This document shows positions 1 through 64,000 of a stretch of DNA of 64,000 nt, piece after piece. Each line of letters opens with the position of its first letter. The stretch's first letter is position 1. This stretch comes from a virus. Its lineage: Duplodnaviria > Caudoviricetes. The notes under the pieces are model-generated. The model was not told where the DNA came from and made no database searches. It saw only the letters and a list, made by a program, of their open reading frames with translations. The position numbers and the translations under genes were made by a program. The stretch is taken from IMG/VR virus record IMGVR_UViG_3300021387_000075. One strand, given 5' to 3'.

Positions 1-1207
1 CTAATGCGGTAGTTCCAATGCTTACAACTCCGAAATTACATACAACTCCACTTACACCTAATGTAAGTACAGACGCAATGATGGTTACATTTTTATTATT
101 ATTTAAATCGATATTACTATCCTTAATAGTGCGGATACCACTTAGGGTAATATACCCATAGAGCACCGCGGCACAGCCACCAAAAATAGCACTGGGAATA
201 CTCACTAAGAAAGCTTGTAGCGGCCCGAAGAACGCAGCAATACCCATAATAACTGCGGCTAGGGTAATTACATATTTAGAGCAAATCTTACTGAAACCAG
301 TTGTGCCTACGCTCTCGCCATAAGAAGTGTTCATAAGACCGCAAGTAAAGCCGCCAACCATAGAGGCTACGCCATCTCCAATTAGAGTGTTGCCAACACC
401 CGGCTTTTGCGTTAAATCAGTACCAATAACGGCGCTTAGAGCCTTATGGTCGGAAATATGTTCGGCAATACATACAAAGGATAGGGGTACAAATAGTAGG
501 ACAATTTGCGCCAGCTCACTACCGTGAATGTTATTAAAATCCATATGTAGGAAAGCGAAGTCTGGTACCTGGAATAGTTTCATATTCTGGAATACACTAA
601 AATCAATAATAGGAATACCGCATACAGTCATAATTGCCGCAATTACATATACAATTAGAATGGCAAATAGGAAAGGCAGATTACGAATAAAGCCTTTTCC
701 ATAGTGAGAAATTAGCGCAGTAATGACTAATGTAAGCATACCCAATCCTAAACCAATTAGACTATACTGGCCATTTACTTGGAAGTAAGTAGGAATAAAT
801 GTGGCTAGATTAAGTCCAATAACTGCTACAATTGGGCCAATTACAACAGGTGGCAATAGTTTATTTATCCAGCCTGTACCGGCTTTGTTAATCGCTAGAC
901 CAACCGCGCAATAAATAAAGCATACAAGGACGCCGCCGATTGCGACTGCTGGATACGAGCCAATGGCCATTGCACCAAGAATGGCTGCTACAAATGCGCC
1001 AGAAGAGCTAATAAACATAGGGCTCTGGCCGCGAGTAAATAGCTGATAGATTAACGTGCCGAGGCAGGCGCCAATCATAGCTGGCGCGATAGGCAATCCA
1101 CAAATCTGGGGAATTAGAATTGTTGCTACGAAGCAAGCAACAACCTGTTGAAGTGCGGCAACAATTAGTCGCTTTATGGGAAGTTTGTCGTTAATGTTGT
1201 ATAGCAT
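1..1207 (-). CDS. Uracil/xanthine permease (NCS2 family), runs off the window edge
   Basis: Manual translation MLYNINDKLPIKRLIVAALQQVVACFVATILIPQICG..., later PPVVIGPIVAVIGL and NTTYGES motifs; hydrophobic; missing from the ORF track because no stop falls in the window. Confidence 0.85.
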   Translation of the reverse strand, partial: MLYNINDKLPIKRLIVAALQQVVACFVATILIPQICGLPIAPAMIGACLGTLIYQLFTRGQSPMFISSSGAFVAAILGAMAIGSYPAVAIGGVLVCFIYCAVGLAINKAGTGWINKLLPPVVIGPIVAVIGLNLATFIPTYFQVNGQYSLIGLGLGMLTLVITALISHYGKGFIRNLPFLFAILIVYVIAAIMTVCGIPIIDFSVFQNMKLFQVPDFAFLHMDFNNIHGSELAQIVLLFVPLSFVCIAEHISDHKALSAVIGTDLTQKPGVGNTLIGDGVASMVGGFTCGLMNTSYGESVGTTGFSKICSKYVITLAAVIMGIAAFFGPLQAFLVSIPSAIFGGCAAVLYGYITLSGIRTIKDSNIDLNNNKNVTIIASVLTLGVSGVVCNFGVVSIGTTAL

Positions 1208-1209
1208 AA

Positions 1210-1674
1210 TTATTTCTCCTTGTATTTAAGTTTTCCATCGTGAATTGTATTTGTAGCATATGTAGTTGTGTTTGTATATGAATTTGAGAGTGGATCCCAA
1301 TAATCACTTCCGCCAACAGCAGGACTACCGGTTGCGGCATAAACTGTGGCGTCTGGATGAATTTTAAATGTCTCTGAGTCTATTTGTGCCTGTGCAGATG
1401 TTCCGTTACAAGTAACTTTATAATCAGACCACCACGGCTTTGTATAATAATCTTTGGTCCAAGTAATATCCCATTTATCCAATTTATCATTTCTAGAACA
1501 ATCACATTGCCTTACCCAAGGCGCATTAATGCGGCCACAACGTGGGCATTCCCAGCCTTTTTCAGCGCTATAAGAAGGATTACTGTAAGTATAAGTTGTA
1601 CTTGTACTAGTACTAGTACTAGTACTAGTTCCTTTAACTGTATCTCCAGTCTAAACTTTATTTATTGTTTGCAT
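1210..1674 (-). CDS. Hypothetical protein with Zn-ribbon (GWECPRCGRINAPWVRQCDC) and TS repeat; one in-frame TAG
   Basis: ATG at 1674, TAG at 1651-1653, in frame with ORF 1210..1482. Confidence 0.7.
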
Positions 1675-1679
1675 ATATA

Positions 1680-2330
1680 TTACCTCCGATCAGAACCATA
1701 TTGTTCTTTTAGTAGTGGTAGAATTTCATCAAATGAATTATGAAGCGTATGATCTTCCGTAGCATACAAAATCATGCCATATAGCATCTGGTTAATGCTG
1801 AAACTTCTGCGCCAATCTTTCTCATTAAGGTGGTTGGTGCGAATATCGAAGTAATGGGCATAATTTTTCTTTTGCCATTGTCTATTCATACTTTCATAGA
1901 AACAATCATACATATATGCCTTTTGTTCTTGTGTCATATCAGAATAATCAATTGCAAAATGCCCATCATCAGGATACTTTTGATGAAATTTTTCTTTAGC
2001 TTCTTCGCTAATTCGTTCAATCATATATTTCCATCCATAAAGCACGCCCATTTCGCACATAGTACCAATGGCGCTCTGTTCTGGGCACAGAACAGTATAA
2101 TCACTATTCCACAGACGCTCAATATCCGCTTCACAGATTTTTTCCGCTAGATGATTATTCTCTTCTTCTGTCATATTAGACTTATCATTGATTGACTTAT
2201 TCTGTACGGGACTATATACTTCGCCGGGGATGCCCGCAGCTTTAAACTTATCATATTCTTCTTGGCGCGCGAGATTAGAGCCGTATGTCATGATATCGCC
2301 GCCCAAATAACCGAGAGGTTTATTAGCCAT
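1680..2330 (-). CDS. Nucleoside 2-deoxyribosyltransferase-like protein
   Basis: YLGG...YSP...ICEADIERLWNSD...AIGTMCEMG pattern. Confidence 0.7.
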   Translation of the reverse strand: MANKPLGYLGGDIMTYGSNLARQEEYDKFKAAGIPGEVYSPVQNKSINDKSNMTEEENNHLAEKICEADIERLWNSDYTVLCPEQSAIGTMCEMGVLYGWKYMIERISEEAKEKFHQKYPDDGHFAIDYSDMTQEQKAYMYDCFYESMNRQWQKKNYAHYFDIRTNHLNEKDWRRSFSINQMLYGMILYATEDHTLHNSFDEILPLLKEQYGSDRR

Positions 2331-2499
2331 TCGAATCCTCCTTATGCGTCAAATCCCACATAATATCATACATTTCTTGCTTAAATCCTTCTGGCTGATC
2401 TTTTAGCGGCAGCATCCACCAAGCAAGTCCTGCATCTGGATGACGTTTAAAGTATTCATCAATTAGCTGATCGTAAAAATTTTTCATACTTATTCCTCC

Positions 2500-2823
2500 T
2501 TAATCTAATGTCCGGATAAAATAACTTATATCTTCCTTATTACCTTTTTTATCCAAATGATTCAATGCCTTTTCATAGTATTTATAATATAAGTCACTAT
2601 AATGATTTGATAGCGCCTCAGCCCCGTCATGATAATACATCCAACATTTGTGGTTTAGTATCATTACGAGTTCAGTCAGATATTTTACATCATTCTTCCA
2701 CTCTTTATAGGCTCGTGCGGCTGTGTCATCAATAGCTTCATAACCAAATCGTTCTGCAATACTAAAATCAGACCAAAAGGTAGTAAAGGTGGCATAATCT
2801 TCGTAATTCATTTTATCCTCCAT
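2500..2823 (-). CDS. Hypothetical phage protein
   Basis: ORF track; preceded by a consensus promoter. Confidence 0.7.
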   Translation of the reverse strand: MEDKMNYEDYATFTTFWSDFSIAERFGYEAIDDTAARAYKEWKNDVKYLTELVMILNHKCWMYYHDGAEALSNHYSDLYYKYYEKALNHLDKKGNKEDISYFIRTLD

Positions 2824-2832
2824 TTTTCTTTT

Positions 2833-2861
2833 ATTATATCATGAATTTGAAAAAAAGTCAA
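2833..2861 (-). promoter_or_regulatory. Sigma-A/sigma70 promoter TTGACT-N17-TATAAT
   Basis: Near-consensus boxes with 17-nt spacer; the motif recurs about 15 times in the window. Confidence 0.8.
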
Positions 2862-2862
2862 A

Positions 2863-2891
2863 TAAAAAAGGTGGGCGCTTTCGCGCCCATC
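2863..2891 (-). terminator. Intrinsic terminator
   Basis: ATGGGCGC-GAAA-GCGCCCAC hairpin followed by a U-tract on the minus strand. Confidence 0.75.
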
Positions 2892-4112
2892 TTATATTAT
2901 AGAAGCTAATTCCGCAACTTCGGAACGTTCTGTTTTTAATAGTTTTACACTACCAAATAGTTTATTACCTGCAAGTGAATTTACCAATCTTTCAAGACCA
3001 TTATTACTTTCAAACTTCTTACCATCAGTTTGATAGGTATCACCATTGATCCATAGTTCAGAATTTTTTCCGCAGCGGCTTACCAATAGTTTATAGCCGC
3101 CACCCGTAATGTTCTGACCTTCTGAAACGTAAAGAATTGCGTCATCCCAACTACAACCACGAATAAAGCCTAAATTAACCGCTTCAATTTGTCCTGCCTG
3201 TTGGGCCATATACAATCCTTCTTCTCCCAAAATACTTTCAATTGGTCCGAGACCCCAAGCAATTTTTTCTTGGAGAGAGCCCTGTAAAAATCCAATTTCT
3301 GGCGCGTCCTTAAATGGAACAAGGTTACGGATAAAGATAATTTTTTCTTTCTTTCCGCGCTGTACTAAGTCCCACGCGTGAAGGAACATTAAGAAATCCT
3401 TACCGCCGCCCGGTACGCCCGATAGTAATTTTACAGGGATATTCGGATTTTGAAGTAAGTCAAACGCCATCTTCTGCTCTAAGTTCAATGGAGTAATAGT
3501 TTTATTTAAATAATTGGATTTTAAATCTTTGTACTTTAATGGCCTATATTCATTTCCAGTCCAGAATAAAACATCTTTTAGTTCTGAGCCTTCATAAATC
3601 TTACAGAACTCATTCGTCTTACACTTTAAAACATTCATAGTTGGATCGGTATAAAGTAAAGACATTTCTTCTGTATTTGGATAATACTTGCCCCAGCCGC
3701 ACCACAATGATTTTTCTTGCATCTGAGAAGGCGCATATACACCCATCAAATGCGGCAATTGTAATGAAAAAGTATATTGTGCTGCATCGCTAGTCAGAAA
3801 CACAATATCCTTACCCTATTCTATGGCGGCAAGCTCCGCGGCCAATAGAATACGATGATCGTTAATATCACTTAAAAATGTATATTTCTTTAATAGCTTA
3901 TCAATCTTTTTATTGTCTGTTATAATTACTGAAAATTGATCTGTACTTATAATTTTTCTTACTGCTTCCCGTGCCTTATATTTAATATCTGGATCTTTCT
4001 CATTAGTCTTAATATGTTCTAGTTCAGATAAAGTTAAAGGGCTGATAGCAACTTGTGCTTCGCCCAAATTCTGATGTAAGATAGCAGATGTATCCGCCCA
4101 ATGTGTAATCAT
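2892..4112 (-). CDS. phoH: PIN-PhoH fusion protein (PIN RNase + PhoH ATPase); one in-frame TAG
   Basis: ORFs 3816..4112 and 2892..3803 join in frame across TAG 3816-3818 to give NDHRILLAAELAAIE[Q]GKDIVFLTSD; Walker A GVPGGGKD; FIRGCSW and SEGQN motifs. Confidence 0.85.
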
Positions 4113-4714
4113 TTGTCCTCAACTCCGTAAATATGATCTAGCAGCCCCAGTTCAACACATTCGGGCGCCTTTAAGAACCACTGCTTGCGCGCATGGGCAT
4201 CATAATTTTCCGGAGTTATTTTTGTATTAGCAATAATAAAGTCACGAATATCTGCATCTACACCTTTATTAAATTCCATAATGTCATCAGCAGTACGAGC
4301 TTCACTAGAATCAAGCGCTACATATCCATCATGGAGTAGAACATAGGAAGCAGGGAAACCATATCGAATTACATTTTCATTTTTTCCGCCACCAGCAAGG
4401 ATAATACCAGCCATACTTGCGGCCATACCAGGAACAATAATATTTAAAGGTTTGGAATACATAGAAATGTATTGAGCGAGGTAGAAGCCATTCGTTACGC
4501 TACCTCCCGCAGAATTCAGAATCAATGTTACCGGCTCGGTAGAACTATCATGTTCAAACTCGCGCATCGGTAAAAAGACCTTTTCAATTGTTTCATCACA
4601 TACATAATCATTTAGAATAATAGTACGTTTATTAAACAGCTGATGAAAATATTGGTAAGTAATAGGATCAAACCCGTATTTTTCTACTTCGCTAAATAGT
4701 TCTTCTAAATCCAT
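4109..4714 (-). CDS. clpP: ClpP-like protease
   Basis: LNSAGGSV, GMAASMAG and LLHDG motifs. Confidence 0.85.
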   Translation of the reverse strand: MDLEELFSEVEKYGFDPITYQYFHQLFNKRTIILNDYVCDETIEKVFLPMREFEHDSSTEPVTLILNSAGGSVTNGFYLAQYISMYSKPLNIIVPGMAASMAGIILAGGGKNENVIRYGFPASYVLLHDGYVALDSSEARTADDIMEFNKGVDADIRDFIIANTKITPENYDAHARKQWFLKAPECVELGLLDHIYGVEDK

Positions 4715-4743
4715 AAGTCCTCCTCAGCTACGCTTGCGCGTGC

Positions 4744-5871
4744 TTATCCTATAATTTTTGCTAGCGTACAATCTTTGGGATCCAGATCACCCTTTCTTAT
4801 AGAACGTAAGATAGGATGGCGGATTGATATTCCTTCACCTTCAGCATTAGCACGCCGCTCGGAAACCATCATTCCGGTAATTGTGACTGGCACGTTAATC
4901 CACTCGCTTAGATTATCGCGCAAAGCAGTTTTAAATTCTTCTGTAAGACCGCTAACCTTACAGAGTGGAATAATAGTTCCCTCTTTATTATAAATGCCTA
5001 CTTGAATTGCGGCAGGCCATCCATGATAATAATTCTTGGTAACTGGTAATAGCGCACCACCAGTTTGGTATTCTCCAAAGTATTCTCCATAAAGAAGTTC
5101 TCCGGTACGGCTATTTTCCCAATAGGGCCAATTACCAATATCATCACCGTGATAAATTTTTTCGCCCTGAGCAACACCAGTAATAATGGCATCTACATCA
5201 GTTGTAATTTCTTGTTTTACTTTAATAGTAGTCCATGCTGAACTGCGTTTGCCAGGAGTATAAAGTACCCCTTTCTTATAGCAAACTGCGCCTTCACCGC
5301 CGTGGCCAATAATGTCCGCCACGCTGTCGAAGAATGTTTCGTCCATTTCATAGAATTTCACAGCTTTCACCAATGGACTATTGATACGTTTTACAACTTC
5401 ATCAATATACTTTACTCTTTCTTCAATAGGCTTATCCAAGAACTCGATTCCATCTAGCGCCAGTACATCAAAAATGCGCCATTCTACTGGCTGATCTTTT
5501 TGCCGTGCAAGCGCTTTTGGCGCGAGACATCTTAGTACGGAACCGACGGTAGCATCTACACCGCCAGGAATATAACCTTCACCCAATAGCACAGTTGTGC
5601 CTTTCTGAAAGGCATTACATACATCATTCCAAAACAATACTTTATCCTGTACTTCCCCGTAAGTCTTAGTTACTGTACTAATACCACGAGTTTGTAGCGC
5701 TGTACGTTCTGGTGTAATGACACCGCGCAAGAAGTTACCATCGTATTTCTGACTCCAAATATATTGCCCGCTCGCGGCGGCTTGCTCCAATTTCATTTGG
5801 CGCATTTCCTTAGACGTGGAGGCGGTTGGAGCCCAATATTTTTGAATACCAAGTTCAAAAAAATTAGTCAT
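4744..5871 (-). CDS. ATP-dependent DNA ligase
   Basis: QKYDG, LLGE, IFDVL, GEGAV, KVK motifs; C-terminal OB fold (KVSGL, IRHP). Confidence 0.9.
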   Translation of the reverse strand: MTNFFELGIQKYWAPTASTSKEMRQMKLEQAAASGQYIWSQKYDGNFLRGVITPERTALQTRGISTVTKTYGEVQDKVLFWNDVCNAFQKGTTVLLGEGYIPGGVDATVGSVLRCLAPKALARQKDQPVEWRIFDVLALDGIEFLDKPIEERVKYIDEVVKRINSPLVKAVKFYEMDETFFDSVADIIGHGGEGAVCYKKGVLYTPGKRSSAWTTIKVKQEITTDVDAIITGVAQGEKIYHGDDIGNWPYWENSRTGELLYGEYFGEYQTGGALLPVTKNYYHGWPAAIQVGIYNKEGTIIPLCKVSGLTEEFKTALRDNLSEWINVPVTITGMMVSERRANAEGEGISIRHPILRSIRKGDLDPKDCTLAKIIG

Positions 5872-6439
5872 TATTTTCTCCTTCTTTAATAAGTCCTAGG
5901 TCTGTTAGCAAAGTAATTGCACTTTCTTTCAATACATCTAGCCCTTCATCGTTATGAATAATATAGTCAAAACCATAATTATCCAAAGAAGTTTCACTGG
6001 GATGCTTCAATTGCGCTTCTGTAAAAGCAGGATTAAGCCACAAAGATCCGTCTGGATTTTTGCGCTCAATGCGCGCGCAAATAGTATTTGGTACCATATC
6101 CATTACAATTTCTACTTCGTTAGGAAAACGCGCATCTGGAATTAGTACCACATCAAATTCATTTTCAAATGAAGAAACAAGTCCTGCTACGATTGTAGTC
6201 CAGAAATTTGGATACTTTGCACGCACTACATCTGTTCCAATATGTTGGAGAAGTGTGCGGCCTTTTTCATCCTTTTGGCCGTCCCAATTAAAAAAGTCCT
6301 TAAGTACCCATTTTACTGCGTCTCCATAATGAATTGTTAGAACGCGTAGTCCTTCTTCTTCAAGGCGTTCGCGCATAAAATGAGCTAGCATGTCTTTACC
6401 ATGACCGGATTTACCAGAAATAATAATACACTTATTCAT
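5864..6439 (-). CDS. Deoxynucleoside monophosphate kinase-like
   Basis: SGKSGHGKD P-loop, RTLLQHIGTD, IPDARFPNE, HPSE. Confidence 0.8.
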   Translation of the reverse strand: MNKCIIISGKSGHGKDMLAHFMRERLEEEGLRVLTIHYGDAVKWVLKDFFNWDGQKDEKGRTLLQHIGTDVVRAKYPNFWTTIVAGLVSSFENEFDVVLIPDARFPNEVEIVMDMVPNTICARIERKNPDGSLWLNPAFTEAQLKHPSETSLDNYGFDYIIHNDEGLDVLKESAITLLTDLGLIKEGENND

Positions 6440-6632
6440 CCTTTAATAACTCCATTTGTAAATTAAAATAAAATTGTAAAAATTCGCGCTCCTCATCAGT
6501 GGGAGCGGCAGCGGTATAGTCTGATAGAAACTTTACCGTACTTATTGGATTATGAAAAGTTTGAGCCAAGCGCCAAGCAATTTCCGCATTGGATCGTACC
6601 TTTTCTGAAATATCAGGAAACAGTTCCGTCAT
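6432..6632 (-). CDS. Hypothetical protein
   Basis: ORF track; operonic overlap. Confidence 0.6.
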   Translation of the reverse strand: MTELFPDISEKVRSNAEIAWRLAQTFHNPISTVKFLSDYTAAAPTDEEREFLQFYFNLQMELLKDE

Positions 6633-6945
6633 TTTCTTTCTTCTATAATTTATTTAAAATATCAAAGAAGGCTTGGACTTCTTCCTTAGTTTCTAACTTA
6701 TACTAGCGTATTCTTTTTGGTGCCTGACGTTCATCATCATCGGGCAGCTCAAAGATATAATACTCTTCCTCCGAATCATCATGAATAATACGCTCAGTAA
6801 TTAGTTTTCCAGTTTTCTTGCTTCTCAGGCGGATATAAGTATCATTTTTCTAATAATCTTTTTCCATATCAAAGCAATCCACTTTCATCTCACCAATTAA
6901 GCCAGCGTATTCATCACGCTCTACTTTAAATATATTTTTATCCAT
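6613..6945 (-). CDS. Hypothetical protein (3 in-frame TAG)
   Basis: MDKNIFKVERDEYAG...; TAG at 6850, 6703, 6643; ends TGA; fills the gap between neighbours. Confidence 0.65.
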
Positions 6946-7450
6946 CTTGTAACCCTCTAAAACTGTCTTTAAGTTGTTGCGCTTCAGCCTGGGCTAGCCT
7001 GTCGCATTCATTATTCCAATAATTATTGGCGTGACCCTTAACTTTTCCAAAGTAGTACCAAAAATTATCAAAGTACGGAATAATTTCACCCCATAAGTCA
7101 TCATTTGCGACAGGCTCCCCAGAAGAATTTTTCCATCCGTTCTGAAGCCACTTATCATACCATTGTTGTTGATAGCAATTGATAGCATATGCCGAATCGC
7201 TATAAATATAAACTTTTTCACTTGGGTGCCGATTCTGGTTGGCGTATATTAGCGCATTACGAATTGCGGTGAGTTCCATGCGCTGATTCGTAGTTTGTTG
7301 TTCGCCGCCAGATGCTCGATATAAGAATTCCCCACCACGTAGTACTATAAAACTCCATCCACCAAATCGAATGTTAGCTACACTTTTGCATGACCCATCT
7401 GTATAAATTTCTAGTGAAGGTATTAGCATATTACTACGTTTTTGTTCCAT
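6938..7450 (-). CDS. rnhA: Ribonuclease HI
   Basis: YTDGS, TNQRMELTA, YSDSAY, KVKGH, NNECDRLA. Confidence 0.93.
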   Translation of the reverse strand: MEQKRSNMLIPSLEIYTDGSCKSVANIRFGGWSFIVLRGGEFLYRASGGEQQTTNQRMELTAIRNALIYANQNRHPSEKVYIYSDSAYAINCYQQQWYDKWLQNGWKNSSGEPVANDDLWGEIIPYFDNFWYYFGKVKGHANNYWNNECDRLAQAEAQQLKDSFRGLQDG

Positions 7451-7501
7451 TTTCTCATCCTCCTTTTAATTTATTATATAATAAATTAAAAGAAATGTCA
7501 A

Positions 7502-7945
7502 TTATTTGAGAAAATCGTTTTTACTTAGTCTTTCTTTATAGATAGACTAAATCCATTCGTATTCGGTATCGAATACTCCATTTTGATCGCCGGTTTTCTT
7601 TAATAGCGCTTTGTACTTATCATGTAGGTCTGAGATATGTCTAAATTCATCCTAAGAATGTTTATCTCCATGCCTACATGAGTTCGCAAAGTCTAAGATT
7701 TCCCAACGAATTCGGTCCTTTTCATTTGCATCCACATTATCCTATAAATCTGAAACCTAATCAGCTATGTCATCTATCTTATTATTGATATCGTGTGTTA
7801 AATTTTTTCCGATCCATTTAATAAGCGATGAGATTGGGTTCCATTTAATAGGAGTAATTTGGATGAAAATGGAGAATATTAGAAAGACTTGGACGAAGTT
7901 ATGCACAAGCCAATCTAATATGCGTTCAAGCTAAGCTTGATCCAT
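7502..7945 (-). CDS. Phage membrane protein, holin-like (5 in-frame TAG)
   Basis: N-terminal TM segment then IQITPIKWNP...RIRWEILDFANSCRHG; GGAGG RBS; TAA stop. Confidence 0.7.
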
Positions 7946-8020
7946 TGGTGTCACCTCCAGTTGGAAGTTTTATATATAAACTCTATCGTGGGATAGAGAT
8001 TTATAACACGATAAATTTAT

Positions 8021-10447
8021 TTATAAATGACCATTTAAGATATCAATTATATCAATCATACCAGCAAGAAATGTAATCTAAATCTAGACTGATTTAGAAT
8101 TAGCTGCGAACGTTTCCGCCCACTAAGATTGTTTAGTGGTTACAACATCGTTTGATGTTCTAGTACCGATTTCATTTTTTTCAGAAACATTATTAATGAT
8201 ATTTGCGCGCGAGCCATTACTTTTTTTATTAAAAGCTTCTGTTCCTTTTAAATATTCACTATCTAATTGTGAATATGCATCTAATAATCCATTATATGTT
8301 AATTGTAATATAAAGGATGAAGGATAGTAATTTCCATTTAAATAATATAAATGTAGAAATTTTGAACCATTATAGCTAGACAAACGATAGCGTTCATCTA
8401 ACTATTTTCGTAGATATACAGCTTGCTATCCCGCATCATCAAACATCAACATAACTGCTACCGTAGATAAAATATTTTCTATTGGCTCTTTATAATCAGA
8501 GCCAATTAAACCGGCTCCTGCATTATAAATTGCAAAAGTTAGCCATTCAACGTCTGGAAATGAAATACCGCCATACTAAAACATTTTCTAGATATTTTCT
8601 AATTGATGCTCTACAGTTCCACCAATTGATCCACCGTGAAATCCATGTTTATTGTCATATTTATTATAGCTTTTTACAGTTGAGCCGATAGAAACGGAAT
8701 TTTTTAAATTAGAAAGTACCGATTGAATTTCATCTACCTTTACTCCTTTTCTTTTTAACTATGCGGTAATCTATTCAATTTCTTTTTCTTTTATTGCTAA
8801 TCTTCTCATGGTTTCTGCTTCAATTGAAAATTCCTATGATCCAAATTTTTTATCTTGTCGAAAAGTTTTTTCATTAAATTTTATATTTTTACTATTAATA
8901 TCAACATCGGTAATTTCTAGAGAATCCATATAATTTTTTGTAATTTGCTAAGCAATATAAGCCCAGTCAACATTCTGTGGAATTAAGGCCACCTTTCCGA
9001 TTTCTATACCCGCAACGTCGGCTTTTTGTGTCCCAAAGGTTAAAAATATTGCACGTAACTGTCCAATAAGCGTTGGAGCTTTATTTAATGTCCAACTTGA
9101 AAAGCCTTCTGAAATTATATTGTCTTTCGCTGCTATTTGTACCTTAACCAATTTTTGATTTTTAATTAATTCATTAGCAATTCCAACAATTTCTTGTGCA
9201 TTCCATTTTTTAGCTTTTATTTTTATTGGTTTGTTACGATAAGTTTCAGAAAGAGCCTGAAAAAGATTGTCTTTGGTCCAAACTTTTTTATTACTAACGG
9301 AAGTTTTTTTCTTGTTTTTTGCTAGTATTGACTATATTAAATTAATAATATCTTGTGAGAGATTATTGATTGAATGTCCATCATCACCGACGGATAGCGA
9401 TATATCATTTTTAACTTCTTTTATAATTCTATCTGTAGATAACGTAAGCTGCTACTCTGCTTTTAATAAAGTTTCTGCTTCTCCTTTTAACGAAGTTAAT
9501 AAATGGCGTTCTAAGGCCATACTGGTAGTTTCTCCAGGCTAAATATCTAATTTATCTAAAAATGTTCGTACAAAATTATCTACTTCTGTCTAATTTAATG
9601 TTACTTTATATTCTTTTTCATCAAAATAGCTAGTTAACATACCCTAACTTTCCGTTAATATTTCCTAAATTAAATATGCAGTTACCTATTGTTCATACCC
9701 TTTTAAACCAGTATTTAAAACCGCATTTTCGATCTATGTGCGAAAATCAGTATTATTCCAAATTTTATTATAAATGGAATTAAATTGATTTTGAATAGTA
9801 TTTGCCATAGTTTTAGTATTAAATCCAAATTGCTAATCCGCCCTAGAGATCCACTTTTTATCATCTCTAGCTCCTTCAATTAAAAATTGGCGAAAGGCAA
9901 CATAAAAACTAGAATCTTTATATTCTAAGAGATTCGTTTCTTTATTTTTAATCTAAATTGTATAAGTTCCATCTGGATTTTGAGTATAATGTTTATGAAA
10001 TTCATCATATAATTCCTATAATTTGGTTAAACGTTTTGATTCATATTCTAAATTTTTTTTATAATTATCTAATCCAGTATAATATTCATTAATCATATTT
10101 ATAAAAGCAACATAATCAATAGTTCCTTCAGTAGAAAGAATATCAGAGCAACGTTTTCTAATCCCGGGTGTTAACTTATCATTATTTGCGATATTAGTTA
10201 TAAAATATTCACGTTCATTCTTCTATTCATTTTCAATCATGGCTTTCAAAAAATCCATAGCTCCTTTAATAATTTCTAGCCCTTCATCATTATCTGGCGT
10301 TATTGAATTAAGATTAGAAGCGAGAACGCTTTTAACAGCATTGCCTAGTTCCGTACCTTCTAAAGATTTAAAGAAAAAATATCGACTACCAGTTGTAACA
10401 CTACTCTCTGGGAAATATACATCAAAATATTGTTTATTTTCAGGCAT
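8021..10447 (-). CDS. Large unknown protein (~808 aa, roughly 20 in-frame TAG)
   Basis: ORF fragments at 10223, 8948 and 8123 share one frame; ATG at 10447 with RBS; TAA at 8021. Confidence 0.7.
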
Positions 10448-10516
10448 ACTCTCCCTCCCATTAAAAAAATAAAGCCATTCTTTCGAATAGCTTCTCCTCA
10501 AAGATAAGTCCTAATA

Positions 10517-11386
10517 TTATAATTGAATTACTTCAAATTGTTCAATATCATGATTTTTTATTTCTTTATTTTCAAATTCTGTGTCCCTAAATCCAATTAC
10601 TTGCATAGTTAAACAATTTAAAACATACAGTCTTCCATTATTATAAGTCCCAACATCCATATCTAATTTCTTCCCAGTCCATTTATCGTCTAAAAATCCA
10701 GTATAAAGACATGGATGAGCATTTGCCTTACTTTTATCTTTCCCGTAATATTTCGTGGGTAAATAATAAGTTGGAGTATGCCCATAAATACATACACGAT
10801 TCGGCGTCCAGCTCATCCCTAAATAGTTTCGATCCCAAAGAAGTAACTCTGCATCTTCCTTATCTGGTATTTCACCTTCATATTCATCATTAGCAACGCT
10901 TTGAAAAATCTTATAATTCGCGCCCGCATGACAGAAGTCAAAAGGCTGGGAATCCAAGCTAAAAGTTAAGGGCAATTTCGCAATCTCCGATACGAAATTA
11001 TTGGGCATCCCATCCATCATCCAATCAATGAGAGTTGGCATACCGCCATTATAAATGGCTAGTTGTACTTGGGATGCAGCATTATCTTTGGTGAATAAAG
11101 AATATAAATATGCCTTAACAGTTTCTAGTTCAAGCGGCCCCTTATAATCATTTAAAATAAAGCGTGCGGCCGCGACAAACATATCTTCATGATTGCCTTT
11201 AAGATATACTACTTGTGGATTATCAAGTAGTTCGCGCATAATCTTATATCCATCGGACCCGCGGTCGCAGGCATCGCCGCCATAAATAATCATACTCTCT
11301 GGATCTTGCTTTAAGCAATAATCTATTGCGGCTTTATATAACTGATAATATCCATGCACGTCTGTAAAATAAAATATATCATGCAT
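10517..11386 (-). CDS. Ser/Thr phosphatase-type metallophosphoesterase
   Basis: TDVHG, GDACDRG, KGNHE, HAG, GHTP. Confidence 0.9.
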   Translation of the reverse strand: MHDIFYFTDVHGYYQLYKAAIDYCLKQDPESMIIYGGDACDRGSDGYKIMRELLDNPQVVYLKGNHEDMFVAAARFILNDYKGPLELETVKAYLYSLFTKDNAASQVQLAIYNGGMPTLIDWMMDGMPNNFVSEIAKLPLTFSLDSQPFDFCHAGANYKIFQSVANDEYEGEIPDKEDAELLLWDRNYLGMSWTPNRVCIYGHTPTYYLPTKYYGKDKSKANAHPCLYTGFLDDKWTGKKLDMDVGTYNNGRLYVLNCLTMQVIGFRDTEFENKEIKNHDIEQFEVIQL

Positions 11387-12323
11387 TACTTTTCTTCTCC
11401 TTCCATTTCTGTATTTCTTCCCATTGTGTTTCATCATCCAGAGAAGAACGTGGTACAACAGCCATTAGGCTAAATGTAAAAATCAATACCAAAATCGCGC
11501 CCGCAATAATGACCCAAATCATAATCTGCCTCCCAATAAATCTTCTCTTATAAAATAGGGTGTATTAAGCCCAATGAAAATACACGCTTAATACACCCAG
11601 CATAATTAGTATTACATTTGTAGTAATTACATTACGGTCTGGTTCTTTTGACCATAAGTCAATTAGAATCCATAGTAGTAAAGTAAAGATACAAATAAAC
11701 ATTATCATACTCATGTATTTTCTAACTTCCGAATCTTACGTTCTAGTTTATGTACGATACCACGATTTCCCTCGGGATCGCGCGAGTTCAGTAGATTGAT
11801 ACGGGCCTGATATTTCATAATTAGTGCTTCTTTATTCATTTAAACCTCCCACGGCAATGTACAGCCGTTTACTGCTTCCATTTTATTAAAAGGCATTTCT
11901 ATAATAGTAATGCCACCGCTAAATGTAATAGTACAAGTTTGTTTCAATTTATCGTAGCGTTCAATCTTAGCCATTGCTACGCCGCCGGGGATATGCGCCC
12001 AAGCATACCATATTACATTCATTGATTCTCCAAAAGCGCAATAGCGCTATTATATGCGTCTAATAGGGTTTCTTGTTCTTGAACTAAGTCGCATTCGCCG
12101 CAATTGCGGTCGCAATCACGGCTAATGCACTCACGTTCAATTTTAAGAATGCGAATTACTTCGTTTTTCGTCATCTATATTCTCCTTTAAAGGACAATCT
12201 TCCGGTTCTATGTTATTCCAATATTCCCAATCTATAAAGCGCGATGTTTTTATACACATAACAAAATTACCAAATTGATCTTTAAAGTATGAGCATTTAT
12301 CACATTTATTCATCATTTATTCC

Positions 12324-13553
12324 TTATCCATGATATTTCAGCAAGAAGTTGTTGCTTACTGCCTTGAAGGATCGAGTACCATCGAGAGAACGGAATACAA
12401 TTCCTTCACGCGGCTTTCCATCTTTTACTGAGTTGCCATCTGCATAAGCAAGAATGGCATCAACATCTGCAAACTGGTTAATTTTCATAGACTCTTCGAT
12501 TACCGGCACGCAGGGAATACCTTTGGGTTCGAGGTATGCTTTCATTTCCATAGTGCCATAACGACCGTGACTAGAAGTAATAAGGTTAAATGCGGCAAAG
12601 TCATGACCTTCAAGAGAGTAATCACGCTTCTGGATACTGGCGCCATAAGTTTCACCCTGAATAGTTACCCATTCATCTTTCGGGAAAGTATAGGTCAGCA
12701 AGTAATCAAGAATTTTATACATGTCATACTTCTTAGCCATTTCCCAATATACATTGGTATCATAATAGCAAGGCTTAGTTTCTTCACCAAAGCATACATT
12801 GCGCGAGCATACGTAGAAGTTCTTCTTGCCGAACTTACCGCGCTTCATAGTGAAAGTAGTGCTCGTACCATCAATCTTCTCGGTCGCAATCCAATCATCG
12901 GGATCGTTCAGAATCCAAGGCATATTCTGAATACGCTCTTCATCAGTCTTGGAAACCCAGCTCGGCCATCCGTTCTTTTTATCTTTTTTCTTTCCGAAGA
13001 AGAAGAACATAACCTTACGACCCCATTCACGACGCATCATCCAACGCGCCCAAGGCTTTTTAAACAGAGAAGCATGACGCTGGGTCATTTTCTTATACTT
13101 ATCTACCGGTGCGGCCTTACGAGCATTATCCTCATCATCGGCATAAGTTACTCCCAGTTTCTTAGTCAGAAAGCGGGATTCATCAGTTACATAATGAGGT
13201 TTGCCTTCGTCATCAACAATTACTGAATGATCATCCATAGCACTATTTTCAGTAGTCCAACCAAAATCAGACGGATGCATAAGCAAACCCTGAGAAATAG
13301 TTTTGCACATCTTTAAAGTCTTAACTTTGTAGTTGCGCTTTTCAAGGAAGGCAAAACACTCCTTGTCAGAAGGCACGCGCGAATCAATTTCAAAATAAAT
13401 AGCGGGATCGCCGACCTTAAACTGATCTTTCTGTACAATTACGCGCCAACCACCAACGATAGCGTGTTCTACACGGTCATAGCCAGGAATTGGTTCAATT
13501 CCATCAATCAGAACCACATAGGCAAGTTCGCGCTCGGAATTTTTATTCAGCAT
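12324..13553 (-). CDS. RNA ligase, Rnl2/DRB0094-like, with N-terminal OB domain
   Basis: IEPIPGYDRVE N-terminus; TEKIDG, QGE, FNL, REGIV, FKAVS. Confidence 0.88.
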   Translation of the reverse strand: MLNKNSERELAYVVLIDGIEPIPGYDRVEHAIVGGWRVIVQKDQFKVGDPAIYFEIDSRVPSDKECFAFLEKRNYKVKTLKMCKTISQGLLMHPSDFGWTTENSAMDDHSVIVDDEGKPHYVTDESRFLTKKLGVTYADDEDNARKAAPVDKYKKMTQRHASLFKKPWARWMMRREWGRKVMFFFFGKKKDKKNGWPSWVSKTDEERIQNMPWILNDPDDWIATEKIDGTSTTFTMKRGKFGKKNFYVCSRNVCFGEETKPCYYDTNVYWEMAKKYDMYKILDYLLTYTFPKDEWVTIQGETYGASIQKRDYSLEGHDFAAFNLITSSHGRYGTMEMKAYLEPKGIPCVPVIEESMKINQFADVDAILAYADGNSVKDGKPREGIVFRSLDGTRSFKAVSNNFLLKYHG

Positions 13554-13807
13554 TTAAATCATCCTTTCTCTTTCTTATATATTTATTATACCATAATTTT
13601 AGAAAATGTCAAGAATTATATTCTTCTAATTTCCAACCTTCGTCATCATCAAACCAAATAATTAGTATGACTTTATGCCCATCCTTCCATCCATGCACGT
13701 AATTACGCGCGCTATAAGCAGCGGAACAGATTTCTTCAATTTTATCCATACGGTTGGAATCAAGAACAACTTCGGATATTTTATCGTATAAATAATCTTT
13801 CATTTCA

Positions 13808-14089
13808 TTACTCATTAAATATTTTCTCCTCATCTACAAAACCATGCTCATCTTCTGGATAGGGTAAATCAAAATAGAAAAATTCAGTATGACTGCCTAC
13901 ATCAAATACAGACTGCCCATCCTCATTCCAAATACGAGTATAGTATCTCTTAAATGGCCTTTTATTCGGCCATTTGTCATTCGCAGAAGTAATAAACCTA
14001 TCAATTTCAGTCATTACTTCTGCAAAAGTATTGCACTCTGCAATTTCTCGTCTCTTACCAAATGAATTACTGAACCACAGTTTCGCCAC
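13808..14089 (-). CDS. Conserved phage hypothetical protein
   Basis: YTRIW...FDVGSHTEFF. Confidence 0.6.
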   Translation of the reverse strand: MAKLWFSNSFGKRREIAECNTFAEVMTEIDRFITSANDKWPNKRPFKRYYTRIWNEDGQSVFDVGSHTEFFYFDLPYPEDEHGFVDEEKIFNE

Positions 14090-14269
14090 TTCTATTCTCC
14101 TCTCTTACAATTCCATCATAGTCTAGCTATATTTTAGTTAAAATTTCAAATCTACATAGAGGACATGTGACATAAGAATTTCTATGTACATCCTCTGGCC
14201 TGTATCCAAGCAATGCGCCACAGTTATTACAGTGGCAAATCAATCCATTATAATAATTACTTAAAATCG

Positions 14270-15004
14270 TCATATAACTTTACAGTACCAAACAACGGTA
14301 CATTTCTCTCCGTTAATTTCTTTATGCGCCTTAACTTTCATCTTTAGCTTAATAGCCATACCAACCTCAAAATTTTTGGCGCCTGTTTCCCATATATAAG
14401 TATTGCCTTCGGCATCGCGCATAAAATGTGTATGCTTTTCACCAAAGTGGTCTTCGCGCGTGAAATTTTCTTTGACCGTGACTTCTTTTTCGAGCCACGT
14501 ATTTTCTTGCCCTTGGTAGGTACTATTACTTGTGAGAGGCTGTATGCTAATAAGGCTATTGATAAGCTTGGCAACTTCTTCATGCGGCTTCATCCTATCA
14601 TCGTGATCCATTACTTGTTCCCATTTTAATTGAATAGGTTCAATGCCAGTTAAAACTTCGGGCGTGGGAAATTTACTAGGAGTATAATAACCAAAAGTAA
14701 GATTACGCCAAATATTAGTACGGTCATTCTCCGCCCACCTCTCTACCAAATTTTTGTCACCTTTATAAATGGTGATATAGCCCTTTTCGTCAAAGCCGAA
14801 AGCGTGGCGCGCATTGAAGTCCATTACATCATTTTTCTTAGGCTCAATTCCCGCTTTGCGGTCCTGCGCTGCGCGTTCCGCTTCTGTATACCAGCGTACT
14901 TTTTTATTGCCGTTCGGCATCATAACATAAACATACATACGACCATTTTCTTTAAAAGGTTCTCCATCTAGACTATATTTATCATAAGAACGTGCGGTTG
15001 GCAT
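14270..15004 (-). CDS. Hypothetical protein, possible C-terminal OB fold
   Basis: ORF track; RBS and upstream promoter. Confidence 0.7.
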   Translation of the reverse strand: MPTARSYDKYSLDGEPFKENGRMYVYVMMPNGNKKVRWYTEAERAAQDRKAGIEPKKNDVMDFNARHAFGFDEKGYITIYKGDKNLVERWAENDRTNIWRNLTFGYYTPSKFPTPEVLTGIEPIQLKWEQVMDHDDRMKPHEEVAKLINSLISIQPLTSNSTYQGQENTWLEKEVTVKENFTREDHFGEKHTHFMRDAEGNTYIWETGAKNFEVGMAIKLKMKVKAHKEINGEKCTVVWYCKVI

Positions 15005-15274
15005 TTTTCTCTCCCCTTTCTATAAAAATTATATCATAAATTTAAAAAAAGTCAAATGGTTATGAAGCCATTTGACAGAGGTAAAATTTAGATATGTTTT
15101 CGGGCGCGTTGTCAAGAAAATCAAGGAACGGAATCATATAAACAATCTTTGGGTCTTCTAAAATATATACGCATCTTATCTGTTCAACGAGCGGATTTCC
15201 ATCTTTCGCAAGCTACATTCCTTGTTTGATAATGGCAGGAATATCTTCTAAGTTCATAGATCTTTTAGTCCATG

Positions 15275-15877
15275 TCATTTATTAGCCCTCCAAACCTCTT
15301 GAATATAGCCAGTTTTAATTAGGGTTTCTGGGGTCATGGTTAATAGTCCAGTAGGACAACCGCTCAGCATATGATTATCCGCGAACTCCAAATCGGAAAA
15401 AATAATATCAAGCATTTTCTTATTTTTCTCATTCATTGCGCTAGAACCATGGTCACGTTCATGAAGCCACCATGCGCGTTCATTGCTATATGAAAACATA
15501 TCTCCACTATAGGCCCGACCAGCCGCAAGAAAGTCACAAACTAATTCTACAAAATCGTTACAGGGCATGGGATAGACTATAAAGCCTTCGCTAAAATTAT
15601 CTGCCCAATAAGCCCAATGATGAGAGTTGCGGCCGCGATGATGAAGCCATGCGCGAGAATAACCCTGTTGTTTCTTAGCTTCATTTATTGGAGAACTAGT
15701 TCCAGTCCAATAACGAGCGGATTCAAAAAATTCAGTAGGCGAGTATTTTGATAAATCATGCTTCAATCCGCGCCAGCGGATACCCGCAAGATTACAATAG
15801 TACCTAACCCATTTTCTATGAGTACGAATTGTTTTCCAATGGCCTAGAATATTATGCAATGTTAATTTCGGTCTCAT
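15275..15877 (-). CDS. DUF5662-like HD-type protein
   Basis: HDLSKYSPTEF, AWLHHRGRNSHHW. Confidence 0.75.
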   Translation of the reverse strand: MRPKLTLHNILGHWKTIRTHRKWVRYYCNLAGIRWRGLKHDLSKYSPTEFFESARYWTGTSSPINEAKKQQGYSRAWLHHRGRNSHHWAYWADNFSEGFIVYPMPCNDFVELVCDFLAAGRAYSGDMFSYSNERAWWLHERDHGSSAMNEKNKKMLDIIFSDLEFADNHMLSGCPTGLLTMTPETLIKTGYIQEVWRANK

Positions 15878-15880
15878 ATC

Positions 15881-16819
15881 TTACTCCGTTTTTATGTTAA
15901 TATAATTTAATACTTCTTTCATTCCTAATCCGCCTTCATCCCAAGGCTTCATACAATATTCCCATAGTTTGGGATGAGTCTTTTTAAGCAGCTGAAAGCG
16001 ATTAGGTTCTTTTTCCATATGACATCCAAAGGCGCAGAAGATACATCCAGTTCTGTCTTCTCCCGTAGTTTCTAATTTACCTTTACGGTTTCTCTTAATA
16101 TCGCCATAAACTGGCGCGTAAGGGATATTCTTTTCTTGGATATACTTTAAAATATCCTGCTCTGTCCAAAAAGATAAGGGCCGACTGATAGGTTCATCGG
16201 TATTGAAGGCATTACATCCTTGCTGTAACCATACATTGCGCCGACTAATTGATTCTTCCGCAAGAGTGCCAATGATTGGATAGCGGCCAGTCTCTCTATG
16301 GTATTTATGCGCTGGCTGTTTCTTCATTACATCGCAGCAATAATCACTAATTTTAAATGGCGCATCTACCAAATAAGCCCATTTGCCATCTCCAAAACCA
16401 AAAGTTTTAGTTGGTATTTCTCCTCGTAAGGTTTTCGCGCGAACAGAATTAGGATCGCGCTTAGCGGTATAAACATATCCGGCAATTTTTTTACTCACAA
16501 TAGGATACCCAAATTCTTCAATTACTTGTCTAAAAGTGCGATTCGGACGTATAATTTCTACATTATCAAATGTTTTAACAAATTCTTTTACTTCTGGATA
16601 TTCAAGGCCAGTATCAAAAAATACTGCGGGAATGTCTGGATAAAGACTGCGTGCGATTGTTAATAATACAGTACTATCTTTCCCGCCTGAAAAAGATACA
16701 TATACATCGCCGCCAAAATGATCATAAAACTCTCTAATGCGTAGTTCTGTTTTTAAGATTTTAGCTTCCAGTGGTAATGACTAAAATTGTTTTAAATCAG
16801 TAGCAGTAAATAATGCCAT
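15881..16819 (-). CDS. PAPS-reductase-family (PP-loop) protein; TAG at codon 13
   Basis: MALFTATDLKQF[Q]SLPLEAKI...VSFSGGKDSTVL, DTGLEYPE, CCDVMKK, RTGCIFC. Confidence 0.88.
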
Positions 16820-17223
16820 TATTCTTCCCTCACTATATAATCAAAAGGTTGTTTGCGAAGCCATTGTTCGCTATACTTATTTACGTTATAGTAATAATAA
16901 TCTCCATCTGATACATATGCGTGCTCGATATTTTTATCAAACTCATCGCTTTGAATGAATTTAATATATTCCTCTTTTGGCATTAGATAGCCATACTGCG
17001 ACATCCAGTCTTCTACTGGTATTGCTTCAAGGAACAAATCATTGATTTCCGCATCGTGTAAATATGGTACTTCTTCGGCGTCCATATAATCCTTGGGAAT
17101 AACAAATACAAACAGCCCTTTTTCTGTAAGCTCTGGCGGCATTTGATTTGTCAGTTTTCCAACGTTCCATTGTCCTTCGTGCTTATATAGGACACGTTGT
17201 CCTGCATGAATTTTAATTTCCAT
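16819..17223 (-). CDS. Hypothetical protein
   Basis: ORF track. Confidence 0.65.
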   Translation of the reverse strand: MEIKIHAGQRVLYKHEGQWNVGKLTNQMPPELTEKGLFVFVIPKDYMDAEEVPYLHDAEINDLFLEAIPVEDWMSQYGYLMPKEEYIKFIQSDEFDKNIEHAYVSDGDYYYYNVNKYSEQWLRKQPFDYIVREE

Positions 17224-17974
17224 TAGATACCTCGTATTTTAAATATTCTTTAACTAATTGAACTTGAAATTGTTCAATTAGATTGAGTGCATATTTTTCT
17301 TCTTCCAATTGCGCCTTGGTGGGCACGAATGATGCTTTAATTTCATCTAGATAATTTGAAATAAGCTCACATCCACTATTATAATAATCTTCTTTCGCCG
17401 GGTCTTGATTGTTTTTTGCGGCTAGGGCTTCGATATGTTCGTCCAAGGGTAAATAAAACATTAAATGAGTTCGATGCTCTATATAATTATTTACCAAGTT
17501 TTTTAATCTTAAACTATGAGAATAGCGTTTGCCCGCGGACATATTACGTTTAGTGAGTTGATGAGCCATTCCGGCGCAAGCTCCAACCATATGAGTATAG
17601 TTAGCATAAAATATAGAATCATTTTTTAAAAAATCATATAACCCATATACCTAGCTAGGAAAGATTCTATATCTTGTATAAAAACATTCAACGCTATTTG
17701 GCGATGTCTTTTTTAATAGATTAAGCGCGAGACGGATATCTTTATACATACACTTGCCATTCTCTACTTCGTATTCTCCACTTTTGGGCGCGTCGCCACG
17801 CGCCAGTTCTTCAATAGTAGGAAGAATAAAAGTAAAAGTATCAATGTCACTATTCGGAGTTTCCAAGTTATAATTCTGCGAGCCAATCAGCAATGTCATA
17901 ATAGGTTTAAATCCTTTTTGCTTTATATAATCTTCGTGCTCGATCAATTGTTGTGTATATGTCTTTATATGCAT
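17213..17974 (-). CDS. Nucleotidyltransferase (Pol-beta fold); one in-frame TAG
   Basis: GSQNYNLETPNSDID; two ORFs join in frame across TAG 17651-17653. Confidence 0.8.
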
Positions 17975-18061
17975 CTTTATCCTCCTTTTAAATAATTATA
18001 TCATAAAAAAAAAGAAAAGTCAAGCATTTGAATGCTTGACTTTAAAGAGGAGATGATTTTT

Positions 18062-19549
18062 TTATAGGATGCTATGAATTACTTCATATCTATCACTATT
18101 TAACTTCTCAAGGCACAAATCCCAACCATCCTTGCCGCTAAGGATACATTCAATCATGTTGGGCGAGAAGCCACTAACATAAGAGAATCCGGGGCCAATA
18201 GCGGGAATGTTGTTATTGCGCGCATTAAGATTCCAAAAGATTACACGAGGTAATACATAACCATGATTGCGCCACTTACGAGCCTGCGCTTCGATTACCG
18301 TCTCAACGTCACGCCGCGAATGGAGGCTAGGACCAGTCCATCTATCGACAGTAGTAGATCCGGTAGTAAATGCCTGATCAAACTCCATATCACTGAAGAT
18401 ATAAAGAGTACGCGGCATATCCTGTCCGCTAACATGGTTCTTAATTGCGGTACGCAGCATCAAATCGAAAGCGGCTTCGATATTAGTCGTGCCGCCCCAA
18501 TCAGCTTCACGAGCGCGATTAAACTTATCGTACAGATCAATACCTCCAAACTCAACCAACGCAGGGCTGTTGCTAAAGGTAATGAAATGATTATGGAAGG
18601 GCCCTTTACCACGCTCGGCGACATAGGCTCCCAGAGAAACTGCGGCCTCCATAGGAGTTCCATTCATACTACCGCTGACATCAACAATGGCAATTCCGGG
18701 TTCTTCTTTGCCATGGTAGTAATCAGGCAGATTTTCCCAATACTTATCCCAAACCTGGCGCTCAGCCTTACTTGGCCTCCAATTGTTAAAAATCTGATGC
18801 GCGATATCAACAGGGTTAAGCGTGGCCGCATTAACCTTAGTCTGCTTGCTAGCCATAAACTGAGCATAACGATCGCGGGTTTCCTCACGACGGATAAAGG
18901 CGCCCTTATACATTAGGCCAGCCTTAGATGGCAGATGCTCAAAGGCAATCTGGTCCCATTCATTCTGGCTCATAAGAGTTTCAACCAGATGGCAATCCTT
19001 TCGTCCCTCTGAGAGCATCTTACGATACGCGCGAGGAGACATATGGAAAGCTTCACGAGTCTTGCGCGCGAAACGCTTAGACTCAGCGGAAGAACAGTTT
19101 TCACTCTTCAACCACTTATATACCAGATGATCCTGGCTGTACTGAATTATCTTATACAGATAATCAAACATATCCTGTTCGCAAGGAGTATTCTCCAAGA
19201 CAAACAGGTCATCATAGCGCCCATACATAGCAACGAAAGGAATCAGATGAGTCGCTTCCAAGCTATATTCCTGCGCCAACCACTTATAGCATACGCGGAA
19301 AAAGCGACGCTCACCCTGTCCGCCACGGCAATCGCGCAGATAAAATAGGCACTTCAGGGCGAGAGTAGCATCTTCCTGATATGCCTTCTTGAACATAAGG
19401 ATAACATCTTCGTCAGAGCGATTACGCATAGAACCGCCCATAGCAAACATATCCAGTACCGCATTAAGGGTAGAGTTATGCTTAACACCGCCCTTTTCGG
19501 TATAGCCATAATTAGTATCGTTCTTCATTGCCTTTAAAAATTCGTTCAT
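18062..19549 (-). CDS. DUF2828-type TROVE/Ro60-like protein with vWA domain
   Basis: FYLRDCRGGQGER, YGRYDDL, MIDAS DVSGSM, WGGTTN, FSDMEFD, IFWNL, SGFS. Confidence 0.85.
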   Translation of the reverse strand: MNEFLKAMKNDTNYGYTEKGGVKHNSTLNAVLDMFAMGGSMRNRSDEDVILMFKKAYQEDATLALKCLFYLRDCRGGQGERRFFRVCYKWLAQEYSLEATHLIPFVAMYGRYDDLFVLENTPCEQDMFDYLYKIIQYSQDHLVYKWLKSENCSSAESKRFARKTREAFHMSPRAYRKMLSEGRKDCHLVETLMSQNEWDQIAFEHLPSKAGLMYKGAFIRREETRDRYAQFMASKQTKVNAATLNPVDIAHQIFNNWRPSKAERQVWDKYWENLPDYYHGKEEPGIAIVDVSGSMNGTPMEAAVSLGAYVAERGKGPFHNHFITFSNSPALVEFGGIDLYDKFNRAREADWGGTTNIEAAFDLMLRTAIKNHVSGQDMPRTLYIFSDMEFDQAFTTGSTTVDRWTGPSLHSRRDVETVIEAQARKWRNHGYVLPRVIFWNLNARNNNIPAIGPGFSYVSGFSPNMIECILSGKDGWDLCLEKLNSDRYEVIHSIL

Positions 19550-19676
19550 TTTCTTTCTCCTTTTCATCTTGACCGTTGTCACGGTTGTAGGTTTTACGGT
19601 AGCCGCATGTTTCTATACACTTAGAACAAGGACTACCAATTAAACATTTCTTATCTTCTAACATAATTATTATAAC

Positions 19677-20255
19677 TCAATTTTGGAAAGAAGTCAAGTA
19701 TTTTTCCAAAAACTCATATTTGATTTGCTCTAAATTTACAGGATAGCAATCATGTGCGTCCATTTCTACATGATAGCATTTCTTATCCCAATCAGCCCAC
19801 CGGTCTTGTGTATGTGAGTGCCCGCATAGATTCGCTACTTTGCGCCAAGCTTCGTTATTAGTTGTAAGCGTGGGATAATGTGAAAGATAAAAACTCCACT
19901 TACCACTTTTAATTATAGTAGCATAAGAATTACGAGGCGAACCAAGCAGCTGGATATTAGGGCACTGAGGTAAGATTTTCTCAATCTTTCCTAGGGTATC
20001 GTGATTTCCAAGTATCCATATCTGATTGCCTTTAAGGCGCTGAAGATAAGGAATTGCCGCATCAACATCGCTAAGAGAAATATCTCCTAAATTATATACC
20101 CAGTCTTCATCCTTTACAACTGAATTCCACCGTTCTACAATAGTCTCACACATTTCTTCGGTAGAAGTAAAACCGCGCGGCTCAAAGAGAAAGGGCTTAT
20201 TGTGCATCAGGTGTAAATCACTAGTAAGCCAAATTTCACTCATTAGTACCTCCAT
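19677..20255 (-). CDS. Calcineurin-like metallophosphoesterase
   Basis: SDLHLMH, LGD, GNHD, SHYP, GHSH. Confidence 0.88.
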   Translation of the reverse strand: MEVLMSEIWLTSDLHLMHNKPFLFEPRGFTSTEEMCETIVERWNSVVKDEDWVYNLGDISLSDVDAAIPYLQRLKGNQIWILGNHDTLGKIEKILPQCPNIQLLGSPRNSYATIIKSGKWSFYLSHYPTLTTNNEAWRKVANLCGHSHTQDRWADWDKKCYHVEMDAHDCYPVNLEQIKYEFLEKYLTSFQN

Positions 20256-20772
20256 ATTGATACGGCCAATTTAAGTAAGAATAATTGTTAGGGTCGCCCT
20301 CCCCTACATCAATGATTTGAATCGCGCGAGGATCTTCATCTAATGTAGGAATAACGTAACTACGGAACATACCAGAAATAACATCAATACCGACTTGCGC
20401 TAAACCCTCACGTCCCATATCATTTAATACGCACTGGTCAAAAGTAGTATGAAATACCACATAGATAATTTCGTAATCTTTGTAATAAGTATCAATGGCC
20501 TGAGTCAAACGCTTGCGCGAAGCCTTGGTTAGATGTGTAGCATCAGCAATTACATCAAATCCATCAACGAGGGTTGCGCGCAAAGTGCCGGTAAATTGCC
20601 GATATACTTCGGTTTCATGCGCGAAATAATCATCATCTTCTTCTAACATAGAGAAACGAATTTCGTCCCGAGATACATAACGAATGTCATCTTCGGTATT
20701 ATTTAAAAAATTATGCGCCCAAGTGCTTTTTCCGCATCCGCTCGGGCCACAAAGAATATAAAGTTTAGGCAT
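20236..20772 (-). CDS. Polynucleotide kinase-like (AAA_33)
   Basis: CGPSGCGKST, VSRDEIR, ADATHL. Confidence 0.82.
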   Translation of the reverse strand: MPKLYILCGPSGCGKSTWAHNFLNNTEDDIRYVSRDEIRFSMLEEDDDYFAHETEVYRQFTGTLRATLVDGFDVIADATHLTKASRKRLTQAIDTYYKDYEIIYVVFHTTFDQCVLNDMGREGLAQVGIDVISGMFRSYVIPTLDEDPRAIQIIDVGEGDPNNYSYLNWPYQYGGTNE

Positions 20773-21187
20773 TTTTCTCCTCCCATAATAAGCAAGTGTG
20801 GTTATCGGGCAGTGGCCCGCCATATTCACACTCATGATATGTATTATATTTATCTGACATATCGAGACAACGCTTACATGCGAAACAGTCTCGATTTTCT
20901 TTCCACTCTTTTTGTTGATGTTTTAGTATATCATCATAATTTTTATTAAAAAGATCACGAAGTAAATTCAATTCTTTATCTCCTTCGGAAGTTCTCCAGT
21001 AGTCATAAAGATATAAGAATTAAGAATGTTAATACTGTCTGTATGTACCGGAATATTTATTGGAAAGCCAGTATGCTCGTCATACCCATGAATAAAAGCG
21101 TCATACTTATCATACTCAACATTATTTTCCATTCTTACATCCCCTTCCTTTCATAAAAATTATACTATAATTTTTAAAAAAAGTCAA

Positions 21188-21220
21188 ATAAAAAATGGCG
21201 GTAATTTTACTTACCGCCGA
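21188..21220 (-). terminator. Intrinsic terminator
   Basis: GGCGGTAA...TTACCGCC hairpin plus U-tract. Confidence 0.75.
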
Positions 21221-21610
21221 TTATGATTGCCAGTCTTAAGGGGCGACTTTTGCCTTTAACGCATTATCCCACTGGCGCCGCACGGTGGCGATTTTAGGTG
21301 CCGCCGCCATCACACCTATGATACACGGTCGTTATTATACAGAGTGACCGGTACCTCTGAGGCCGATTTAACGAGCTGGCCGCGTACTCGAATACCTAGC
21401 GTTTCAGACTCTTTTAGCGCGGTTGTGCCTCGAACAGGGCTGCAAAGAAAAATAGTTCGATATTTTGACAGTATCGCTTACACGCATAGTCCTCTACAGA
21501 GTCATGGGGCTTTAGGACTCATCTCGTATAGCTGGATTCACATTTCATATCCCCTACTTACGAGAGATGGTTACATATTTTTATTGCGCCGGTTCCCATC
21601 AAGCGCATAT
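21221..21610 (-). ncRNA. Candidate structured ncRNA with tandem H-type pseudoknots
   Basis: No credible minus-strand ORF; three adjacent pseudoknot pairings at 21286-21390. Confidence 0.5.
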
Positions 21611-21833
21611 GATCAATCATGCTCAAAAGCATGATCAATTTCTTCTTTTTCAATACAATGGCTTTCATCACTATTAAGAAGCATTTCTTTTACATGAATA
21701 TCAAAAGCACCATCATAGTCATTAGATACATAACGAGCAGCATCACTTATAGTAGAAGCGAATACAATTCCCTCAGACGTTATTTCTTTATCTTCAAATT
21801 TACTATACCAATCAACCTGATACTTATAAAACA

Positions 21834-22196
21834 TTACTTTCGCTCCTTTCGATAATCAATGCGGGCGCTATAAGGATTGGGGATTTCTTCCCAAACTTTA
21901 CAATCTTCGATTATAAAATCATTAAAATCATGCCAGAATCTCCAATCCATATCGAGACCATCGTACCATTTAGTACGAGTAATACCAGTCTTTCGATCGT
22001 GCATGGTAAGATAAGCGTGCATCAGACCGCCACTTCCATCCTCAAACCATTCCATGTCAGTTGCAGTTTGAGAGACATAAAAACGCCCACGCCATAGTTC
22101 ATCATCTTCAATACACTTATTTACATAGCGGCAATACTGATTAAACCAACGCTGATGATTCTTACGCTTATGAGATTTCATACTGTATTTTCTCAT
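21834..22196 (-). CDS. Hypothetical phage protein
   Basis: ORF track; part of a run of small overlapping ORFs at 21613-23329. Confidence 0.65.
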   Translation of the reverse strand: MRKYSMKSHKRKNHQRWFNQYCRYVNKCIEDDELWRGRFYVSQTATDMEWFEDGSGGLMHAYLTMHDRKTGITRTKWYDGLDMDWRFWHDFNDFIIEDCKVWEEIPNPYSARIDYRKERK

Positions 22197-22466
22197 GAAT
22201 TACTCACCCTTTCATTCCATTCTTTGAATAGCGTATAATCATCTTCAGAACCCAGATGGATAAACCAACTATCATACCAATGAGGAAAAGAAGTAGAAAT
22301 AACTTGACAGGCATTTGGACAGCAAACCATTCTGCGCCTAATTTCATTTTTCCTAGTAATACAATCATAAATCTTAGGCATGCGTCCGCAACGAGGACAA
22401 GGCTTAATTCTCAACTTATTTTCTCCCCTTTCTGTATGATTATTATACCAGAAATTTGATTTAAAG

Positions 22467-22910
22467 TCAAATATTAGGATGCCATTCTTCAATTTCTACT
22501 CCATGCGCGCGAATCCAATCCTGTACAGGCCAACGCTCACTACATGGATTATCATATTTTTCAAAGAACACAAATGCGAAGTTGATGTCATTAAAGTGTT
22601 CATTTTTGCATATTGCATCATGGAGGTTATGCAAATTTTGCATAAAGTGTTTAAAATCAAGTGCATCTAATTGCTTACGATACTCGCGCAAGAAAGCGCA
22701 GTCATCTGGATGCTTTGGATTACATTTACCATTACAAAGGCCATCGCAAGAATGACCTGGCCGCAATGGCTCACAATGGAGACTAATGATTCCACGCTTA
22801 TCCATTCCACCTACATTATACCATTTCGGCGGCCAAATGGTTGTATTTAAAACTACTAAATTAGTTGGAAAGTGACGAACTTGCGCCCAATAGGATGTAT
22901 ATAATTTCAT
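22467..22910 (-). CDS. Hypothetical protein (DUF488-like N-terminus)
   Basis: MKLYTSYW...PPKWY; weak family resemblance. Confidence 0.5.
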   Translation of the reverse strand: MKLYTSYWAQVRHFPTNLVVLNTTIWPPKWYNVGGMDKRGIISLHCEPLRPGHSCDGLCNGKCNPKHPDDCAFLREYRKQLDALDFKHFMQNLHNLHDAICKNEHFNDINFAFVFFEKYDNPCSERWPVQDWIRAHGVEIEEWHPNI

Positions 22911-23678
22911 TTAAAACTCCTTATCTTATTCCAATTAAACTCATACCCGCATTTTGGGCATTTAGAAATTTTTTGATAAATACGTTCCATACAGCCAGGG
23001 CACCATGTCAGCAGTCTATCATTGTCATCTTTATAAGCCTTAGATTTTTTTAATCGTTTGGCATCTTCTCGTGCTTGCTGGATATCAGCGTTTACATCAA
23101 AACTCATATTTCCTCACCATACAACTGCTCGTGTAGTTTCAATTCTTGGTTCTTGTACGCCCCAATCATAGAATGTTCCGCATCGGTCACAAGCATTATA
23201 GGACTTATATCGCTGTCCAATATATTCTCCACATGTTGGGCAGAAATACTCTATGGCATACCAAGAGTGCCAGCCATCTTCATCATATTTTTTAACAATT
23301 TTTGCACTAGGTCTAATTTTAGAAATCATTTTTACTCCCTCATTTAAATTTTTGCTTTAAAGCAAAGTTCATAGTACCGTATTTATTATATTTTAAATAA
23401 TAATAAACCAAAGCAATAACTCCGAATAGCAGATTTTTCTATGGATAATATCTAGGATTTCCTTGACAAGTTACAACTACTGTCCAATTATAATTCTTAT
23501 TCATAATTTACCCTCAATAAAATTAGATGTGCTATTACGCCAAATTTCTTTTCTATTACCCACCGCACTTCATACTTATAGGGCATATAATTGTAAGCCT
23601 ATAATACATTTCGCACGAATGGAGAAAAGAAAACTCTTTAGCTGATGGCTGCTTCTAAGCCCACAGTTCTAAATTAAG

Positions 23679-23765
23679 CGACACTAGCACGACTCGAACG
23701 TGCATACCCTTTTACAGATACCCTCGTCTTAGCAGGACGGGGCGTTACCATTCCGCCATAGTGTC
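23679..23765 (-). tRNA. tRNA-Ser(GCT)
   Basis: Cloverleaf, loop CTGCTAA, long variable arm, G73. Confidence 0.88.
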
Positions 23766-24064
23766 ATTCTTCTTTATGATACTTGTATTCCTCTGGAAGA
23801 ATTACTTGAAGGAATTGTCTAAAATATTTTGCCATATCTTCAGTAGATTTGAAACCAACAATTGTTTGTGGTTCATATGCACATTTATATAACACCATAT
23901 CCATTATTCTTAAACAATTATAAACTTCTTTTAACTTATCTTCCATAATACCTCCAATAAATAAAACGCCGCGGAAGAGTTGCAGATACTACTCTGCCTC
24001 TTACAACAGGAACAATCCAACGCGGCAAATCTATTAGCGCCGAAGCGCGAATATTTAATTAAAC

Positions 24065-24160
24065 TAGGCCATTGTGATTTGAAGGACTTGAACCTTCTCA
24101 AAAATTTTATGAAAGCAAATTTTCTTTAACCTATTTTTGAAATTATGCTGTAATGGCCTA
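24065..24160 (-). ncRNA. ACAGC-bulge stem RNA containing a T-arm
   Basis: TAGGCCATT/AATGGCCTA terminal stem, ACAGCA, GAAGG-TTCAAGT-CCTTC. Confidence 0.6.
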
Positions 24161-24165
24161 TAAAC

Positions 24166-24279
24166 TAGACAGTATTAGTACGCCGCTCTACCAATTGAGC
24201 TATCTTCCTAAAGGAAAAAATGGACTCGAACCATTAACACGCGGATCCTCAGTCAAGAAAATAAGGCTGTAACTGTCTA
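24166..24279 (-). ncRNA. Circularly permuted tRNA mimic (Y RNA/YrlA-like architecture)
   Basis: Terminal stem TAGACAGT/ACTGTCTA enclosing T-arm, loop-closed acceptor stem, then D-arm. Confidence 0.75.
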
Positions 24280-24283
24280 TAAG

Positions 24284-24357
24284 TCCGAGTAGCGAGATTT
24301 GAACTCACGACTTCCTGCTCCCGAAGCAGGCGCTCTACCAAGCTGAGCTACACCCGG
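24284..24357 (-). tRNA. tRNA-Pro(CGG)
   Basis: Cloverleaf, loop TTCGGGA. Confidence 0.93.
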
Positions 24358-24949
24358 AAATGCGGCTTTCGCCGCGAACGAAAGGAGATGATTCACAAAT
24401 GTTTTGCAAGCTCAATTCTGTTGCCTCTTATATCTACTCTTATCTCTCTTTCTGTAATTATTATATCATAAATTTTCTTCATTGTCAAGCATTTGATCTT
24501 TCATTTCTTCAAGTTTGCGCCTATCGGAAATTGTATTTTCACCATGTTTAGATAGTCCTCGGCACAAAGGGCATGAGCAATAGATAGCGTTTTTTGAATA
24601 TTGATGAAGGTTATCATACCATCCTTCAGGCCAACGATAAACTTCTTCTACAATTTTACGCTTACGAATAGCTTTCTTCCAATCATTATGACGTTTCTCT
24701 GCGGTATTACGCATAGGCATCACTCCCATGGATATTTATTTATTTTTACTGGTATATCATTATACCACTTTTTACGCGCTCCGCAATTGGGACAATAGCG
24801 ATATAAAAGATTGATTTCTTGCTTCAGATTAAAGCCTTGTTTATTGCGCGAACAAGCATAATCAAAGCCACATGAGCAATGAGCGTACCATGCTATATCA
24901 CCTAAGTATTTTCTTATTTCCCAATGATGATCAATACTCCGGCCCTTCC

Positions 24950-25258
24950 TCATGGCGCCTCCATAAATATAACTGGCTTTCCGTGCTTATACGCGTAAGC
25001 AATTTCACTTTTAGTGCTTTCACCAATATATCCATTCTTATTGATTATAAAAATTTCATCAGCCATATCAATTTTACGCTTGTGGATATCATCGAGCATT
25101 ATTTTTTGTTCTTCGGTAAAAACATCCCCACTATGGCCAAAGCACCCTACGCTAAGTACAATATTACCAGCAAGAGTAAGTTCTTTATTAACACGTTCAA
25201 AATCCTCCTTGAAACGAGTACTTCCGCATAGCGTTATTACATGATAGTTACCAATCAT
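24950..25258 (-). CDS. Small deoxyribosyltransferase-like/DUF4406-like protein
   Basis: ITLCGSTRF, HKRKIDMAD, GYIGESTKSEI. Confidence 0.65.
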   Translation of the reverse strand: MIGNYHVITLCGSTRFKEDFERVNKELTLAGNIVLSVGCFGHSGDVFTEEQKIMLDDIHKRKIDMADEIFIINKNGYIGESTKSEIAYAYKHGKPVIFMEAP

Positions 25259-25561
25259 TCACCCACCGCCTTAGAAATAAAATCATGAAGATACATAAGA
25301 AAATCTTCATCTTCCACATAAAAAGGATCATTACCATGCTCGTTTTTATATGCTAAACAAGCATTCACCATTAGCTGGCTCAGGCGCCAATCAGGAACCA
25401 TTCCCCAAATTGTAGCAAGCGCATCGCAATAAGGTTTAATTCGATTTGGATTTCTCATGTATATCCTCCAATTATCAAAATAATGCGGTTTCCCGGGTAT
25501 CCTTGTAAGAGCACATTACCGCAAAGAGCTATCTTACCTTTCTTATCCCTATGCTTAAAAG

Positions 25562-25632
25562 CAGGGGAACTAGGATTCGAACCTAGACCACAAATTTTGG
25601 AGATTCGGATGCTGCCGTTACACCATTCCCCT
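25562..25632 (-). tRNA. tRNA-Trp(CCA)
   Basis: Cloverleaf, loop CTCCAAA. Confidence 0.93.
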
Positions 25633-25733
25633 ACGTGCACCATTTTCTCATAACGTTATAAACGGTGCCAAACTTGTCCGGATAGGAATGACGGTCATGA
25701 CTCCGTCTTACTGGCCCCTATCAGCCAGCATCG

Positions 25734-25806
25734 TGCGCCATCGGAGACTCGAACTCCGCACGCCAGCATTAAAAGTGCTGTGCTCTACCAGATGAGCTAA
25801 TGGCGC
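25734..25806 (-). tRNA. tRNA-Lys(TTT)
   Basis: Cloverleaf, loop CTTTTAA. Confidence 0.95.
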
Positions 25807-25810
25807 ATAT

Positions 25811-25885
25811 TGGTGCCTAGGGGTGGAATCGGACCACCGCATGGGAGATTTTCAGTCTCCAGCCTTTCCATTTGGCTACCCAGGC
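25811..25885 (-). tRNA. tRNA-Phe(GAA)
   Basis: Loop CTGAAAA; encoded CCA; variant T-loop TCCGATT. Confidence 0.9.
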
Positions 25886-26108
25886 ACGAAGAGCGGACGC
25901 ATCCGCTCAACGAAGGCTTAGGCCGAAGCCAACCGCCGCAATTCATTTTTGTATAATTCTATAAGTATATGTTGGCATATGATAGTCTTTCGACCATTTA
26001 CCTTTACCGAAGTAGAATCGAAAATAATCATTATGTTCTTCTACTCCTTCAATTTCATATTGGCTACTCATCTCAACCCAATGATTTGTTAATTCAACTA
26101 TCATTAAA

Positions 26109-26726
26109 TTACGGCCATTCTCCCAATGGGAAACCAAGTCCTGCGCGCTCTACATTCGTGTTGAAAAATACACCTGCTGTTGCGGGGCCAGTTAAAAGCT
26201 CGCTGGCAATAGTTTCATAAAGGGTGCTAATAATGCCGTGGCAATCGTTTAGATTATCCGCAGCAAACTGTACTACACAGTTATTAAATACAACATAAGT
26301 AGTACCAATCCATTGGTAGCCTTCTTCGGCTGGGCACTTGGAATATGCGTAAGCCGGATTCTTCGAGAAAGCCGTATCAAATAGCTCAACCTTACTTGTG
26401 AAAGCACGGTTACTGGGCTTACCATCAACAATTACCTTTAGTGTCACATTGCCAAACTTAATTTCTTCAGGTAGAATTTGTAGAAGAGCAGCAACCTTAT
26501 CCCCGTTGTTACAAGCTAGAACAACGCAAGGATGGGAGCCAGAAAAGTCAGTATTAAAAGCAATCTGTGGATCACCATCAAATAGAGCTTCTAGCTTTCT
26601 GATTACAATTGTCCAGGGTGGTAGAATCTTTAGTCTCGGTTCATTCATATTATAGGTACCTCCAAAATGAATTATATGCGCTTTTCGCGCAAAGTCTCCA
26701 GCCGACGATTTGAACGCCGATTTCAT
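26109..26726 (-). CDS. Hypothetical phage protein (true start probably MNEPRLK, ~26648)
   Basis: ORF track; GGAGG RBS before the internal Met. Confidence 0.7.
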   Translation of the reverse strand: MKSAFKSSAGDFARKAHIIHFGGTYNMNEPRLKILPPWTIVIRKLEALFDGDPQIAFNTDFSGSHPCVVLACNNGDKVAALLQILPEEIKFGNVTLKVIVDGKPSNRAFTSKVELFDTAFSKNPAYAYSKCPAEEGYQWIGTTYVVFNNCVVQFAADNLNDCHGIISTLYETIASELLTGPATAGVFFNTNVERAGLGFPLGEWP

Positions 26727-26766
26727 GGTCCGTAGCCATGTGTTCTCTCCCTTAGACTAGCCGGAG
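26695..26766 (-). tRNA. tRNA-Arg(ACG)
   Basis: Cloverleaf, loop CTACGGA. Confidence 0.85.
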
Positions 26767-26885
26767 ATAGTGTGCTACCTTTATGGGCCGTGGTCCGCAT
26801 GCAAAGCCTAAGCGTGTGCCCTCTCGCAGTAGTAGCACGGGATGCGTCAAATCCATCCACTGGGTTGTCAGCTGAACAACAATCG

Positions 26886-26959
26886 TACCTCCCATGAGAT
26901 TTGAACTCATACTGTATACGTTCTTAGCGTATTATCTCTGCCAGTTGGATTAGAGAGGC
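26886..26959 (-). tRNA. tRNA-Leu(AAG), short variable arm
   Basis: ATACG-CTAAGAA-CGTAT anticodon arm; A73. Confidence 0.8.
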
Positions 26960-27131
26960 ATAGATACTTTGTTAGGCTCTGCAGCGCCTATCTAACAGGC
27001 TTCAAAGTATAATTGCCTGGCCCTTTCATCATCGGTGCAAATGCTCACGCTTGTTTATTATAGTCCCTGCATTGTGAGGCCCCAAGACTTTCCATTTTGC
27101 CGATTGAATACGGTAAGCGCATGGATACGCT

Positions 27132-27217
27132 TGGTGCGCCGGGGTGGAGTCGAACCACCGATGTTTCTTCGTCGTGGATTTACAGTCCACTGTCTTCGCC
27201 ACTGGACATACCGACGC
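27132..27217 (-). tRNA. tRNA-Tyr(GTA)
   Basis: Loop CTGTAAA, long variable arm, encoded CCA. Confidence 0.93.
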
Positions 27218-27727
27218 ATAATACGCGGTCTAAGGTGCCGCAAACCCTATCCTTGAACCGCAGGAACTCAGGATAGATTAGTTCCATATAATATCAAGCA
27301 GAGCAGACATAATCTGTTTCATATATTGCTATTGTTCCTACAGCTCAATGGTTACTTGATTTTTACCAACCACTCGCATCCCACCGCCCTGTTCTACTCG
27401 GTTAGAGGTCACTGTCACGTTATTCACGAACTTCCTCATCGCCTAAGTAGTCATGCGCCAAAGCCTTGTCCGTTGGTATATTAAAATGTTTTAATTTCAA
27501 GTTCTTCTGCTTTAACATAAGGCCGTTCATCCGGGCCCTTACTGTAATCCATCCACCAATAACTATGAGATTCAATCTGTGATTTCTTCAATTCAACATA
27601 TGCTGCAATGTTATTTGTGTTTACATATTCTCTTTCTATACGCCAATTTCTACATTCACAATCAGTATACCGTTCAATAAAAACCACATAAATCTTTTTC
27701 ATAATTTTTTCCTTTCAGAATTTTTAA

Positions 27728-27802
27728 TGGAGCCTCCAGACGGATTCGAACCGCCATAAGCGCCTTACGAAGACGCCGTACTTGCCGTTGTACGATGGAG
27801 GC
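27728..27802 (-). tRNA. tRNA-Thr(CGT)
   Basis: Loop TTCGTAA, encoded CCA. Confidence 0.92.
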
Positions 27803-28017
27803 ATAGTTGAGAGGGAAAGGCGCGATGGTGTTCCGCGCTAGCCGTTTATTGTCATTTCTAAGTCCTCGTCAGGACTTAAGTCCTCGTCAGGATTTTCCTT
27901 CCCTCTTAACATAATTATTATAACAAAATTTTTATTAAAAGTCAAATATTAATTTAATAAGCATTTGAAAATGGATATACTATAAGCATAAAGAATATCA
28001 GTAATCCAATTATAAAT

Positions 28018-28416
28018 TTAAATTTCATGTTTTACCTCTTCTCTAAAAAAGTAAAGTAAGTAAGTATCTGGTTCTAAGCCAGTAAAGTCTACAACAATGC
28101 CTAAATCTTCAGTAATTTCAGCGTCATATAAATATAAGTCATTGTTAATTAGTGCAGACTTGATATGATCATCTGGATGAATTTCAACTGGAATATACCA
28201 AGTAACTTTTTCATAAGGCTTATCTACAATTACCTATACAGCTTCAATTAGTTCGTAACATTCTAAGTCGAAGTCAAATAGTGCTGGATCACATTCTTCA
28301 AACTACATTTCAGGGTCGCATGTAATTAAAGACTTGGTAGATACAGACGGCGCGGCCGCGGCGAATAAGGGAAACGTAAGTAATAAACATAATATAAGTA
28401 AAATAAGTTTTTTCAT
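28018..28416 (-). CDS. Predicted secreted protein (signal peptide), TAG-recoded
   Basis: MKKLILLILCLLLTFPLFAAAAPS...; at least 2 in-frame TAG; TAA stop. Confidence 0.7.
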
Positions 28417-28417
28417 T

Positions 28418-28834
28418 TTAACTCTCCTATGATAAATAAAATGTCACCTAAGACATTAATTTTTTACTAAAGTAAACAATTTCTAAAACATCTGTATTTG
28501 TTGTGAATATTTTAGGTAAAAACTAATAGTGCATATTTACCTATGTATAGTATTCTACATAATTTAATCCAATTTTACAGAAAAAATAAAATCTAATCCA
28601 TGCTTGTTCTGTAATATTGTATGAAGTAATACTCCATAATTTAGCGCATACTTTATCAATAAATTGAATTGCTCTTGGCATATCCTTCCTAGAATAATTA
28701 CTGTCATAAAGTAAATTACCAATTAGTATTATAGAATTAGTGGATTCTGTATTTAAGTATAACGATAAATCTTCAGTAGAAAAATTAGAGCACCTTTTAA
28801 ACGCGAATAATAAATGTAAATAAGCAGTATTCAT
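28418..28834 (-). CDS. Hypothetical protein in rSAM operon (4 TAG)
   Basis: ORF 28541..28834 extends through TAGs to TAA; ATGA overlap with the upstream gene. Confidence 0.65.
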
Positions 28835-29340
28835 GCGCGCTACGTTAAGGAATTAAGATCTGGTATAATTTCTATATTATCAAGTTGATCTAATAACTAC
28901 TGAATTTCATTTACACGTTCTGAATGATATAAAATTAAAGTTTGCGTATAATAATACTTTAATATTTTCTATAATTCTATTACTTCTATTTTTTGAACTT
29001 CAGCGCTAATAATAGAATTGAGTAAGTTAAGAGTTGTAGTATCCGATTCATTAACTGGTTGTAAGCGCTATACGATATATGCACTAATTATGTTTTGCTC
29101 TGCTTCTGTATAGTAAGAATTATATAGTGCCTAAATAATATTAGATACATATGAATAATTATCACTAAATGAAGCTGTATAGGCTGAAGAAGCACATCTT
29201 TCTATAGCCGCTAGCACGATTCCAATTGGATATTCAAATCTGCTTAAAGCAGTATCAAAAGATGTAAAATCATTAATATTAAATGGTTCCCTATTTTGAA
29301 ATAGTTTTAAAAGTTTTAATTCTATAGTTAAACTAGACAT
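28831..29340 (-). CDS. Hypothetical protein in rSAM operon (5 TAG)
   Basis: ORF 29131..29340 extends through TAGs to TGA; AGGAGG RBS. Confidence 0.7.
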
Positions 29341-29351
29341 GTTTTTCCTCC

Positions 29352-29891
29352 TTATTTATGTCCTGGTACTGAAGAAGCTTCATTACTACAGCTACCATGA
29401 GCAGTTGTACAAACATCTGCACAAGTTTTAGAACATGCTGCTCCACATGTCCCAGCACAGCCGCCCGAACAACTACTACAACTGCCTTTACATTTACCCG
29501 TACATGAGCTTTCGCAGCCACCTTTACATCCGCTTTTACACCCGCCACTACATGAATTATAGCATAAACCACGGCAGCTACTACCTGTACAGTCAGTACT
29601 AGCAGAGGTTGCCGGCGTGTCCTCATAATTTGCTAAAGCAATATTGGCAGCGGAAATATCTTTAATAGCATTTGACTAAATACCAGTAGCCTTAATTAAA
29701 TTAATAAAACCTACTGTTTCATTAAAATGAGTTAATCTGGCAAGTTCGTTTCTATTAGCTGAATTTGTAAAATTAGTAGCATAAGATGCGAGGCTATCTT
29801 TGAATTTTCTTCTTGACATTTCAGCTTTTACTCGATTTTTAAAAGCAATAATATCATTAGATAATATTGCAGATCCCTATTGTAAGCCCAT
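29352..29891 (-). CDS. Cys-rich CxxxC-repeat protein, putative radical-SAM substrate (179 aa, 2 TAG)
   Basis: C-terminus DCTGSSCRGLCYNSCSGGCKSGCKGGCESSCTGKCKGSCSSCSGGCAGTCGAACSKTCADVCTTAHGSC with 17 Cys; missing from the ORF track. Confidence 0.85.
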
Positions 29892-29902
29892 TAAAATCAC
29901 CC

Positions 29903-31165
29903 TTATTTTGCTAATTGCATTAATAATTTTAATTCATTTTCAGGAATAATCTGTAATGCAATTTCTTTATTTAATAATACGGGAATACGTTTATTAATAT
30001 TATTTTGTATATACATTTTATTCCAATAATAACTACTAATTAATACACCTGCTCGGTAAATCCAGCAGATATTAGTATTTCGTATATTGACGGCTCCTTC
30101 TGATTTATAATTCCATCCAGCGCACATGGGGCACATACCGTGAATATTACAGTTTGAACATTGATTATTTTGCATTGTTAAATTTATGTTATATTTTTTT
30201 AACCATTCAGAAGTTGGTGAGATACCATTAATATTACCTATTGAAATAGGATTATTTAATGAACTATTCATAAAACGCAAGCAAGGATACGCAATTCCAC
30301 TGGGATCAAAAGAAATGGTCTAACCAAAAGCGCCACAAGTAATATTATCTTGATGATAATCATAAATTTGATCTAAGTTTTCATAAAATAAACTAGTATA
30401 GATACTTGGATTTTTAAGTAAAGAATCAGCAATTGATTTTAATTCAAAATAATACTATGTTGCTTCCTACTATGTCCATTTATGTTCAAATATTGGTCCG
30501 CCAATTATTACCTTACAGCCTATATCGGTAAAGAATTTATAGATTTCATGTAAATATAATAAATTATCTGGAGTAACAGTAATTTTAGTATTTGGATACC
30601 CTTTAGTTTTACTCCAATAATCTTTAAACGCCGCAATTGCCATATCAAAACTACCATATCCTTTTTTATCTTTTCTACAGGCATCATGCATTATTTTTGG
30701 CCCATCAATAGTAATACTTAATTTTACAAAATCTTCAAACTCTTTAAGATATTTCTATACTTGTTTAGTAAAATATAATGTACCATTAGTAGATAAAGAA
30801 AAGCTAAAATTAGTTAGCCAGGGATGCTATTGTTTTATACACTAATCAATAAAATACCAACTTCCATAATAAATAGTGTCAATATTCATTAAGGTTTCGC
30901 CGCCGATGAACTCCAATGTAACTCCTTTGGTGTGCTAATTAATAATAGTATTTTTCTAGTTTTCTTTATACTAATTAAATAATAAATCAATACACGATTG
31001 CATTATACTTTTTGTCATAGATTCATTGCCTTTATTTGTCTAATAACAATATGAACAATTTAAATTGCATTTATTAGTGACCTAAAAAGTAATACGACGA
31101 TAATTTGCATCTGGATCATCATCTAAATACGGTAACAATGAAATATAATCTATTGGAGAATCCAT
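29903..31165 (-). CDS. Radical SAM/SPASM peptide maturase, CXXX-repeat-target type (copy 1, TAG-rich)
   Basis: ITF[Q]VTNKCNLNCSYCY[Q], FIGGE, STNG, ITIDG, YPCLRF, CSNC...CPMCAGWNY. Confidence 0.9.
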
Positions 31166-31431
31166 TATTCACACTCCACAGTTTGATTAAAAAAATTTAC
31201 TTTACATTTACGCCATTCTGTTTCTGGACAATATTTCTAATTCAAAAGCCTTTTAGCAGTATCTAGTTCAATTTTGTACATAATTGCATTACTAAAATTT
31301 TCTTGTATAAATTCATCATCTTTATTTATTCCATGTTTTAATAAATATTTAAGAATATGTAAATGAGCTTCATATATTTTTAGCAATGCTTCAATTTCAT
31401 CCGATTCATCGCGTGTAATATTAATAGTCAT
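31165..31431 (-). CDS. CXXX-repeat modification system partner protein (copy 1)
   Basis: MTINITRDESDEIEAL...; resembles 36644..36931; TAATG overlap with the rSAM gene; one TAG. Confidence 0.7.
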
Positions 31432-31527
31432 ATTATTCTCCTATTAAAAATAGCCCCATACGGGGCAAATTCAGCAGTAGGTTGCTAGCCCCACATACGT
31501 TTATACACTTATTTGGTATCGTGTAAG

Positions 31528-31611
31528 TGCCCGAGGCCGGACTTGAACCGGCACGCTCAAAAGAGCAACAGATTTTAAGTCTGTGGTGTCTGCCTATTCC
31601 ACCACTCGGGC
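31528..31611 (-). tRNA. tRNA-Leu(TAA)
   Basis: Loop CTTAAAA, long variable arm. Confidence 0.95.
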
Positions 31612-32105
31612 ATAAAATACAGGATTTGTTTGTCATGCGTCCATGAGCCAGCTTAGTATTAAGCGAAATAACTGTTCATCGCTCCTGTATTGTTAATGAC
31701 GTAAAACCCCAAACTAGTCATTATCGCGTCTAGCTAGACCGCATGTTTTCTGTCTTGAACGAGCAAGCGCGTGACAAGGATTACAATCTTATTTAGGGAA
31801 CTTCCCAGAGTCAAGAGAAACTCATCTACAGCGCGAGAGGCGTACTAAGATCTTGTCTTAGTGGGTTGCGCTTCGGTGTAGGGGGTGGACCAAAGGGCAT
31901 TTCACCCAGCCCAAACGGCAGTTTTCAGTCATGCTGGACATTCTATAATAGCAGATGCAACTAGTATTCAGCACCATTTCTCGATGCTGGCATCTCCTAA
32001 TAGAAAGCACGTACTCATTAAGCACATGCCTAGTCCGTTTTATATGATAGAATACCCCGCGGAGCAGGCTCCAAGTGGTACAACGGCTCATACTATCAAA
32101 AATAC

Positions 32106-32170
32106 TAGGCACATTAAACTAGACTTTTTAACAGAAAGTTGTTCGTATAAAAGTTTGCTGTTTGCGCCTA
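32106..32170 (-). ncRNA. ACAGC-bulge stem RNA
   Basis: TAGGCGCA-AACAGCAA...TGTGCCTA. Confidence 0.55.
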
Positions 32171-32349
32171 ATTCGCACTTTACTTCGCTTCTTTCTATAC
32201 CGTTTTCCGCTATGCCACATATCACTACTGACCTGCCCGCTTGTTCGCTCAAGCGTACTTATATGCACTGCGGCGGCAGGTTTCGTGCCAGTGGTAGTTT
32301 AAGTGCTAAATCCGTGTTAACGGTTTCCACCAACTAACGAGTGGAGATG

Positions 32350-32423
32350 TACCCAATGGGAGATTTGAACTCCGCGTCTGCACCTTGAAAGGGTGCTGTG
32401 CTAACCTACTACACCAATCGGGC
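32350..32423 (-). tRNA. tRNA-Glu(TTC)
   Basis: Loop CTTTCAA. Confidence 0.88.
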
Positions 32424-32475
32424 ATTTGGCGCTTTCGCGCCATACATACTAAGAGGTATGTTGTTATGATCAGAG

Positions 32476-32547
32476 CGACCTTACGCAGAATTGAACTGCG
32501 GTTTTAGGTGTGATAAGCCTACGTAATTACCACTATACGATAAGGCC
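32476..32547 (-). tRNA. tRNA-Asp-like with ATC anticodon
   Basis: Asp-type body (G73, C38), loop TTATCAC. Confidence 0.8.
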
Positions 32548-32718
32548 AGATGGCGTTTTCGCGCCAATAGATATGCTGCAAACAAGGTATGGAAATGGTT
32601 CAAAGGGTTAAATGTTTCTATTGCTGGCATATCAATAGGCACGTTTTATAGTGCGGTGCCCAAGCACTGACACTCTTTCACAAAATGCTACAGAAGTGAA
32701 AGGAATGTTTATGTAGCG

Positions 32719-32791
32719 CGGCTCCTGTAGGGCTCGAACCTACGACACTTCGGTTAACAGCCGAATGCTCTGCCAACTGAGCTAAGGAGCC
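32719..32791 (-). tRNA. tRNA-Asn(GTT)
   Basis: Loop CTGTTAA. Confidence 0.95.
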
Positions 32792-32870
32792 ATATGAAGT
32801 GAGTATTACGGCCCTCACTTACGGCTTCTAACACACTTATGATGGCTCAGGTGGAATACCCTAAGCCGAG

Positions 32871-32943
32871 TTGCACAGACAAGAATCGAACTTGCATTTG
32901 TTGGGTATGAGCCAACTGTCCTAAGCCTTTAGACGACCGTGCG
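32871..32943 (-). tRNA. tRNA-Met(CAT), initiator-like C1:A72 mismatch
   Basis: Loop CTCATAC; only two of the three initiator G-C pairs in the anticodon stem. Confidence 0.85.
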
Positions 32944-33159
32944 ATATAAAGAGGTCAACTTGTCGCGACCAAGCTGACCGAGGTAATCTCAGCTACAGAA
33001 ACCTTATCATAAGCGCACCTTCTGCCGAGTCACCAATACGCGGCGACCCGCTGGACTTGAACCAGTTCTCTATGCATAGGCTGTCCCTCTTCTCAGATCG
33101 ACCCTGAGATACGGCCACAACTTCTTGTAAATACGTGCCAGTTGTCAGCACAATCGCGA

Positions 33160-33230
33160 TGCCCTCAGAGGATTCGAACCTTCATTTCCGCCACTGGCGT
33201 TGTTTTCTCCAACTTAAACTATCTTTGGGC
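33160..33230 (-). other. tRNA-like element with truncated anticodon arm
   Basis: D-arm and T-arm (GGTTCGAATCC) present; anticodon arm is CGCC-AGT-GGCG. Confidence 0.55.
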
Positions 33231-33743
33231 ATATTAGATAGACTATTGCGAACTTGCGGTCTATCAGCGCGGCACCTTTTTTACGTGGGTCGTGTATCCA
33301 CGGAGGTTGCTCGTCGCAACCCGCTTCTATGAGCGGCCTCACATTTATTTATACTCGTAAGCTCTACCGAGTGTTTTGGCCTACACATCGTGACGGGGGT
33401 AGTTGATGAAGCTACTTCCTTTTCAGTTTGGGGAGCGACCCCAAGAGCTGGCCGGGACTACCAATCCTTTTCCCTGCCCTCCCGTTTTTCAGCCAAGTTA
33501 CCAATTCATCGACTGGACTACTAATGTTTATACTCGGTGTCACCGAGTTCCATACGTATGTACCGTTTGCACTGCCTACATCTCGCTGCGTTGCGTAACG
33601 GGTGAAATCTTCCGCGACCTAGCCGGCACCTTTTGATGTTCTCGGACATCAGCGTGTGGGGAGTCTAGATATACCTTCTCACTGAACCGCTCGACTAAAT
33701 ATTTTACTTGTACTAGCGAGAGACAAGTCCCTAACAGGGAAAC

Positions 33744-33799
33744 TAGGCGCGATGCAATCTTCTGTTAATAAGCATTATAAATAGTGCTGTGTGCGCCTA
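33744..33799 (-). ncRNA. ACAGC-bulge stem RNA
   Basis: TAGGCGC-ACACAGCA...GCGCCTA. Confidence 0.55.
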
Positions 33800-33803
33800 A
33801 AAG

Positions 33804-33877
33804 TAGGGTATCAGAGGCTCGAACTCTGCATCTTTGGTTTATAAGACCACTGCACTAACCTACTGTGCTAATACCCA
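33804..33877 (-). tRNA. tRNA-Ile(TAT)
   Basis: Loop CTTATAA; A73. Confidence 0.85.
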
Positions 33878-34574
33878 TCACTCCTAATCTAATTCTTTTG
33901 GAAAATACTTAGCAAGTCCATCCGTAGAATATCCTACTGCACGTAAGAACATTACAAAGCTATCACAAACATCCTGAAGATGGACTCCATCAGCCTTAGA
34001 AGTACTAATTTCTACATCGGTATCAGCCATTTCCTTATTTTCATCCTCAAAAGTATACCAGAATCTAATTGTTTCCATCTCTTACTCCTTTATTATAACT
34101 CAATTTTGTTCTTTTGTCAAATAATCACTTTCCCAATCTTCAAGTGACCATTCTTCATCTTCAAGTTCTTCCCAAGAGAAATTCATAATGAAATCATCTA
34201 ACATTCTCATCTCTCCCTTCCTTATGTATATATTATAACAAAATTTTGAAAAAAAGTCAAATAAAAAATCCCGTAATTTTAATAAGTCTATTTGCGATAG
34301 CTCCTAAATTACGGGAGGTGCGCCCGCAGGTTCGCAACTCCTCGGGTGCGGACGAAGTGTCGTGTCGTCATACGTCCCATTAACTCGCAGAGAAATAGAG
34401 TGTACTGTTGACGGTGTACAAGTATCCGGCATTATATTCTTATATCGTTGGCCTACTGCCGGCTCGCAATCTGTCATCCTAGGCTGACTTATACGGGGTA
34501 ATGGCTCCCGGGTAGCATACGTGCTTGCCTGCGTCCTTACTTTTATCGCGATTAGGGAAGTAAGAGAACCTAAG

Positions 34575-34645
34575 AGCACCATGCGAGACTTGAACTCGCC
34601 GCATCTGCTTGGAAGGCAGACATATTACCGCTATACGAATGGTGC
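34575..34645 (-). tRNA. tRNA-Gly(TCC)
   Basis: Loop CTTCCAA; U73. Confidence 0.93.
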
Positions 34646-34651
34646 AAATAC

Positions 34652-34714
34652 TCGGCACACTGATAATTTCCTGTTATCTAAAATGGTGGAAAATATATTT
34701 GCTGTATGTGTCGA
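34652..34714 (-). ncRNA. ACAGC-bulge stem RNA
   Basis: TCGACACA-TACAGCAA...TGTGCCGA. Confidence 0.55.
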
Positions 34715-34799
34715 TAATTTTATTCCCTAAAGGAATAAAACTGGCTGGATGTTAGGCCATCCTTATCTCGTTTCAGTAGCTAACCGTCCGCTTCCCACG

Positions 34800-34887
34800 C
34801 TGCCCCTCTGGGACTCGAACCCAGATTACCCCTTCAGAGGGTATAACGGTTTTAGAGACCGGCGGTTTACCATTAGCCTAAGGGGCA
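34800..34887 (-). tRNA. Amber suppressor tRNA (anticodon CTA), probably Gln
   Basis: TGCCCCT/AGGGGCA acceptor (U1-A72, G73), loop CTCTAAA, long variable arm. Confidence 0.92.
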
Positions 34888-34926
34888 AAAGAACGGACTG
34901 ATTACGGCTCAGTCCAAGCCGTTCAG

Positions 34927-35265
34927 TCACCAATTAAAAGCATATTTGAATACATCAAATAGAGAAGGAACTTCATCGGCATCTGTCACAGTATAATGAT
35001 AGGTGCCATATTTCTTACAGAAAGCTTCCAGTTCGTTTCTATAAGCTTTCTGCGCTTCTAGATAAGCCTTGCGCGCGGTTTCGACTTTATCAGCCATTAC
35101 CTTGCGCTCGGCCGCGAGAGCTTCTTTCTTTTCCTTTTCTTCTCTCAATGCCTTTTCTTTTTGAATCCTTGCGAGATTCTCCTGTTCTTTAACCTTGAAT
35201 TCAGCCTCCATACACTCTCGCTCTGTGTCGAAAACCTTGTTCAATTTTTCAGAATAGTACTTCAT
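34927..35265 (-). CDS. Coiled-coil hypothetical protein
   Basis: ORF track; GGGAGG RBS; promoter at 35337-35365. Confidence 0.75.
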   Translation of the reverse strand: MKYYSEKLNKVFDTERECMEAEFKVKEQENLARIQKEKALREEKEKKEALAAERKVMADKVETARKAYLEAQKAYRNELEAFCKKYGTYHYTVTDADEVPSLFDVFKYAFNW

Positions 35266-35361
35266 ACTTACTACCTCCCTATGTAGTAAAATTTTTTATT
35301 ACAAAGTAAGTTCCTTTCCTTACTCTGTATACATATATTATAGCAGAATTTTTAGAAAATG

Positions 35362-36651
35362 TCAAATACTTAATTGTAATAATTCATCATATTCTTCATC
35401 TGAAATAATTTGAGTGGCGATATTTCGCGGTAGATAAACTGGCATTCGTTTCTCACGATTATGCGCCCGATAATAGGTATTCCAATAATAGGTATTCGCA
35501 AGCATATTGGCGCGATGCATCCAACATATATTAGTACTGCGTTTATTGTAAGAGCCAGTTTCCTAGTAGTTCCACGCGCTACACCATGCACACCCTGCGG
35601 CGATAGGGCAATCTATACATTCTTGCGTAGATTGAGATTGTCGCGTAACCTTTTGCATATCATCATATATAGCTTTAGTTTCAGGAGTGTTATAAATACC
35701 ATCAGCATTTCCAATAATTATTGGCTCACGATCTGTGCCAAGGGAACTCGGCATATAACGTAAGCACGGATAAGCTTTTCCTTCTGGATCAAATGCTAAC
35801 ATAGCAGATGTGCCACCGCACCAATTCCAAGTATCAGTCGATAATAGAGGACGGCCACGATTCTCAGCAAATAATGAACTTTCTGCGCCTTCAGTTTGTA
35901 AAAGTCGTTCGGCTAAGCGAATTAGAATACAATAATATAATTGTGCTTCTTCAATTGTCCATTTATGCTCGAATACAGGATTGGCATGAATTGTTTTACA
36001 ACCTTTACTAAGAAAAAAATCAAATATGTCTTCCATTAACTCTAAGTTTTCGGGCGAAATAGTTACCTTAGTATCCAAAGGATTGGTTCCAATTGTATGA
36101 TACCAGTGTTCCCACGCAGCCATAGCTTTATCAAAACTACCATTACCATCATAATCTACACGGCATAAGTCATGTACTTTCTTAGGGCCATCAATAGTAA
36201 CATTCATGCTTAATAAATTTTTATACTTCTAAATAAAATGCTATACTTGCGGCTAAAAATAAAGAACACCATTAGTACTAATTGAAATACGAAAGTTTGT
36301 AAGCCAAATATGATCTTTCTCTAAGCATTGTTCAATAAAGTAATCGACAATATAATCCATTACTTCAACATTCATAAAAGGTTCGCCGCCAATGAAATCT
36401 AGAATAACACCGTATGTATGATGATTTATAACAGAGTTTTCTTTATTTTCATCATAAAGTTTAAATAATAAATCAACAATTCGTTTACCGGTTTCCTTAG
36501 ACATCATAGCATGACCTTTATGGCCCTGATAACAGTAAGAACATTTAAGACAGCAGTCATCGGTTACTTGAAAAGTAATATTGCGACATATAGCCTTGGG
36601 ATCTTCTTCTATATATCTATGAATTACTTCATCAGAATAATCTTTACTCAT
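35362..36651 (-). CDS. Radical SAM/SPASM peptide maturase, CXXX-repeat-target type (copy 2, 4 TAG)
   Basis: ITFQVTDDCCLKCSYCYQ, FIGGEPF, WCGG, YPCLRY, CIDCPIAAGCAWCSAWNY[Q]; ORFs join across TAGs; TGA stop. Confidence 0.92.
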
Positions 36652-36931
36652 CTTTTATAAAAACTACTTGTTTCTTTTCAAAATCAAATTCATAACGATC
36701 CCAATCACCCGCTGGCTTATATTTCTTTTCAATATCAGTTTTTGCTTTATCTAGCTTAATCCATAAATCTACTGCCTCGTTCCACTTACGATCATAAATT
36801 TCAGTATTTGAACTTACATTATTATCGGATAGGAATTGTAGCATACTTAAATAAGCATTATGGCTCATAAACAGACGCTCGATGTTTGCGCTTTCTTCAC
36901 TAGTAATAGAAATTTCTTTTCTCATGATCAT
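36644..36931 (-). CDS. CXXX-repeat modification system partner protein (copy 2)
   Basis: ISITSEESANIERLF...YEFDF; overlaps the rSAM start. Confidence 0.7.
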   Translation of the reverse strand: MIMRKEISITSEESANIERLFMSHNAYLSMLQFLSDNNVSSNTEIYDRKWNEAVDLWIKLDKAKTDIEKKYKPAGDWDRYEFDFEKKQVVFIKDE

Positions 36932-36986
36932 TCTCCATATAAAAAAAGATATAGAATAAAGAATTATTATCCTTTATTCTATATCT

Positions 36987-37015
36987 ATTATATCAGATTT
37001 TTATATAAAAGTCAA
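36987..37015 (-). promoter_or_regulatory. Sigma-A promoter for the rSAM copy 2 operon
   Basis: TTGACT-N17-TATAAT. Confidence 0.7.
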
Positions 37016-37419
37016 ATATTTATCTTAGTCCATCCAGCTGGATAAACGGAAGGACTCCAAATATTATTATCAATAGCACTTTCATATACTTCGCCTTCAA
37101 ACATAACACGATCACCGCGCATGTAAGGATTGGTACTATCTGGCTGCTCCCATTCAGGTACTACATTTGGATCTGGAATTAAGACTTTTGCCCATAGACT
37201 TGGCGCGGCAACAGGAGTCCAAGCTTCCTGTGCGGCATGTGACTATAAACATTTATATAGGATGCCTTCATACTATACTTTATCGTCAGTTAAATATGCT
37301 GCGTTGGGCCGCCAGTTAGGAAATAACTGGACGGCTTCGAGCGCATCTTCTTCAGAAAGGGACATGGCGGCTTTTTCTATATATGGGCGAAGTTTTCGCG
37401 CGAGTTCTATTAAGGTCAT
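37012..37419 (-). CDS. CBM5/12-like carbohydrate-binding phage tail accessory protein
   Basis: LYKCL[Q]SHAAQEAWTPVAAPSLW, WEQPDSTNPYMRGDRV, NIWSPSVYPAGW. Confidence 0.8.
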
Positions 37420-37422
37420 GCG

Positions 37423-37668
37423 TTACTCCACCCCCAATAATATTTTCGTAGCTGCGAGTTCTTCTTGTAAAGAAGTTATATCCGCAGATTGTTGTAAGAG
37501 ATATTCATCTTTAGAATATTCCTTATAATTATACTTATAACCTTGTAATGTATAATTATCAAACTATTCAGTATAGGGCTCGATATTAGAAGCAATAAAT
37601 ACAGAGTTAGAAGTGATTTCAATTGGTTGTGGCTCAACTGCACCATAAATTGTACCATAGTCTTTCAT
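37423..37668 (-). CDS. Small tail-associated protein
   Basis: MKDYGTIYGAVEPQPIEIT...YSKDEYL; one TAG. Confidence 0.7.
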
Positions 37669-37673
37669 CTTCA

Positions 37674-39584
37674 TCAGCCTCCATAATGTGATTGCCATTT
37701 AGTAATATTATTAGTATAGATAGAATTTTTAGTAGGAATAAACATGATACGAGCATTAGTGCGGTTTAAGGCAGCAGCGATATTTATGTCACAGCTATAA
37801 TCAAATAGTCCAGCACTTTCCGCAGATGTATTACTTCCGCCAATTAATACTACATCTGTATTATTTAAAGAAGAATTAGTCCAGCTACTATCACCAACCG
37901 GCACAGCACTATTTGCTTTATTATTACATTTAATTGGCATATAAATATAATCATATTCATCGGCGCCAATACCCATATTAGAAATCCAGCTGTAAGACAT
38001 ATTTGGTAGAGAGAAACCTATTGAGTCTGTATCTTTATAATATGGTATACCGCCATAGGACTGTCCGTTACCTTTAATGCTAATTTTATCTACTACGCGC
38101 CATAAATCTCCCCATGGGTTCTCCATACCACGATAATTGATTGCAGTGGTGTCTTCTTGTGTTTTTTGAGTTGTAGTATTTCCAGTGATAAAAGTAGTGG
38201 TATCGGCTCGACCGCTATCATTGCCCAAACTAGATGTAGATCCAGTAATCATTATTTCACGGTCTTGAGTATTAACAACTCCCTTTCCTAAACTATATTG
38301 ACCATTTAAAGATCCAAATTCAATCATAAATAACATTTGTAAGGCTGACTCAGAATTAATATCTGTTAATTGCCACCCTTCACCACGATTGGCTGCGAGT
38401 TGTCTTAAATTATTTATAGTTAAATTTTTCCCTGCACAAATTAATGGTTGAGTATTAGCTATAGAGCTTAATTTATCATTGCTAATGTCGATATTAGTAC
38501 TATTATTTAACGCATAAGTAGATTCACTTGTATCATAAATGTTACCTTCATAAACAGGCAATAATACATAATCTAATTCTTCATCATTATTAATAAATAA
38601 AGGATGGAGCTTAAACCCAACTTTTGCCTTGGAAGAAAGCAGCAACTATTCTTTACTAATAACACGACCTTGAGGATCAGCAATTTCAGTAATAATTGTT
38701 CTCTAATAATAGAACTTGGGCTGATAAATCATTACTTGTCCATTAGAGCCATCCTCTGTATAATTTTCGTCTCCATAGAAAGCATTAATAGTACCGTCAT
38801 CTGCTACATTACAGCGCATGCGGCCACCATACATAGGATATTTATTAAAGTTAGAGCCAGCAACTAGATTGGCGGCACCATAGACACGTTCAAAATTTTT
38901 ATTATCATAGTCAATCAGTAAGCCGATACTTTCTTTATTTACAGTTCCACTGCCACCGCCATTAAGAATTGCCTCAGCAATTTCTTCCTCTGTTAGAGTA
39001 CCAGATGTGATATTGCCATTCTCATCTACTATAACTATCTTTCCTGCGGCGTCAATGCCAAGATTACTTACACCAGAACCGCTGCCGCCAGCTACTTTAG
39101 AATCTACATATGCTTTTGTAGCTACATCAGCGGCATTAGCTTTTAAATCTAATGCGGCGGTAATTGCCTTCTAAGTCATGGTCCCGTCTTCATTATTACC
39201 AGGTTGACGATACATCTTATCAATCTCAGATATTGTAGTAGCTAATCCAGATGGATTTGAAACTACCATATCTGTAACAATGGTTGAAGCATTAGTACGT
39301 TTGCTTAAAGAATAAGCAAGCTTATCCATTTCATTATGGATTTGAGTAGTATTGACTTCTTGTAATGATTCGAGAGCAGAGTTGACTTCAGTTAAAGTGG
39401 ATTGTGCATCTTGTAATACTTGCTATGCAGCTGCATTATTTTCATTTGTCTATTCTGTAATGCTTTCAATATTAGCAAGTGCTTCATTCGCGCGAGCAAC
39501 CGCCTGCTGAGACTAGGCCGCATAAGATTCAATCTACCCTTGTGGAGTTAGCGCTCGTGCTAGCATAACATCAACTATATCCAT
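37674..39584 (-). CDS. Tail-associated structural protein (TAG-recoded)
   Basis: Start 39584 is in frame with ORF 37674..38645; GFKLHPLF, MIEFG, YRGMENPWGD motifs seen in phage tail proteins. Confidence 0.7.
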
Positions 39585-39790
39585 TAAGCGCCACCTCCTA
39601 TTAAATTAACCCATTCTTTATCAGAAGTAGCCATATATACTTCTAGGCCAGCTGAACCTTTAAGTACAATAGCAACAGACCCCAAGGTCACGTACTTGGG
39701 GTCAATGTTAGCTAAATCTGCGGTTGTATCACAGATGTGTTCATATGTATTTATATTATCGGCTTGGCCGCGTTTGGACATTATTGTCAT
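39584..39790 (-). CDS. Small phage structural-region protein
   Basis: ORF track; RBS. Confidence 0.7.
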   Translation of the reverse strand: MTIMSKRGQADNINTYEHICDTTADLANIDPKYVTLGSVAIVLKGSAGLEVYMATSDKEWVNLIGGGA

Positions 39791-39792
39791 AA

Positions 39793-41298
39793 TTATTCGC
39801 CTCCATAATTATTCCATAGAGTATGTAAATGCTTAATGTCATCTTCAGATAGGGAAGTTTCATTTATTTTTAATACTTTTCCACTAGTAAGTATTAAATC
39901 ACTTTTTTTAAATTGTAAAGTACTGTCTTTATTTCCAATGGAATAAGGTTCTATAATTAAATTTGTAGATGGTGTTGTTTCTTGTACTTGAAATTTAAAT
40001 CCTTTTTGAGTAGAAGAATCATAGGAAAAAATAACCGCACTAGCTAAAAGAGTATCTTTTTCTACTATAAGCCCATAGCTATTAGTTCCACTAGTATACT
40101 AATTAATATGAATACCTGTATTTAAAGTAATAGCATTTACTGTTAAATTATCAATACTAGTTGTACCATGTAATATATTTGCGGTAGTATTAAATGTAGT
40201 AGTACCATATAAAACAGTTGAACCAGTAGCAGGCTGTTCATTTTCTTCATCTGCTGCCTTTCCAACAGTCAAATTACTAATAGTCGTAAAACCATAAATC
40301 TCATTATCTGCAGTAGTAGTAGAATCACCGACTATTAATTGATCTAATTTCCTAATCGTAGTGACGCCATTTAAAGTACTATTGGCTTTGATTGTAACTG
40401 TATGTGTATATATATTATTAGTAGGATCGTCACCTATAATTAAATTTCCTCCGATTTCAGTTGTAGGGCTAGAAATATTAGTAGTGGTATTAGAAATATT
40501 CAATCGTGTCCCAGTTAAATTAATAGTGCTACTATTTTCTTCGGAAATTATTCTTTCTCTCGGCTGATCAGCATTAATCATTTCTCCTTTCATACCTAAA
40601 TCTATTGTTTTATAGTAAGCATAAAAAACACCATTGGGAAACCATTTTGTAGATCCATCGTTTTCCTGAACTTGATTTACTTGATGATAAAAATTACTAT
40701 TTATAAAGCTATTACCATCAACAGTTAAAGAACCACTTAAGCTAGTGAAGTTTTGGCCAGTCACTGTTAATGGCCCAGCTAAAGTAGTAGCTCCATTTAT
40801 ATCGGTATTTCCTGTTATATTTACTTTTCCTGTTAAAGTAGCGGCTTCAAGAACCGCGGGCGAAGAGTTATCATACTTTCCACTAACAATTAATTTTCCT
40901 TTTATAGTAGTATCAACGGCAGTATTATCGGTTCCTACGATTAACGCGCCTTGTAAATTAGTTTCTCCATTTACCGTTAAACCAGTTCCTGTCGTGGCAG
41001 TCGCTGTAAGCGTAGTACCGCTAATTGTAGTACCGCTAATTGTAGTACCACTAATTGTCGCACCGCTAATTGCCTCCGTTGCTATAAGTGTAGTACCCTG
41101 AATCGCGCCGGCACTAATGGTTTTATCTGTACCAAGATTAGTAAAATTAACTTTATACTCCTTTGAGCCCATGGTATAGTTCGAGCCAAATGCGCTTTCA
41201 AGCGCATCTATTGCTGCCGCGACACCATTATCCATATTCTATAGTAATTGAGCAGTTATTGTCTCGCCTTTAGTCCATGTATGTGGTTGATACGTCAT
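39793..41298 (-). CDS. Tail fibre-like Thr/Gly-rich protein
   Basis: MTYQPHTWTKGETITAQLL[Q]NMDNG; ISGTT repeats; TAA at 39793. Confidence 0.75.
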
Positions 41299-41448
41299 AT
41301 CCTTTTACCTCCTCACTACCCATTAGGTAGTTCGTTATTTCTTCAAATTAAATGTCGTAATTCCATATAAAAACTTCATTAGTTGTTATTAAATAAATTA
41401 ATTTTCTGGCACTAAGAAATAGCTGCCATCTCAAAATTATAATCTATA

Positions 41449-43203
41449 TTATCTAATACGTATCCAAACGCGTCCATTTACTTCTACATTTCCACTTCCC
41501 CATCTCTCATAAGTAGGAATCTCAGAGATTGTGCCAATAATACGAGAAGGGTAAGTTTTTTCTTCTTCCGTAGTCATAATAGAAACAGTACCATTTGGAC
41601 CGGAGCATACTGGTGCGCCAATATTGTTTCTAAATTCATCTATTGATTCATAAGGATATGCTAAAACTCGTCCGCTAACCGCAAGTGGCGTAGTGCTGTT
41701 ATTTTCTTTATCTTCACCAATAGAAAAACCATAAGTATCAGTTATAATTTCGGCGCCGGCCTACAAACGACTAGTGGAAAGAGATAATGTGCCGTCACCA
41801 TTCTCTACTACACAGTGCCCTGGAGTCTATTGGGCTTTTTGCTATATATTATCTTTTCTAAATTCAGCATAATCATTCCAAATTGCTCCTGCAACAGATT
41901 GAGCGGAAAAACGACCAGTGTCTACAGTATACCAAGCGCTATAATTGCTAGTATTTTGAAAGGTACGTTCAATGACAATACCACTATAGACATTGGTTCC
42001 TGAAGGAGCATCGCCCATAACGTATAAATGTAAACGGCTATTTCCTTCTTTTGTCCTTGCGTATTCAACAATAGCCATACGATCCGCGCCATTGGCAGAA
42101 CGAAATTCAAATGTACCATATTTATGATCAGCTGGCTTAGTCTATCTTGCAACATCAGCAACATCAAAATGAATGCTTCCTGTCATATGCCCGCCAGTCA
42201 ATGGTAAATAAGGACCAGCCCATTTTACATCTCTTAGATTTTCACTATTTTTAACTAATGCCTAATTCGTTGTACCACCACTTGGCAATTCATATGTTTG
42301 ATCTACAAATTCTGGCGCGCTTGCTCCCCCTTTAGAAACTAATATCTAATTAGCGGTACCCGCTGACGTAGGAGCATAAAATGAAGCATTACTACCGGAA
42401 TTTTGAGCGCCACCATTTAAAGTAAATATGGTCTAATTTCCCTATACTGCAGTATTTGCAGCAGTACCATAGGCAACACTAATAGTATTATTACTATCAC
42501 TAAAACCATTTCCTTTAGTTTTAATGGCCATATTGCCAAATGCGCCTTGATTGCAATAAGCAAGATTAGATTTGTCGGAAGTAGTCTAATAACGTCCATC
42601 CCAATGAGCAATAAGATTGACAGTAGGAATGCCTGTATTAGCAGCCCATGTAGCTAAAGCGGTTAAAGCATTAACACTAGTCCTATCAACAATCGCGCGA
42701 GTAGTTAACGCGGCAGTAGTAGTACTACCAGACATTATTAAACTATTAGCAGCAAATTCAGTTGCACCTGTACCGCCTCTGCCCACTGTCAATGTACCGC
42801 TGGTTTTATCTGTGATACTAAGAGTAGGTATACGTGCTGCATCGAAAGTCCCACTATTAATTTTACTTGCTGCTAAATTAGGTATACGATCAACGCCCAG
42901 TGTGTCTGAAGTAATTTTATTTGCACTTAAATTAGGAATACGTGCAGAATCAAAAGTTCCGCTATTTATTTTACTAGCCGCTAAACCTGGTATCCTATCA
43001 GTGCTTAATGTATCTGAAGTAATTTTATTTGCACTTAAATTAGGAATTTCAGAAGCCGTAAGAGCTCCAGTGACTAAATTCTTATTTGCATCCGTTTTTA
43101 TAATCTACGATGCAGTTCCACTACTTAAATTTAAATTAGTAGTATAAGTTGTATCCGTAACGCGCAAGCTTCCTTGCACGACCGTCGATTTAAGTTGCGC
43201 CAT
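41449..43203 (-). CDS. Tail fibre/appendage with IPxLxAxKIxS repeats and probable C-terminal self-cleaving chaperone domain
   Basis: Repeats at ~42830-43050; GAIWNDYAEFR, SDTYGF, LAVSGRV. Confidence 0.75.
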
Positions 43204-43343
43204 AAGTTTGCGCCTCCTATTATTTAAATTAAACAATAAGGCCCCGCAACAGCAGAAGCCTTATTGGGTTAGTAGAAAATAGGCGCTAGGCTCTGCCTTC
43301 TACTATTTATATTATAACATATTTTGTAATGGGATGTCAAGTG

Positions 43344-45803
43344 TTAGAGTTCGAGAAATTCTGATGAGAGTAATTCAGAATTTTTTCTAATTTTCGCTTT
43401 GTCCATTTGTTCAATTATATCATAAAAATTAGCCTAGCCTTGTTTTGTGAACTAAGCCATATTAGATGTAATATCATATAATCGGAAGTTAGTAAGATAA
43501 AGGTCAGTTCCTAATGCGCCAGTACTAGTGTAGCCCCAGCCAAAAGTTAAATGACGATAACTTAAATAAGTTGTTCCTGCCACATAGGCTGAATATGCAG
43601 TAGTACACGGCTTACTAATAGCGTCTGTTATTTTAAAAATATAGAAACAATCTTTTTCCCCGTTAAAATCCGCGGGAATACCTTCATTTACAATCGTAGT
43701 TGGTGAAGGCTAAACACCGCCACCACCCCAGCCCATATTGTTAGTCCAGCTCCATGTAGTAGCATTAGAACTTTTTCCGCGAGCGTGGAAAGCCGCGATA
43801 TAAGTATGATTTTGCTATAAATGCCACCAATTATCTCGAGCGGTATCATAAGCTGCAACAGTATTTACAGATTGATTAACTAATTGAAGTCCGCCCCACA
43901 TAGTATTACCATTAGCAGATTGAGTAAGATTAGGCGGCCGATAAATATGATAACCATCTTCTACTAAATTAACTTGACAATTCGCTTGTGTATAACGACT
44001 AAGCCCATTAGTAAATTCTAATTTCGTTCGACTTAATTCAGCAGGAAATAGGATATTATCTTGATGCTCTATAAATTCATATGCATGGGTACCACCTTTA
44101 TTATCAATTTTGGCACCAGTATGATAAAGTTCGAGAATATCGTCGGCAGATAGGGCGGTTGCATAGATGCGGAAATCCGACATTAAACCATTATAATATG
44201 TATTATAATATCCAATATAATTAGTAGAAATACTATAAGCTATAGGAGTTACGTTGTTATTTGAGGATTTTAATATACCATTCTAATATAATTTAGAGCC
44301 GTTTACAGTATCAAATGTTGCACAATAGTGAACCCAGCCACTATCAGTTGTAATAGCGGTGCCAGTAATAGTTGGATAATTAGTTCTATAAACAGCAAAA
44401 GTTGGGGTACCATTTGTCGATAATTCACAGGTAATTCCAGACCAAGCCGTATACATGAACTATCTTGTGCCCGTATTTGCATTTCGTTTCATCCAAAAAC
44501 TTATAGTTAATTCACTAGGCGTTAAATTTGGCACCTAAATTTTTGTATTGCTCCCATTAAATACAGTAGAACAAGAATATCTAGCAGTATCTGAAGATAA
44601 GCTAATAATGCCGCTTGCAGTACCATGATGCCCATAACCACTATTATCATATATAATATTGGTTTCTCCTGCCTCACTCGCCGCTGGCGACCAAGCGCTT
44701 GGGGCTGCACCTTTTTCAAGTTTTATACCACAAATATAAAAATTTTTACTACTAACACTATTTTCTAATCGCCATTGTAAATATGTAACATCAGAACCTG
44801 TAATTTGTACTGTACCCCAATATCGTTTCCATTGAGTACCATCTTCAGAGTTATTAACCCATATAAAGCCAGAAGAAAAATTACCGCCTAATATTGTTAA
44901 TCCAGTTGTTACATTACCTAGGTTACTCCTATGAACAGATTGAATATTACCACCAGAATCAACTTTTCCCCAAAAAGATATAGTAAAAATATCTCCTTGA
45001 GTGCAAGAGATATTCTATGCTAAACCGCCCCAAGTTGTACTTTTTTGTTTAACAGTAAAATTCTAATAAGTTTCTGTTGCGGTTGTCCAGGCTGAACTAT
45101 TGATCCATGTACCAGTGAAATTCTATGAGCCTATATATAAATTATTATTTATATTAGCAGGCTAATCCAACTTATAATGCAACACTAGTCCCTACGCAAT
45201 TTCTCGCACTTCGGCCGCGGACAGACAATGATCATATATTCTTAAATCATTTATACAACCGTTAAATCCAAAATATCCGCCCGCATATGTCTCTCTACAA
45301 ATACCAGTCCAATTCGCATCGCTATCAAATGCGGCCTATCCGGACTTTTCTCCTACATAAACTCCATTTTTATAAAGTTTACATACTCCATTTTCAAAAG
45401 TAGAAACTAAGTGCGTCCATTGATTAACTGGTACTGGGCAAGAAATATAATTATTGTATCCGCCGCACAATACGTCTACTTGTGAATTATCTTGACTTAC
45501 GCCAAAAGCCCAACGTTTTTTGTTCCAGTCACCAGAACTTAAAATTGTACCGTTATAATGAGTATGTGTTCCTAGTGGTTTTACCCATACAGCGACGCTA
45601 GCCGCAGTTCTAAGTGTTGATACTAGATTATCTTGAATCTATAATCCATTAGTTATCTAAGAAGATGTATTTGCGCGCTAATAGCATTGTCCTATTTTGC
45701 CAGCCGTAAAAGTAGGGGATGCTTCAAATGCTGTAATTGTATAATCAGTACATCCCTAATTCCTCAAATCCCCATTCAGCGGCAACCATACCTATAAACT
45801 CAT
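43344..45803 (-). CDS. LamG/concanavalin-like tail protein
   Basis: MSL[Q][11 protein letters not shown][Q]G; [16 protein letters not shown]; [15 protein letters not shown]. Confidence 0.8.
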
Positions 45804-46051
45804 CTCCTCCCACCTCCAATAGGGGTAATCCTAAAATGGATTACCCCATTTTGCATTGAGTAGGAGGCTCTCATACAATCCATAAATATCTCTTCTAATT
45901 CCTCATCTTTATAAAGGGTGGCGAATGCAAGGTTATCATCTGAAAGTTGCCAGTATATCTAAGAATCATTACTCTAAATCTCGAATGTACTGTAGTTTAA
46001 ACGCTCAAGGCCCTCAAGCTCAGTGCCATCGGCGAGTACGAGTTTATACAT
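45800..46051 (-). CDS. Small hypothetical protein (2 TAG)
   Basis: MYKLVLADGTELEGL...; fills the gap between neighbours. Confidence 0.6.
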
Positions 46052-46070
46052 TATGTATCACCATCCTTAA

Positions 46071-49000
46071 TTAAAATATGAAGTCGAGAGACTAATCAGT
46101 TGTATTATATTGTAATGTTACATGTCCTGCTACATTATATTTAGTAGCATACAAGAAGCCATTTAAATTTAATCTATCTGTCCTTGTTGGGGCAGTAGTT
46201 GAAGTATCGAAACTTAATTTAGCTTGCTATGCTGTATATGGAGCATATGTTATAGCTGTACCGGAATTAGAACCATCTAAGATATTATCTGTAGCAGTGG
46301 CGGTATTATTATCTGCAGGAGTCTTAAAAATAACAGACTTGCCACCAACGGTTAAGGTATAAGCAGTATTTACGGATAAATTGACTGTCGCGGTACCGCC
46401 AGATGCAATTGTCGGGGCGGCAGAAAGATTGGTTGCGGTGGTTGCAGTATCTGCGTTACCCTATAAAGCTCCAATAAATTTATCAGCCTTAGCATTTCCA
46501 TTAACTGTTAATAGTGTGTCTGGCGTGAGCGTTCCAATTCCAACTTTTCCATCAGACGTTATTAACATACGGGTATAAGCGCCATTAGCAAAAGAACCAG
46601 TAGTCGCGAAATGTAATCTTAATCCATATGCACCTGAGGACTACCAGTAAATTCCACCATATGAAGAAGTATCAGTACCAATTGTAATACCACCTGCATT
46701 ACCATCATTAATTCCTGCTCCAGAACCTGATCCAACTGTAAAATGTAAATCTTTAATTGCAGTACCAATTTTATGATTAGTATCAATTCCTAGTGCCGAC
46801 GCCGCAGTTTGTTTTAAAATATTAGACCAAGTATTATCTCCACGATAAAAGACTTTTGTTGTATTGGCGGCATTATCTTTAAATTTAGTTGCTGTGGCTG
46901 CATTACCGGTACATGATTCGGCGCTGCCGCTAATATTCCCTATAATTGTATTAGAAAATGTTTTTATTCCAGCAATCGTCTAATCTTGATATGTGTTTGT
47001 TAAATCTTCTGGAGCAGGAAACCAAGTCTATGATCTATTAGTACCGCGTACAACCACTATGTCGGATAAAGTAACAGTAGCATTATAAGTACCTTCAAAA
47101 TCAACAAATCCATAAGCAGAATTATTATAATAACATGTTCCAGACCAAAAAGTCCAAGATTTATTTGCAGAAATATCAAAGTTGCCTACGCTTGTATCAC
47201 TAATATTAACATTAATAGTAGTACCAGAAGAATAATTTTCAACTTTATACCAAAAACTAATTGAATAGTAACCGGCGGCTTCGGCTTTATAAGGATTATC
47301 TGAATAATTTGAACCGCCTGAAAATACTATTCTATTTAAATTACCAGAAGTTAATTGTTTACCATGGGTCCATCTAAATCCAATAATTGAGGAGCTATAT
47401 ACATTACGTGCAATTAAATTACGCATACCGCAAGTCTAATAATAATTGGCGTCTTGATTATTTAATTTATTCGCGTTAGTTGAATAAGGTACGGTAAATG
47501 CATCGCTTGTTTTTCCACCTGCTGTTACTGTTATATTATTGTCACTTGCTGCGAGTGAAGGTTTAGCAGAAAGGTTAGTTGCAGTAGTTGCTGTTGTGGC
47601 ATTACCAGAAAGATTGCCACTAAATGTTCCACTAGTAGTTCCACTAATGGTTAATCCAGTTGTTGCCGCATTAATGCGAACATCATAATCTGCAGTATTT
47701 CCGTCAGTTGTATGAAAGTCAATATATTTTCCGACTTCTAATACACCATCGCTACCTATAACGGGAACTAATCCCCAAGTATCTTTTGTGCCCGCTGGAG
47801 CAGCATTGTATGTAGCTATAGAACCTAATCCTAAATTAGTTCTAGCATTTGCGGCAGTAGTGGCACCGGTTCCGCCGTGGTCTATTGCAACAGTACCTGT
47901 AACATTTGCAGCAGTGCCACTTACATTCCCCGTAACATTGCCAGTTACATTTCCTGTAACGTTACCAGTCAATGGGCCACTAAAACCGTTTGCAGTTATT
48001 ACTCCAGTAGAAGCAGTAACATATACTCCACTAATATATTTTGGAATACCATCAGCAGCATTAGTAGACGATACCCAAATATTATGTTGTGAAGTATCAG
48101 TTAAAGCTCCTAAATTACCATTAATACGGCTAGCGGTATCTGCATTACCTTTAAATGCTGAGGCATACAAATAGCCATTAGACGTATCATATCTTAAGGC
48201 ATTATCATAACTATTTTCAGTTCTAGTACTAGCCGAACCCATTAAATAAAATGATGTCCCTAGAGTACCAAAACTAAACCAGCGTCCAACTTTTGCAGAT
48301 TCCGCACCAGATGCCCAAGTATTAGTTGCTCGTATCCAAGGATTGTAACTGCCAGTATTTGAATAATCAGCTATATTAAGCGCTCCATTCTAATAACGTT
48401 GTCCATCAATCCATGATGAAGGAGTGAGGACTCCATTAAATTTTGTAGAATAAATAGTTGCCCATCTATTATCAGAAGCTCCTAAGTTTTGTTTATTATT
48501 ATTCGCCGCTTCTGCTTTTTGCGGTATGATACTGCCATTGGTATCAATTGCAAGCCCTATACGATTCGCAGCAGCATCTGCATAGGCATATATATAAACA
48601 TTCGAATCCGCGCTTAAAAATAAATTTTCACCACTAAAAGTTGAACCTTTGGCAGAATAAATTGTAGATGCAGATTCACCTGCACCAATAAATGTATTTC
48701 CACTAGAATTTATAACCATATTAGCATTATAAGTTGTAGTATGATCATTATAAACTGCTATATATGCTGCAGAAGTGGCAATTGATTTATCTGTATCTAT
48801 TACTGTAAAATTAATTCTTGCTGGATAGTTCTAAGCAGTAGTGCCTGAGCGATACAATGTTAATTCATTAGAAAAGCGTCCTATACCATTTACATCTAAT
48901 AAGTAAGCAGGAGAAGTGGTACCAATACCAATTTTTCTATCTGCCGCCATAAATATGGCTGTGGATAATGTTCCACCTGTACTAGAGCTCCAATCTGTAC

Positions 49001-51995
49001 CATTACCTATGTATAATGTACCGTTTGCGGCTTCTAATATAGTAGGTTTATTTGTACCACCACTGTCCTAATTACCCATAAGAATACATTTTTGACCAGA
49101 GGTACTTGTAATTTTTAATGCAGTTCCTTTTACTGTAAGATCATTATTCACAGCAAGAGTACTATTGATTGTAGTAGCTCCATTAATATATGATGTTCCA
49201 TTTACATAGAAATTATAACTTGTATTCTATCCATTAACGCCAAAGCGCGTCAGTGCATATAAACCATTACTATTAATCTCAGCAAACTATGTACGAGACG
49301 ATACTGTATCTGTAGTTCCTGTAGAATAATAGAATAACGTTTTAGAAGTAAACGTTCTTGAACCATAGCCAATATATAAAGAATGATCGGTATGTATTTC
49401 ATTTTTTCCTGCATCTAAATGACGCATAGAAGTTGCAGTTGAATCTAAAATTCCAGTAAAGATCGTCGACCATTTATAACTACTATTACCTAAAGTATAA
49501 GTATTATTAGCCCAAGGAATGATGCTACTCTCGCTTAAAATAGCACCACTTGGGTTACGTAATGACCAATGCCCTGCTGTCCAAGCTTCTGCTGTTGTAA
49601 TTGCAGTATTACATATATAATAATTTTTATCATACCAAACAACATCGCCAACAGCGTATGTTTTAGTTGCATCATATACTGCAATTGGTGAATTACGAAC
49701 ATTTAAGATCAATCCTTTAGACTAAATAGCAAGCCAATCATCATGAAATTCATTAAAAGCTACATAAGGGCCATCACCTATTAATAAGGAAGTAACATAT
49801 GGAGCGGTACCTGCCTAATTATTATCATTATTTGCATTTCTTAAACGTATAGTATTACCCCTAACTTCAAAATTGCCTGTAAATAGAGATGAGCCATTTA
49901 CTTTTAGTGTATGACCAGAATCGGTAAAATTCTAGCCAACAGCCATACGTCTACGTGCAACAAAGTCTGGAGCTGTAACTGCTAAATTCCCTCCAGTATT
50001 ATTGCTGCCATTTTTCCCTACAAAATGAAAAGATGAACCACCGCCAGTTAAAGCGCCATCATGATTTGTAAACAATATAGCGCCAGAATCTGATTCATTA
50101 TTAGTTTCAGAAAATTCAATTCTTGGACCGCCATCTTCAAAACGCATTACTCCAGCAGTATTGCTTGTTAAATCAGATGCGGTATTGCCATATGTAGTTC
50201 CATATAAATGTAACCCATTACATTTTTTTGCAGCATTTTGCACTGTAATATCTGTATCATTATATACTGTTATTTTACTAGCACTATTAATTACTCTACC
50301 TGTATTGCTGTTAAAAAATGCAATGCTATTAGTTGTACTACTCTCCGGCCCAATTACTGCCCCATCTTCATTAGTTTCAACAGCAGTCCAATGTGCAGCA
50401 TTAGCTGCCGTCCCATCAGTAACGCAGATAATTAAAGTACCAACTTCGCAATATCTTCCATTTGAATCAACAATTGGATAAGTTCCTGCGGTACCTACAC
50501 GATAAGTATCGCCAGCATTATGAGTAGCTGGTAACGCATTGGTAGCATTTATTACGCCCTTAAAAGTCATTGCATTCGCGGCGGCGAGAAGTCCATCCAT
50601 TTTAGTATTTAGAGTCTTAATCGCCTTAGGAGTTGCTGCGAGAACTTCAGAATCGCTGTCTGTTGCAGAACTTAATTTTGTAACTCCATAAGCACTGGTG
50701 GAAGCAGTTGCTAATGTAAAAGCTAATGCGTCAGCACTATTAACTGCGGTAGCAGTATATGTTAAATTATTAGTTCCGCCCCATGAGCCAGTTTTATGAT
50801 ATTTATTAGTATCCGTAAATACTGCATTAGCCGGGACAGCGGTTTTTACTGTGAGACCATTAACAGTTGCAGCATCGCCAGCAATAGAAATATCCCATGT
50901 TTTATTTGCTTTACCTACTTCTACTACAATATCTTTAGTTTTCCACTAAAATTCTCCAGTTTTCCAATCTGCACTGCCATTATGATTTCTAATTCTTAAT
51001 AATTCTTGTATGGTATCTGTATTAGAAACACGGCCAACTGCCTATATTATTAAACCACCGTCAACTGCAGTGCTACCAGTTCCTGGATTACTATCAATTA
51101 TAGAAAATATTCTTGCATCAGCATTTGTACCAAAATAATTATTATTTTGTGTAATTTCTAATCCTTCACCTAATCCGGTAAATTTAATTAAATTACTTGG
51201 TATGGTTAAATTATTATTAGAATCAATAGCGATACCTGTCGCACCAATAGTATTCGCTCCAGTAAATTTAGTTATATAATTTGCAGTACCACTACCAGTT
51301 ATATTATTAGTAATAGAAGGAGTTACTGTTACTGTTTGAGCAGTTCCTCCTGAAGGAGTAACAGTAAAACCATTAGTGCCATTAGCAAAAGTATAGGTAG
51401 TATTATTATCCTACTATGTAAAATTAAAAGTACTTCCATTTGAGCGTGTTGCTGTAAATGTAGTACCATTTCTACTAATACTAACTACTGGCGCACTATT
51501 ATCGCCCTATGGCGCAGTAAAATCATTAACTGCGGTATATCCACCTGGTAAAGTGGTGCCATCTGTAAAAGCTGTATATGTGGTTATAGTTGAACTTAAA
51601 ATAGGAATATAAGAACAATGCCAAGTCTACGCGGTACCAGATGCAATTCCCTAAGCCGTATCATATAGTTCAATATAAGCCGTTCCATTTGATGTAACAA
51701 CTCCACGAATACGCACTGCAATGTAATTAGTTGTTCCTAAGGTATTAATAAAACATTTGTTTGAATGAGAGGTAGTAATTAAAAAAGTAGCATTACATAC
51801 TACATTTCCGCGAGTGCATGAAACACTTAAAATACCACTACTACCTTCTATAGCTATAGTAGGAGTAATTAAACAAATACGGCTCCATTTTTGTCCCTAC
51901 GTAACTGCATTCCATTTATATCCTTTCTCACTATCTTTTAATAAATAAACCTTATTATCGGGAGTCTTTATCTAACTAATATATCCATCAGCCAT
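46071..51995 (-). CDS. Giant tail fibre protein (~1970 aa, many TAG)
   Basis: ORFs at 49932, 49287, 48390, 47436 and 47028 share the frame of ATG 51995 and TAA 46071; GNVTGNVTG, GGTGATTAANARTNLG, GNADTAT motifs; not every codon checked. Confidence 0.75.
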
Positions 51996-52010
51996 TTAGG
52001 CCACCTCCCT

Positions 52011-53114
52011 TTAACTTGGATGCGTTACCGTAATAGTAGTACTATTATTTAATCCGGCGCCGGTAGTTGGAGTACCTAAAGCAGTAATGGCATTCTTAGT
52101 GTCTTTAGAATTCCAAGCCACCCCTACATTAGTTTTTTGACTCGGAGTCGCGCCGGTAGTTACCTATACACGCCCTGTTGCAGTCGCGGAGTTAGCGGCC
52201 AGAGTGATAGCTGGGGCATTGAATGTTGCACCGGAGCCCATCGCGCTTGAAGTACTTGGTGTTCCTAATCCAGTTAGCGCATCCTTAGAAGTTTTTACGC
52301 TTACTGCGGTTACTACTGAACTTCCAGTTCCTGAAGAAGTAATAGACCCAGTTGCTACTGTAGTACTGTCTGAAGCGGCAGTAGGAATTGTTAAAGTAGT
52401 AGAACCAATAGTTAATACTTCTCCAGTTACTGAGGCAGTATTCAATACGCCAGGAGAAGAACTGCCACTTACACCTTTGATTGTAGTTGTTACTAATTTA
52501 TTAGTACTAGTAACATTTAATTCCTATACAAAACTGTCTTTGCTAGGATTCGCATAACCAGTAACCGCGTTAAAAGCTTTATTGTCATCAACAGTAGGTT
52601 TAGCAGAAGTTGCTCCTAAGTATGTCTAAGACAAGTTATTGTATGTCGGCTGGGTTACAGTAAATGTTGAATTCGCACCAATAACATCTGCTTTAGTTAC
52701 ATCATTGTATCCAGTTACAAAATTAGTTGTCTATTTATTTAAAGTAACATCAGTTACAATAGCTGTTAGTTTAATCTAAGTATCGCCAATTTTTTCCCAA
52801 CTATAAGTATAATTAGGATCAGTTCCTGCTCGGACTGTAACATATTCGTCATATATATCTAATAAAGTGGGGTCTTGTTGGGAAGAAGATTTGACTAAAT
52901 AAAATTTCCCTAAGGTGCTTGCACTTGCGGTCAAAGTGCCGGTCACTGTTCCCGCGACTACTCCAGCAGGTACATTGGCTGCGACTGCTGTACCGGTACC
53001 ATTCCAAGCAATTACAAAGACGCCATTTATGGCTGAACGCGCGGTTGCATCTTTTATATTATAAGTATTACCGCCGGGTAAAGTAATTTGAGAAATATCT
53101 CCGACTACTGCCAT
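52011..53114 (-). CDS. Thr-rich structural protein
   Basis: ORF fragments in one frame across TAGs; YDEYVT...WEKIGDT. Confidence 0.7.
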
Positions 53115-53130
53115 TGTTTTTCACTTCCTT

Positions 53131-53766
53131 TTATGAGCGATTGAAAATAAGATTTTCATTATTTATCTCGCAGTTAATTTTATTATTCCAAAAAGTGCGC
53201 TCCGCACTTGTAATATGCCGTACTTCATCATGAACATGGTTATCTAAAGTTTTTCTAATATCGTCTCCAACAAATGGAGAATCAGTAATAGCATTTATTC
53301 CATTACTAATTTTAATACCGGGCACTACAATTGTATCATCATTTTCATTAGTATAAGTAGATGCATCAGTATAGATACAAATCGTTCCTTCTGGCGCGAC
53401 ATAACTTGTATGACTTAGCCATTCCGCCGTAGTTCCAATCATTATATTTTTACCGGTAATGTCTCCTACTAACTCCCATCTAGTACCGGTATAAATAAAT
53501 GTATAGATATTACCTTCCGATAACATATTCGCGCCAATTGCTATTCCATTATAATAAATAGCTTTCGCGCCAGTATTATTAACATTTAAAGTTGCATTCG
53601 CGCCAACGGTTCCTACTTTCAAATTGACATATACACCTGCTGCCAATTCAAAATTACTAATTGCGGCGGTAAGTGCTGTGCTTGTACCGCCCGCAGTAGT
53701 AAATAAAATTGGCTCAATTAGGTGCGTGCTATTATCATTTAACTATACAGAATGTATATATCCCAT
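53131..53766 (-). CDS. Structural/tail protein
   Basis: ATLNVNNTGAKAI; start extended across a TAG. Confidence 0.7.
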
Positions 53767-53780
53767 TTACCTCACCGCCA

Positions 53781-54851
53781 TTATGGAGTTGCGCTATTAT
53801 CAGGCACAACTACTGTAGTGGGTGTTACTGTTAGAGAGGGTAATGTTCCTACACTTGTTATATTAGGTACTGACCTAGCTTCATAGGCTAAAGTGGGTAC
53901 TGTGCTATTAGTTAAACGTAATACTCCTTGATTTACAGTAGCATCAGAAGCGGTGCCTGCTTTCCAATCAGTGATATCATCCGCTGTGATTGCGTCTCCT
54001 AGAGTTGGAAGCGTACCTGCATTTAATGTACCGGCACTACCAATAACAGTAGTACTAGACTTTAATGCATAGCTGCCCTCATCACCTAGTAAAATCCATT
54101 GAGAATTTGCGGCATTATTACCCTTAGAATATACATATTCCTTATCTCCTACTAATAATACATCGCCAGCTACATAATTCTCATAACTTGTTTGCGCGTC
54201 AGGCAGAATTGGATGTCCTTCTGCGTCTTGCGCTGGAGTTTCCCCAATAAAGTGCATTGGCGCAGTTAGGTCTGTTAATCCTTGTGCGATGTTATCAACA
54301 TAATTCTTTGTTGCTGCGCCCATTGCAGAAGTAGGATCAGCATCTAATATAACTGGACCCGTAAATGTCCCACCGCTTTTTGGCATTGCTTGATCCGCTT
54401 TCTGTCCCTGTGCGGCAGTAGCAAAAGCACTTGTGTCCTCATATGCGGCTGAACCTAATCCATGTACTGCGACTTCTTCGCCTGCAACTTTAATAGTACC
54501 ATCAGTGGTACCTTCCTATACTAAAATACTATGATTAGCATACCATACTGTGCCGCTGCCAGTTTGAGACAATGTAAATGCTATTACATCATCAGCTGCG
54601 CAAACGCAGTTTCCCACAACTGGGAATGGATTGGTACTGCCAACTTTCAATGTAACTCCTGTAGTAACAGAATTACCATTTTCAAATCTAACTTGTACTG
54701 TAATGCCATGCATAATAGCATCAAAGTCTGGTAGCGTTACTTCCTTTGCGGCCTGGTTTGCCGCGACAGAACAGACGCCATAAAGTGTTGAACCTACTAG
54801 TACCTAATCACCAGTGGCTCCTATCTATACTTTACCAATATAACTTGCCAT
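53781..54851 (-). CDS. Structural/tail fibre protein
   Basis: GGTFTG, AATKNYVD, WILLGDEGSYA; fragments in frame. Confidence 0.7.
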
Positions 54852-54854
54852 TTA

Positions 54855-55394
54855 TTATTCCTCCTTAGTAACGTCTGTTACTACTGTTTTCTTTTCCCAA
54901 AGTAGCTCTGGCAATAAGCCATTACTTACTTTAAACACATTATTCTCCACAGATGCTTTGGTTGTAACCCCTGGAAGCCAGCTAACTACGCTTCCAACAG
55001 TTGTTTGCTTCACATCAAAATTGAAATTAGAAAGCTACGCATATCCACTCGCGGGCGAATAATGATATATTCTTTTTGTCTCTAAATCCACATATAACTT
55101 ATCTTCGGAACCCGGTGACGGAAACGCCGCGAAGTTTTCCTTCTTAACAATTTCAGTCTCATTTCCATTAAGGGTTCCTGCATCTATAAATGGGAGATTT
55201 ACTACATTAGTATTCCCATCTCCAACCTTTAAACGAGAAAAAGGGTGAGTTGCGTCTGCACTATAGACGATCAACTCACCCGCAAGCGGTACGAAACCCG
55301 CAGACCCGTCCCTAGGACCGGCCTTATTCCAATTGGCTTCGGTATCGCTTTTCAACCGAATTCTCGTCTTTATGGTATTATTTGCTGTTGCCAT
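54855..55394 (-). CDS. Structural protein with hyaluronidase/MTD-N-like N-terminus
   Basis: RIRLKSDTEANW...GELIVY...LKVGDG. Confidence 0.7.
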
Positions 55395-55426
55395 ATAAAG
55401 ACCTCCTTGCTATCGTTCCAAGCAAG

Positions 55427-57184
55427 TTAAATAACTTCTGTACTGTTGCCACAGTCTAGAATAACATATGTATCTGCCGTTTGTAATAAGCTACTAATAT
55501 TTCCTGTTACCGCTATATGCGATAACTATAACTTTTTATTAATCTATTCTACTTCCTATTTTCCATTTCCAAGAGGTACTTGCGCGCCTTCGAGAACATT
55601 TAAATTTAAAGCCGCCTAATCTAATACTATTCTTACTTCCTTATTAGCGTTAGGCGCCCATTCAACGTTGTTTAAGAAAATAGCCTCAATTTTATTTTCA
55701 TGCTCAGTATGAGGATCAGAAACAATATTTATTACCTTATTTTCATCAGGAACAAGCTCTTCTCCGTCATACTTAATTTTTTCAATTTTATTAACTTGCG
55801 CTTCTGCTTGAATTCCTTCTAACTTCGCGCGCGAACTATCATCAAATTCTTTTATCTATAAATCTACTGCACGATCTAAATTATTTACTGTAGCAGGAGG
55901 AACTTCATTACCATTCACTAGAATATGTTCAATAGAATTGCGTTGCGCTCCTTCTTCTATTTCATCAAGCTTTTGCTTTAATTCATCAGTAAAATCATTA
56001 GAGGTTAAAGATTTTCCTTCTACTTTATCTACTTTAGTACTAAAAGTAGTATCTAATCCTGCAATTTTGCTCTGCTAAATTTCTGCTTCGGCATCAATAT
56101 CTGCATCACGAATACTACCTTTAATAGCATAGCTGCCTTCGTCGCCTAGTAAGCGCCAATTGCTCCCAGTCCAAACATATTCTTTCTGTTCGGATAAAAT
56201 TACATCTCCTGGCTACGCCTAAGAAAATAAATAACCACCAATACGAGGATCAATACTGCTATTATTAGTAATTACAACACTTGCTTCGCCAATAAAATGC
56301 ATTGCCCCAGTAATTCCAGAAGTTGCATTATCAACATACGCTTTAATTACTGAATTAGGAACTAAATAATTATTAGAAGCAATGCTGTCTGCAATAGGAA
56401 TTAACCTAACCGCATCCGTACCATTACCAACTAAAACGCTATCCTCTGTTAAGGATGAACGCCCTGTTCCACCCTAGCTCACTGCAGCAACGCCAGTTAA
56501 GTCTTCAAATGTTGGGCGAGCACGCTCTACACTAACCTATCCATTCTCCTAGACAACGGCTGTAACAAACTAATGTTCTCGCGCGACATCTGCGTTCTAA
56601 ATTAAACTTAATATATACTGTACTTGTACATATACACGATTTAGTAAGGTAGGATAATCTTCTATATTATTGCGCCCAATCCAATTAACAACAGCAGTTA
56701 AGTCACTTAAATCAATATAATTACTAGTGTCTAAAATCCAAGGTGAATCTTCATTATTTTCTTTATAACGCAGATAATATTTATCTATATTTTCATCAGT
56801 ACCCCGTGTAAGCTAATAAATTCGCGGCGCGATATTAACATCCACATCGCCGCCAACTAAATTTTCTACGAAACTTTGTAGTCCTTCAATTTCCTACGCA
56901 CTATATGATGGCTTATAGGATGCTTTCGCCCAATTATATACATCTGCGGCGATTGCCTACACCCATGGTAATTCACTAAAATAGTGCGTACCATCACCTA
57001 TTTTAATACCAATAGCAGGAGGCGTGTTTTCTGGCCTACCGTTAGAAAGAGTTTCTATAATACGATTGTTGGGGAAAGCGCATATAGCGGCTTCCCCTTG
57101 CATCAGAATAACATCACTATTCATCCACTAGCTATAAGTACCATATCGTAGCTATATTTTAGTTTCTAGTATATGATCCGCCAT
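55427..57184 (-). CDS. Structural/tail protein (TAG-rich)
   Basis: IKIGDG, WRLLGDEGSYA, KVDKVEGKSLTSNDFTD; missing from the ORF track. Confidence 0.7.
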
Positions 57185-57201
57185 TGCGCTTCACCTCCTT
57201 A

Positions 57202-57927
57202 TTATGCAGTACCTCCATAAATAACTAATGTATCTCCAGTAGGTACATATAACTTGGAGGTTGAAACTTGATCAAAAGTCATAAAACCAGTATTCTAAAC
57301 TATTATGTAGTCCTGATCGGTCATTACCTTACCTTCTTGGTCCAAGGGTGCAGATTTAACTCCACCTAAACGGACGTTTGTAGCTACTTCTAAAGTAAAA
57401 GTACCAGAACCATCACCTGTTGCGCCAACCATATCCCAAGCGCCATTAATGACCATATATTCATCGTAGTGCGTACCATCAGAAGCAAGCATCATATATA
57501 ATGTATTTTCATCTGCTTCTGCGGCAGGCGGCAATTCCTCAACTACTGCGCGCCTTAAGTGATTCGCGGCAAGAATCTAATCATCTACATATTGCTTATT
57601 AACAGCATCAGTAGGATTAACTGGTGGATCGGTAATTGTTAAATGTTCAATTGCATCTCCTGCAATTGCAGATATTACTTCTAGATTTTCAGTAAACTCA
57701 TCGCTGAAGGTTAAGGAGCCATCCGCAAGAAGTTTAAAATAGCGAGTGTCTAGTTTATTTAAATAGGGCAAATGGGCCCAATCTCGCACACCATCGCCTA
57801 TTTTTAATAAGAAGGTATCAGACTCAAGGCCATATTCACCCGCAGCAAGGACCGGATTTCTAGTAAGCCAATCCTATGCTTCATCATGCCTAATTTGTAA
57901 AGTAACTTTTACTGTATTGGTTGCCAT
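57202..57927 (-). CDS. Structural protein with MTD-N-like N-terminus
   Basis: QIRHDEA[Q]DWLTRNPVLAAGEYGLE...KIGDG; DAVNKQYVD. Confidence 0.7.
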
Positions 57928-58397
57928 CAAGCCTCACCTCCATTTACAATTGTTTCTGCAATTAACATTGCATTTACTGGTATATATTCATTATCCCAAT
58001 AATATAAGATCTTTTCATTAAGATCAAAATATAGCATATCTTGTTTTCCAGTAGCAGGAAATTTATCAAAGGTATCAAATAAAATTTCTTTTCTGTTGGT
58101 TTCAAGATATGAGCCAAAATATTTATAAAATTCTTCGCGGCTGCCTGTATATCCACTTCCTGCGGCGAAAGCAAATAGCCAATCGCCCATAATCGCCAAA
58201 TTCTACATTTCCCAAGGATAGATTTGCGCGATAGCTGATGGATCGGGAAATGGTGGCATTAAGGCGCCACTATCATTATTATTTCCCCAAGGATAAACCA
58301 TTGCAAGCCCTCCGGCGCGAGGGTGCAATGGCATTATAGAGGGCTCGTATTCGAGTAAAAGATCTCTTGTTCTATGCCGTGTGTCTATATATCTCAT
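57927..58397 (-). CDS. Hypothetical structural-region protein
   Basis: Two ORFs join across TAG 58203. Confidence 0.65.
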
Positions 58398-58753
58398 GCG
58401 AATTCCCTCACTTCACAGGTTGGAAGAGAGAATGCGGAATAGTAGGAATTTATTGATACTCCATCAATGGGGATTCCATTTTCATCAGATTTAGATGGCT
58501 CATGAAAAATTTTAACATCCCACTAATACCGATCACTTGGTTCAATTTCTATTGTATCCGCGCGCGTGAAATTGAAGTTTAATTCATTTCCCTCAACCGT
58601 CTATGATATTGATTTTAATACTTCCCTTGTTAACGGATCATATATATAAAAGACTGCAACATCCCCTTGCTCTGTCCCGGGAAGTAAAGGAAGAGTAAAT
58701 GTCCCCGTATCGCCGCGTGGTATAATTAGACGTCGCTATATTACTCTAATCAT
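58394..58753 (-). CDS. BppU-N-like baseplate accessory protein
   Basis: IIPRGDTGTFTL...Y[Q]WDVKI. Confidence 0.55.
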
Positions 58754-58765
58754 ATTATCACCGCC

Positions 58766-59302
58766 TTATTTGTATTTCTTATGCAGGTTTTCTGATATTG
58801 TAAGTACACTTCCAATATCATAACCTAATGTTTCTAACTTTATCCATTTCTTTTCGGCCCAAACTAACTCCTCATCTACATCGCAAATGAGGCATTCAAT
58901 TTCTAATGCGGCCGCAACCTCGCCAATGGAACAAAGTTCCTATCTCATAGCCTAATATAAAACCTTAGTTTCTTTTTCCCAATTTACCCATTTAGTCATT
59001 AGTTCTTTTACCGCATTGCGCTTAGTGCCAATATCAACATCAGGTGTCGTATATTTATACCAACTATCTGGTATTATTTGCGGCTAATCTAACTTATTCA
59101 ACTAAATTAATTTATGATAATGTGTTGCATAGTAATGAGAAAGCTTCCTATAATTCTTAGTCTCGCAAATATGATGATAATCATGACATCGTGCGAAACC
59201 GCTTAAGCCTAGGAAATCATATGCTTTAGCCATATCATCATGATACATGATACCTTCTACCATATGCGAAGCGAGCTTATTAAAAATCTCTTCAACTGTC
59301 AT
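58766..59302 (-). CDS. Ferritin-like helical protein (TAG-recoded)
   Basis: HMVEGIMYH, WVNWEKETK, LICDVDEE. Confidence 0.6.
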
Positions 59303-59319
59303 GATATGTCCTCCACTTA

Positions 59320-59733
59320 TTAACGGATTTGGGTTATAACCACATTAATATGGGCGTCTGTTAGAGCAGTATCTCCATTCATAAATGTTAAAGTCGTTGG
59401 AGTAGTAAGATAATTACAATTACAATTATTTTCTAATACGCGGACAAAAGTCTTAAAGCCAAAAGTACGAGTATCGGTTACTGCGGCAGGAACAAATGTA
59501 GTAATAGCCTGTGGTTGCGCTACATTGTTAACTTGTAGCTAAACTGATACCTCAGTCGCAGCGTCTGGCGTAGCAAAGCCATCCATTTCTACTAGATAAA
59601 TTCCACGCTTTTCAAGCGCAATAGTAGATGGGCTGCTTAGACGCTCGCCGCATCCTTTATCTACAACTACGTTGTTAAAGACAAATGGAGCATTAGCTTC
59701 AACAGCTAAGTTACTAGAATATACTTGTAACAT
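59320..59733 (-). CDS. Small beta-rich hypothetical protein
   Basis: ORF 59539..59733 extended across a TAG to TAA. Confidence 0.65.
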
Positions 59734-59825
59734 TGGACATTACCTCCGTTAATAAAAAAATAAGGGCGTACTAATAGTACGCCCATTAAATCGTATATTA
59801 TGGTGTACTATATACACTCTTAAAA

Positions 59826-60458
59826 TTACATATTACACCCGCCACAGAAAGGAGAATTTCCGGCGTTATAGGTCCAACCATTGGGATAACGGACTACTCC
59901 TTGTAGCTGATTTTGAAGCTCTAGCTGATTAATACGATTCTGCATAGCTTCCATCTTGTCGTCCTTAATCATGTCTTTTAGACTCTGGATCTAAGCAGTG
60001 AAGTTTGCATTGGTAGCAGCATCGCGCATTGCGGCATCATAGTTATTCTGCATTAGCTGCGCGCGTAAGTTGCAGCAACATTCGTTCTGATTAGCTAATA
60101 AATTAGCCTGTCCAACTTGTAGAGCAGCGATATCACGTTGAAGTTCACCATACTTATCATAGATACCAGCCATAATGTCATGATATACCTGATTAGTAGT
60201 AGCTACGGCCTGAGAAGTGCCATAATTAATGGCGTTCATGATATCACGATTCTGATCCTGAAGATCATTAAAGTTGAAACCATTCTGTACGAAATCTTGA
60301 GTAGCGTATTGAGGACGATAACCGCCGCCAAATCCAAATCCGCCGCCCATCATTGCTAAAATAGCAAAGAGCCAAATCATTCCGCCCCAGCCATTTCCGC
60401 CCATGCCATCGTTATTGAGTAGAGCTACATCAGAAGCTGTTAATCCATTTTCTCCCAT
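59826..60458 (-). CDS. Gly-rich membrane-anchored coiled-coil protein
   Basis: MGENGLTASDVALL...GGMIWLFAIL...ECCC; one TAG. Confidence 0.75.
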
Positions 60459-60700
60459 GATACACCATCCTCCTTTTAAATTATTTTTGTAAAATGATGT
60501 TATAAAGGGATTTGATGAGAAACTTCCCATCAAAAATAAAGTGGGAGTATAATGAAAAGTTTTAGATAGTTTCTCTCAGGAGGTAAAAAAAATAAGTGCG
60601 AATTTTATTCGCACTTAAAATTAAGCAGTTCGCTTAAAAGAAAATTTATTACACAATGAATCTAGCATTAATATATGGAGTATCCATATCATAATACCAA

Positions 60701-60985
60701 TTATTGAAAATTGATAGATAATAAAATATCAATATGATCATCTACTAAATTTTCATTAATAGATACAAGATTAGCCTAAATACTCTTTAAATCATAAATT
60801 ACATCTTCATTATGTATAATTTGTATTTCAGTAATACCGCTTAGTCCAATATTCTATAATCCAGTTATATCAGTTGTAACCACCTAACAATTACAAGTAC
60901 CAGTCATTGTGTTTTCACTAAAATTAGTGTACTTATTGAAGCTAATTACTTCACACTGGAAGTCATTTAATTTTAAATAATTCAT
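60701..60985 (-). CDS. Hypothetical protein (3 TAG)
   Basis: MNYLKLNDF...; GGAGG RBS. Confidence 0.6.
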
Positions 60986-60986
60986 A

Positions 60987-61283
60987 TTATCCTCCTTGAA
61001 GCTTATTCATAAGCTCACTTAAATTAATTCCATTATCACGCGCCATTTGCCTAGCAACACCTTCCAGTCCATTCGGATTCATCTTCATCATTGCGGCAAT
61101 TTGCGCGAATTGTGGGTTATTTTGTATCATTTGCTTCAACATAGCTTCCTTATTAGAAGCCATCTATAACTATTGCATCATCATGCGTGCTTGTGCCGTT
61201 GCTTGGTCAAGTTGCGGTGTCCACCCCGACTGTTGCTGGGGCATTGGTGCTCCGTTTCGCATTTGATTTATTAGATTTGGCAT
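60987..61283 (-). CDS. Gln/Met-rich small protein (3 TAG)
   Basis: MPNLINQMRNG...MIQNNPQF...MARDNGINL. Confidence 0.7.
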
Positions 61284-61623
61284 TTATCCATTCCTCCACG
61301 GCCGCGAGACGTGCGGCTAAATCGTTAGTATCTACTGGCTACGGCTTCTAATGTAAGCTAATATCAAAGCCAGTTATTGTTTTATTGCCATGCATATCAG
61401 TCCGAATCCACCATACCATATCTTCTATGGCATCTGGCAACCAAATTTCACTATTTGGGCCCATAGGAAATTGCCATGCGGCATTTTCACCTTGAAGTGG
61501 ATCTGCTTTATAAACGGGCAAACGGCTTGGTTGCCATTGCTATTGATATGGACTAAAATTAATACCGCCCATCTGGTATTGATTCTAATTCTAATTCTAA
61601 TTCTAATTTACAAAACTATTCAT
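61207..61623 (-). CDS. Asn/Gln-repeat protein (7 TAG)
   Basis: ATG AAT AGT TTT GTA (AAT TAG)x4 AAT CAA; FPMGPNSEI, WWIRTD. Confidence 0.7.
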
Positions 61624-61626
61624 TGT

Positions 61627-61887
61627 TTAATCCTCCAACTTGTCTAGTATTTGTAAAATATCTTTTAACTTATATTTAAGTTCAGATAAATCTGTTTTAG
61701 CCTGTTCAACTAAAAACTTTGACATCATCCATCCAGTCTGCTATCCATTTATTTTAATTTCAGACCATTCCCCATCCTCTTTTAGAACATCTACAATTGT
61801 GCCCTATTTAATAGAATCAATGATGCGCCCGTTAGGATGCTCGCGCAACCTAACGGGACTATTGTTATCAGCCTTCACTATCTTCAT
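61627..61887 (-). CDS. SH3b-domain small protein
   Basis: VRLREHP...GTIVDVL...WSEI...GWMMSKFL. Confidence 0.7.
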
Positions 61888-62194
61888 TTTTCTTTTCCTT
61901 GTTCATTTCGTATACTTGCTCTTCAATGGTCGCGCTTACAACGTCTTCATCGAAAGTAAGTTTGTACTTGGCAAGTAGCTGTTTAACTAAATCCATAGCA
62001 TAGGTTTTCTTATCCTTACCTGTGGTCAATTCAATAATCTATTCCGCGGCAGAAACTGCAATGCGAGAGAACTGACGCAACATTTGAAGTTGTTCTGGGT
62101 CTAGTTTAGACGCGATCCAAGGACGAATTACGCCCACATAAATACCGCCAAGCATGATTACGAATCCAATTATAATCCAAGTTACATCTGTCAT
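61868..62194 (-). CDS. Holin, LL-H-like; TAG at codon 52
   Basis: N-terminal TM segment; AVSAAE[Q], GKDKK, ATIEEQV. Confidence 0.8.
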
Positions 62195-62218
62195 ATTCGT
62201 AACCTCCTTTTTTCTTTT

Positions 62219-62247
62219 ATTATATCACATTTTATTGTAATTGTCAA
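62219..62247 (-). promoter_or_regulatory. Consensus sigma-A promoter upstream of the holin
   Basis: TTGACA-N17-TATAAT with extended -10 TG. Confidence 0.75.
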
Positions 62248-62251
62248 ATAT

Positions 62252-63046
62252 TTAAGTTATATCAAGAAACTTCGTCATCATATATCCTGATTTACCCTGA
62301 TAAGTTACACGAGTCCATTCTCCCTCAATAACCTAAACACGTTGTCCTTTATCTACGCGGGTAAGTATCGTAGCAGTAGTTGAAGGTGCAGAACGTAATG
62401 CTACTTTTGTAGCATTTACTAAGGCACTACCAATATTAACGGAGCTTTCTTTCTCTTCTGCGGGCGTTTGTGCGGGAGTATCCTTAGAACTGGCGCTATA
62501 ATTTACACCTTTAAGTTCGCCCCATTCACACCATTTTTTATTTGTAATATCAGAAGTAATTACACCCACCTAAGTACCAGATGCTTCTATTACTTTTCCA
62601 TTTCCAATATAAAGTCCTACATGGGAACGGTCAGATGTGCCTTTTAAAACAAATACGGCTGTACCTGGTTTTAATTCTTTTCCATCTGAGCGTTTTCCGC
62701 CTACTAATTTACCCTAAGCAGTACAATATTTATCCCACATTGTATTACTACCATGATACATAAAACCGCCTAGTTCTTTAAAAGACCAAGTAAATAATCC
62801 GGAACAGTCAGTTACATAATGTCCAACCCACTTAGAGCCATATCGTGCGGCGGAATAATACTTACTTTTCTTCGCAGATTCATTATTCATCCAACCCTCG
62901 CCATAATTAGTCATCATGTACTATACTTTTTGATTTTGTAAAGCAGTAGTCCATTTTGTATGAGTTGCGCCTAAAATATAACCCCATTTATTATCTAGGG
63001 CGTATTGAAACTTTGCAATTAAATCAGCCGTTCTGATCTCCGACAT
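62252..63046 (-). CDS. Endolysin: NlpC/P60-type peptidase + SH3b (4 TAG)
   Basis: WGYI, TDCSGLF, HVGLYIG, IEASGT[Q]; SH3b VALRSAPS...GYMMTKFL. Confidence 0.85.
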
Positions 63047-63371
63047 CTTCTTCACCTTCCTCTTCCTCTTCTGCGTTTGAGGAAGTTAATTTTGAAATTA
63101 AACTTTTAAATCCACCCTTGTCTAACCATTTTAAGACAAATTTATCACTATAAAGGTACTTTTCTCCAAGTGAATTTACTAGGTAAGTACCCTCATTTAT
63201 CATCATAATTGTGTCTAGACCCGCAATAGTAGAAACAAGCGCTTCTGCGGCAGATGGCACTAGGGCGGCCGCAATGATTACAGAAAAACGGTACAATGCC
63301 CATACCCAACATATAAATTTACTAAGCCGCTTGCTATACTATAATGCTGCGGCCGCAACCTTACCTGCCAT
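63024..63371 (-). CDS. Membrane protein in lysis region
   Basis: ORF extended upstream across a TAG; hydrophobic segment. Confidence 0.6.
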
Positions 63372-63376
63372 ATAAA

Positions 63377-63799
63377 TCACCTCAATTTATAATGGGGTTT
63401 TTCTTCCCCTAAGAATCTCCAACGAAGCCAATCGTCTAATAGTATACATAATGTAGAAAGTACAAGCCATATTAAGCAGAAAGGTAAGCTACATTGGCCC
63501 CAAAAGAATTCAAACTTTGTATATTGCCATATATTTAAGCGTAACAGAATGTTTAGAATTACGCCTGCAACAGCATCACTAAAAATTGCTACGCCCAGCC
63601 CAATAGTAGCTTGCTAAAAAATTGGCATTTCCCAATGAATTTTTCCATTAATATCTCCAATTAAAAAGCCAATAATTCCGCCAAGCGCGAAAATTGTCCA
63701 ATGCGCTGGCGCACCTTTCCAAATACTTTCTAGTCCATAATAAATTAAACCAAATATGATAAATAAAATTAAGTTTTTAATAAAAATCTTAAGTTTCAT
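63377..63799 (-). CDS. Multi-TM membrane protein
   Basis: FGLIYYGLE, HWTIFALGG, GQCSLPFCLIW, LGEEKPHY; one TAG. Confidence 0.7.
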
Positions 63800-64000
63800 T
63801 AGCCAATCACCTTCAATACTTCAGTTTTATATTCGTCAGGAATTGGAGTACCATAAGTAATTGCGGAAATTTCCTCTATTGTTTCAAGGGAATTAATATA
63901 TGCTTTTAATGCATTGTAATATGTGGTATGGTAAATTTTATGATTATTCATTGCGGCAATAATTGTATTGATTTCAGCCGCGGTATAATAAATACATTGT
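63799..64000 (-). CDS. DUF4376-like tail-associated protein, C-terminal part
   Basis: YHTTYYNALKAYI...ITYGTPIPDEY. Confidence 0.6.
   Translation of the reverse strand, partial: QCIYYTAAEINTIIAAMNNHKIYHTTYYNALKAYINSLETIEEISAITYGTPIPDEYKTEVLKVIG

What the first reader, a model, noticed from the sequence alone, without database searches (positions are those of the whole stretch)
24065..34714. Dispersed small-RNA family: terminal stem + ACAGC bulge with variable cargo
Seen: five clear copies (24065-24160, 24166-24279, 32106-32170, 33744-33799, 34652-34714) and a weaker sixth (32570-32633, CCAGCAA). Each has a 7-9 bp terminal stem whose sequence differs but pairing is largely kept (TAGGCCATT, TAGACAGT, TAGGCGCA, TAGGCGC, TCGACACA), followed within a few bases by ACAGC. 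The interiors differ: permuted tRNA, T-arm, or AU-rich. Several abut tRNA genes, so tRNA processing would release them. Inference: a constant protein-binding handle with interchangeable modules, as in Y RNAs, possibly defining an undescribed phage ribonucleoprotein system with DUF2828.
Basis: partly seen in the sequence, partly recalled or inferred. Interest (0 to 1): 0.85.

Follow-up and report, generated by a model that had tools for sequence, protein, structure and literature searches.

The report
Phage Ro60-like protein's partner RNAs
Five small RNA genes scattered through this phage's tRNA island share one "handle" (a 7-base-pair end helix followed by ACAGCAA) that almost always travels with a gene for a ring-shaped, Ro60-like protein, so they are probably that protein's partner RNAs in a particle I could not find described in print.

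Summary
Five of the six reported copies are real; the sixth is a different hairpin. On the minus strand each reads: 7-bp helix (UAGRCNN, once UCGACAC), 2 nt, ACAGC(AA), variable cargo, complementary arm, G-U tail. Cargo is an AU-rich hairpin (three copies), a T-arm (one) or a YrlA-like rearranged tRNA body (one).

The handle defines a large family.
- 47 of 48 large IMG/VR contigs carrying it encode a DUF2828 protein, against 0 of 18 chance-match contigs.
- In 65 loci picked by the protein alone, a strict rule finds 106 copies on the gene's strand and none on the other.
- In prokaryotic assemblies, 37 of 57 handle loci hold the gene nearby, against 0 of 63 controls.
- Six of the seven helix pairs covary.

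The window's DUF2828 protein (18062-19567) is predicted to fold like Ro60. It sits beside a kinase and a phosphoesterase, with an RNA ligase 4.5 kb downstream.

Most likely this is a Ro60/Y-RNA-type particle built from a different protein family and a different RNA handle. Binding is inferred, not shown. The handle resembles the Dictyostelium Class I RNAs but does not score with their Rfam model.

This scan has already noted the same system in at least 19 other genomes. I found no paper describing it.

The parts
24164..24279 (-). Family member 'copy 2'. Helix UAGACAG/CUGUCUA, linker UU, ACAGCC, G-U tail. Cargo is a rearranged tRNA body: T-arm, stem-loop, D-arm. It starts 3 nt after tRNA-Pro.
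   Evidence: Exact pattern match and strict rule. Sub-threshold Rfam YrlA match, 41.5 bits against a cut-off of 69, in which the T-arm, middle hairpin and D-arm align but the Ro-binding stem does not. Same-type orthologues in L141/L232 and L231.
24063..24160 (-). Family member 'copy 1'. Helix UAGGCCA/UGGCCUA, linker UU, ACAGCA. Cargo is an AU-rich hairpin plus a T-arm (GAAGG-UUCAAGU-CCUUC). It lies 5 nt after copy 2.
   Evidence: CM R1 E 4.4e-4. Twelve orthologues align with compensatory changes at 4 helix pairs and 2 T-arm pairs.
32104..32170 (-). Family member 'copy 3'. Helix UAGGCGC/GUGCCUA (one G.U pair), linker AA, ACAGCAA. Short AU-rich cargo.
   Evidence: CM R1 50 bits, E 1.9e-8. No Rfam family matches it, Dicty_Class_I_RNA included, even in an 86-nt search at E<=10.
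33742..33799 (-). Family member 'copy 4'. Helix UAGGCGC/GCGCCUA, linker AC, ACAGCA. Short cargo. It starts 3 nt after tRNA-Ile.
   Evidence: CM R1 44.2 bits, E 3.3e-7. tRNA-Ile at 33803-33877.
34650..34714 (-). Family member 'copy 5'. Helix UCGACAC/GUGCCGA (compensated C-G at position 2, one A.C mismatch), linker AU, ACAGCAA. The helix ends 6 nt before tRNA-Gly.
   Evidence: CM R1 31.5 bits, E 2e-4. The orthologue in L141 1808-1875 is 91% identical and has a perfect helix.
18062..19567 (-). Gene for the DUF2828 + DUF7788 (vWA/MIDAS) protein, the proposed partner. Start at ATG 19567 or 19549; the database form is 495 aa.
   Evidence: Pfam PF11443 2.3e-23 and PF25043 2.5e-43, with no TROVE hit. 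AF2 model pLDDT 89.2. Its 12 best PDB matches are all Ro60/Rsr/phage Ro60: 1yvr E 3.7e-9, TM 0.59. MIDAS residues D290, S292, S294, T355 and D387 are invariant in 43 homologues.
24460..24488 (-). Consensus sigma-70-type promoter (TTGACA, 17 nt, TG-TATAAT) in front of tRNA-Pro, copy 2 and copy 1.
   Evidence: 12 of 12 hexamer matches. Consensus match only; function is inferred.
24283..24357 (-). tRNA-Pro. Its 3' end lies 3 nt before copy 2.
   Evidence: ARAGORN and Rfam.
33803..33877 (-). tRNA-Ile. Its 3' end lies 3 nt before copy 4.
34574..34645 (-). tRNA-Gly. Its 5' end lies 6 nt after the helix of copy 5, so RNase P cleavage would set that RNA's 3' end.
   Evidence: Family-wide spacing mode is 5-8 nt.
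19677..20835 (-). Two genes directly upstream of DUF2828: an AAA_33 P-loop kinase (20236-20835) and a calcineurin-like phosphoesterase (19677-20255). Together they look like an RNA end-healing pair.
   Evidence: Pfam PF13671 6.3e-17 and PF00149 1.6e-7. The role is inferred from family names.
12324..13553 (-). RNA ligase (OB-fold + RNA_ligase domain), 4.5 kb downstream of DUF2828.
   Evidence: Pfam PF21189 1.4e-21 and PF09414 2.8e-21.
32570..32633 (-). It is not a family member but a separate hairpin in which CCAGCAA is base-paired.
   Evidence: No CM hit at E<=10. The orthologue in L141 keeps UGCCAGCAA/UUGUUGGCA but not the outer helix or the tail.

Best explanation
The five elements are genes for small non-coding RNAs of one widespread family.

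How they are made. They are transcribed with the phage's tRNAs from host-type promoters. Their ends are probably cut by the tRNA-processing enzymes: RNase P at a downstream tRNA, RNase Z or trimming after an upstream one.

What they look like. Each folds so that its 5' and 3' ends form a 7-bp helix, with conserved G-C and C-G pairs at positions 3 and 5. The helix is followed on the 5' side by 2 nt and an ACAGCAA box that has no conserved pairing partner, and on the 3' side by a G-U tail.

What they probably do. I propose that this handle is the docking site for the phage's DUF2828-vWA protein, a ring-shaped structural relative of Ro60, in the way the stem of a Y RNA docks on Ro60. The variable middle is then the working end. 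It may be a tRNA-like body, a lone T-arm or a plain hairpin. It would recruit tRNA-recognising enzymes or nucleases, or gate access to the ring. The neighbouring kinase, phosphoesterase and RNA ligase genes and the large tRNA set suggest a role in tRNA/RNA quality control or repair during infection.

Shown: the family, its covarying helix, its strand-specific genomic coupling to the gene, and the protein's predicted fold.
Inferred: transcription, processing, binding and function.
For: 1. Non-chance motif. 4 exact matches against about 0.24 expected (my estimate), all on one strand. No further matches under the strict rule.

2. RNA-level structure.
- Of 197 distinct pattern matches in IMG/VR, 129 pair at both unconstrained helix positions, against about 28 expected by chance. 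Among those 129, G.U outnumbers A.C 13 to 7 at position 4.
- In 43 distinct copies from protein-selected loci, 100% of cells pair and 6 of 7 pairs change on both sides. None of 500 shuffles reaches the covariation score, and slid controls collapse.

3. RNA to protein.
- 47 of 48 motif-bearing IMG/VR contigs of at least 64 kb encode PF11443.
- The 18 contigs whose pattern match is a chance one have 0 of 18.
- 73 of 75 copies lie on the gene's strand, at a median of 1.6 kb.

4. Protein to RNA, in 65 loci fetched by protein similarity alone.
- 106 strict-rule copies on the gene's strand and 0 on the other; 47 of 65 loci have at least one.
- The covariance model gives 46 hits, all on the gene's strand.

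5. Prokaryotic assemblies. 37 of 57 stem-valid loci have the gene within the ~8-kb locus, against 0 of 63 stem-invalid loci (Fisher p about 1e-16). 92 of 94 RNAs lie on the gene's strand.

6. Protein fold. The model has pLDDT 89 and its top 12 PDB matches are all Ro60 proteins, including Ro60 bound to Y RNA (1yvp) and Thermus phage phiLo Ro60.

7. Link to Y RNAs. Members with tRNA-like cargo give repeated sub-threshold YrlA matches of 35-41 bits, E 2e-6 to 8e-4.

8. Processing. 68 copies start within 10 nt after a tRNA and 96 end within 15 nt before one. A 12/12 promoter precedes tRNA-Pro, copy 2 and copy 1.

9. Context. Kinase, phosphoesterase and RNA ligase genes lie around the DUF2828 gene. 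This echoes the Salmonella rsr-yrlBA-rtcBA RNA-repair operon, which I know from the titles and abstracts listed and from my own knowledge.
Against: - No experiment or computation here shows that the protein touches the RNA. Co-occurrence would also fit a protein that processes, modifies or is regulated by the RNA.
- The handle lacks the Ro60-binding motif of known Y RNAs. GNCGAA occurs in the first 25 nt of only 4 of 349 members.
- The protein does not match Pfam TROVE or any PDB sequence. TM-scores to Ro60 are moderate, 0.52-0.59.
- One 96%-complete contig (L092/G020) carries two copies but no detectable DUF2828.
- 18 of 65 protein-selected loci show no strict-rule copy within about 10 kb.
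- In this window the nearest copy is 4.4 kb from the gene, further than the family's median.
- Expression and RNA ends are unmeasured.
Confidence: 0.7

Rival explanations
1. The handle-bearing elements are cis-acting leaders or operators of the DUF2828 mRNA. The protein, or another factor, would bind them to autoregulate the gene, rather than forming a trans-acting particle.
For: Across the family most copies lie directly upstream of the gene on the same strand. 55 of 75 are upstream at a median of 1.6 kb. Gaps to the open frame are as small as 3-100 nt in prokaryotic loci.
Against: - In this window all five copies are 4.4-15 kb from the gene, separated from it by other genes, tRNAs and promoters.
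- Copies come in arrays of up to 6 per locus with different cargo.
- About a quarter carry tRNA-like bodies.
- 42% abut tRNAs at processing-like distances.
- 20 of 75 lie downstream of the gene.
Confidence: 0.08
2. The RNAs are decoys or spare parts for tRNA-directed conflict. They would act as tRNA-like baits for host anticodon nucleases or tRNA-modifying defences, or as substrates of the phage's healing and sealing enzymes. DUF2828 would be only an accessory, for example a chaperone or sensor, and not a Y-RNA-style scaffold partner.
For: tRNA-like cargo occurs in about 25% of members, including some with full D-arm, anticodon-arm and T-arm bodies. The copies sit inside tRNA arrays. A kinase, phosphoesterases and an RNA ligase lie nearby.
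Against: Three quarters of members have no tRNA part at all. What is invariant is the handle, which is not tRNA-like. The coupling is to DUF2828 specifically; coupling to ligases was not tested. This rival overlaps with the main reading rather than excluding it.
Confidence: 0.12
3. The elements are generic spacers or processing signals of polycistronic tRNA transcripts, such as hairpins that guide RNase P, Z, III or E, with no dedicated protein partner.
For: Three of the five window copies touch tRNA genes. 145 of 348 family members do so.
Against: 58% of members are not next to a tRNA. The ACAGCAA box is kept in 307 of 349 although only ACAGC was required. The near-obligate, strand-specific link to one protein family is not expected of a spacer. 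tRNA-rich phage contigs among the chance-match controls lack it.
Confidence: 0.04
4. It is a DNA-level feature: inverted-repeat ends of a small mobile element, or a recombination or protein-binding site in DNA.
For: Terminal inverted repeats with a variable interior and dispersed copies could superficially suggest a miniature mobile element.
Against: - Total strand asymmetry relative to the gene: 106 to 0, 46 to 0, 92 to 2.
- G.U pairs are tolerated more than A.C.
- Compensatory changes keep pairing but not sequence.
- The asymmetric ACAGCAA box and G-U tail, tRNA-like cargo folds and fixed spacing to tRNA ends.
Confidence: 0.02

Closest known systems
Ro60 (Rsr, TROVE + vWA) with Y RNAs. This includes bacterial and mycobacteriophage YrlA/YrlB (Rfam RF02553; Chen et al. 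2014, PMC4201824) and Thermus phage phiLo Ro60 with Yrl1/Yrl2 encoded just upstream (PMC12135203; PDB 9KOP, 9L5Y).
   Same: - A ring-of-helices plus vWA/MIDAS protein, by predicted fold.
- Small RNAs of about 55-120 nt whose 5' and 3' ends pair into a stem, encoded next to the protein gene on the same strand, often in several copies.
- Some carry a tRNA-like module with T-arm, stem-loop and D-arm in the YrlA order.
- RNA-repair genes lie nearby.
   Different: - The protein belongs to Pfam DUF2828/DUF7788, not TROVE. There is no TROVE hit and no PDB sequence match, and identity to Ro60 is 12-15%.
- The RNA handle is NNGRCNN + NN + ACAGCAA with a G-U tail. It is not the GNCGAA / GGUCCGA bulged helix, which is found in the first 25 nt of 4 of 349 members.
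- YrlA scores stay below the Rfam cut-off, 35-41 against 69 bits.
- Most members have no tRNA-like part.
- In this phage the RNAs are spread through a tRNA island instead of lying beside the gene.
Dictyostelium Class I RNAs (Rfam RF01414 Dicty_Class_I_RNA; Aspegren 2004; Kjellin et al. 2021, PMC7919456; search pattern GTTGRCCTTACAGCAA ... GTCAACTG in Mosig et al. 2006, PMC5054030).
   Same: - The same design: 42-65 nt, with a short helix joining the 5' and 3' ends whose pairing but not sequence is conserved.
- A conserved, mostly unpaired box directly after the 5' arm that ends in ACAGCAA.
- A variable interior and a short conserved 3' tail (CUGU there, G-U here).
- The AAG...CUUG variant that dominates in protein-selected phage loci echoes the Class I AAG start and CUGU end.
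   Different: - Class I RNAs are eukaryotic, with a DUSE promoter, and were reported as unique to dictyostelids.
- Their helix is 6 bp with a 3-nt CUU spacer, against 7 bp plus 2 nt here.
- The Rfam model gives only noise-level scores on five phage records rich in the family (at most 15.4 bits against a cut-off of 41.5; control genomes score alike). It gives nothing on copy 3.
- The one known direct binder is the RRM protein Rnp1A/Cibp, not a Ro-like protein.
- I could not test whether dictyostelids encode DUF2828.
Phage tRNA-island non-coding RNAs from the Weinberg catalogues (cow-rumen-3, cow-rumen-4, ROOL, GOLLD, drum).
   Same: They share the genomic niche. cow-rumen-3 and cow-rumen-4 lie in this island. 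ROOL, GOLLD and drum lie in the corresponding island of L022.
   Different: None of these Rfam models overlaps any of the five copies. Those RNAs have no known coupling to DUF2828.

Membership tests
YrlA / bacterial Y RNA (Rfam RF02553) | Scores at or above the Rfam gathering threshold (69 bits). | tested here: not met
   Copy 2 scores 41.5 bits, E 1.8e-6 in 13 kb. The other four copies give no hit. Relatives in L121, L231 and L141 score 35-37 bits.
YrlA / bacterial Y RNA (Rfam RF02553) | tRNA-like domain with T-arm, stem-loop and D-arm in that order. | tested here: met
   Met for copy 2 only: the cmscan alignment matches the three hairpins. Family-wide, 23 of 349 members have this order. Copies 1 and 3-5 lack it.
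YrlA / bacterial Y RNA (Rfam RF02553) | Ro60-binding motif GNCGAAN0-1G (or GGUCCGA) on the 5' strand of the terminal stem (Chen et al. 2014). | tested here: not met
   G.CGAA occurs in the first 25 nt of 4 of 349 members. CGAA anywhere is rarer than in shuffles, 66 against 100. In the YrlA alignment the stem columns are mismatched.
YrlA / bacterial Y RNA (Rfam RF02553) | Encoded near, and bound by, a TROVE-domain Ro60 orthologue. | tested here: inconclusive
   The linked gene is DUF2828, not Pfam TROVE, although its predicted fold is Ro60-like. Binding cannot be tested with these tools.
Ro60 / TROVE protein family | Pfam TROVE (PF05731) or sequence similarity to solved Ro60 proteins. | tested here: not met
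   No TROVE hit at E<=0.01. A profile of 43 homologues finds no PDB sequence at E<=1.
Ro60 / TROVE protein family | Helical-repeat ring plus C-terminal vWA domain with a MIDAS site. | tested here: met
   The AF2 model (pLDDT 89.2, pTM 0.89) has helices from residue 30 to 272 and then an alpha/beta domain. Its 12 best PDB matches are full-length Ro60 proteins, E 3.7e-9 to 3.6e-6, TM 0.37-0.59. D290, S292, S294, T355 and D387 are invariant. This rests on a predicted structure only.
Dictyostelium Class I RNA (Rfam RF01414) | Scores at or above the Rfam gathering threshold (41.5 bits). | tested here: not met
   The best score in five phage records rich in the family is 15.4 bits, E 0.14, the same level as control genomes. 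There is no hit on copy 3 in an 86-nt search.
Dictyostelium Class I RNA (Rfam RF01414) | Short 5'-3' terminal helix with covarying sequence, followed by a conserved unpaired box ending in ACAGCAA, a variable interior and a length of about 42-65 nt. | tested here: met
   Helix covariation. ACAGCAA in 307 of 349 members. Copies 3-5 are 58-67 nt. The published pattern is GTTGRCCTTACAGCAA...GTCAACTG and the features are described. The CCUU part of the 11-nt box and the 6-bp/3-nt register are not shared.
Dictyostelium Class I RNA (Rfam RF01414) | Dictyostelid origin with an upstream DUSE promoter element. | tested here: not met
   These are phage genes, with sigma-70-type promoters and tRNA flanks.

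The most novel reading that the evidence does not exclude
The helix + ACAGCAA handle is an ancient, cross-domain docking signal for DUF2828-type Ro-like proteins. On this reading the abundant but unexplained Class I RNAs of Dictyostelium are the eukaryotic branch of the family seen here in phages and, according to this scan's earlier notes, in giant viruses and bacteria. That would give Class I RNAs a candidate protein partner and a Ro/Y-RNA-like function. It would also define a second lineage of Ro-type particles, parallel to TROVE/Y RNA.
Probability: 0.3. Interest if true: 0.9.

Novelty: new variant of a known kind. Interest (0 to 1): 0.78.

Why it matters
Ro60/Y-RNA particles are a classic RNA-surveillance system and a human autoantigen. 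Their bacterial and phage versions are only starting to be understood.

A second, very abundant protein family turns out to pair with its own RNA family. The word-indexed search scored its 8,000-candidate limit and 7,102 of those passed E<=1e-5. Each RNA has a modular design, with a constant handle and swappable tRNA-like or hairpin cargo. Phages may therefore routinely deploy programmable RNA adaptors in the tRNA/RNA-repair arena of phage-host conflict.

The finding has three practical uses.
- It gives the DUF2828/DUF7788 proteins a concrete, testable ligand.
- It assigns many unannotated 'gaps' in phage tRNA islands to one RNA family with a testable role.
- It offers a lead on the function of the Dictyostelium Class I RNAs, open since 2004.

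Tried and rejected
- Sixth copy (32570-32633). Rejected as a member: no CM hit at E<=10, and the orthologue shows a different conserved pairing.
- Rfam. No family covers the short copies at E<=10. YrlA matches copy 2 only, below threshold.
- RF01414. It scores only noise-level matches on phage records.
- First stem filter. Requiring at least 3 of 4 pairs in the N4 block misclassified real members as chance matches. My first 'control' set therefore contained 12 DUF2828 contigs. I redefined the helix as 7 bp plus a 2-nt linker.
- A loose scan (any 7-bp stem near ACAGC) was too noisy, with 367 hits against 162 across the two strands. I replaced it with the strict rule.
- Whole-genome search of the window's own assembly: no genome is held.
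- Near or distant DNA search of INPHARED with the copy 1/2 region returned only tRNA-Pro matches.
- Sequence-level PDB search of the protein family found nothing.
- ESM Atlas look-alikes returned only DUF2828 clusters of viral origin and gave no information on eukaryotes.
- Literature. 'DUF2828' occurs in 5 papers, none about RNA. No paper links ACAGCAA RNAs to phages or Ro-like proteins.
- RNAalifold proposed that CAG of the box pairs with CUG/UUG before the T-arm in the copy-1 class. There is no covariation and it applies to that class only, so I did not adopt it.
- Complex prediction was not used because it does not take RNA.

Full report
**Setting.** The window is part of a large phage; the protein's own database record sits on a 179,871-bp contig. 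The phage reads TAG as an amino acid. Under table 11 the long genes fall apart, and with TAG=Q they join, for example a 1974-aa frame containing 24 TAG codons. A tRNA with anticodon CUA lies at 34799-34887. Nearly all long open frames and all 17 tRNAs are on the minus strand. The tRNAs lie between 23.6 and 34.9 kb, interleaved with ORF-free, GC-richer stretches and two Rfam RNAs, cow-rumen-3 and cow-rumen-4.

**Observation.** Read on the minus strand, the five 'clear' elements share a fixed register:
- U-A-G-R-C-N-N (once U-C-G-A-C-A-C),
- two linker bases,
- ACAGC (usually ACAGCAA),
- a variable interior,
- the complement of the first seven bases,
- then G-U.

The pattern TAGRCNNNNACAGC has four exact matches, all on the minus strand within the island. 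I estimate about 0.24 by chance. A strict rule (NNGNCNN, NN, ACAGC, a fully complementary 7-mer within 15-134 nt, then G) returns those four. With one mismatch allowed it adds the 34652-34714 copy and nothing else in the window on either strand.

A covariance model (R1) built from 63 copies in other phages scores four window copies at E 1.9e-8, 3.3e-7, 2e-4 and 4.4e-4. It misses the 114-nt copy only because the insert is long. The mismatch in copy 5 is a single U-to-C change relative to its orthologue in L141, which has a perfect UCGACAC/GUGUCGA helix.

The 'weaker sixth' (32570-32633) is not a member.
- R1 does not report it at E<=10.
- It lacks the linker, the conserved C at helix position 5 and the tail.
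- In L141 the outer helix is not conserved, whereas UGCCAGCAA pairs with UUGUUGGCA.
It is another hairpin that happens to contain CAGCAA.

- Of 197 distinct matches, 129 pair at both unconstrained helix positions, against about 28 expected by chance.
- Positions 4, 6 and 7 use several pair types. Among the 129, G.U outnumbers A.C 13 to 7 at position 4.

Looking at loci chosen by the protein alone showed that the first pair also covaries. AAG...CUU is commoner than UAG...CUA, and GAG/CUC and ACG/CGU also occur. Copy 5's UCG/CGA fits this pattern.

On 43 distinct copies from those independent loci, all cells pair and six of the seven pairs change on both sides. None of 500 shuffles reaches the covariation score, and sliding the partner strand by 1-3 columns drops pairing to 27-47%. 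ACAGCAA is present in 307 of 349 members although only ACAGC was required. These are properties of an RNA read from one strand, not of a DNA repeat.

**Coupling to DUF2828, tested in both directions.**

RNA to protein:
- Of 48 IMG/VR contigs of at least 64 kb brought in by the RNA pattern, 47 encode PF11443 (L002 excluded because it was fetched by the protein).
- My first control set was contaminated by true members that my early filter had missed. Each of those 12 contigs has DUF2828 near the match.
- The remaining 18 chance-match contigs, 39-188 kb, have none.
- 73 of 75 mapped copies lie on the gene's strand, at a median of 1.6 kb from the middle of the Pfam match. 55 are upstream.

Protein to RNA:
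- A profile of 43 homologues fetched 80 loci, of which 65 lie on contigs not seen before.
- In their 1.2 Mb the strict rule finds 106 copies on the gene's strand and none on the other, in 47 of 65 loci.
- R1 gives 46 hits, all on the gene's strand.

Cellular assemblies:
- One pattern scan of GTDB species genomes gave 120 loci.
- 57 pass the stem rule and 37 of these have a DUF2828 homologue within the ~8-kb locus.
- None of the 63 loci that fail the rule does (Fisher p about 1e-16).
- 92 of 94 RNAs share the gene's strand.

Exceptions exist. One 96%-complete contig (L092/G020) has two copies but no detectable homologue. 18 of the 65 protein-selected loci have no strict-rule copy in the flanks fetched.

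**The protein.** The window's gene (18062-19567, minus strand) matches DUF2828 and DUF7788 and, weakly, vWA models. It does not match TROVE. A profile of the family finds no PDB sequence.

An AlphaFold2 model built on 43 homologues is confident (pLDDT 89.2, pTM 0.89). It shows a long helical-repeat part followed by an alpha/beta domain. Its twelve best PDB matches are all Ro60 proteins:
- Xenopus Ro, apo, with Y RNA and with misfolded RNA,
- human Ro60,
- Thermus phage phiLo Ro60,
- Deinococcus Rsr.
These matches have E 3.7e-9 to 3.6e-6, TM 0.37-0.59 and 12-15% identity. The MIDAS residues are invariant. So the protein is Ro60-like in predicted fold and domain order, but it is a separate sequence family.

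**Cargo and processing.** Copy 2 carries a T-arm, a stem-loop and a D-arm in the order typical of YrlA. Rfam's YrlA model aligns those three hairpins (41.5 bits, cut-off 69) but not the terminal stem. Same-type members in L121, L231 and L141 give 35-37 bits.

Copy 1 has an AU-rich hairpin and a T-arm. Twelve orthologues show compensatory changes in both the terminal helix and the T-arm. Copies 3-5 are 58-67 nt with AU-rich interiors.

Family-wide, of 349 distinct members (my motif rules are loose, so these counts are approximate):
- 261 have no tRNA part,
- 56 have a T-arm,
- 23 have T-arm then D-arm,
- 8 have D-arm then T-arm.

Copies 2 and 4 start 3 nt after tRNA-Pro and tRNA-Ile, and the helix of copy 5 ends 6 nt before tRNA-Gly. 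Across the family, 68 copies start within 10 nt after a tRNA and 96 end within 15 nt before one, with a mode of 5-8 nt. This fits release by RNase P and RNase Z, which is an inference.

Perfect sigma-70-type promoters lie at 24488-24460 (before tRNA-Pro, copy 2 and copy 1), 34120-34092 and 35365-35337.

**Gene context.** Directly upstream of DUF2828 lie an AAA_33 P-loop kinase and a calcineurin-like phosphoesterase. An RNA ligase and a second phosphoesterase lie downstream. Together these look like an RNA end-healing and sealing set, by family names only.

**Interpretation.** The simplest account is a Ro60/Y-RNA-type particle. The helix plus ACAGCAA would be the constant docking element for the DUF2828 ring, and the interior the exchangeable module. 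It would act on tRNA or RNA damage or quality control during infection.

It works like a Y RNA system by analogy, but it fails the membership tests for YrlA:
- score below the Rfam cut-off,
- no GNCGAA motif (4 of 349 within the first 25 nt),
- no TROVE partner.

The design also matches the Dictyostelium Class I RNAs. Those have a 6-bp terminal helix, an 11-nt box ending in ACAGCAA, a variable interior and a CUGU end. Yet Rfam's Class I model scores only noise on phage records, and the register differs by one base. I treat this as a lead, not as membership.

**Rivals.** A cis-acting leader of the DUF2828 mRNA, tRNA decoys, generic tRNA-array spacers and a DNA-level repeat are each weighed in their own section. 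The dispersed arrangement in this window argues most directly against a purely cis-acting leader.

**Prior art.** Phage TROVE-type Ro60 with adjacent Y-like RNAs is published (PMC4201824, PMC12135203). A jumbo-phage survey mentions TROVE proteins with a tRNA-like partner. I found nothing that links DUF2828 to an RNA, or ACAGCAA RNAs to phages.

This scan's own notes record the same protein-RNA pairing in at least 19 other genomes, among them giant viruses and a bacterial cassette with RtcB, and they raise the Class I resemblance. I used those notes as leads and re-tested what I could.

**Limits.**
- No expression or binding data exist.
- The pattern scans were capped and biased towards the exact handle variants searched.
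- Contigs are often fragments.
- The fold is a prediction.

Noticed in passing
window 34799-34887 (-), and the whole window: TAG is read as an amino acid. Long genes are intact only with TAG=Q, for example 46071-51995 with 24 TAG codons. The phage carries a tRNA with anticodon CUA, which ARAGORN labels 'Pyl'.
   Followed up: partly
window 31884-32030 (-) and 35268-35330 (-): Above-threshold Rfam matches to cow-rumen-3 (120.9 bits) and cow-rumen-4 (64.6 bits). cow-rumen-4 follows a 12/12 consensus promoter (35365-35337) and precedes a small ORF. The related contig L141 also has cow-rumen-4 (607-669).
   Followed up: no
window 32950-33740, 34290-34570, 32175-32340 and 31620-31880 (-): ORF-free stretches between the tRNAs with GC near 0.5, against about 0.3 in nearby coding DNA. 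They have no Rfam match at E<=10 and include tRNA-like T-arm pieces near 33170-33250 that ARAGORN does not call. These are probably undescribed large structured RNAs. A related island (L022) holds ROOL, GOLLD and drum RNAs in the equivalent place.
   Followed up: partly
window 32570-32633 (-); L141 3994-4060: A conserved hairpin in which UGCCAGCAA pairs with UUGUUGGCA (UUGUUUGCA in the window). It sits between tRNA-Asn and tRNA-Asp and is unrelated to the handle family despite the shared CAGCAA.
   Followed up: partly
window about 32428-32441 and 32552-32565 (-): Near-identical small GC hairpins (GGCGCGAAAGCGCC and GGCGCGAAAACGCC) sit a few bases upstream of tRNA-Glu and tRNA-Asp. They may be processing or stability elements.
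   Followed up: no
window about 23968-24032 (-); L001 about 4840-4915: A long hairpin closed by GCCGCG...CGCGGCG and followed by a U run lies between copy 1 and the next ORF (start 23949). It is conserved in L001. It could be the terminator of the tRNA-Pro/RNA unit or a leader of that ORF.
   Followed up: no
window 29903-31165 (-) and 35362-36651 (-): Two paralogous radical-SAM / 4Fe-4S proteins that are visible only when TAG is read through (12 and 4 TAG codons).
   Followed up: no
L092 (IMGVR_UViG_3300045988_146775; strand-specific positions 4367-4415 and 4454-4517 on the minus strand): A 107-kb, 96%-complete phage contig with two handle-type RNAs but no detectable DUF2828 homologue. This is the one clear exception to the coupling. 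It may rely on a host-encoded or very divergent partner.
   Followed up: partly
L294 12406-12524, L026 4671-4788, L254 8372-8493: Some family members enclose a nearly complete tRNA body (D-arm, anticodon arm, T-arm), with the handle helix taking the place of the acceptor stem. They are in effect tRNAs without a chargeable end.
   Followed up: no

Follow-up and report, generated by a model that had tools for sequence, protein, structure and literature searches.

What would a tailed gut phage do with two radical-SAM enzymes that resemble peptide maturases, and with a protein that ends in a ladder of 17 cysteines? The question is raised by the window, the whole stretch of 64,000 nucleotides analyzed here (IMG/VR record IMGVR_UViG_3300021387_000075, Caudoviricetes), in which a gene call with translation table 11 of positions 28018-31431 returns only fragments of at most 125 amino acids (aa). 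With TAG read as glutamine, the minus strand of this region contains six consecutive, tightly coupled ORFs that form one operon, which bears out the claim of an earlier, sequence-only reading that the operon is visible only under this code and is shredded in standard annotation. The operon begins with partner A (31165-31431; 88 aa, 1 TAG), translationally coupled to maturase A (29903-31165), a radical-SAM/SPASM enzyme of 420 aa whose gene contains 12 TAG codons in frame. These are followed by the gene for the target protein (29352-29900, 182 aa from a GTG, or 29352-29891, 179 aa from an ATG; 2 TAG), by accessory ORFs of 169 aa (28831-29340; 5 TAG) and 138 aa (28418-28834; 4 TAG) and, as the last gene, by an ORF of 132 aa with a signal-peptide-like N-terminus (28018-28416; 2 TAG). 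From partner A to the 132-aa ORF, the junctions are a 1-nt overlap, two 11-nt gaps, a 4-nt overlap and a 1-nt gap. A second pair of partner and maturase lies outside the stretch covered by the sequence-only reading, at 35362-36931 on the same strand: partner B (36644-36931; 95 aa, no TAG) overlaps the start of maturase B (35362-36651), a radical-SAM/SPASM enzyme of 429 aa with 4 TAG. A consensus scan placed a terminator-like hairpin (31453-31466, minus strand) between a tRNA-Leu and the start of partner A, at the upstream edge of the operon, and, shortly ahead of partner B, a promoter-like site (36987-37015, minus strand; extended -10, 11/12 consensus), a kind of match that is not evidence of function.

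That TAG is decoded as Gln in this phage is shown by a codon-level alignment of 75 unique maturases, in which 110 in-frame TAGs are spread over 45 columns; 43% of the sense-coded residues at these columns are Gln, against a background of 2.7%, and near-invariant Gln columns hold 3 to 14 TAGs each. The window encodes a predicted suppressor tRNA with the anticodon CTA (34799-34887, minus strand; ARAGORN), whose sequence has a long variable arm. This arm brought Ser, Leu and Tyr into consideration as the inserted residue, all of which are ruled out by the codon alignment. TAG accounts for 33-100% of the Gln codons in the A operon, 24-60% in structural genes and 0-6% in early genes, and we propose that the module would be expressed late, together with the structural genes. 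A look-up of sequencing runs listed no RNA run with the operon; the only run that contains all of it is probably the source sample, and small shares of it turn up in runs from ruminant gut. TAG occurs in all genes of the A operon as well as in that of maturase B, and production of the module therefore requires an active suppressor tRNA, the activity of which would gate it. The idea that the system is hidden by recoding holds in this lineage only, since the module uses the standard code in about 62 of the 85 other viral loci. In TAG-recoded phages such systems escape standard gene calling, as the recoded copy illustrates.

The gene set recalls the CXXX-repeat system of NCBIfam/TIGRFAMs, which consists of a maturase (TIGR04115), an associated protein (TIGR04116) and targets (TIGR04114, TIGR04117, and TIGR04118), all defined in silico. 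Maturase B, the orthologue of the second maturase in a related phage (L003), passes the TIGR04115 cut-off of 350 bits (351.2 bits, model positions 2-359 of 359). Maturase A, which is 44% identical to maturase B, also has its best match in this model (positions 3-359 of 359) at 241.3 bits, below the cut-off, and may be read as a diverged member of the family. The PapB model NF047865 (cut-off 340 bits, reached by neither enzyme) gives 155.1 bits for maturase A, its next best match, and 148.7 bits for maturase B, and both are far below the cut-off of 349 bits for the sulfatase maturases of TIGR03942 (65.5 and 56.8 bits). The enzymes thus do not side with the sulfatase maturases, an outcome that the sequence-only reading had named as a refutation, and the likeness to CXXX-repeat maturases to which that reading pointed is upheld. 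In maturase A the cysteines of the CxxxCxxC motif (C33, C37, C40) and of the SPASM region (C277, C295, C336, C339, C345, C348, C367, together with G290) are invariant in 20 homologues; the latter fit the pattern C-x9-15-G-x4-C ... C-x2-C-x5-C-x2-3-C ... C, with a CX2CX5CX2C spacing that is one residue short of the textbook x3. Homologues of maturase A number 1109 at E<=1e-10. No close homologue was found in a collection of cultured phages, the best match being an unannotated fecal contig (31.7% identity), and the radical-SAM genes of jumbo phages in this search are about 21% identical.

Both small partner proteins fall short of the curated cut-off. Partner B aligns with nearly the whole TIGR04116 profile (CXXX_rpt_assoc; positions 2-89 of 90, E 1.5e-3) at 18.7 bits, below the cut-off of 50, whereas partner A has no match in NCBIfam, including TIGR04116, a model that matches 4 of 22 relatives. 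Both are tied by position and iterated profile search to partners that stand beside maturases passing TIGR04115 where these were tested, and partner A groups with partners located directly upstream of the maturase in 86/86 loci. AlphaFold2 (AF2) predicts for partner A (mean pLDDT 90.8) one strand, two long helices and two further strands, i.e., a helical hairpin with a small beta-sheet, for which Foldseek finds only generic helical hairpins in the PDB (E of 0.47 or more). A discrete, PqqD-like RRE was considered as an identity for the partner; recognition proteins of this type have a winged-helix fold in which three helices come after a sheet of three strands. A complex model was computed for a homologous trio in the standard code (locus L022, maturase 41% identical) in place of the window's own proteins. 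Partner and maturase scored 0.83 in this model, against 0.17 for the best control, a mark attained by 58 of 80 solved complexes and by 2 of 110 mismatched pairs; at least 58% of the contacts agreed between runs, the partner pLDDT was at least 83, and the score fell to 0.01 when the maturase was replaced. Confident partner contacts involve maturase residues 1-17 and 113-153, and no confident contact between partner and target was seen in the L022 model. The modeled complex supports binding of the partner to the maturase, for which it may serve as a small docking subunit.

The target protein appears to be composed of two parts. Its start at the ATG at 29891 has an AAGGG ribosome-binding site and agrees with the starts of homologues. 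The region 29592-29891 (minus strand) encodes a folded helical domain of about 100 residues, and the region 29352-29591 (minus strand) the Cys ladder with Gly/Ser/Thr-rich spacers and the C-terminal end. Averaged by block, the pLDDT is about 80-94 for residues 11-100 and drops below 50 in the Cys tail, and the first ~110 residues are confidently predicted to form a helical domain. The 17 Cys occupy residues 104-171 (182-aa numbering) with gaps of 4, 3, 3, 3, 3, 3, 3, 3, 3, 2, 3, 3, 3, 3, 3, and 6 residues; 13 of the 16 gaps are of three residues, in agreement with the earlier description of a 179-aa protein ending in 17 Cys that are mostly spaced CxxxC. The match to TIGR04117 (26.8 bits, E 4e-6) is below the cut-off of 50, and among 23 relatives TIGR04117 matches seven and TIGR04114 four; at the junction, 23 homologues share one invariant motif, C-x4-C-x-G-L-C-x3-C-x3-C. 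An exhaustive profile search with the N-terminal domain yielded 677 cluster representatives (word-based searches recovered 2 and 3 proteins only), in which the domain is nearly always N-terminal in Cys-repeat proteins of 160-520 aa, and the Cys-rich ORF is strongly conserved beside maturases of this type, contrary to a second refutation named in the sequence-only reading. In 120 unique members of the family, which have 11-95 Cys each, 72% of the gaps between Cys are of three and 24% of two residues, and the spacers consist of 31% Gly, 26% Ser, and 14% Thr. Fold searches with the N-terminal domain gave a best E of 4.4 in the PDB (Foldseek), generic helical matches with a top Z of 5.3 (VIA-align wide), and only uncharacterized homologues in BFVD, with no known fiber or anchor fold among them. 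The ESM Atlas, queried with a code-11 member of the family (P0128), returned clusters labeled 'Modification target Cys-rich repeat' (score 0.90, a lead only), with PF27846 on 24-40% of their members, 82-89% of which are viral.

The conserved genes are only three: target, partner, and maturase. Searches recovered the module from 230 contigs of IMG/VR and from 213 species genomes, mostly of Clostridia and mostly without recoding, and the target gene lies on the same strand within ~2 kb in 74/86 viral and 67/80 genome loci. An automatic code call mislabeled many GC-rich bacterial loci as recoded, which affects ORF ends and leaves profile matches unchanged. The sequence-only reading had further counted the two ORFs of 169 and 138 aa and the secreted protein as parts of the system, a view that is not sustained by their distribution. 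Relatives of the 169-aa ORF are found at 10 other loci, always directly after the target gene, and those of the 138-aa ORF at seven, and the 132-aa ORF is unique to this phage, being without homologues among the 165 loci that were fetched. The 169-aa and 132-aa ORFs have no match in Pfam, NCBIfam, or PHROG; the 138-aa and 169-aa ORFs may be distant paralogues (hhalign probability 44%, E 2e-4, full length). ORFs of ~170-185 aa beside the target in other phages were considered as one family as well, and since hhalign unites only two prophage families of these, no fourth core component is claimed.

We consider the target very probably to be the substrate of the maturases, and the question becomes whether the product is a modified protein or an excised peptide. 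The sequence-only reading spoke of a RiPP-like peptide system, of which the set of maturase, partner, and target stands; the word peptide is weakened, and a modified protein favored, because of the folded domain of ~110 residues and the lack of a conserved protease or exporter. In a classical RiPP pathway, the ~100 N-terminal residues would form a long leader to be removed by cleavage, and the Cys core, once cross-linked, would be released at lysis as an antimicrobial or signaling peptide. The maturase does fall within the peptide-maturase branch of the SPASM enzymes, the target has the layout of a leader followed by a core, and long helical leaders are known from Nif11- and NHLP-type precursors. 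However, no protease, exporter/transporter, or immunity gene was found among the conserved neighbors of the trio in the 165 loci, the putative cores contain as many as 95 Cys and belong to proteins as long as ~520 aa, and some family members (P0188, P0176) have extra globular domains before the N-terminal domain or after the ladder, while the order of the two parts is reversed in another (L065). Together with a position near tail-fiber and lysis genes that is constant across unrelated phages, these features make an excised peptide unlikely, and a protein that is modified and remains a protein fits better. The fused domains of P0176 and P0188 found nothing in PHROG and PDB sequence searches; by analogy, such fusions resemble modular fiber proteins.

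The genomic surroundings provide a clue to where such a protein might act. Viral loci are flanked by genes for tail fiber, virion structural protein, tail protein phrog_5302, and holin/endolysin. In isolate genomes of Anaerolentibacter, Desnuesiella, Anaerobacterium, and Desulfocucumis the module is flanked by baseplate wedge phrog_6, tail fiber phrog_7037, minor tail protein, and endolysin phrog_435 genes, and the maturases tested, from the isolates of the first three genera and from two viral loci, reach 385-521 bits on TIGR04115. From this placement between tail-fiber/baseplate and holin/endolysin genes it follows that the 'bacterial' CXXX-repeat system of the databases is largely phage or prophage cargo. 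In the window, a tail protein of phrog_5302 is encoded three genes upstream of partner B, at 37674-39584, and ~4 kb of tRNAs separate the A operon from the tail genes. A position beside tail genes is suggestive of incorporation into the virion, although lysis genes and morons share this region. Of the virion, antimicrobial, and anti-defense roles that the sequence-only reading had left side by side, the phage and prophage context favors the virion or tail, a location to which we give slightly less than an even chance. The proximity to lysis genes could alternatively indicate a late intracellular function apart from the particle, such as anti-defense, lysis timing, or host takeover; the module abuts holin/endolysin genes in several phages and the window's operon ends with a secreted protein. 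We regard this as very unlikely, given that the secreted ORF is confined to this phage and that the variable length of the repeat and the domain fusions resemble fiber-type proteins.

As to the chemistry, no characterized member of TIGR04115 was found in the literature, and thioether formation is therefore extrapolated from the PapB, SCIFF, and QhpD relatives (97-155 bits). In the ranthipeptide or sactipeptide systems PapB/PapA (freyrasin), CteB/SCIFF, and NxxcA, as proposed for the present module, a radical-SAM/SPASM enzyme modifies a substrate with repeated Cys motifs. PapB forms six Cys-to-Asp thioethers, and its substrate freyrasin is a SCIFF-type peptide with Cys-to-Asp links (PMC8326336). 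The PapB family is the second-best match of maturases A and B and the tested homologues (149-198 bits), and yet the scores are far below the cut-off of 340; unlike these systems, the present module has a separate partner, a folded domain of 100 residues, and no conserved protease or exporter, and the spacers of the target family have no side chain conserved as acceptor, be it Asp, as in PapB substrates, or Glu. QhpD is a SPASM enzyme that forms Cys thioethers in QhpC, a subunit that remains within a larger assembly, the quinohemoprotein amine dehydrogenase. Maturases A and B and the tested homologues score 77-119 bits on its model TIGR03906; however, QhpC belongs to a non-viral enzyme, and its links, three in number and made to Asp or Glu, do not form a repeat ladder. 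The same enzyme-substrate pair could perform other chemistry, i.e., conversion of Cys to formylglycine or dehydroalanine, C-C links, or methylation, considering that SPASM enzymes catalyze many reactions, that the spacers have no conserved acceptor, and that two maturases as diverged as these could carry out two different steps. The nearest characterized relatives are nevertheless thioether formers (PapB 155, QhpD 97, and SCIFF maturase 78-110 bits, against 57-65 for the sulfatase maturase), which makes other chemistry rather improbable and thioether links the probable outcome.

A thioether-modified substrate of protein size is known from the archaeon Methanococcus voltae, where CrpC (TIGR04463), also a SPASM radical-SAM enzyme, introduces ranthionine links into the 28.8-kDa Cys-rich protein CrpA, the N-terminal part of which helps engagement with CrpC (PMC13692751). 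CrpC belongs to another maturase family, in which maturase A scores 58.7 bits against a cut-off of 525, and CrpA has a 17-residue repeat unit with C-x-x-Q/D, is chromosomally encoded, and has no phage link (PMC13692751). CrpA has been proposed as a metal binder (PMC13692751), and arrays of CxxC and CxxxC are typical metal ligands, so that the ladder might bind metal or Fe-S clusters in the manner of a metallothionein while the radical-SAM enzymes do something other than stapling. Metal binding would need no dedicated enzyme of the peptide-maturase type with a partner, yet their co-occurrence with the target is strict, and it would be of no obvious use to a phage beside its tail genes; we consider it highly improbable.

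The preferred explanation, to which we assign about an even chance as a whole, is a late-expressed phage module that makes a stapled, tail-associated protein of two domains. Two TIGR04115-type maturases, each with its small partner, would modify the one 179-aa target post-translationally by placing intramolecular thioether (sactionine or ranthionine) links in series along the Cys ladder. A floppy Gly/Ser/Thr/Cys tract would thereby become a covalently stapled, protease-resistant rod. The product would most likely be a part of the virion associated with the tail or fiber, with the N-terminal domain as anchor or recognition domain and the ladder of variable length as the exposed part. The NCBIfam system has the same three components and the same coupling, with maturase B above the cut-off, partner B aligning end to end with TIGR04116, and target repeats that match TIGR04117 or TIGR04114. 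In contrast to it, where the models name proteins of bacterial and archaeal genomes, the module is phage or prophage cargo in a tail module, has a two-domain target and two maturase-partner pairs, and requires TAG suppression, while maturase A, both partners, and the target are below the curated cut-offs. A literature search found no paper describing the module or a phage example, in line with the statement in the sequence-only reading that no characterized one was known.

More tentatively, and with somewhat less than an even chance, tailed phages of anaerobic gut bacteria in general may staple the Cys ladder of a tail or fiber protein by dedicated radical-SAM enzymes, in a RiPP-type virion maturation; the CXXX-repeat system would then be a virion-building system, which here is gated by recoding. 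The prophage form is found in several cultured isolates, for example Anaerolentibacter hominis CSJ-1, Desnuesiella massiliensis mt10, Anaerobacterium chartisolvens DSM 27016, Gemmiger formicilis DFI.6.10, and Neglectibacter timonensis SN17, and the idea thus lends itself to direct testing. If true, radical-SAM thioether chemistry, known from small antimicrobial peptides, would also build virus particles; virion maturation would gain a new class, and a database family without attached biology would be explained. With 230 IMG/VR contigs, 213 species genomes, and 677 target clusters, the module is common among phages of gut Clostridia, which are strict anaerobes and so offer conditions under which enzymes of this kind can function. 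A stapled Cys ladder of variable length could affect host recognition, resistance to gut proteases, and phage stability, and is a possible scaffold for protein engineering.

Under the standard code, ORF calling gives only fragments of up to 125 aa between window positions 28018 and 31431, and with TAG read as Gln the same stretch holds six successive genes on the minus strand. These encode an 88-aa protein (partner A, 31431-31165), a 420-aa enzyme (maturase A, 31165-29903), a Cys-rich protein (the target, 29900-29352 from a GTG start) and three further ORFs: one of 169 aa (29340-28831), one of 138 aa (28834-28418) and a 132-aa ORF (28416-28018) with a putative signal peptide. For the target, an ATG at 29891 is the more likely start because of its AAGGG ribosome-binding site and its agreement with the starts of homologues, and it gives a protein of 179 aa. 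The junctions are tight (neighbouring genes overlap by 1 or 4 nt, or lie 1 or 11 nt apart) and no gene is free of TAG (1-12 codons each), which confirms an operon that a sequence-only reading had described as appearing with TAG as Gln and as shredded by standard annotation.

TAG is read as Gln. In a codon-level alignment of 75 unique maturases out of 86 loci, 110 in-frame TAGs are spread over 45 columns, at which 43% of the sense-coded residues are Gln compared to a background of 2.7% (15.6-fold), with 3 to 14 TAGs in each of the columns where Gln is nearly invariant. The window encodes an amber suppressor tRNA with anticodon CTA (34799-34887, minus strand; tRNA search and sequence), which has a long, stem-forming variable arm that is odd for a Gln tRNA. 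Long variable arms are typical of class II tRNAs (Ser, Leu, Tyr). The codon-level alignment leaves no room for TAG as Ser, Leu or Tyr. In the operon, 33-100% of Gln codons are TAG, a share similar to that in the structural genes (24-60%) and unlike that in the window's early genes (0-6%). The window itself is phage, judged from its tail and structural genes (37.6-57 kb), PhoH, RNA ligase, Ro-like protein and 17 tRNAs. The tRNA array (23678-34887), with anticodons including the unusual Asp ATC, Ile TAT, Arg ACG and Leu AAG, divides the maturase module in two.

Maturase A has the CxxxCxxC motif and the full seven-Cys SPASM pattern, both invariant in 20 homologues, as anticipated for a radical-SAM/SPASM enzyme. 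Its best NCBIfam match is TIGR04115 ('radical SAM peptide maturase, CXXX-repeat target family'), end to end at 241 bits, followed by PapB (155 bits); sulfatase maturase reaches only 65 bits, so that the enzyme does not group with that family. The suggested kinship with CXXX-repeat systems is therefore upheld by the best match of the maturase, but maturase A stays below the cut-off of 350. The target matches TIGR04117 at 26.8 bits, below the cut-off of that model. Since the family model begins at about residue 24, maturase A has no N-terminal recognition domain. A second pair (35362-36931, minus strand) has no adjacent Cys-repeat gene. Here the 95-aa partner B (36931-36644) overlaps the 429-aa maturase B (36651-35362), which is 44% identical to maturase A and narrowly exceeds the cut-off (351.2 bits), while partner B matches TIGR04116 end to end ('CXXX repeat peptide modification system protein', E 1.5e-3). 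Partner B contains no TAG, the first TAG of maturase B comes no earlier than codon 133, and a consensus scan gives a promoter-like sequence match (11/12) for this pair at 37015-36987. Two perfect 12/12 sigma-70 consensus promoters (35337-35365 and 34092-34120, minus strand) lie amid late TAG-rich genes, in front of a TAG-free 112-aa coiled-coil ORF (34927-35265) and a 66-aa ORF (33878-34078).

AlphaFold2 predicts a confident small fold for partner A (pLDDT 90.8). A complex model, built from the homologous standard-code trio of a viral locus (L022) rather than from the window's own proteins, scored 0.83 compared to 0.17 for the best control; 58 of 80 solved complexes come up to this mark, as do 2 of 110 mismatched pairs. 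Runs share at least 58% of contacts with partner pLDDT of at least 83, the score drops to 0.01 when the maturase is swapped out, and the confident contacts involve maturase residues 1-17 and 113-153. This modelling supports the partner as a putative subunit of the maturase and gives no evidence of partner-target contact.

As first described, the target of the window ends in 17 Cys, mostly as CxxxC (13 of 16 gaps have three residues). All members of its family have an N-terminal domain (~100-130 residues) that leads, through a nearly invariant junction motif (C-x4-C-x-G-L-C-x3-C-x3-C), into a Cys ladder of highly variable length. The 120 unique members contain 11-95 Cys with gaps of three (72%) or two residues (24%) and spacers of Gly (31%), Ser (26%) and Thr (14%), among which no conserved acceptor side chain was found. 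An exhaustive search with the N-domain profile only yielded 677 cluster representatives, nearly all with the match at the N-terminus of 160-520-aa proteins. For the window protein, AlphaFold2 predicts an N-domain of three main helices (block-mean pLDDT ~80-94 over residues 11-100), without a fold match among known structures, and a Cys tail with pLDDT <50. A few members carry an added globular domain, either before the N-domain (P0188, ~175 aa) or after the ladder (P0176, ~170 aa); these two domains have no match in PHROGs or PDB sequences. One family member adjoining a partner-maturase pair (L065:5966-6652) has the reverse order, with the ladder N-terminal to a non-Cys region, and is missed by the N-domain profile. 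On a 229-kb IMG/VR contig, a third Cys-rich protein (L043:13659-14753, 81 Cys in 364 aa) beside two ordinary targets has Asp/Asn/Tyr-rich spacers and CC doublets, another flavour of ladder.

Maturase A has 1109 homologues at E<=1e-10 in a big protein database, and relatives turned up on 230 contigs in an IMG/VR scan. On TAG-recoded phage contigs (54-184 kb), the gene order is again partner, maturase, target, 171-aa ORF and 158-aa ORF, and in one lineage the second partner-maturase pair comes directly after. By an iterated profile search over 86 loci (80 kept loci, L001-L005 and the window), the partner is directly upstream of the maturase in all 86, and a target-family gene lies on the same strand within ~2 kb in 74, so the Cys-rich ORF is conserved; gene orders are pRC, CpR or C-x-pR (p, partner; R, maturase; C, target). 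The 169-aa ORF has relatives in 10 other loci, the 138-aa ORF in 7 and the 132-aa ORF in no other locus examined. The core therefore consists of three genes, and of the operon as originally drawn the last three ORFs do not belong to it. Outside the window, about 62 of 85 viral loci are in the standard code, and recoded lineages are the only ones in which the module is hidden. With one genome per prokaryotic species, 213 genomes had a relative, nearly all Clostridia and other Bacillota, with the trio conserved there too. The closest of these (44% identity), a 9.4-kb Erysipelotrichaceae rumen MAG contig (L086), shares the order partner-maturase-target-169-aa ORF with the window, was labelled TAG-recoded by an automatic code call and probably represents phage DNA that was binned with a possible host. 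A 7.6-kb contig in an archaeal Methanobrevibacter bin (L120) has maturase, partner and, on the opposite strand, a 59-Cys target; it may come from a virus of archaea or have been misbinned.

Genes for tail-fibre, virion-structural and tail proteins lie on one side of the trio in viral loci, among them phrog_5302, the family of the window's own 636-aa tail protein, and holin/endolysin genes lie on the other. In 4 of 5 isolate genomes checked, the trio has a baseplate wedge, a tail fibre, a minor tail protein and an endolysin as neighbours; the maturases tested, from three of these isolates and from two viral loci, reach 385-521 bits with TIGR04115. In isolate genomes, members above the cut-off are located in prophage tail modules, and the TIGR04115 family is therefore largely phage- or prophage-borne, placed between the tail fibres and the lysis genes. 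In the window, tRNAs and small ORFs spanning ~4 kb separate the operon from the tail genes and pair B, a rearrangement relative to the viral locus L003. A 135-aa ORF (37012-37419, minus strand) between the tail protein and partner B, with a chitin-binding-type CBM_5_12 Pfam match in its L001 counterpart, may be a carbohydrate-binding fibre accessory.

The maturase, partner and target families exist as in-silico models (NCBIfam), and Pfam PF27846 was seen as an ESM Atlas cluster label. A full-text literature search found no paper on the three families or any phage example, in line with the earlier remark that none was characterised. We propose that the maturase-partner unit would modify the target by a series of thioether links along its ladder, on the model of PapB (PMC8326336), SCIFF maturases and QhpD, the closest relatives that have been characterised, and of CrpC, which places ranthionine links on a Cys-repeat protein of 28.8 kDa (PMC13692751). 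The chemistry could also be other than thioethers. A modified protein is favoured over an excised peptide because of the folded N-domain, the domain fusions and the failure to find a protease or exporter conserved with the trio in the loci examined. The two diverged maturases may act on separate parts of the ladder or form different link types. The position between tail fibres and lysis genes, together with the varying length of the repeat, favours a tail-associated part as the product.
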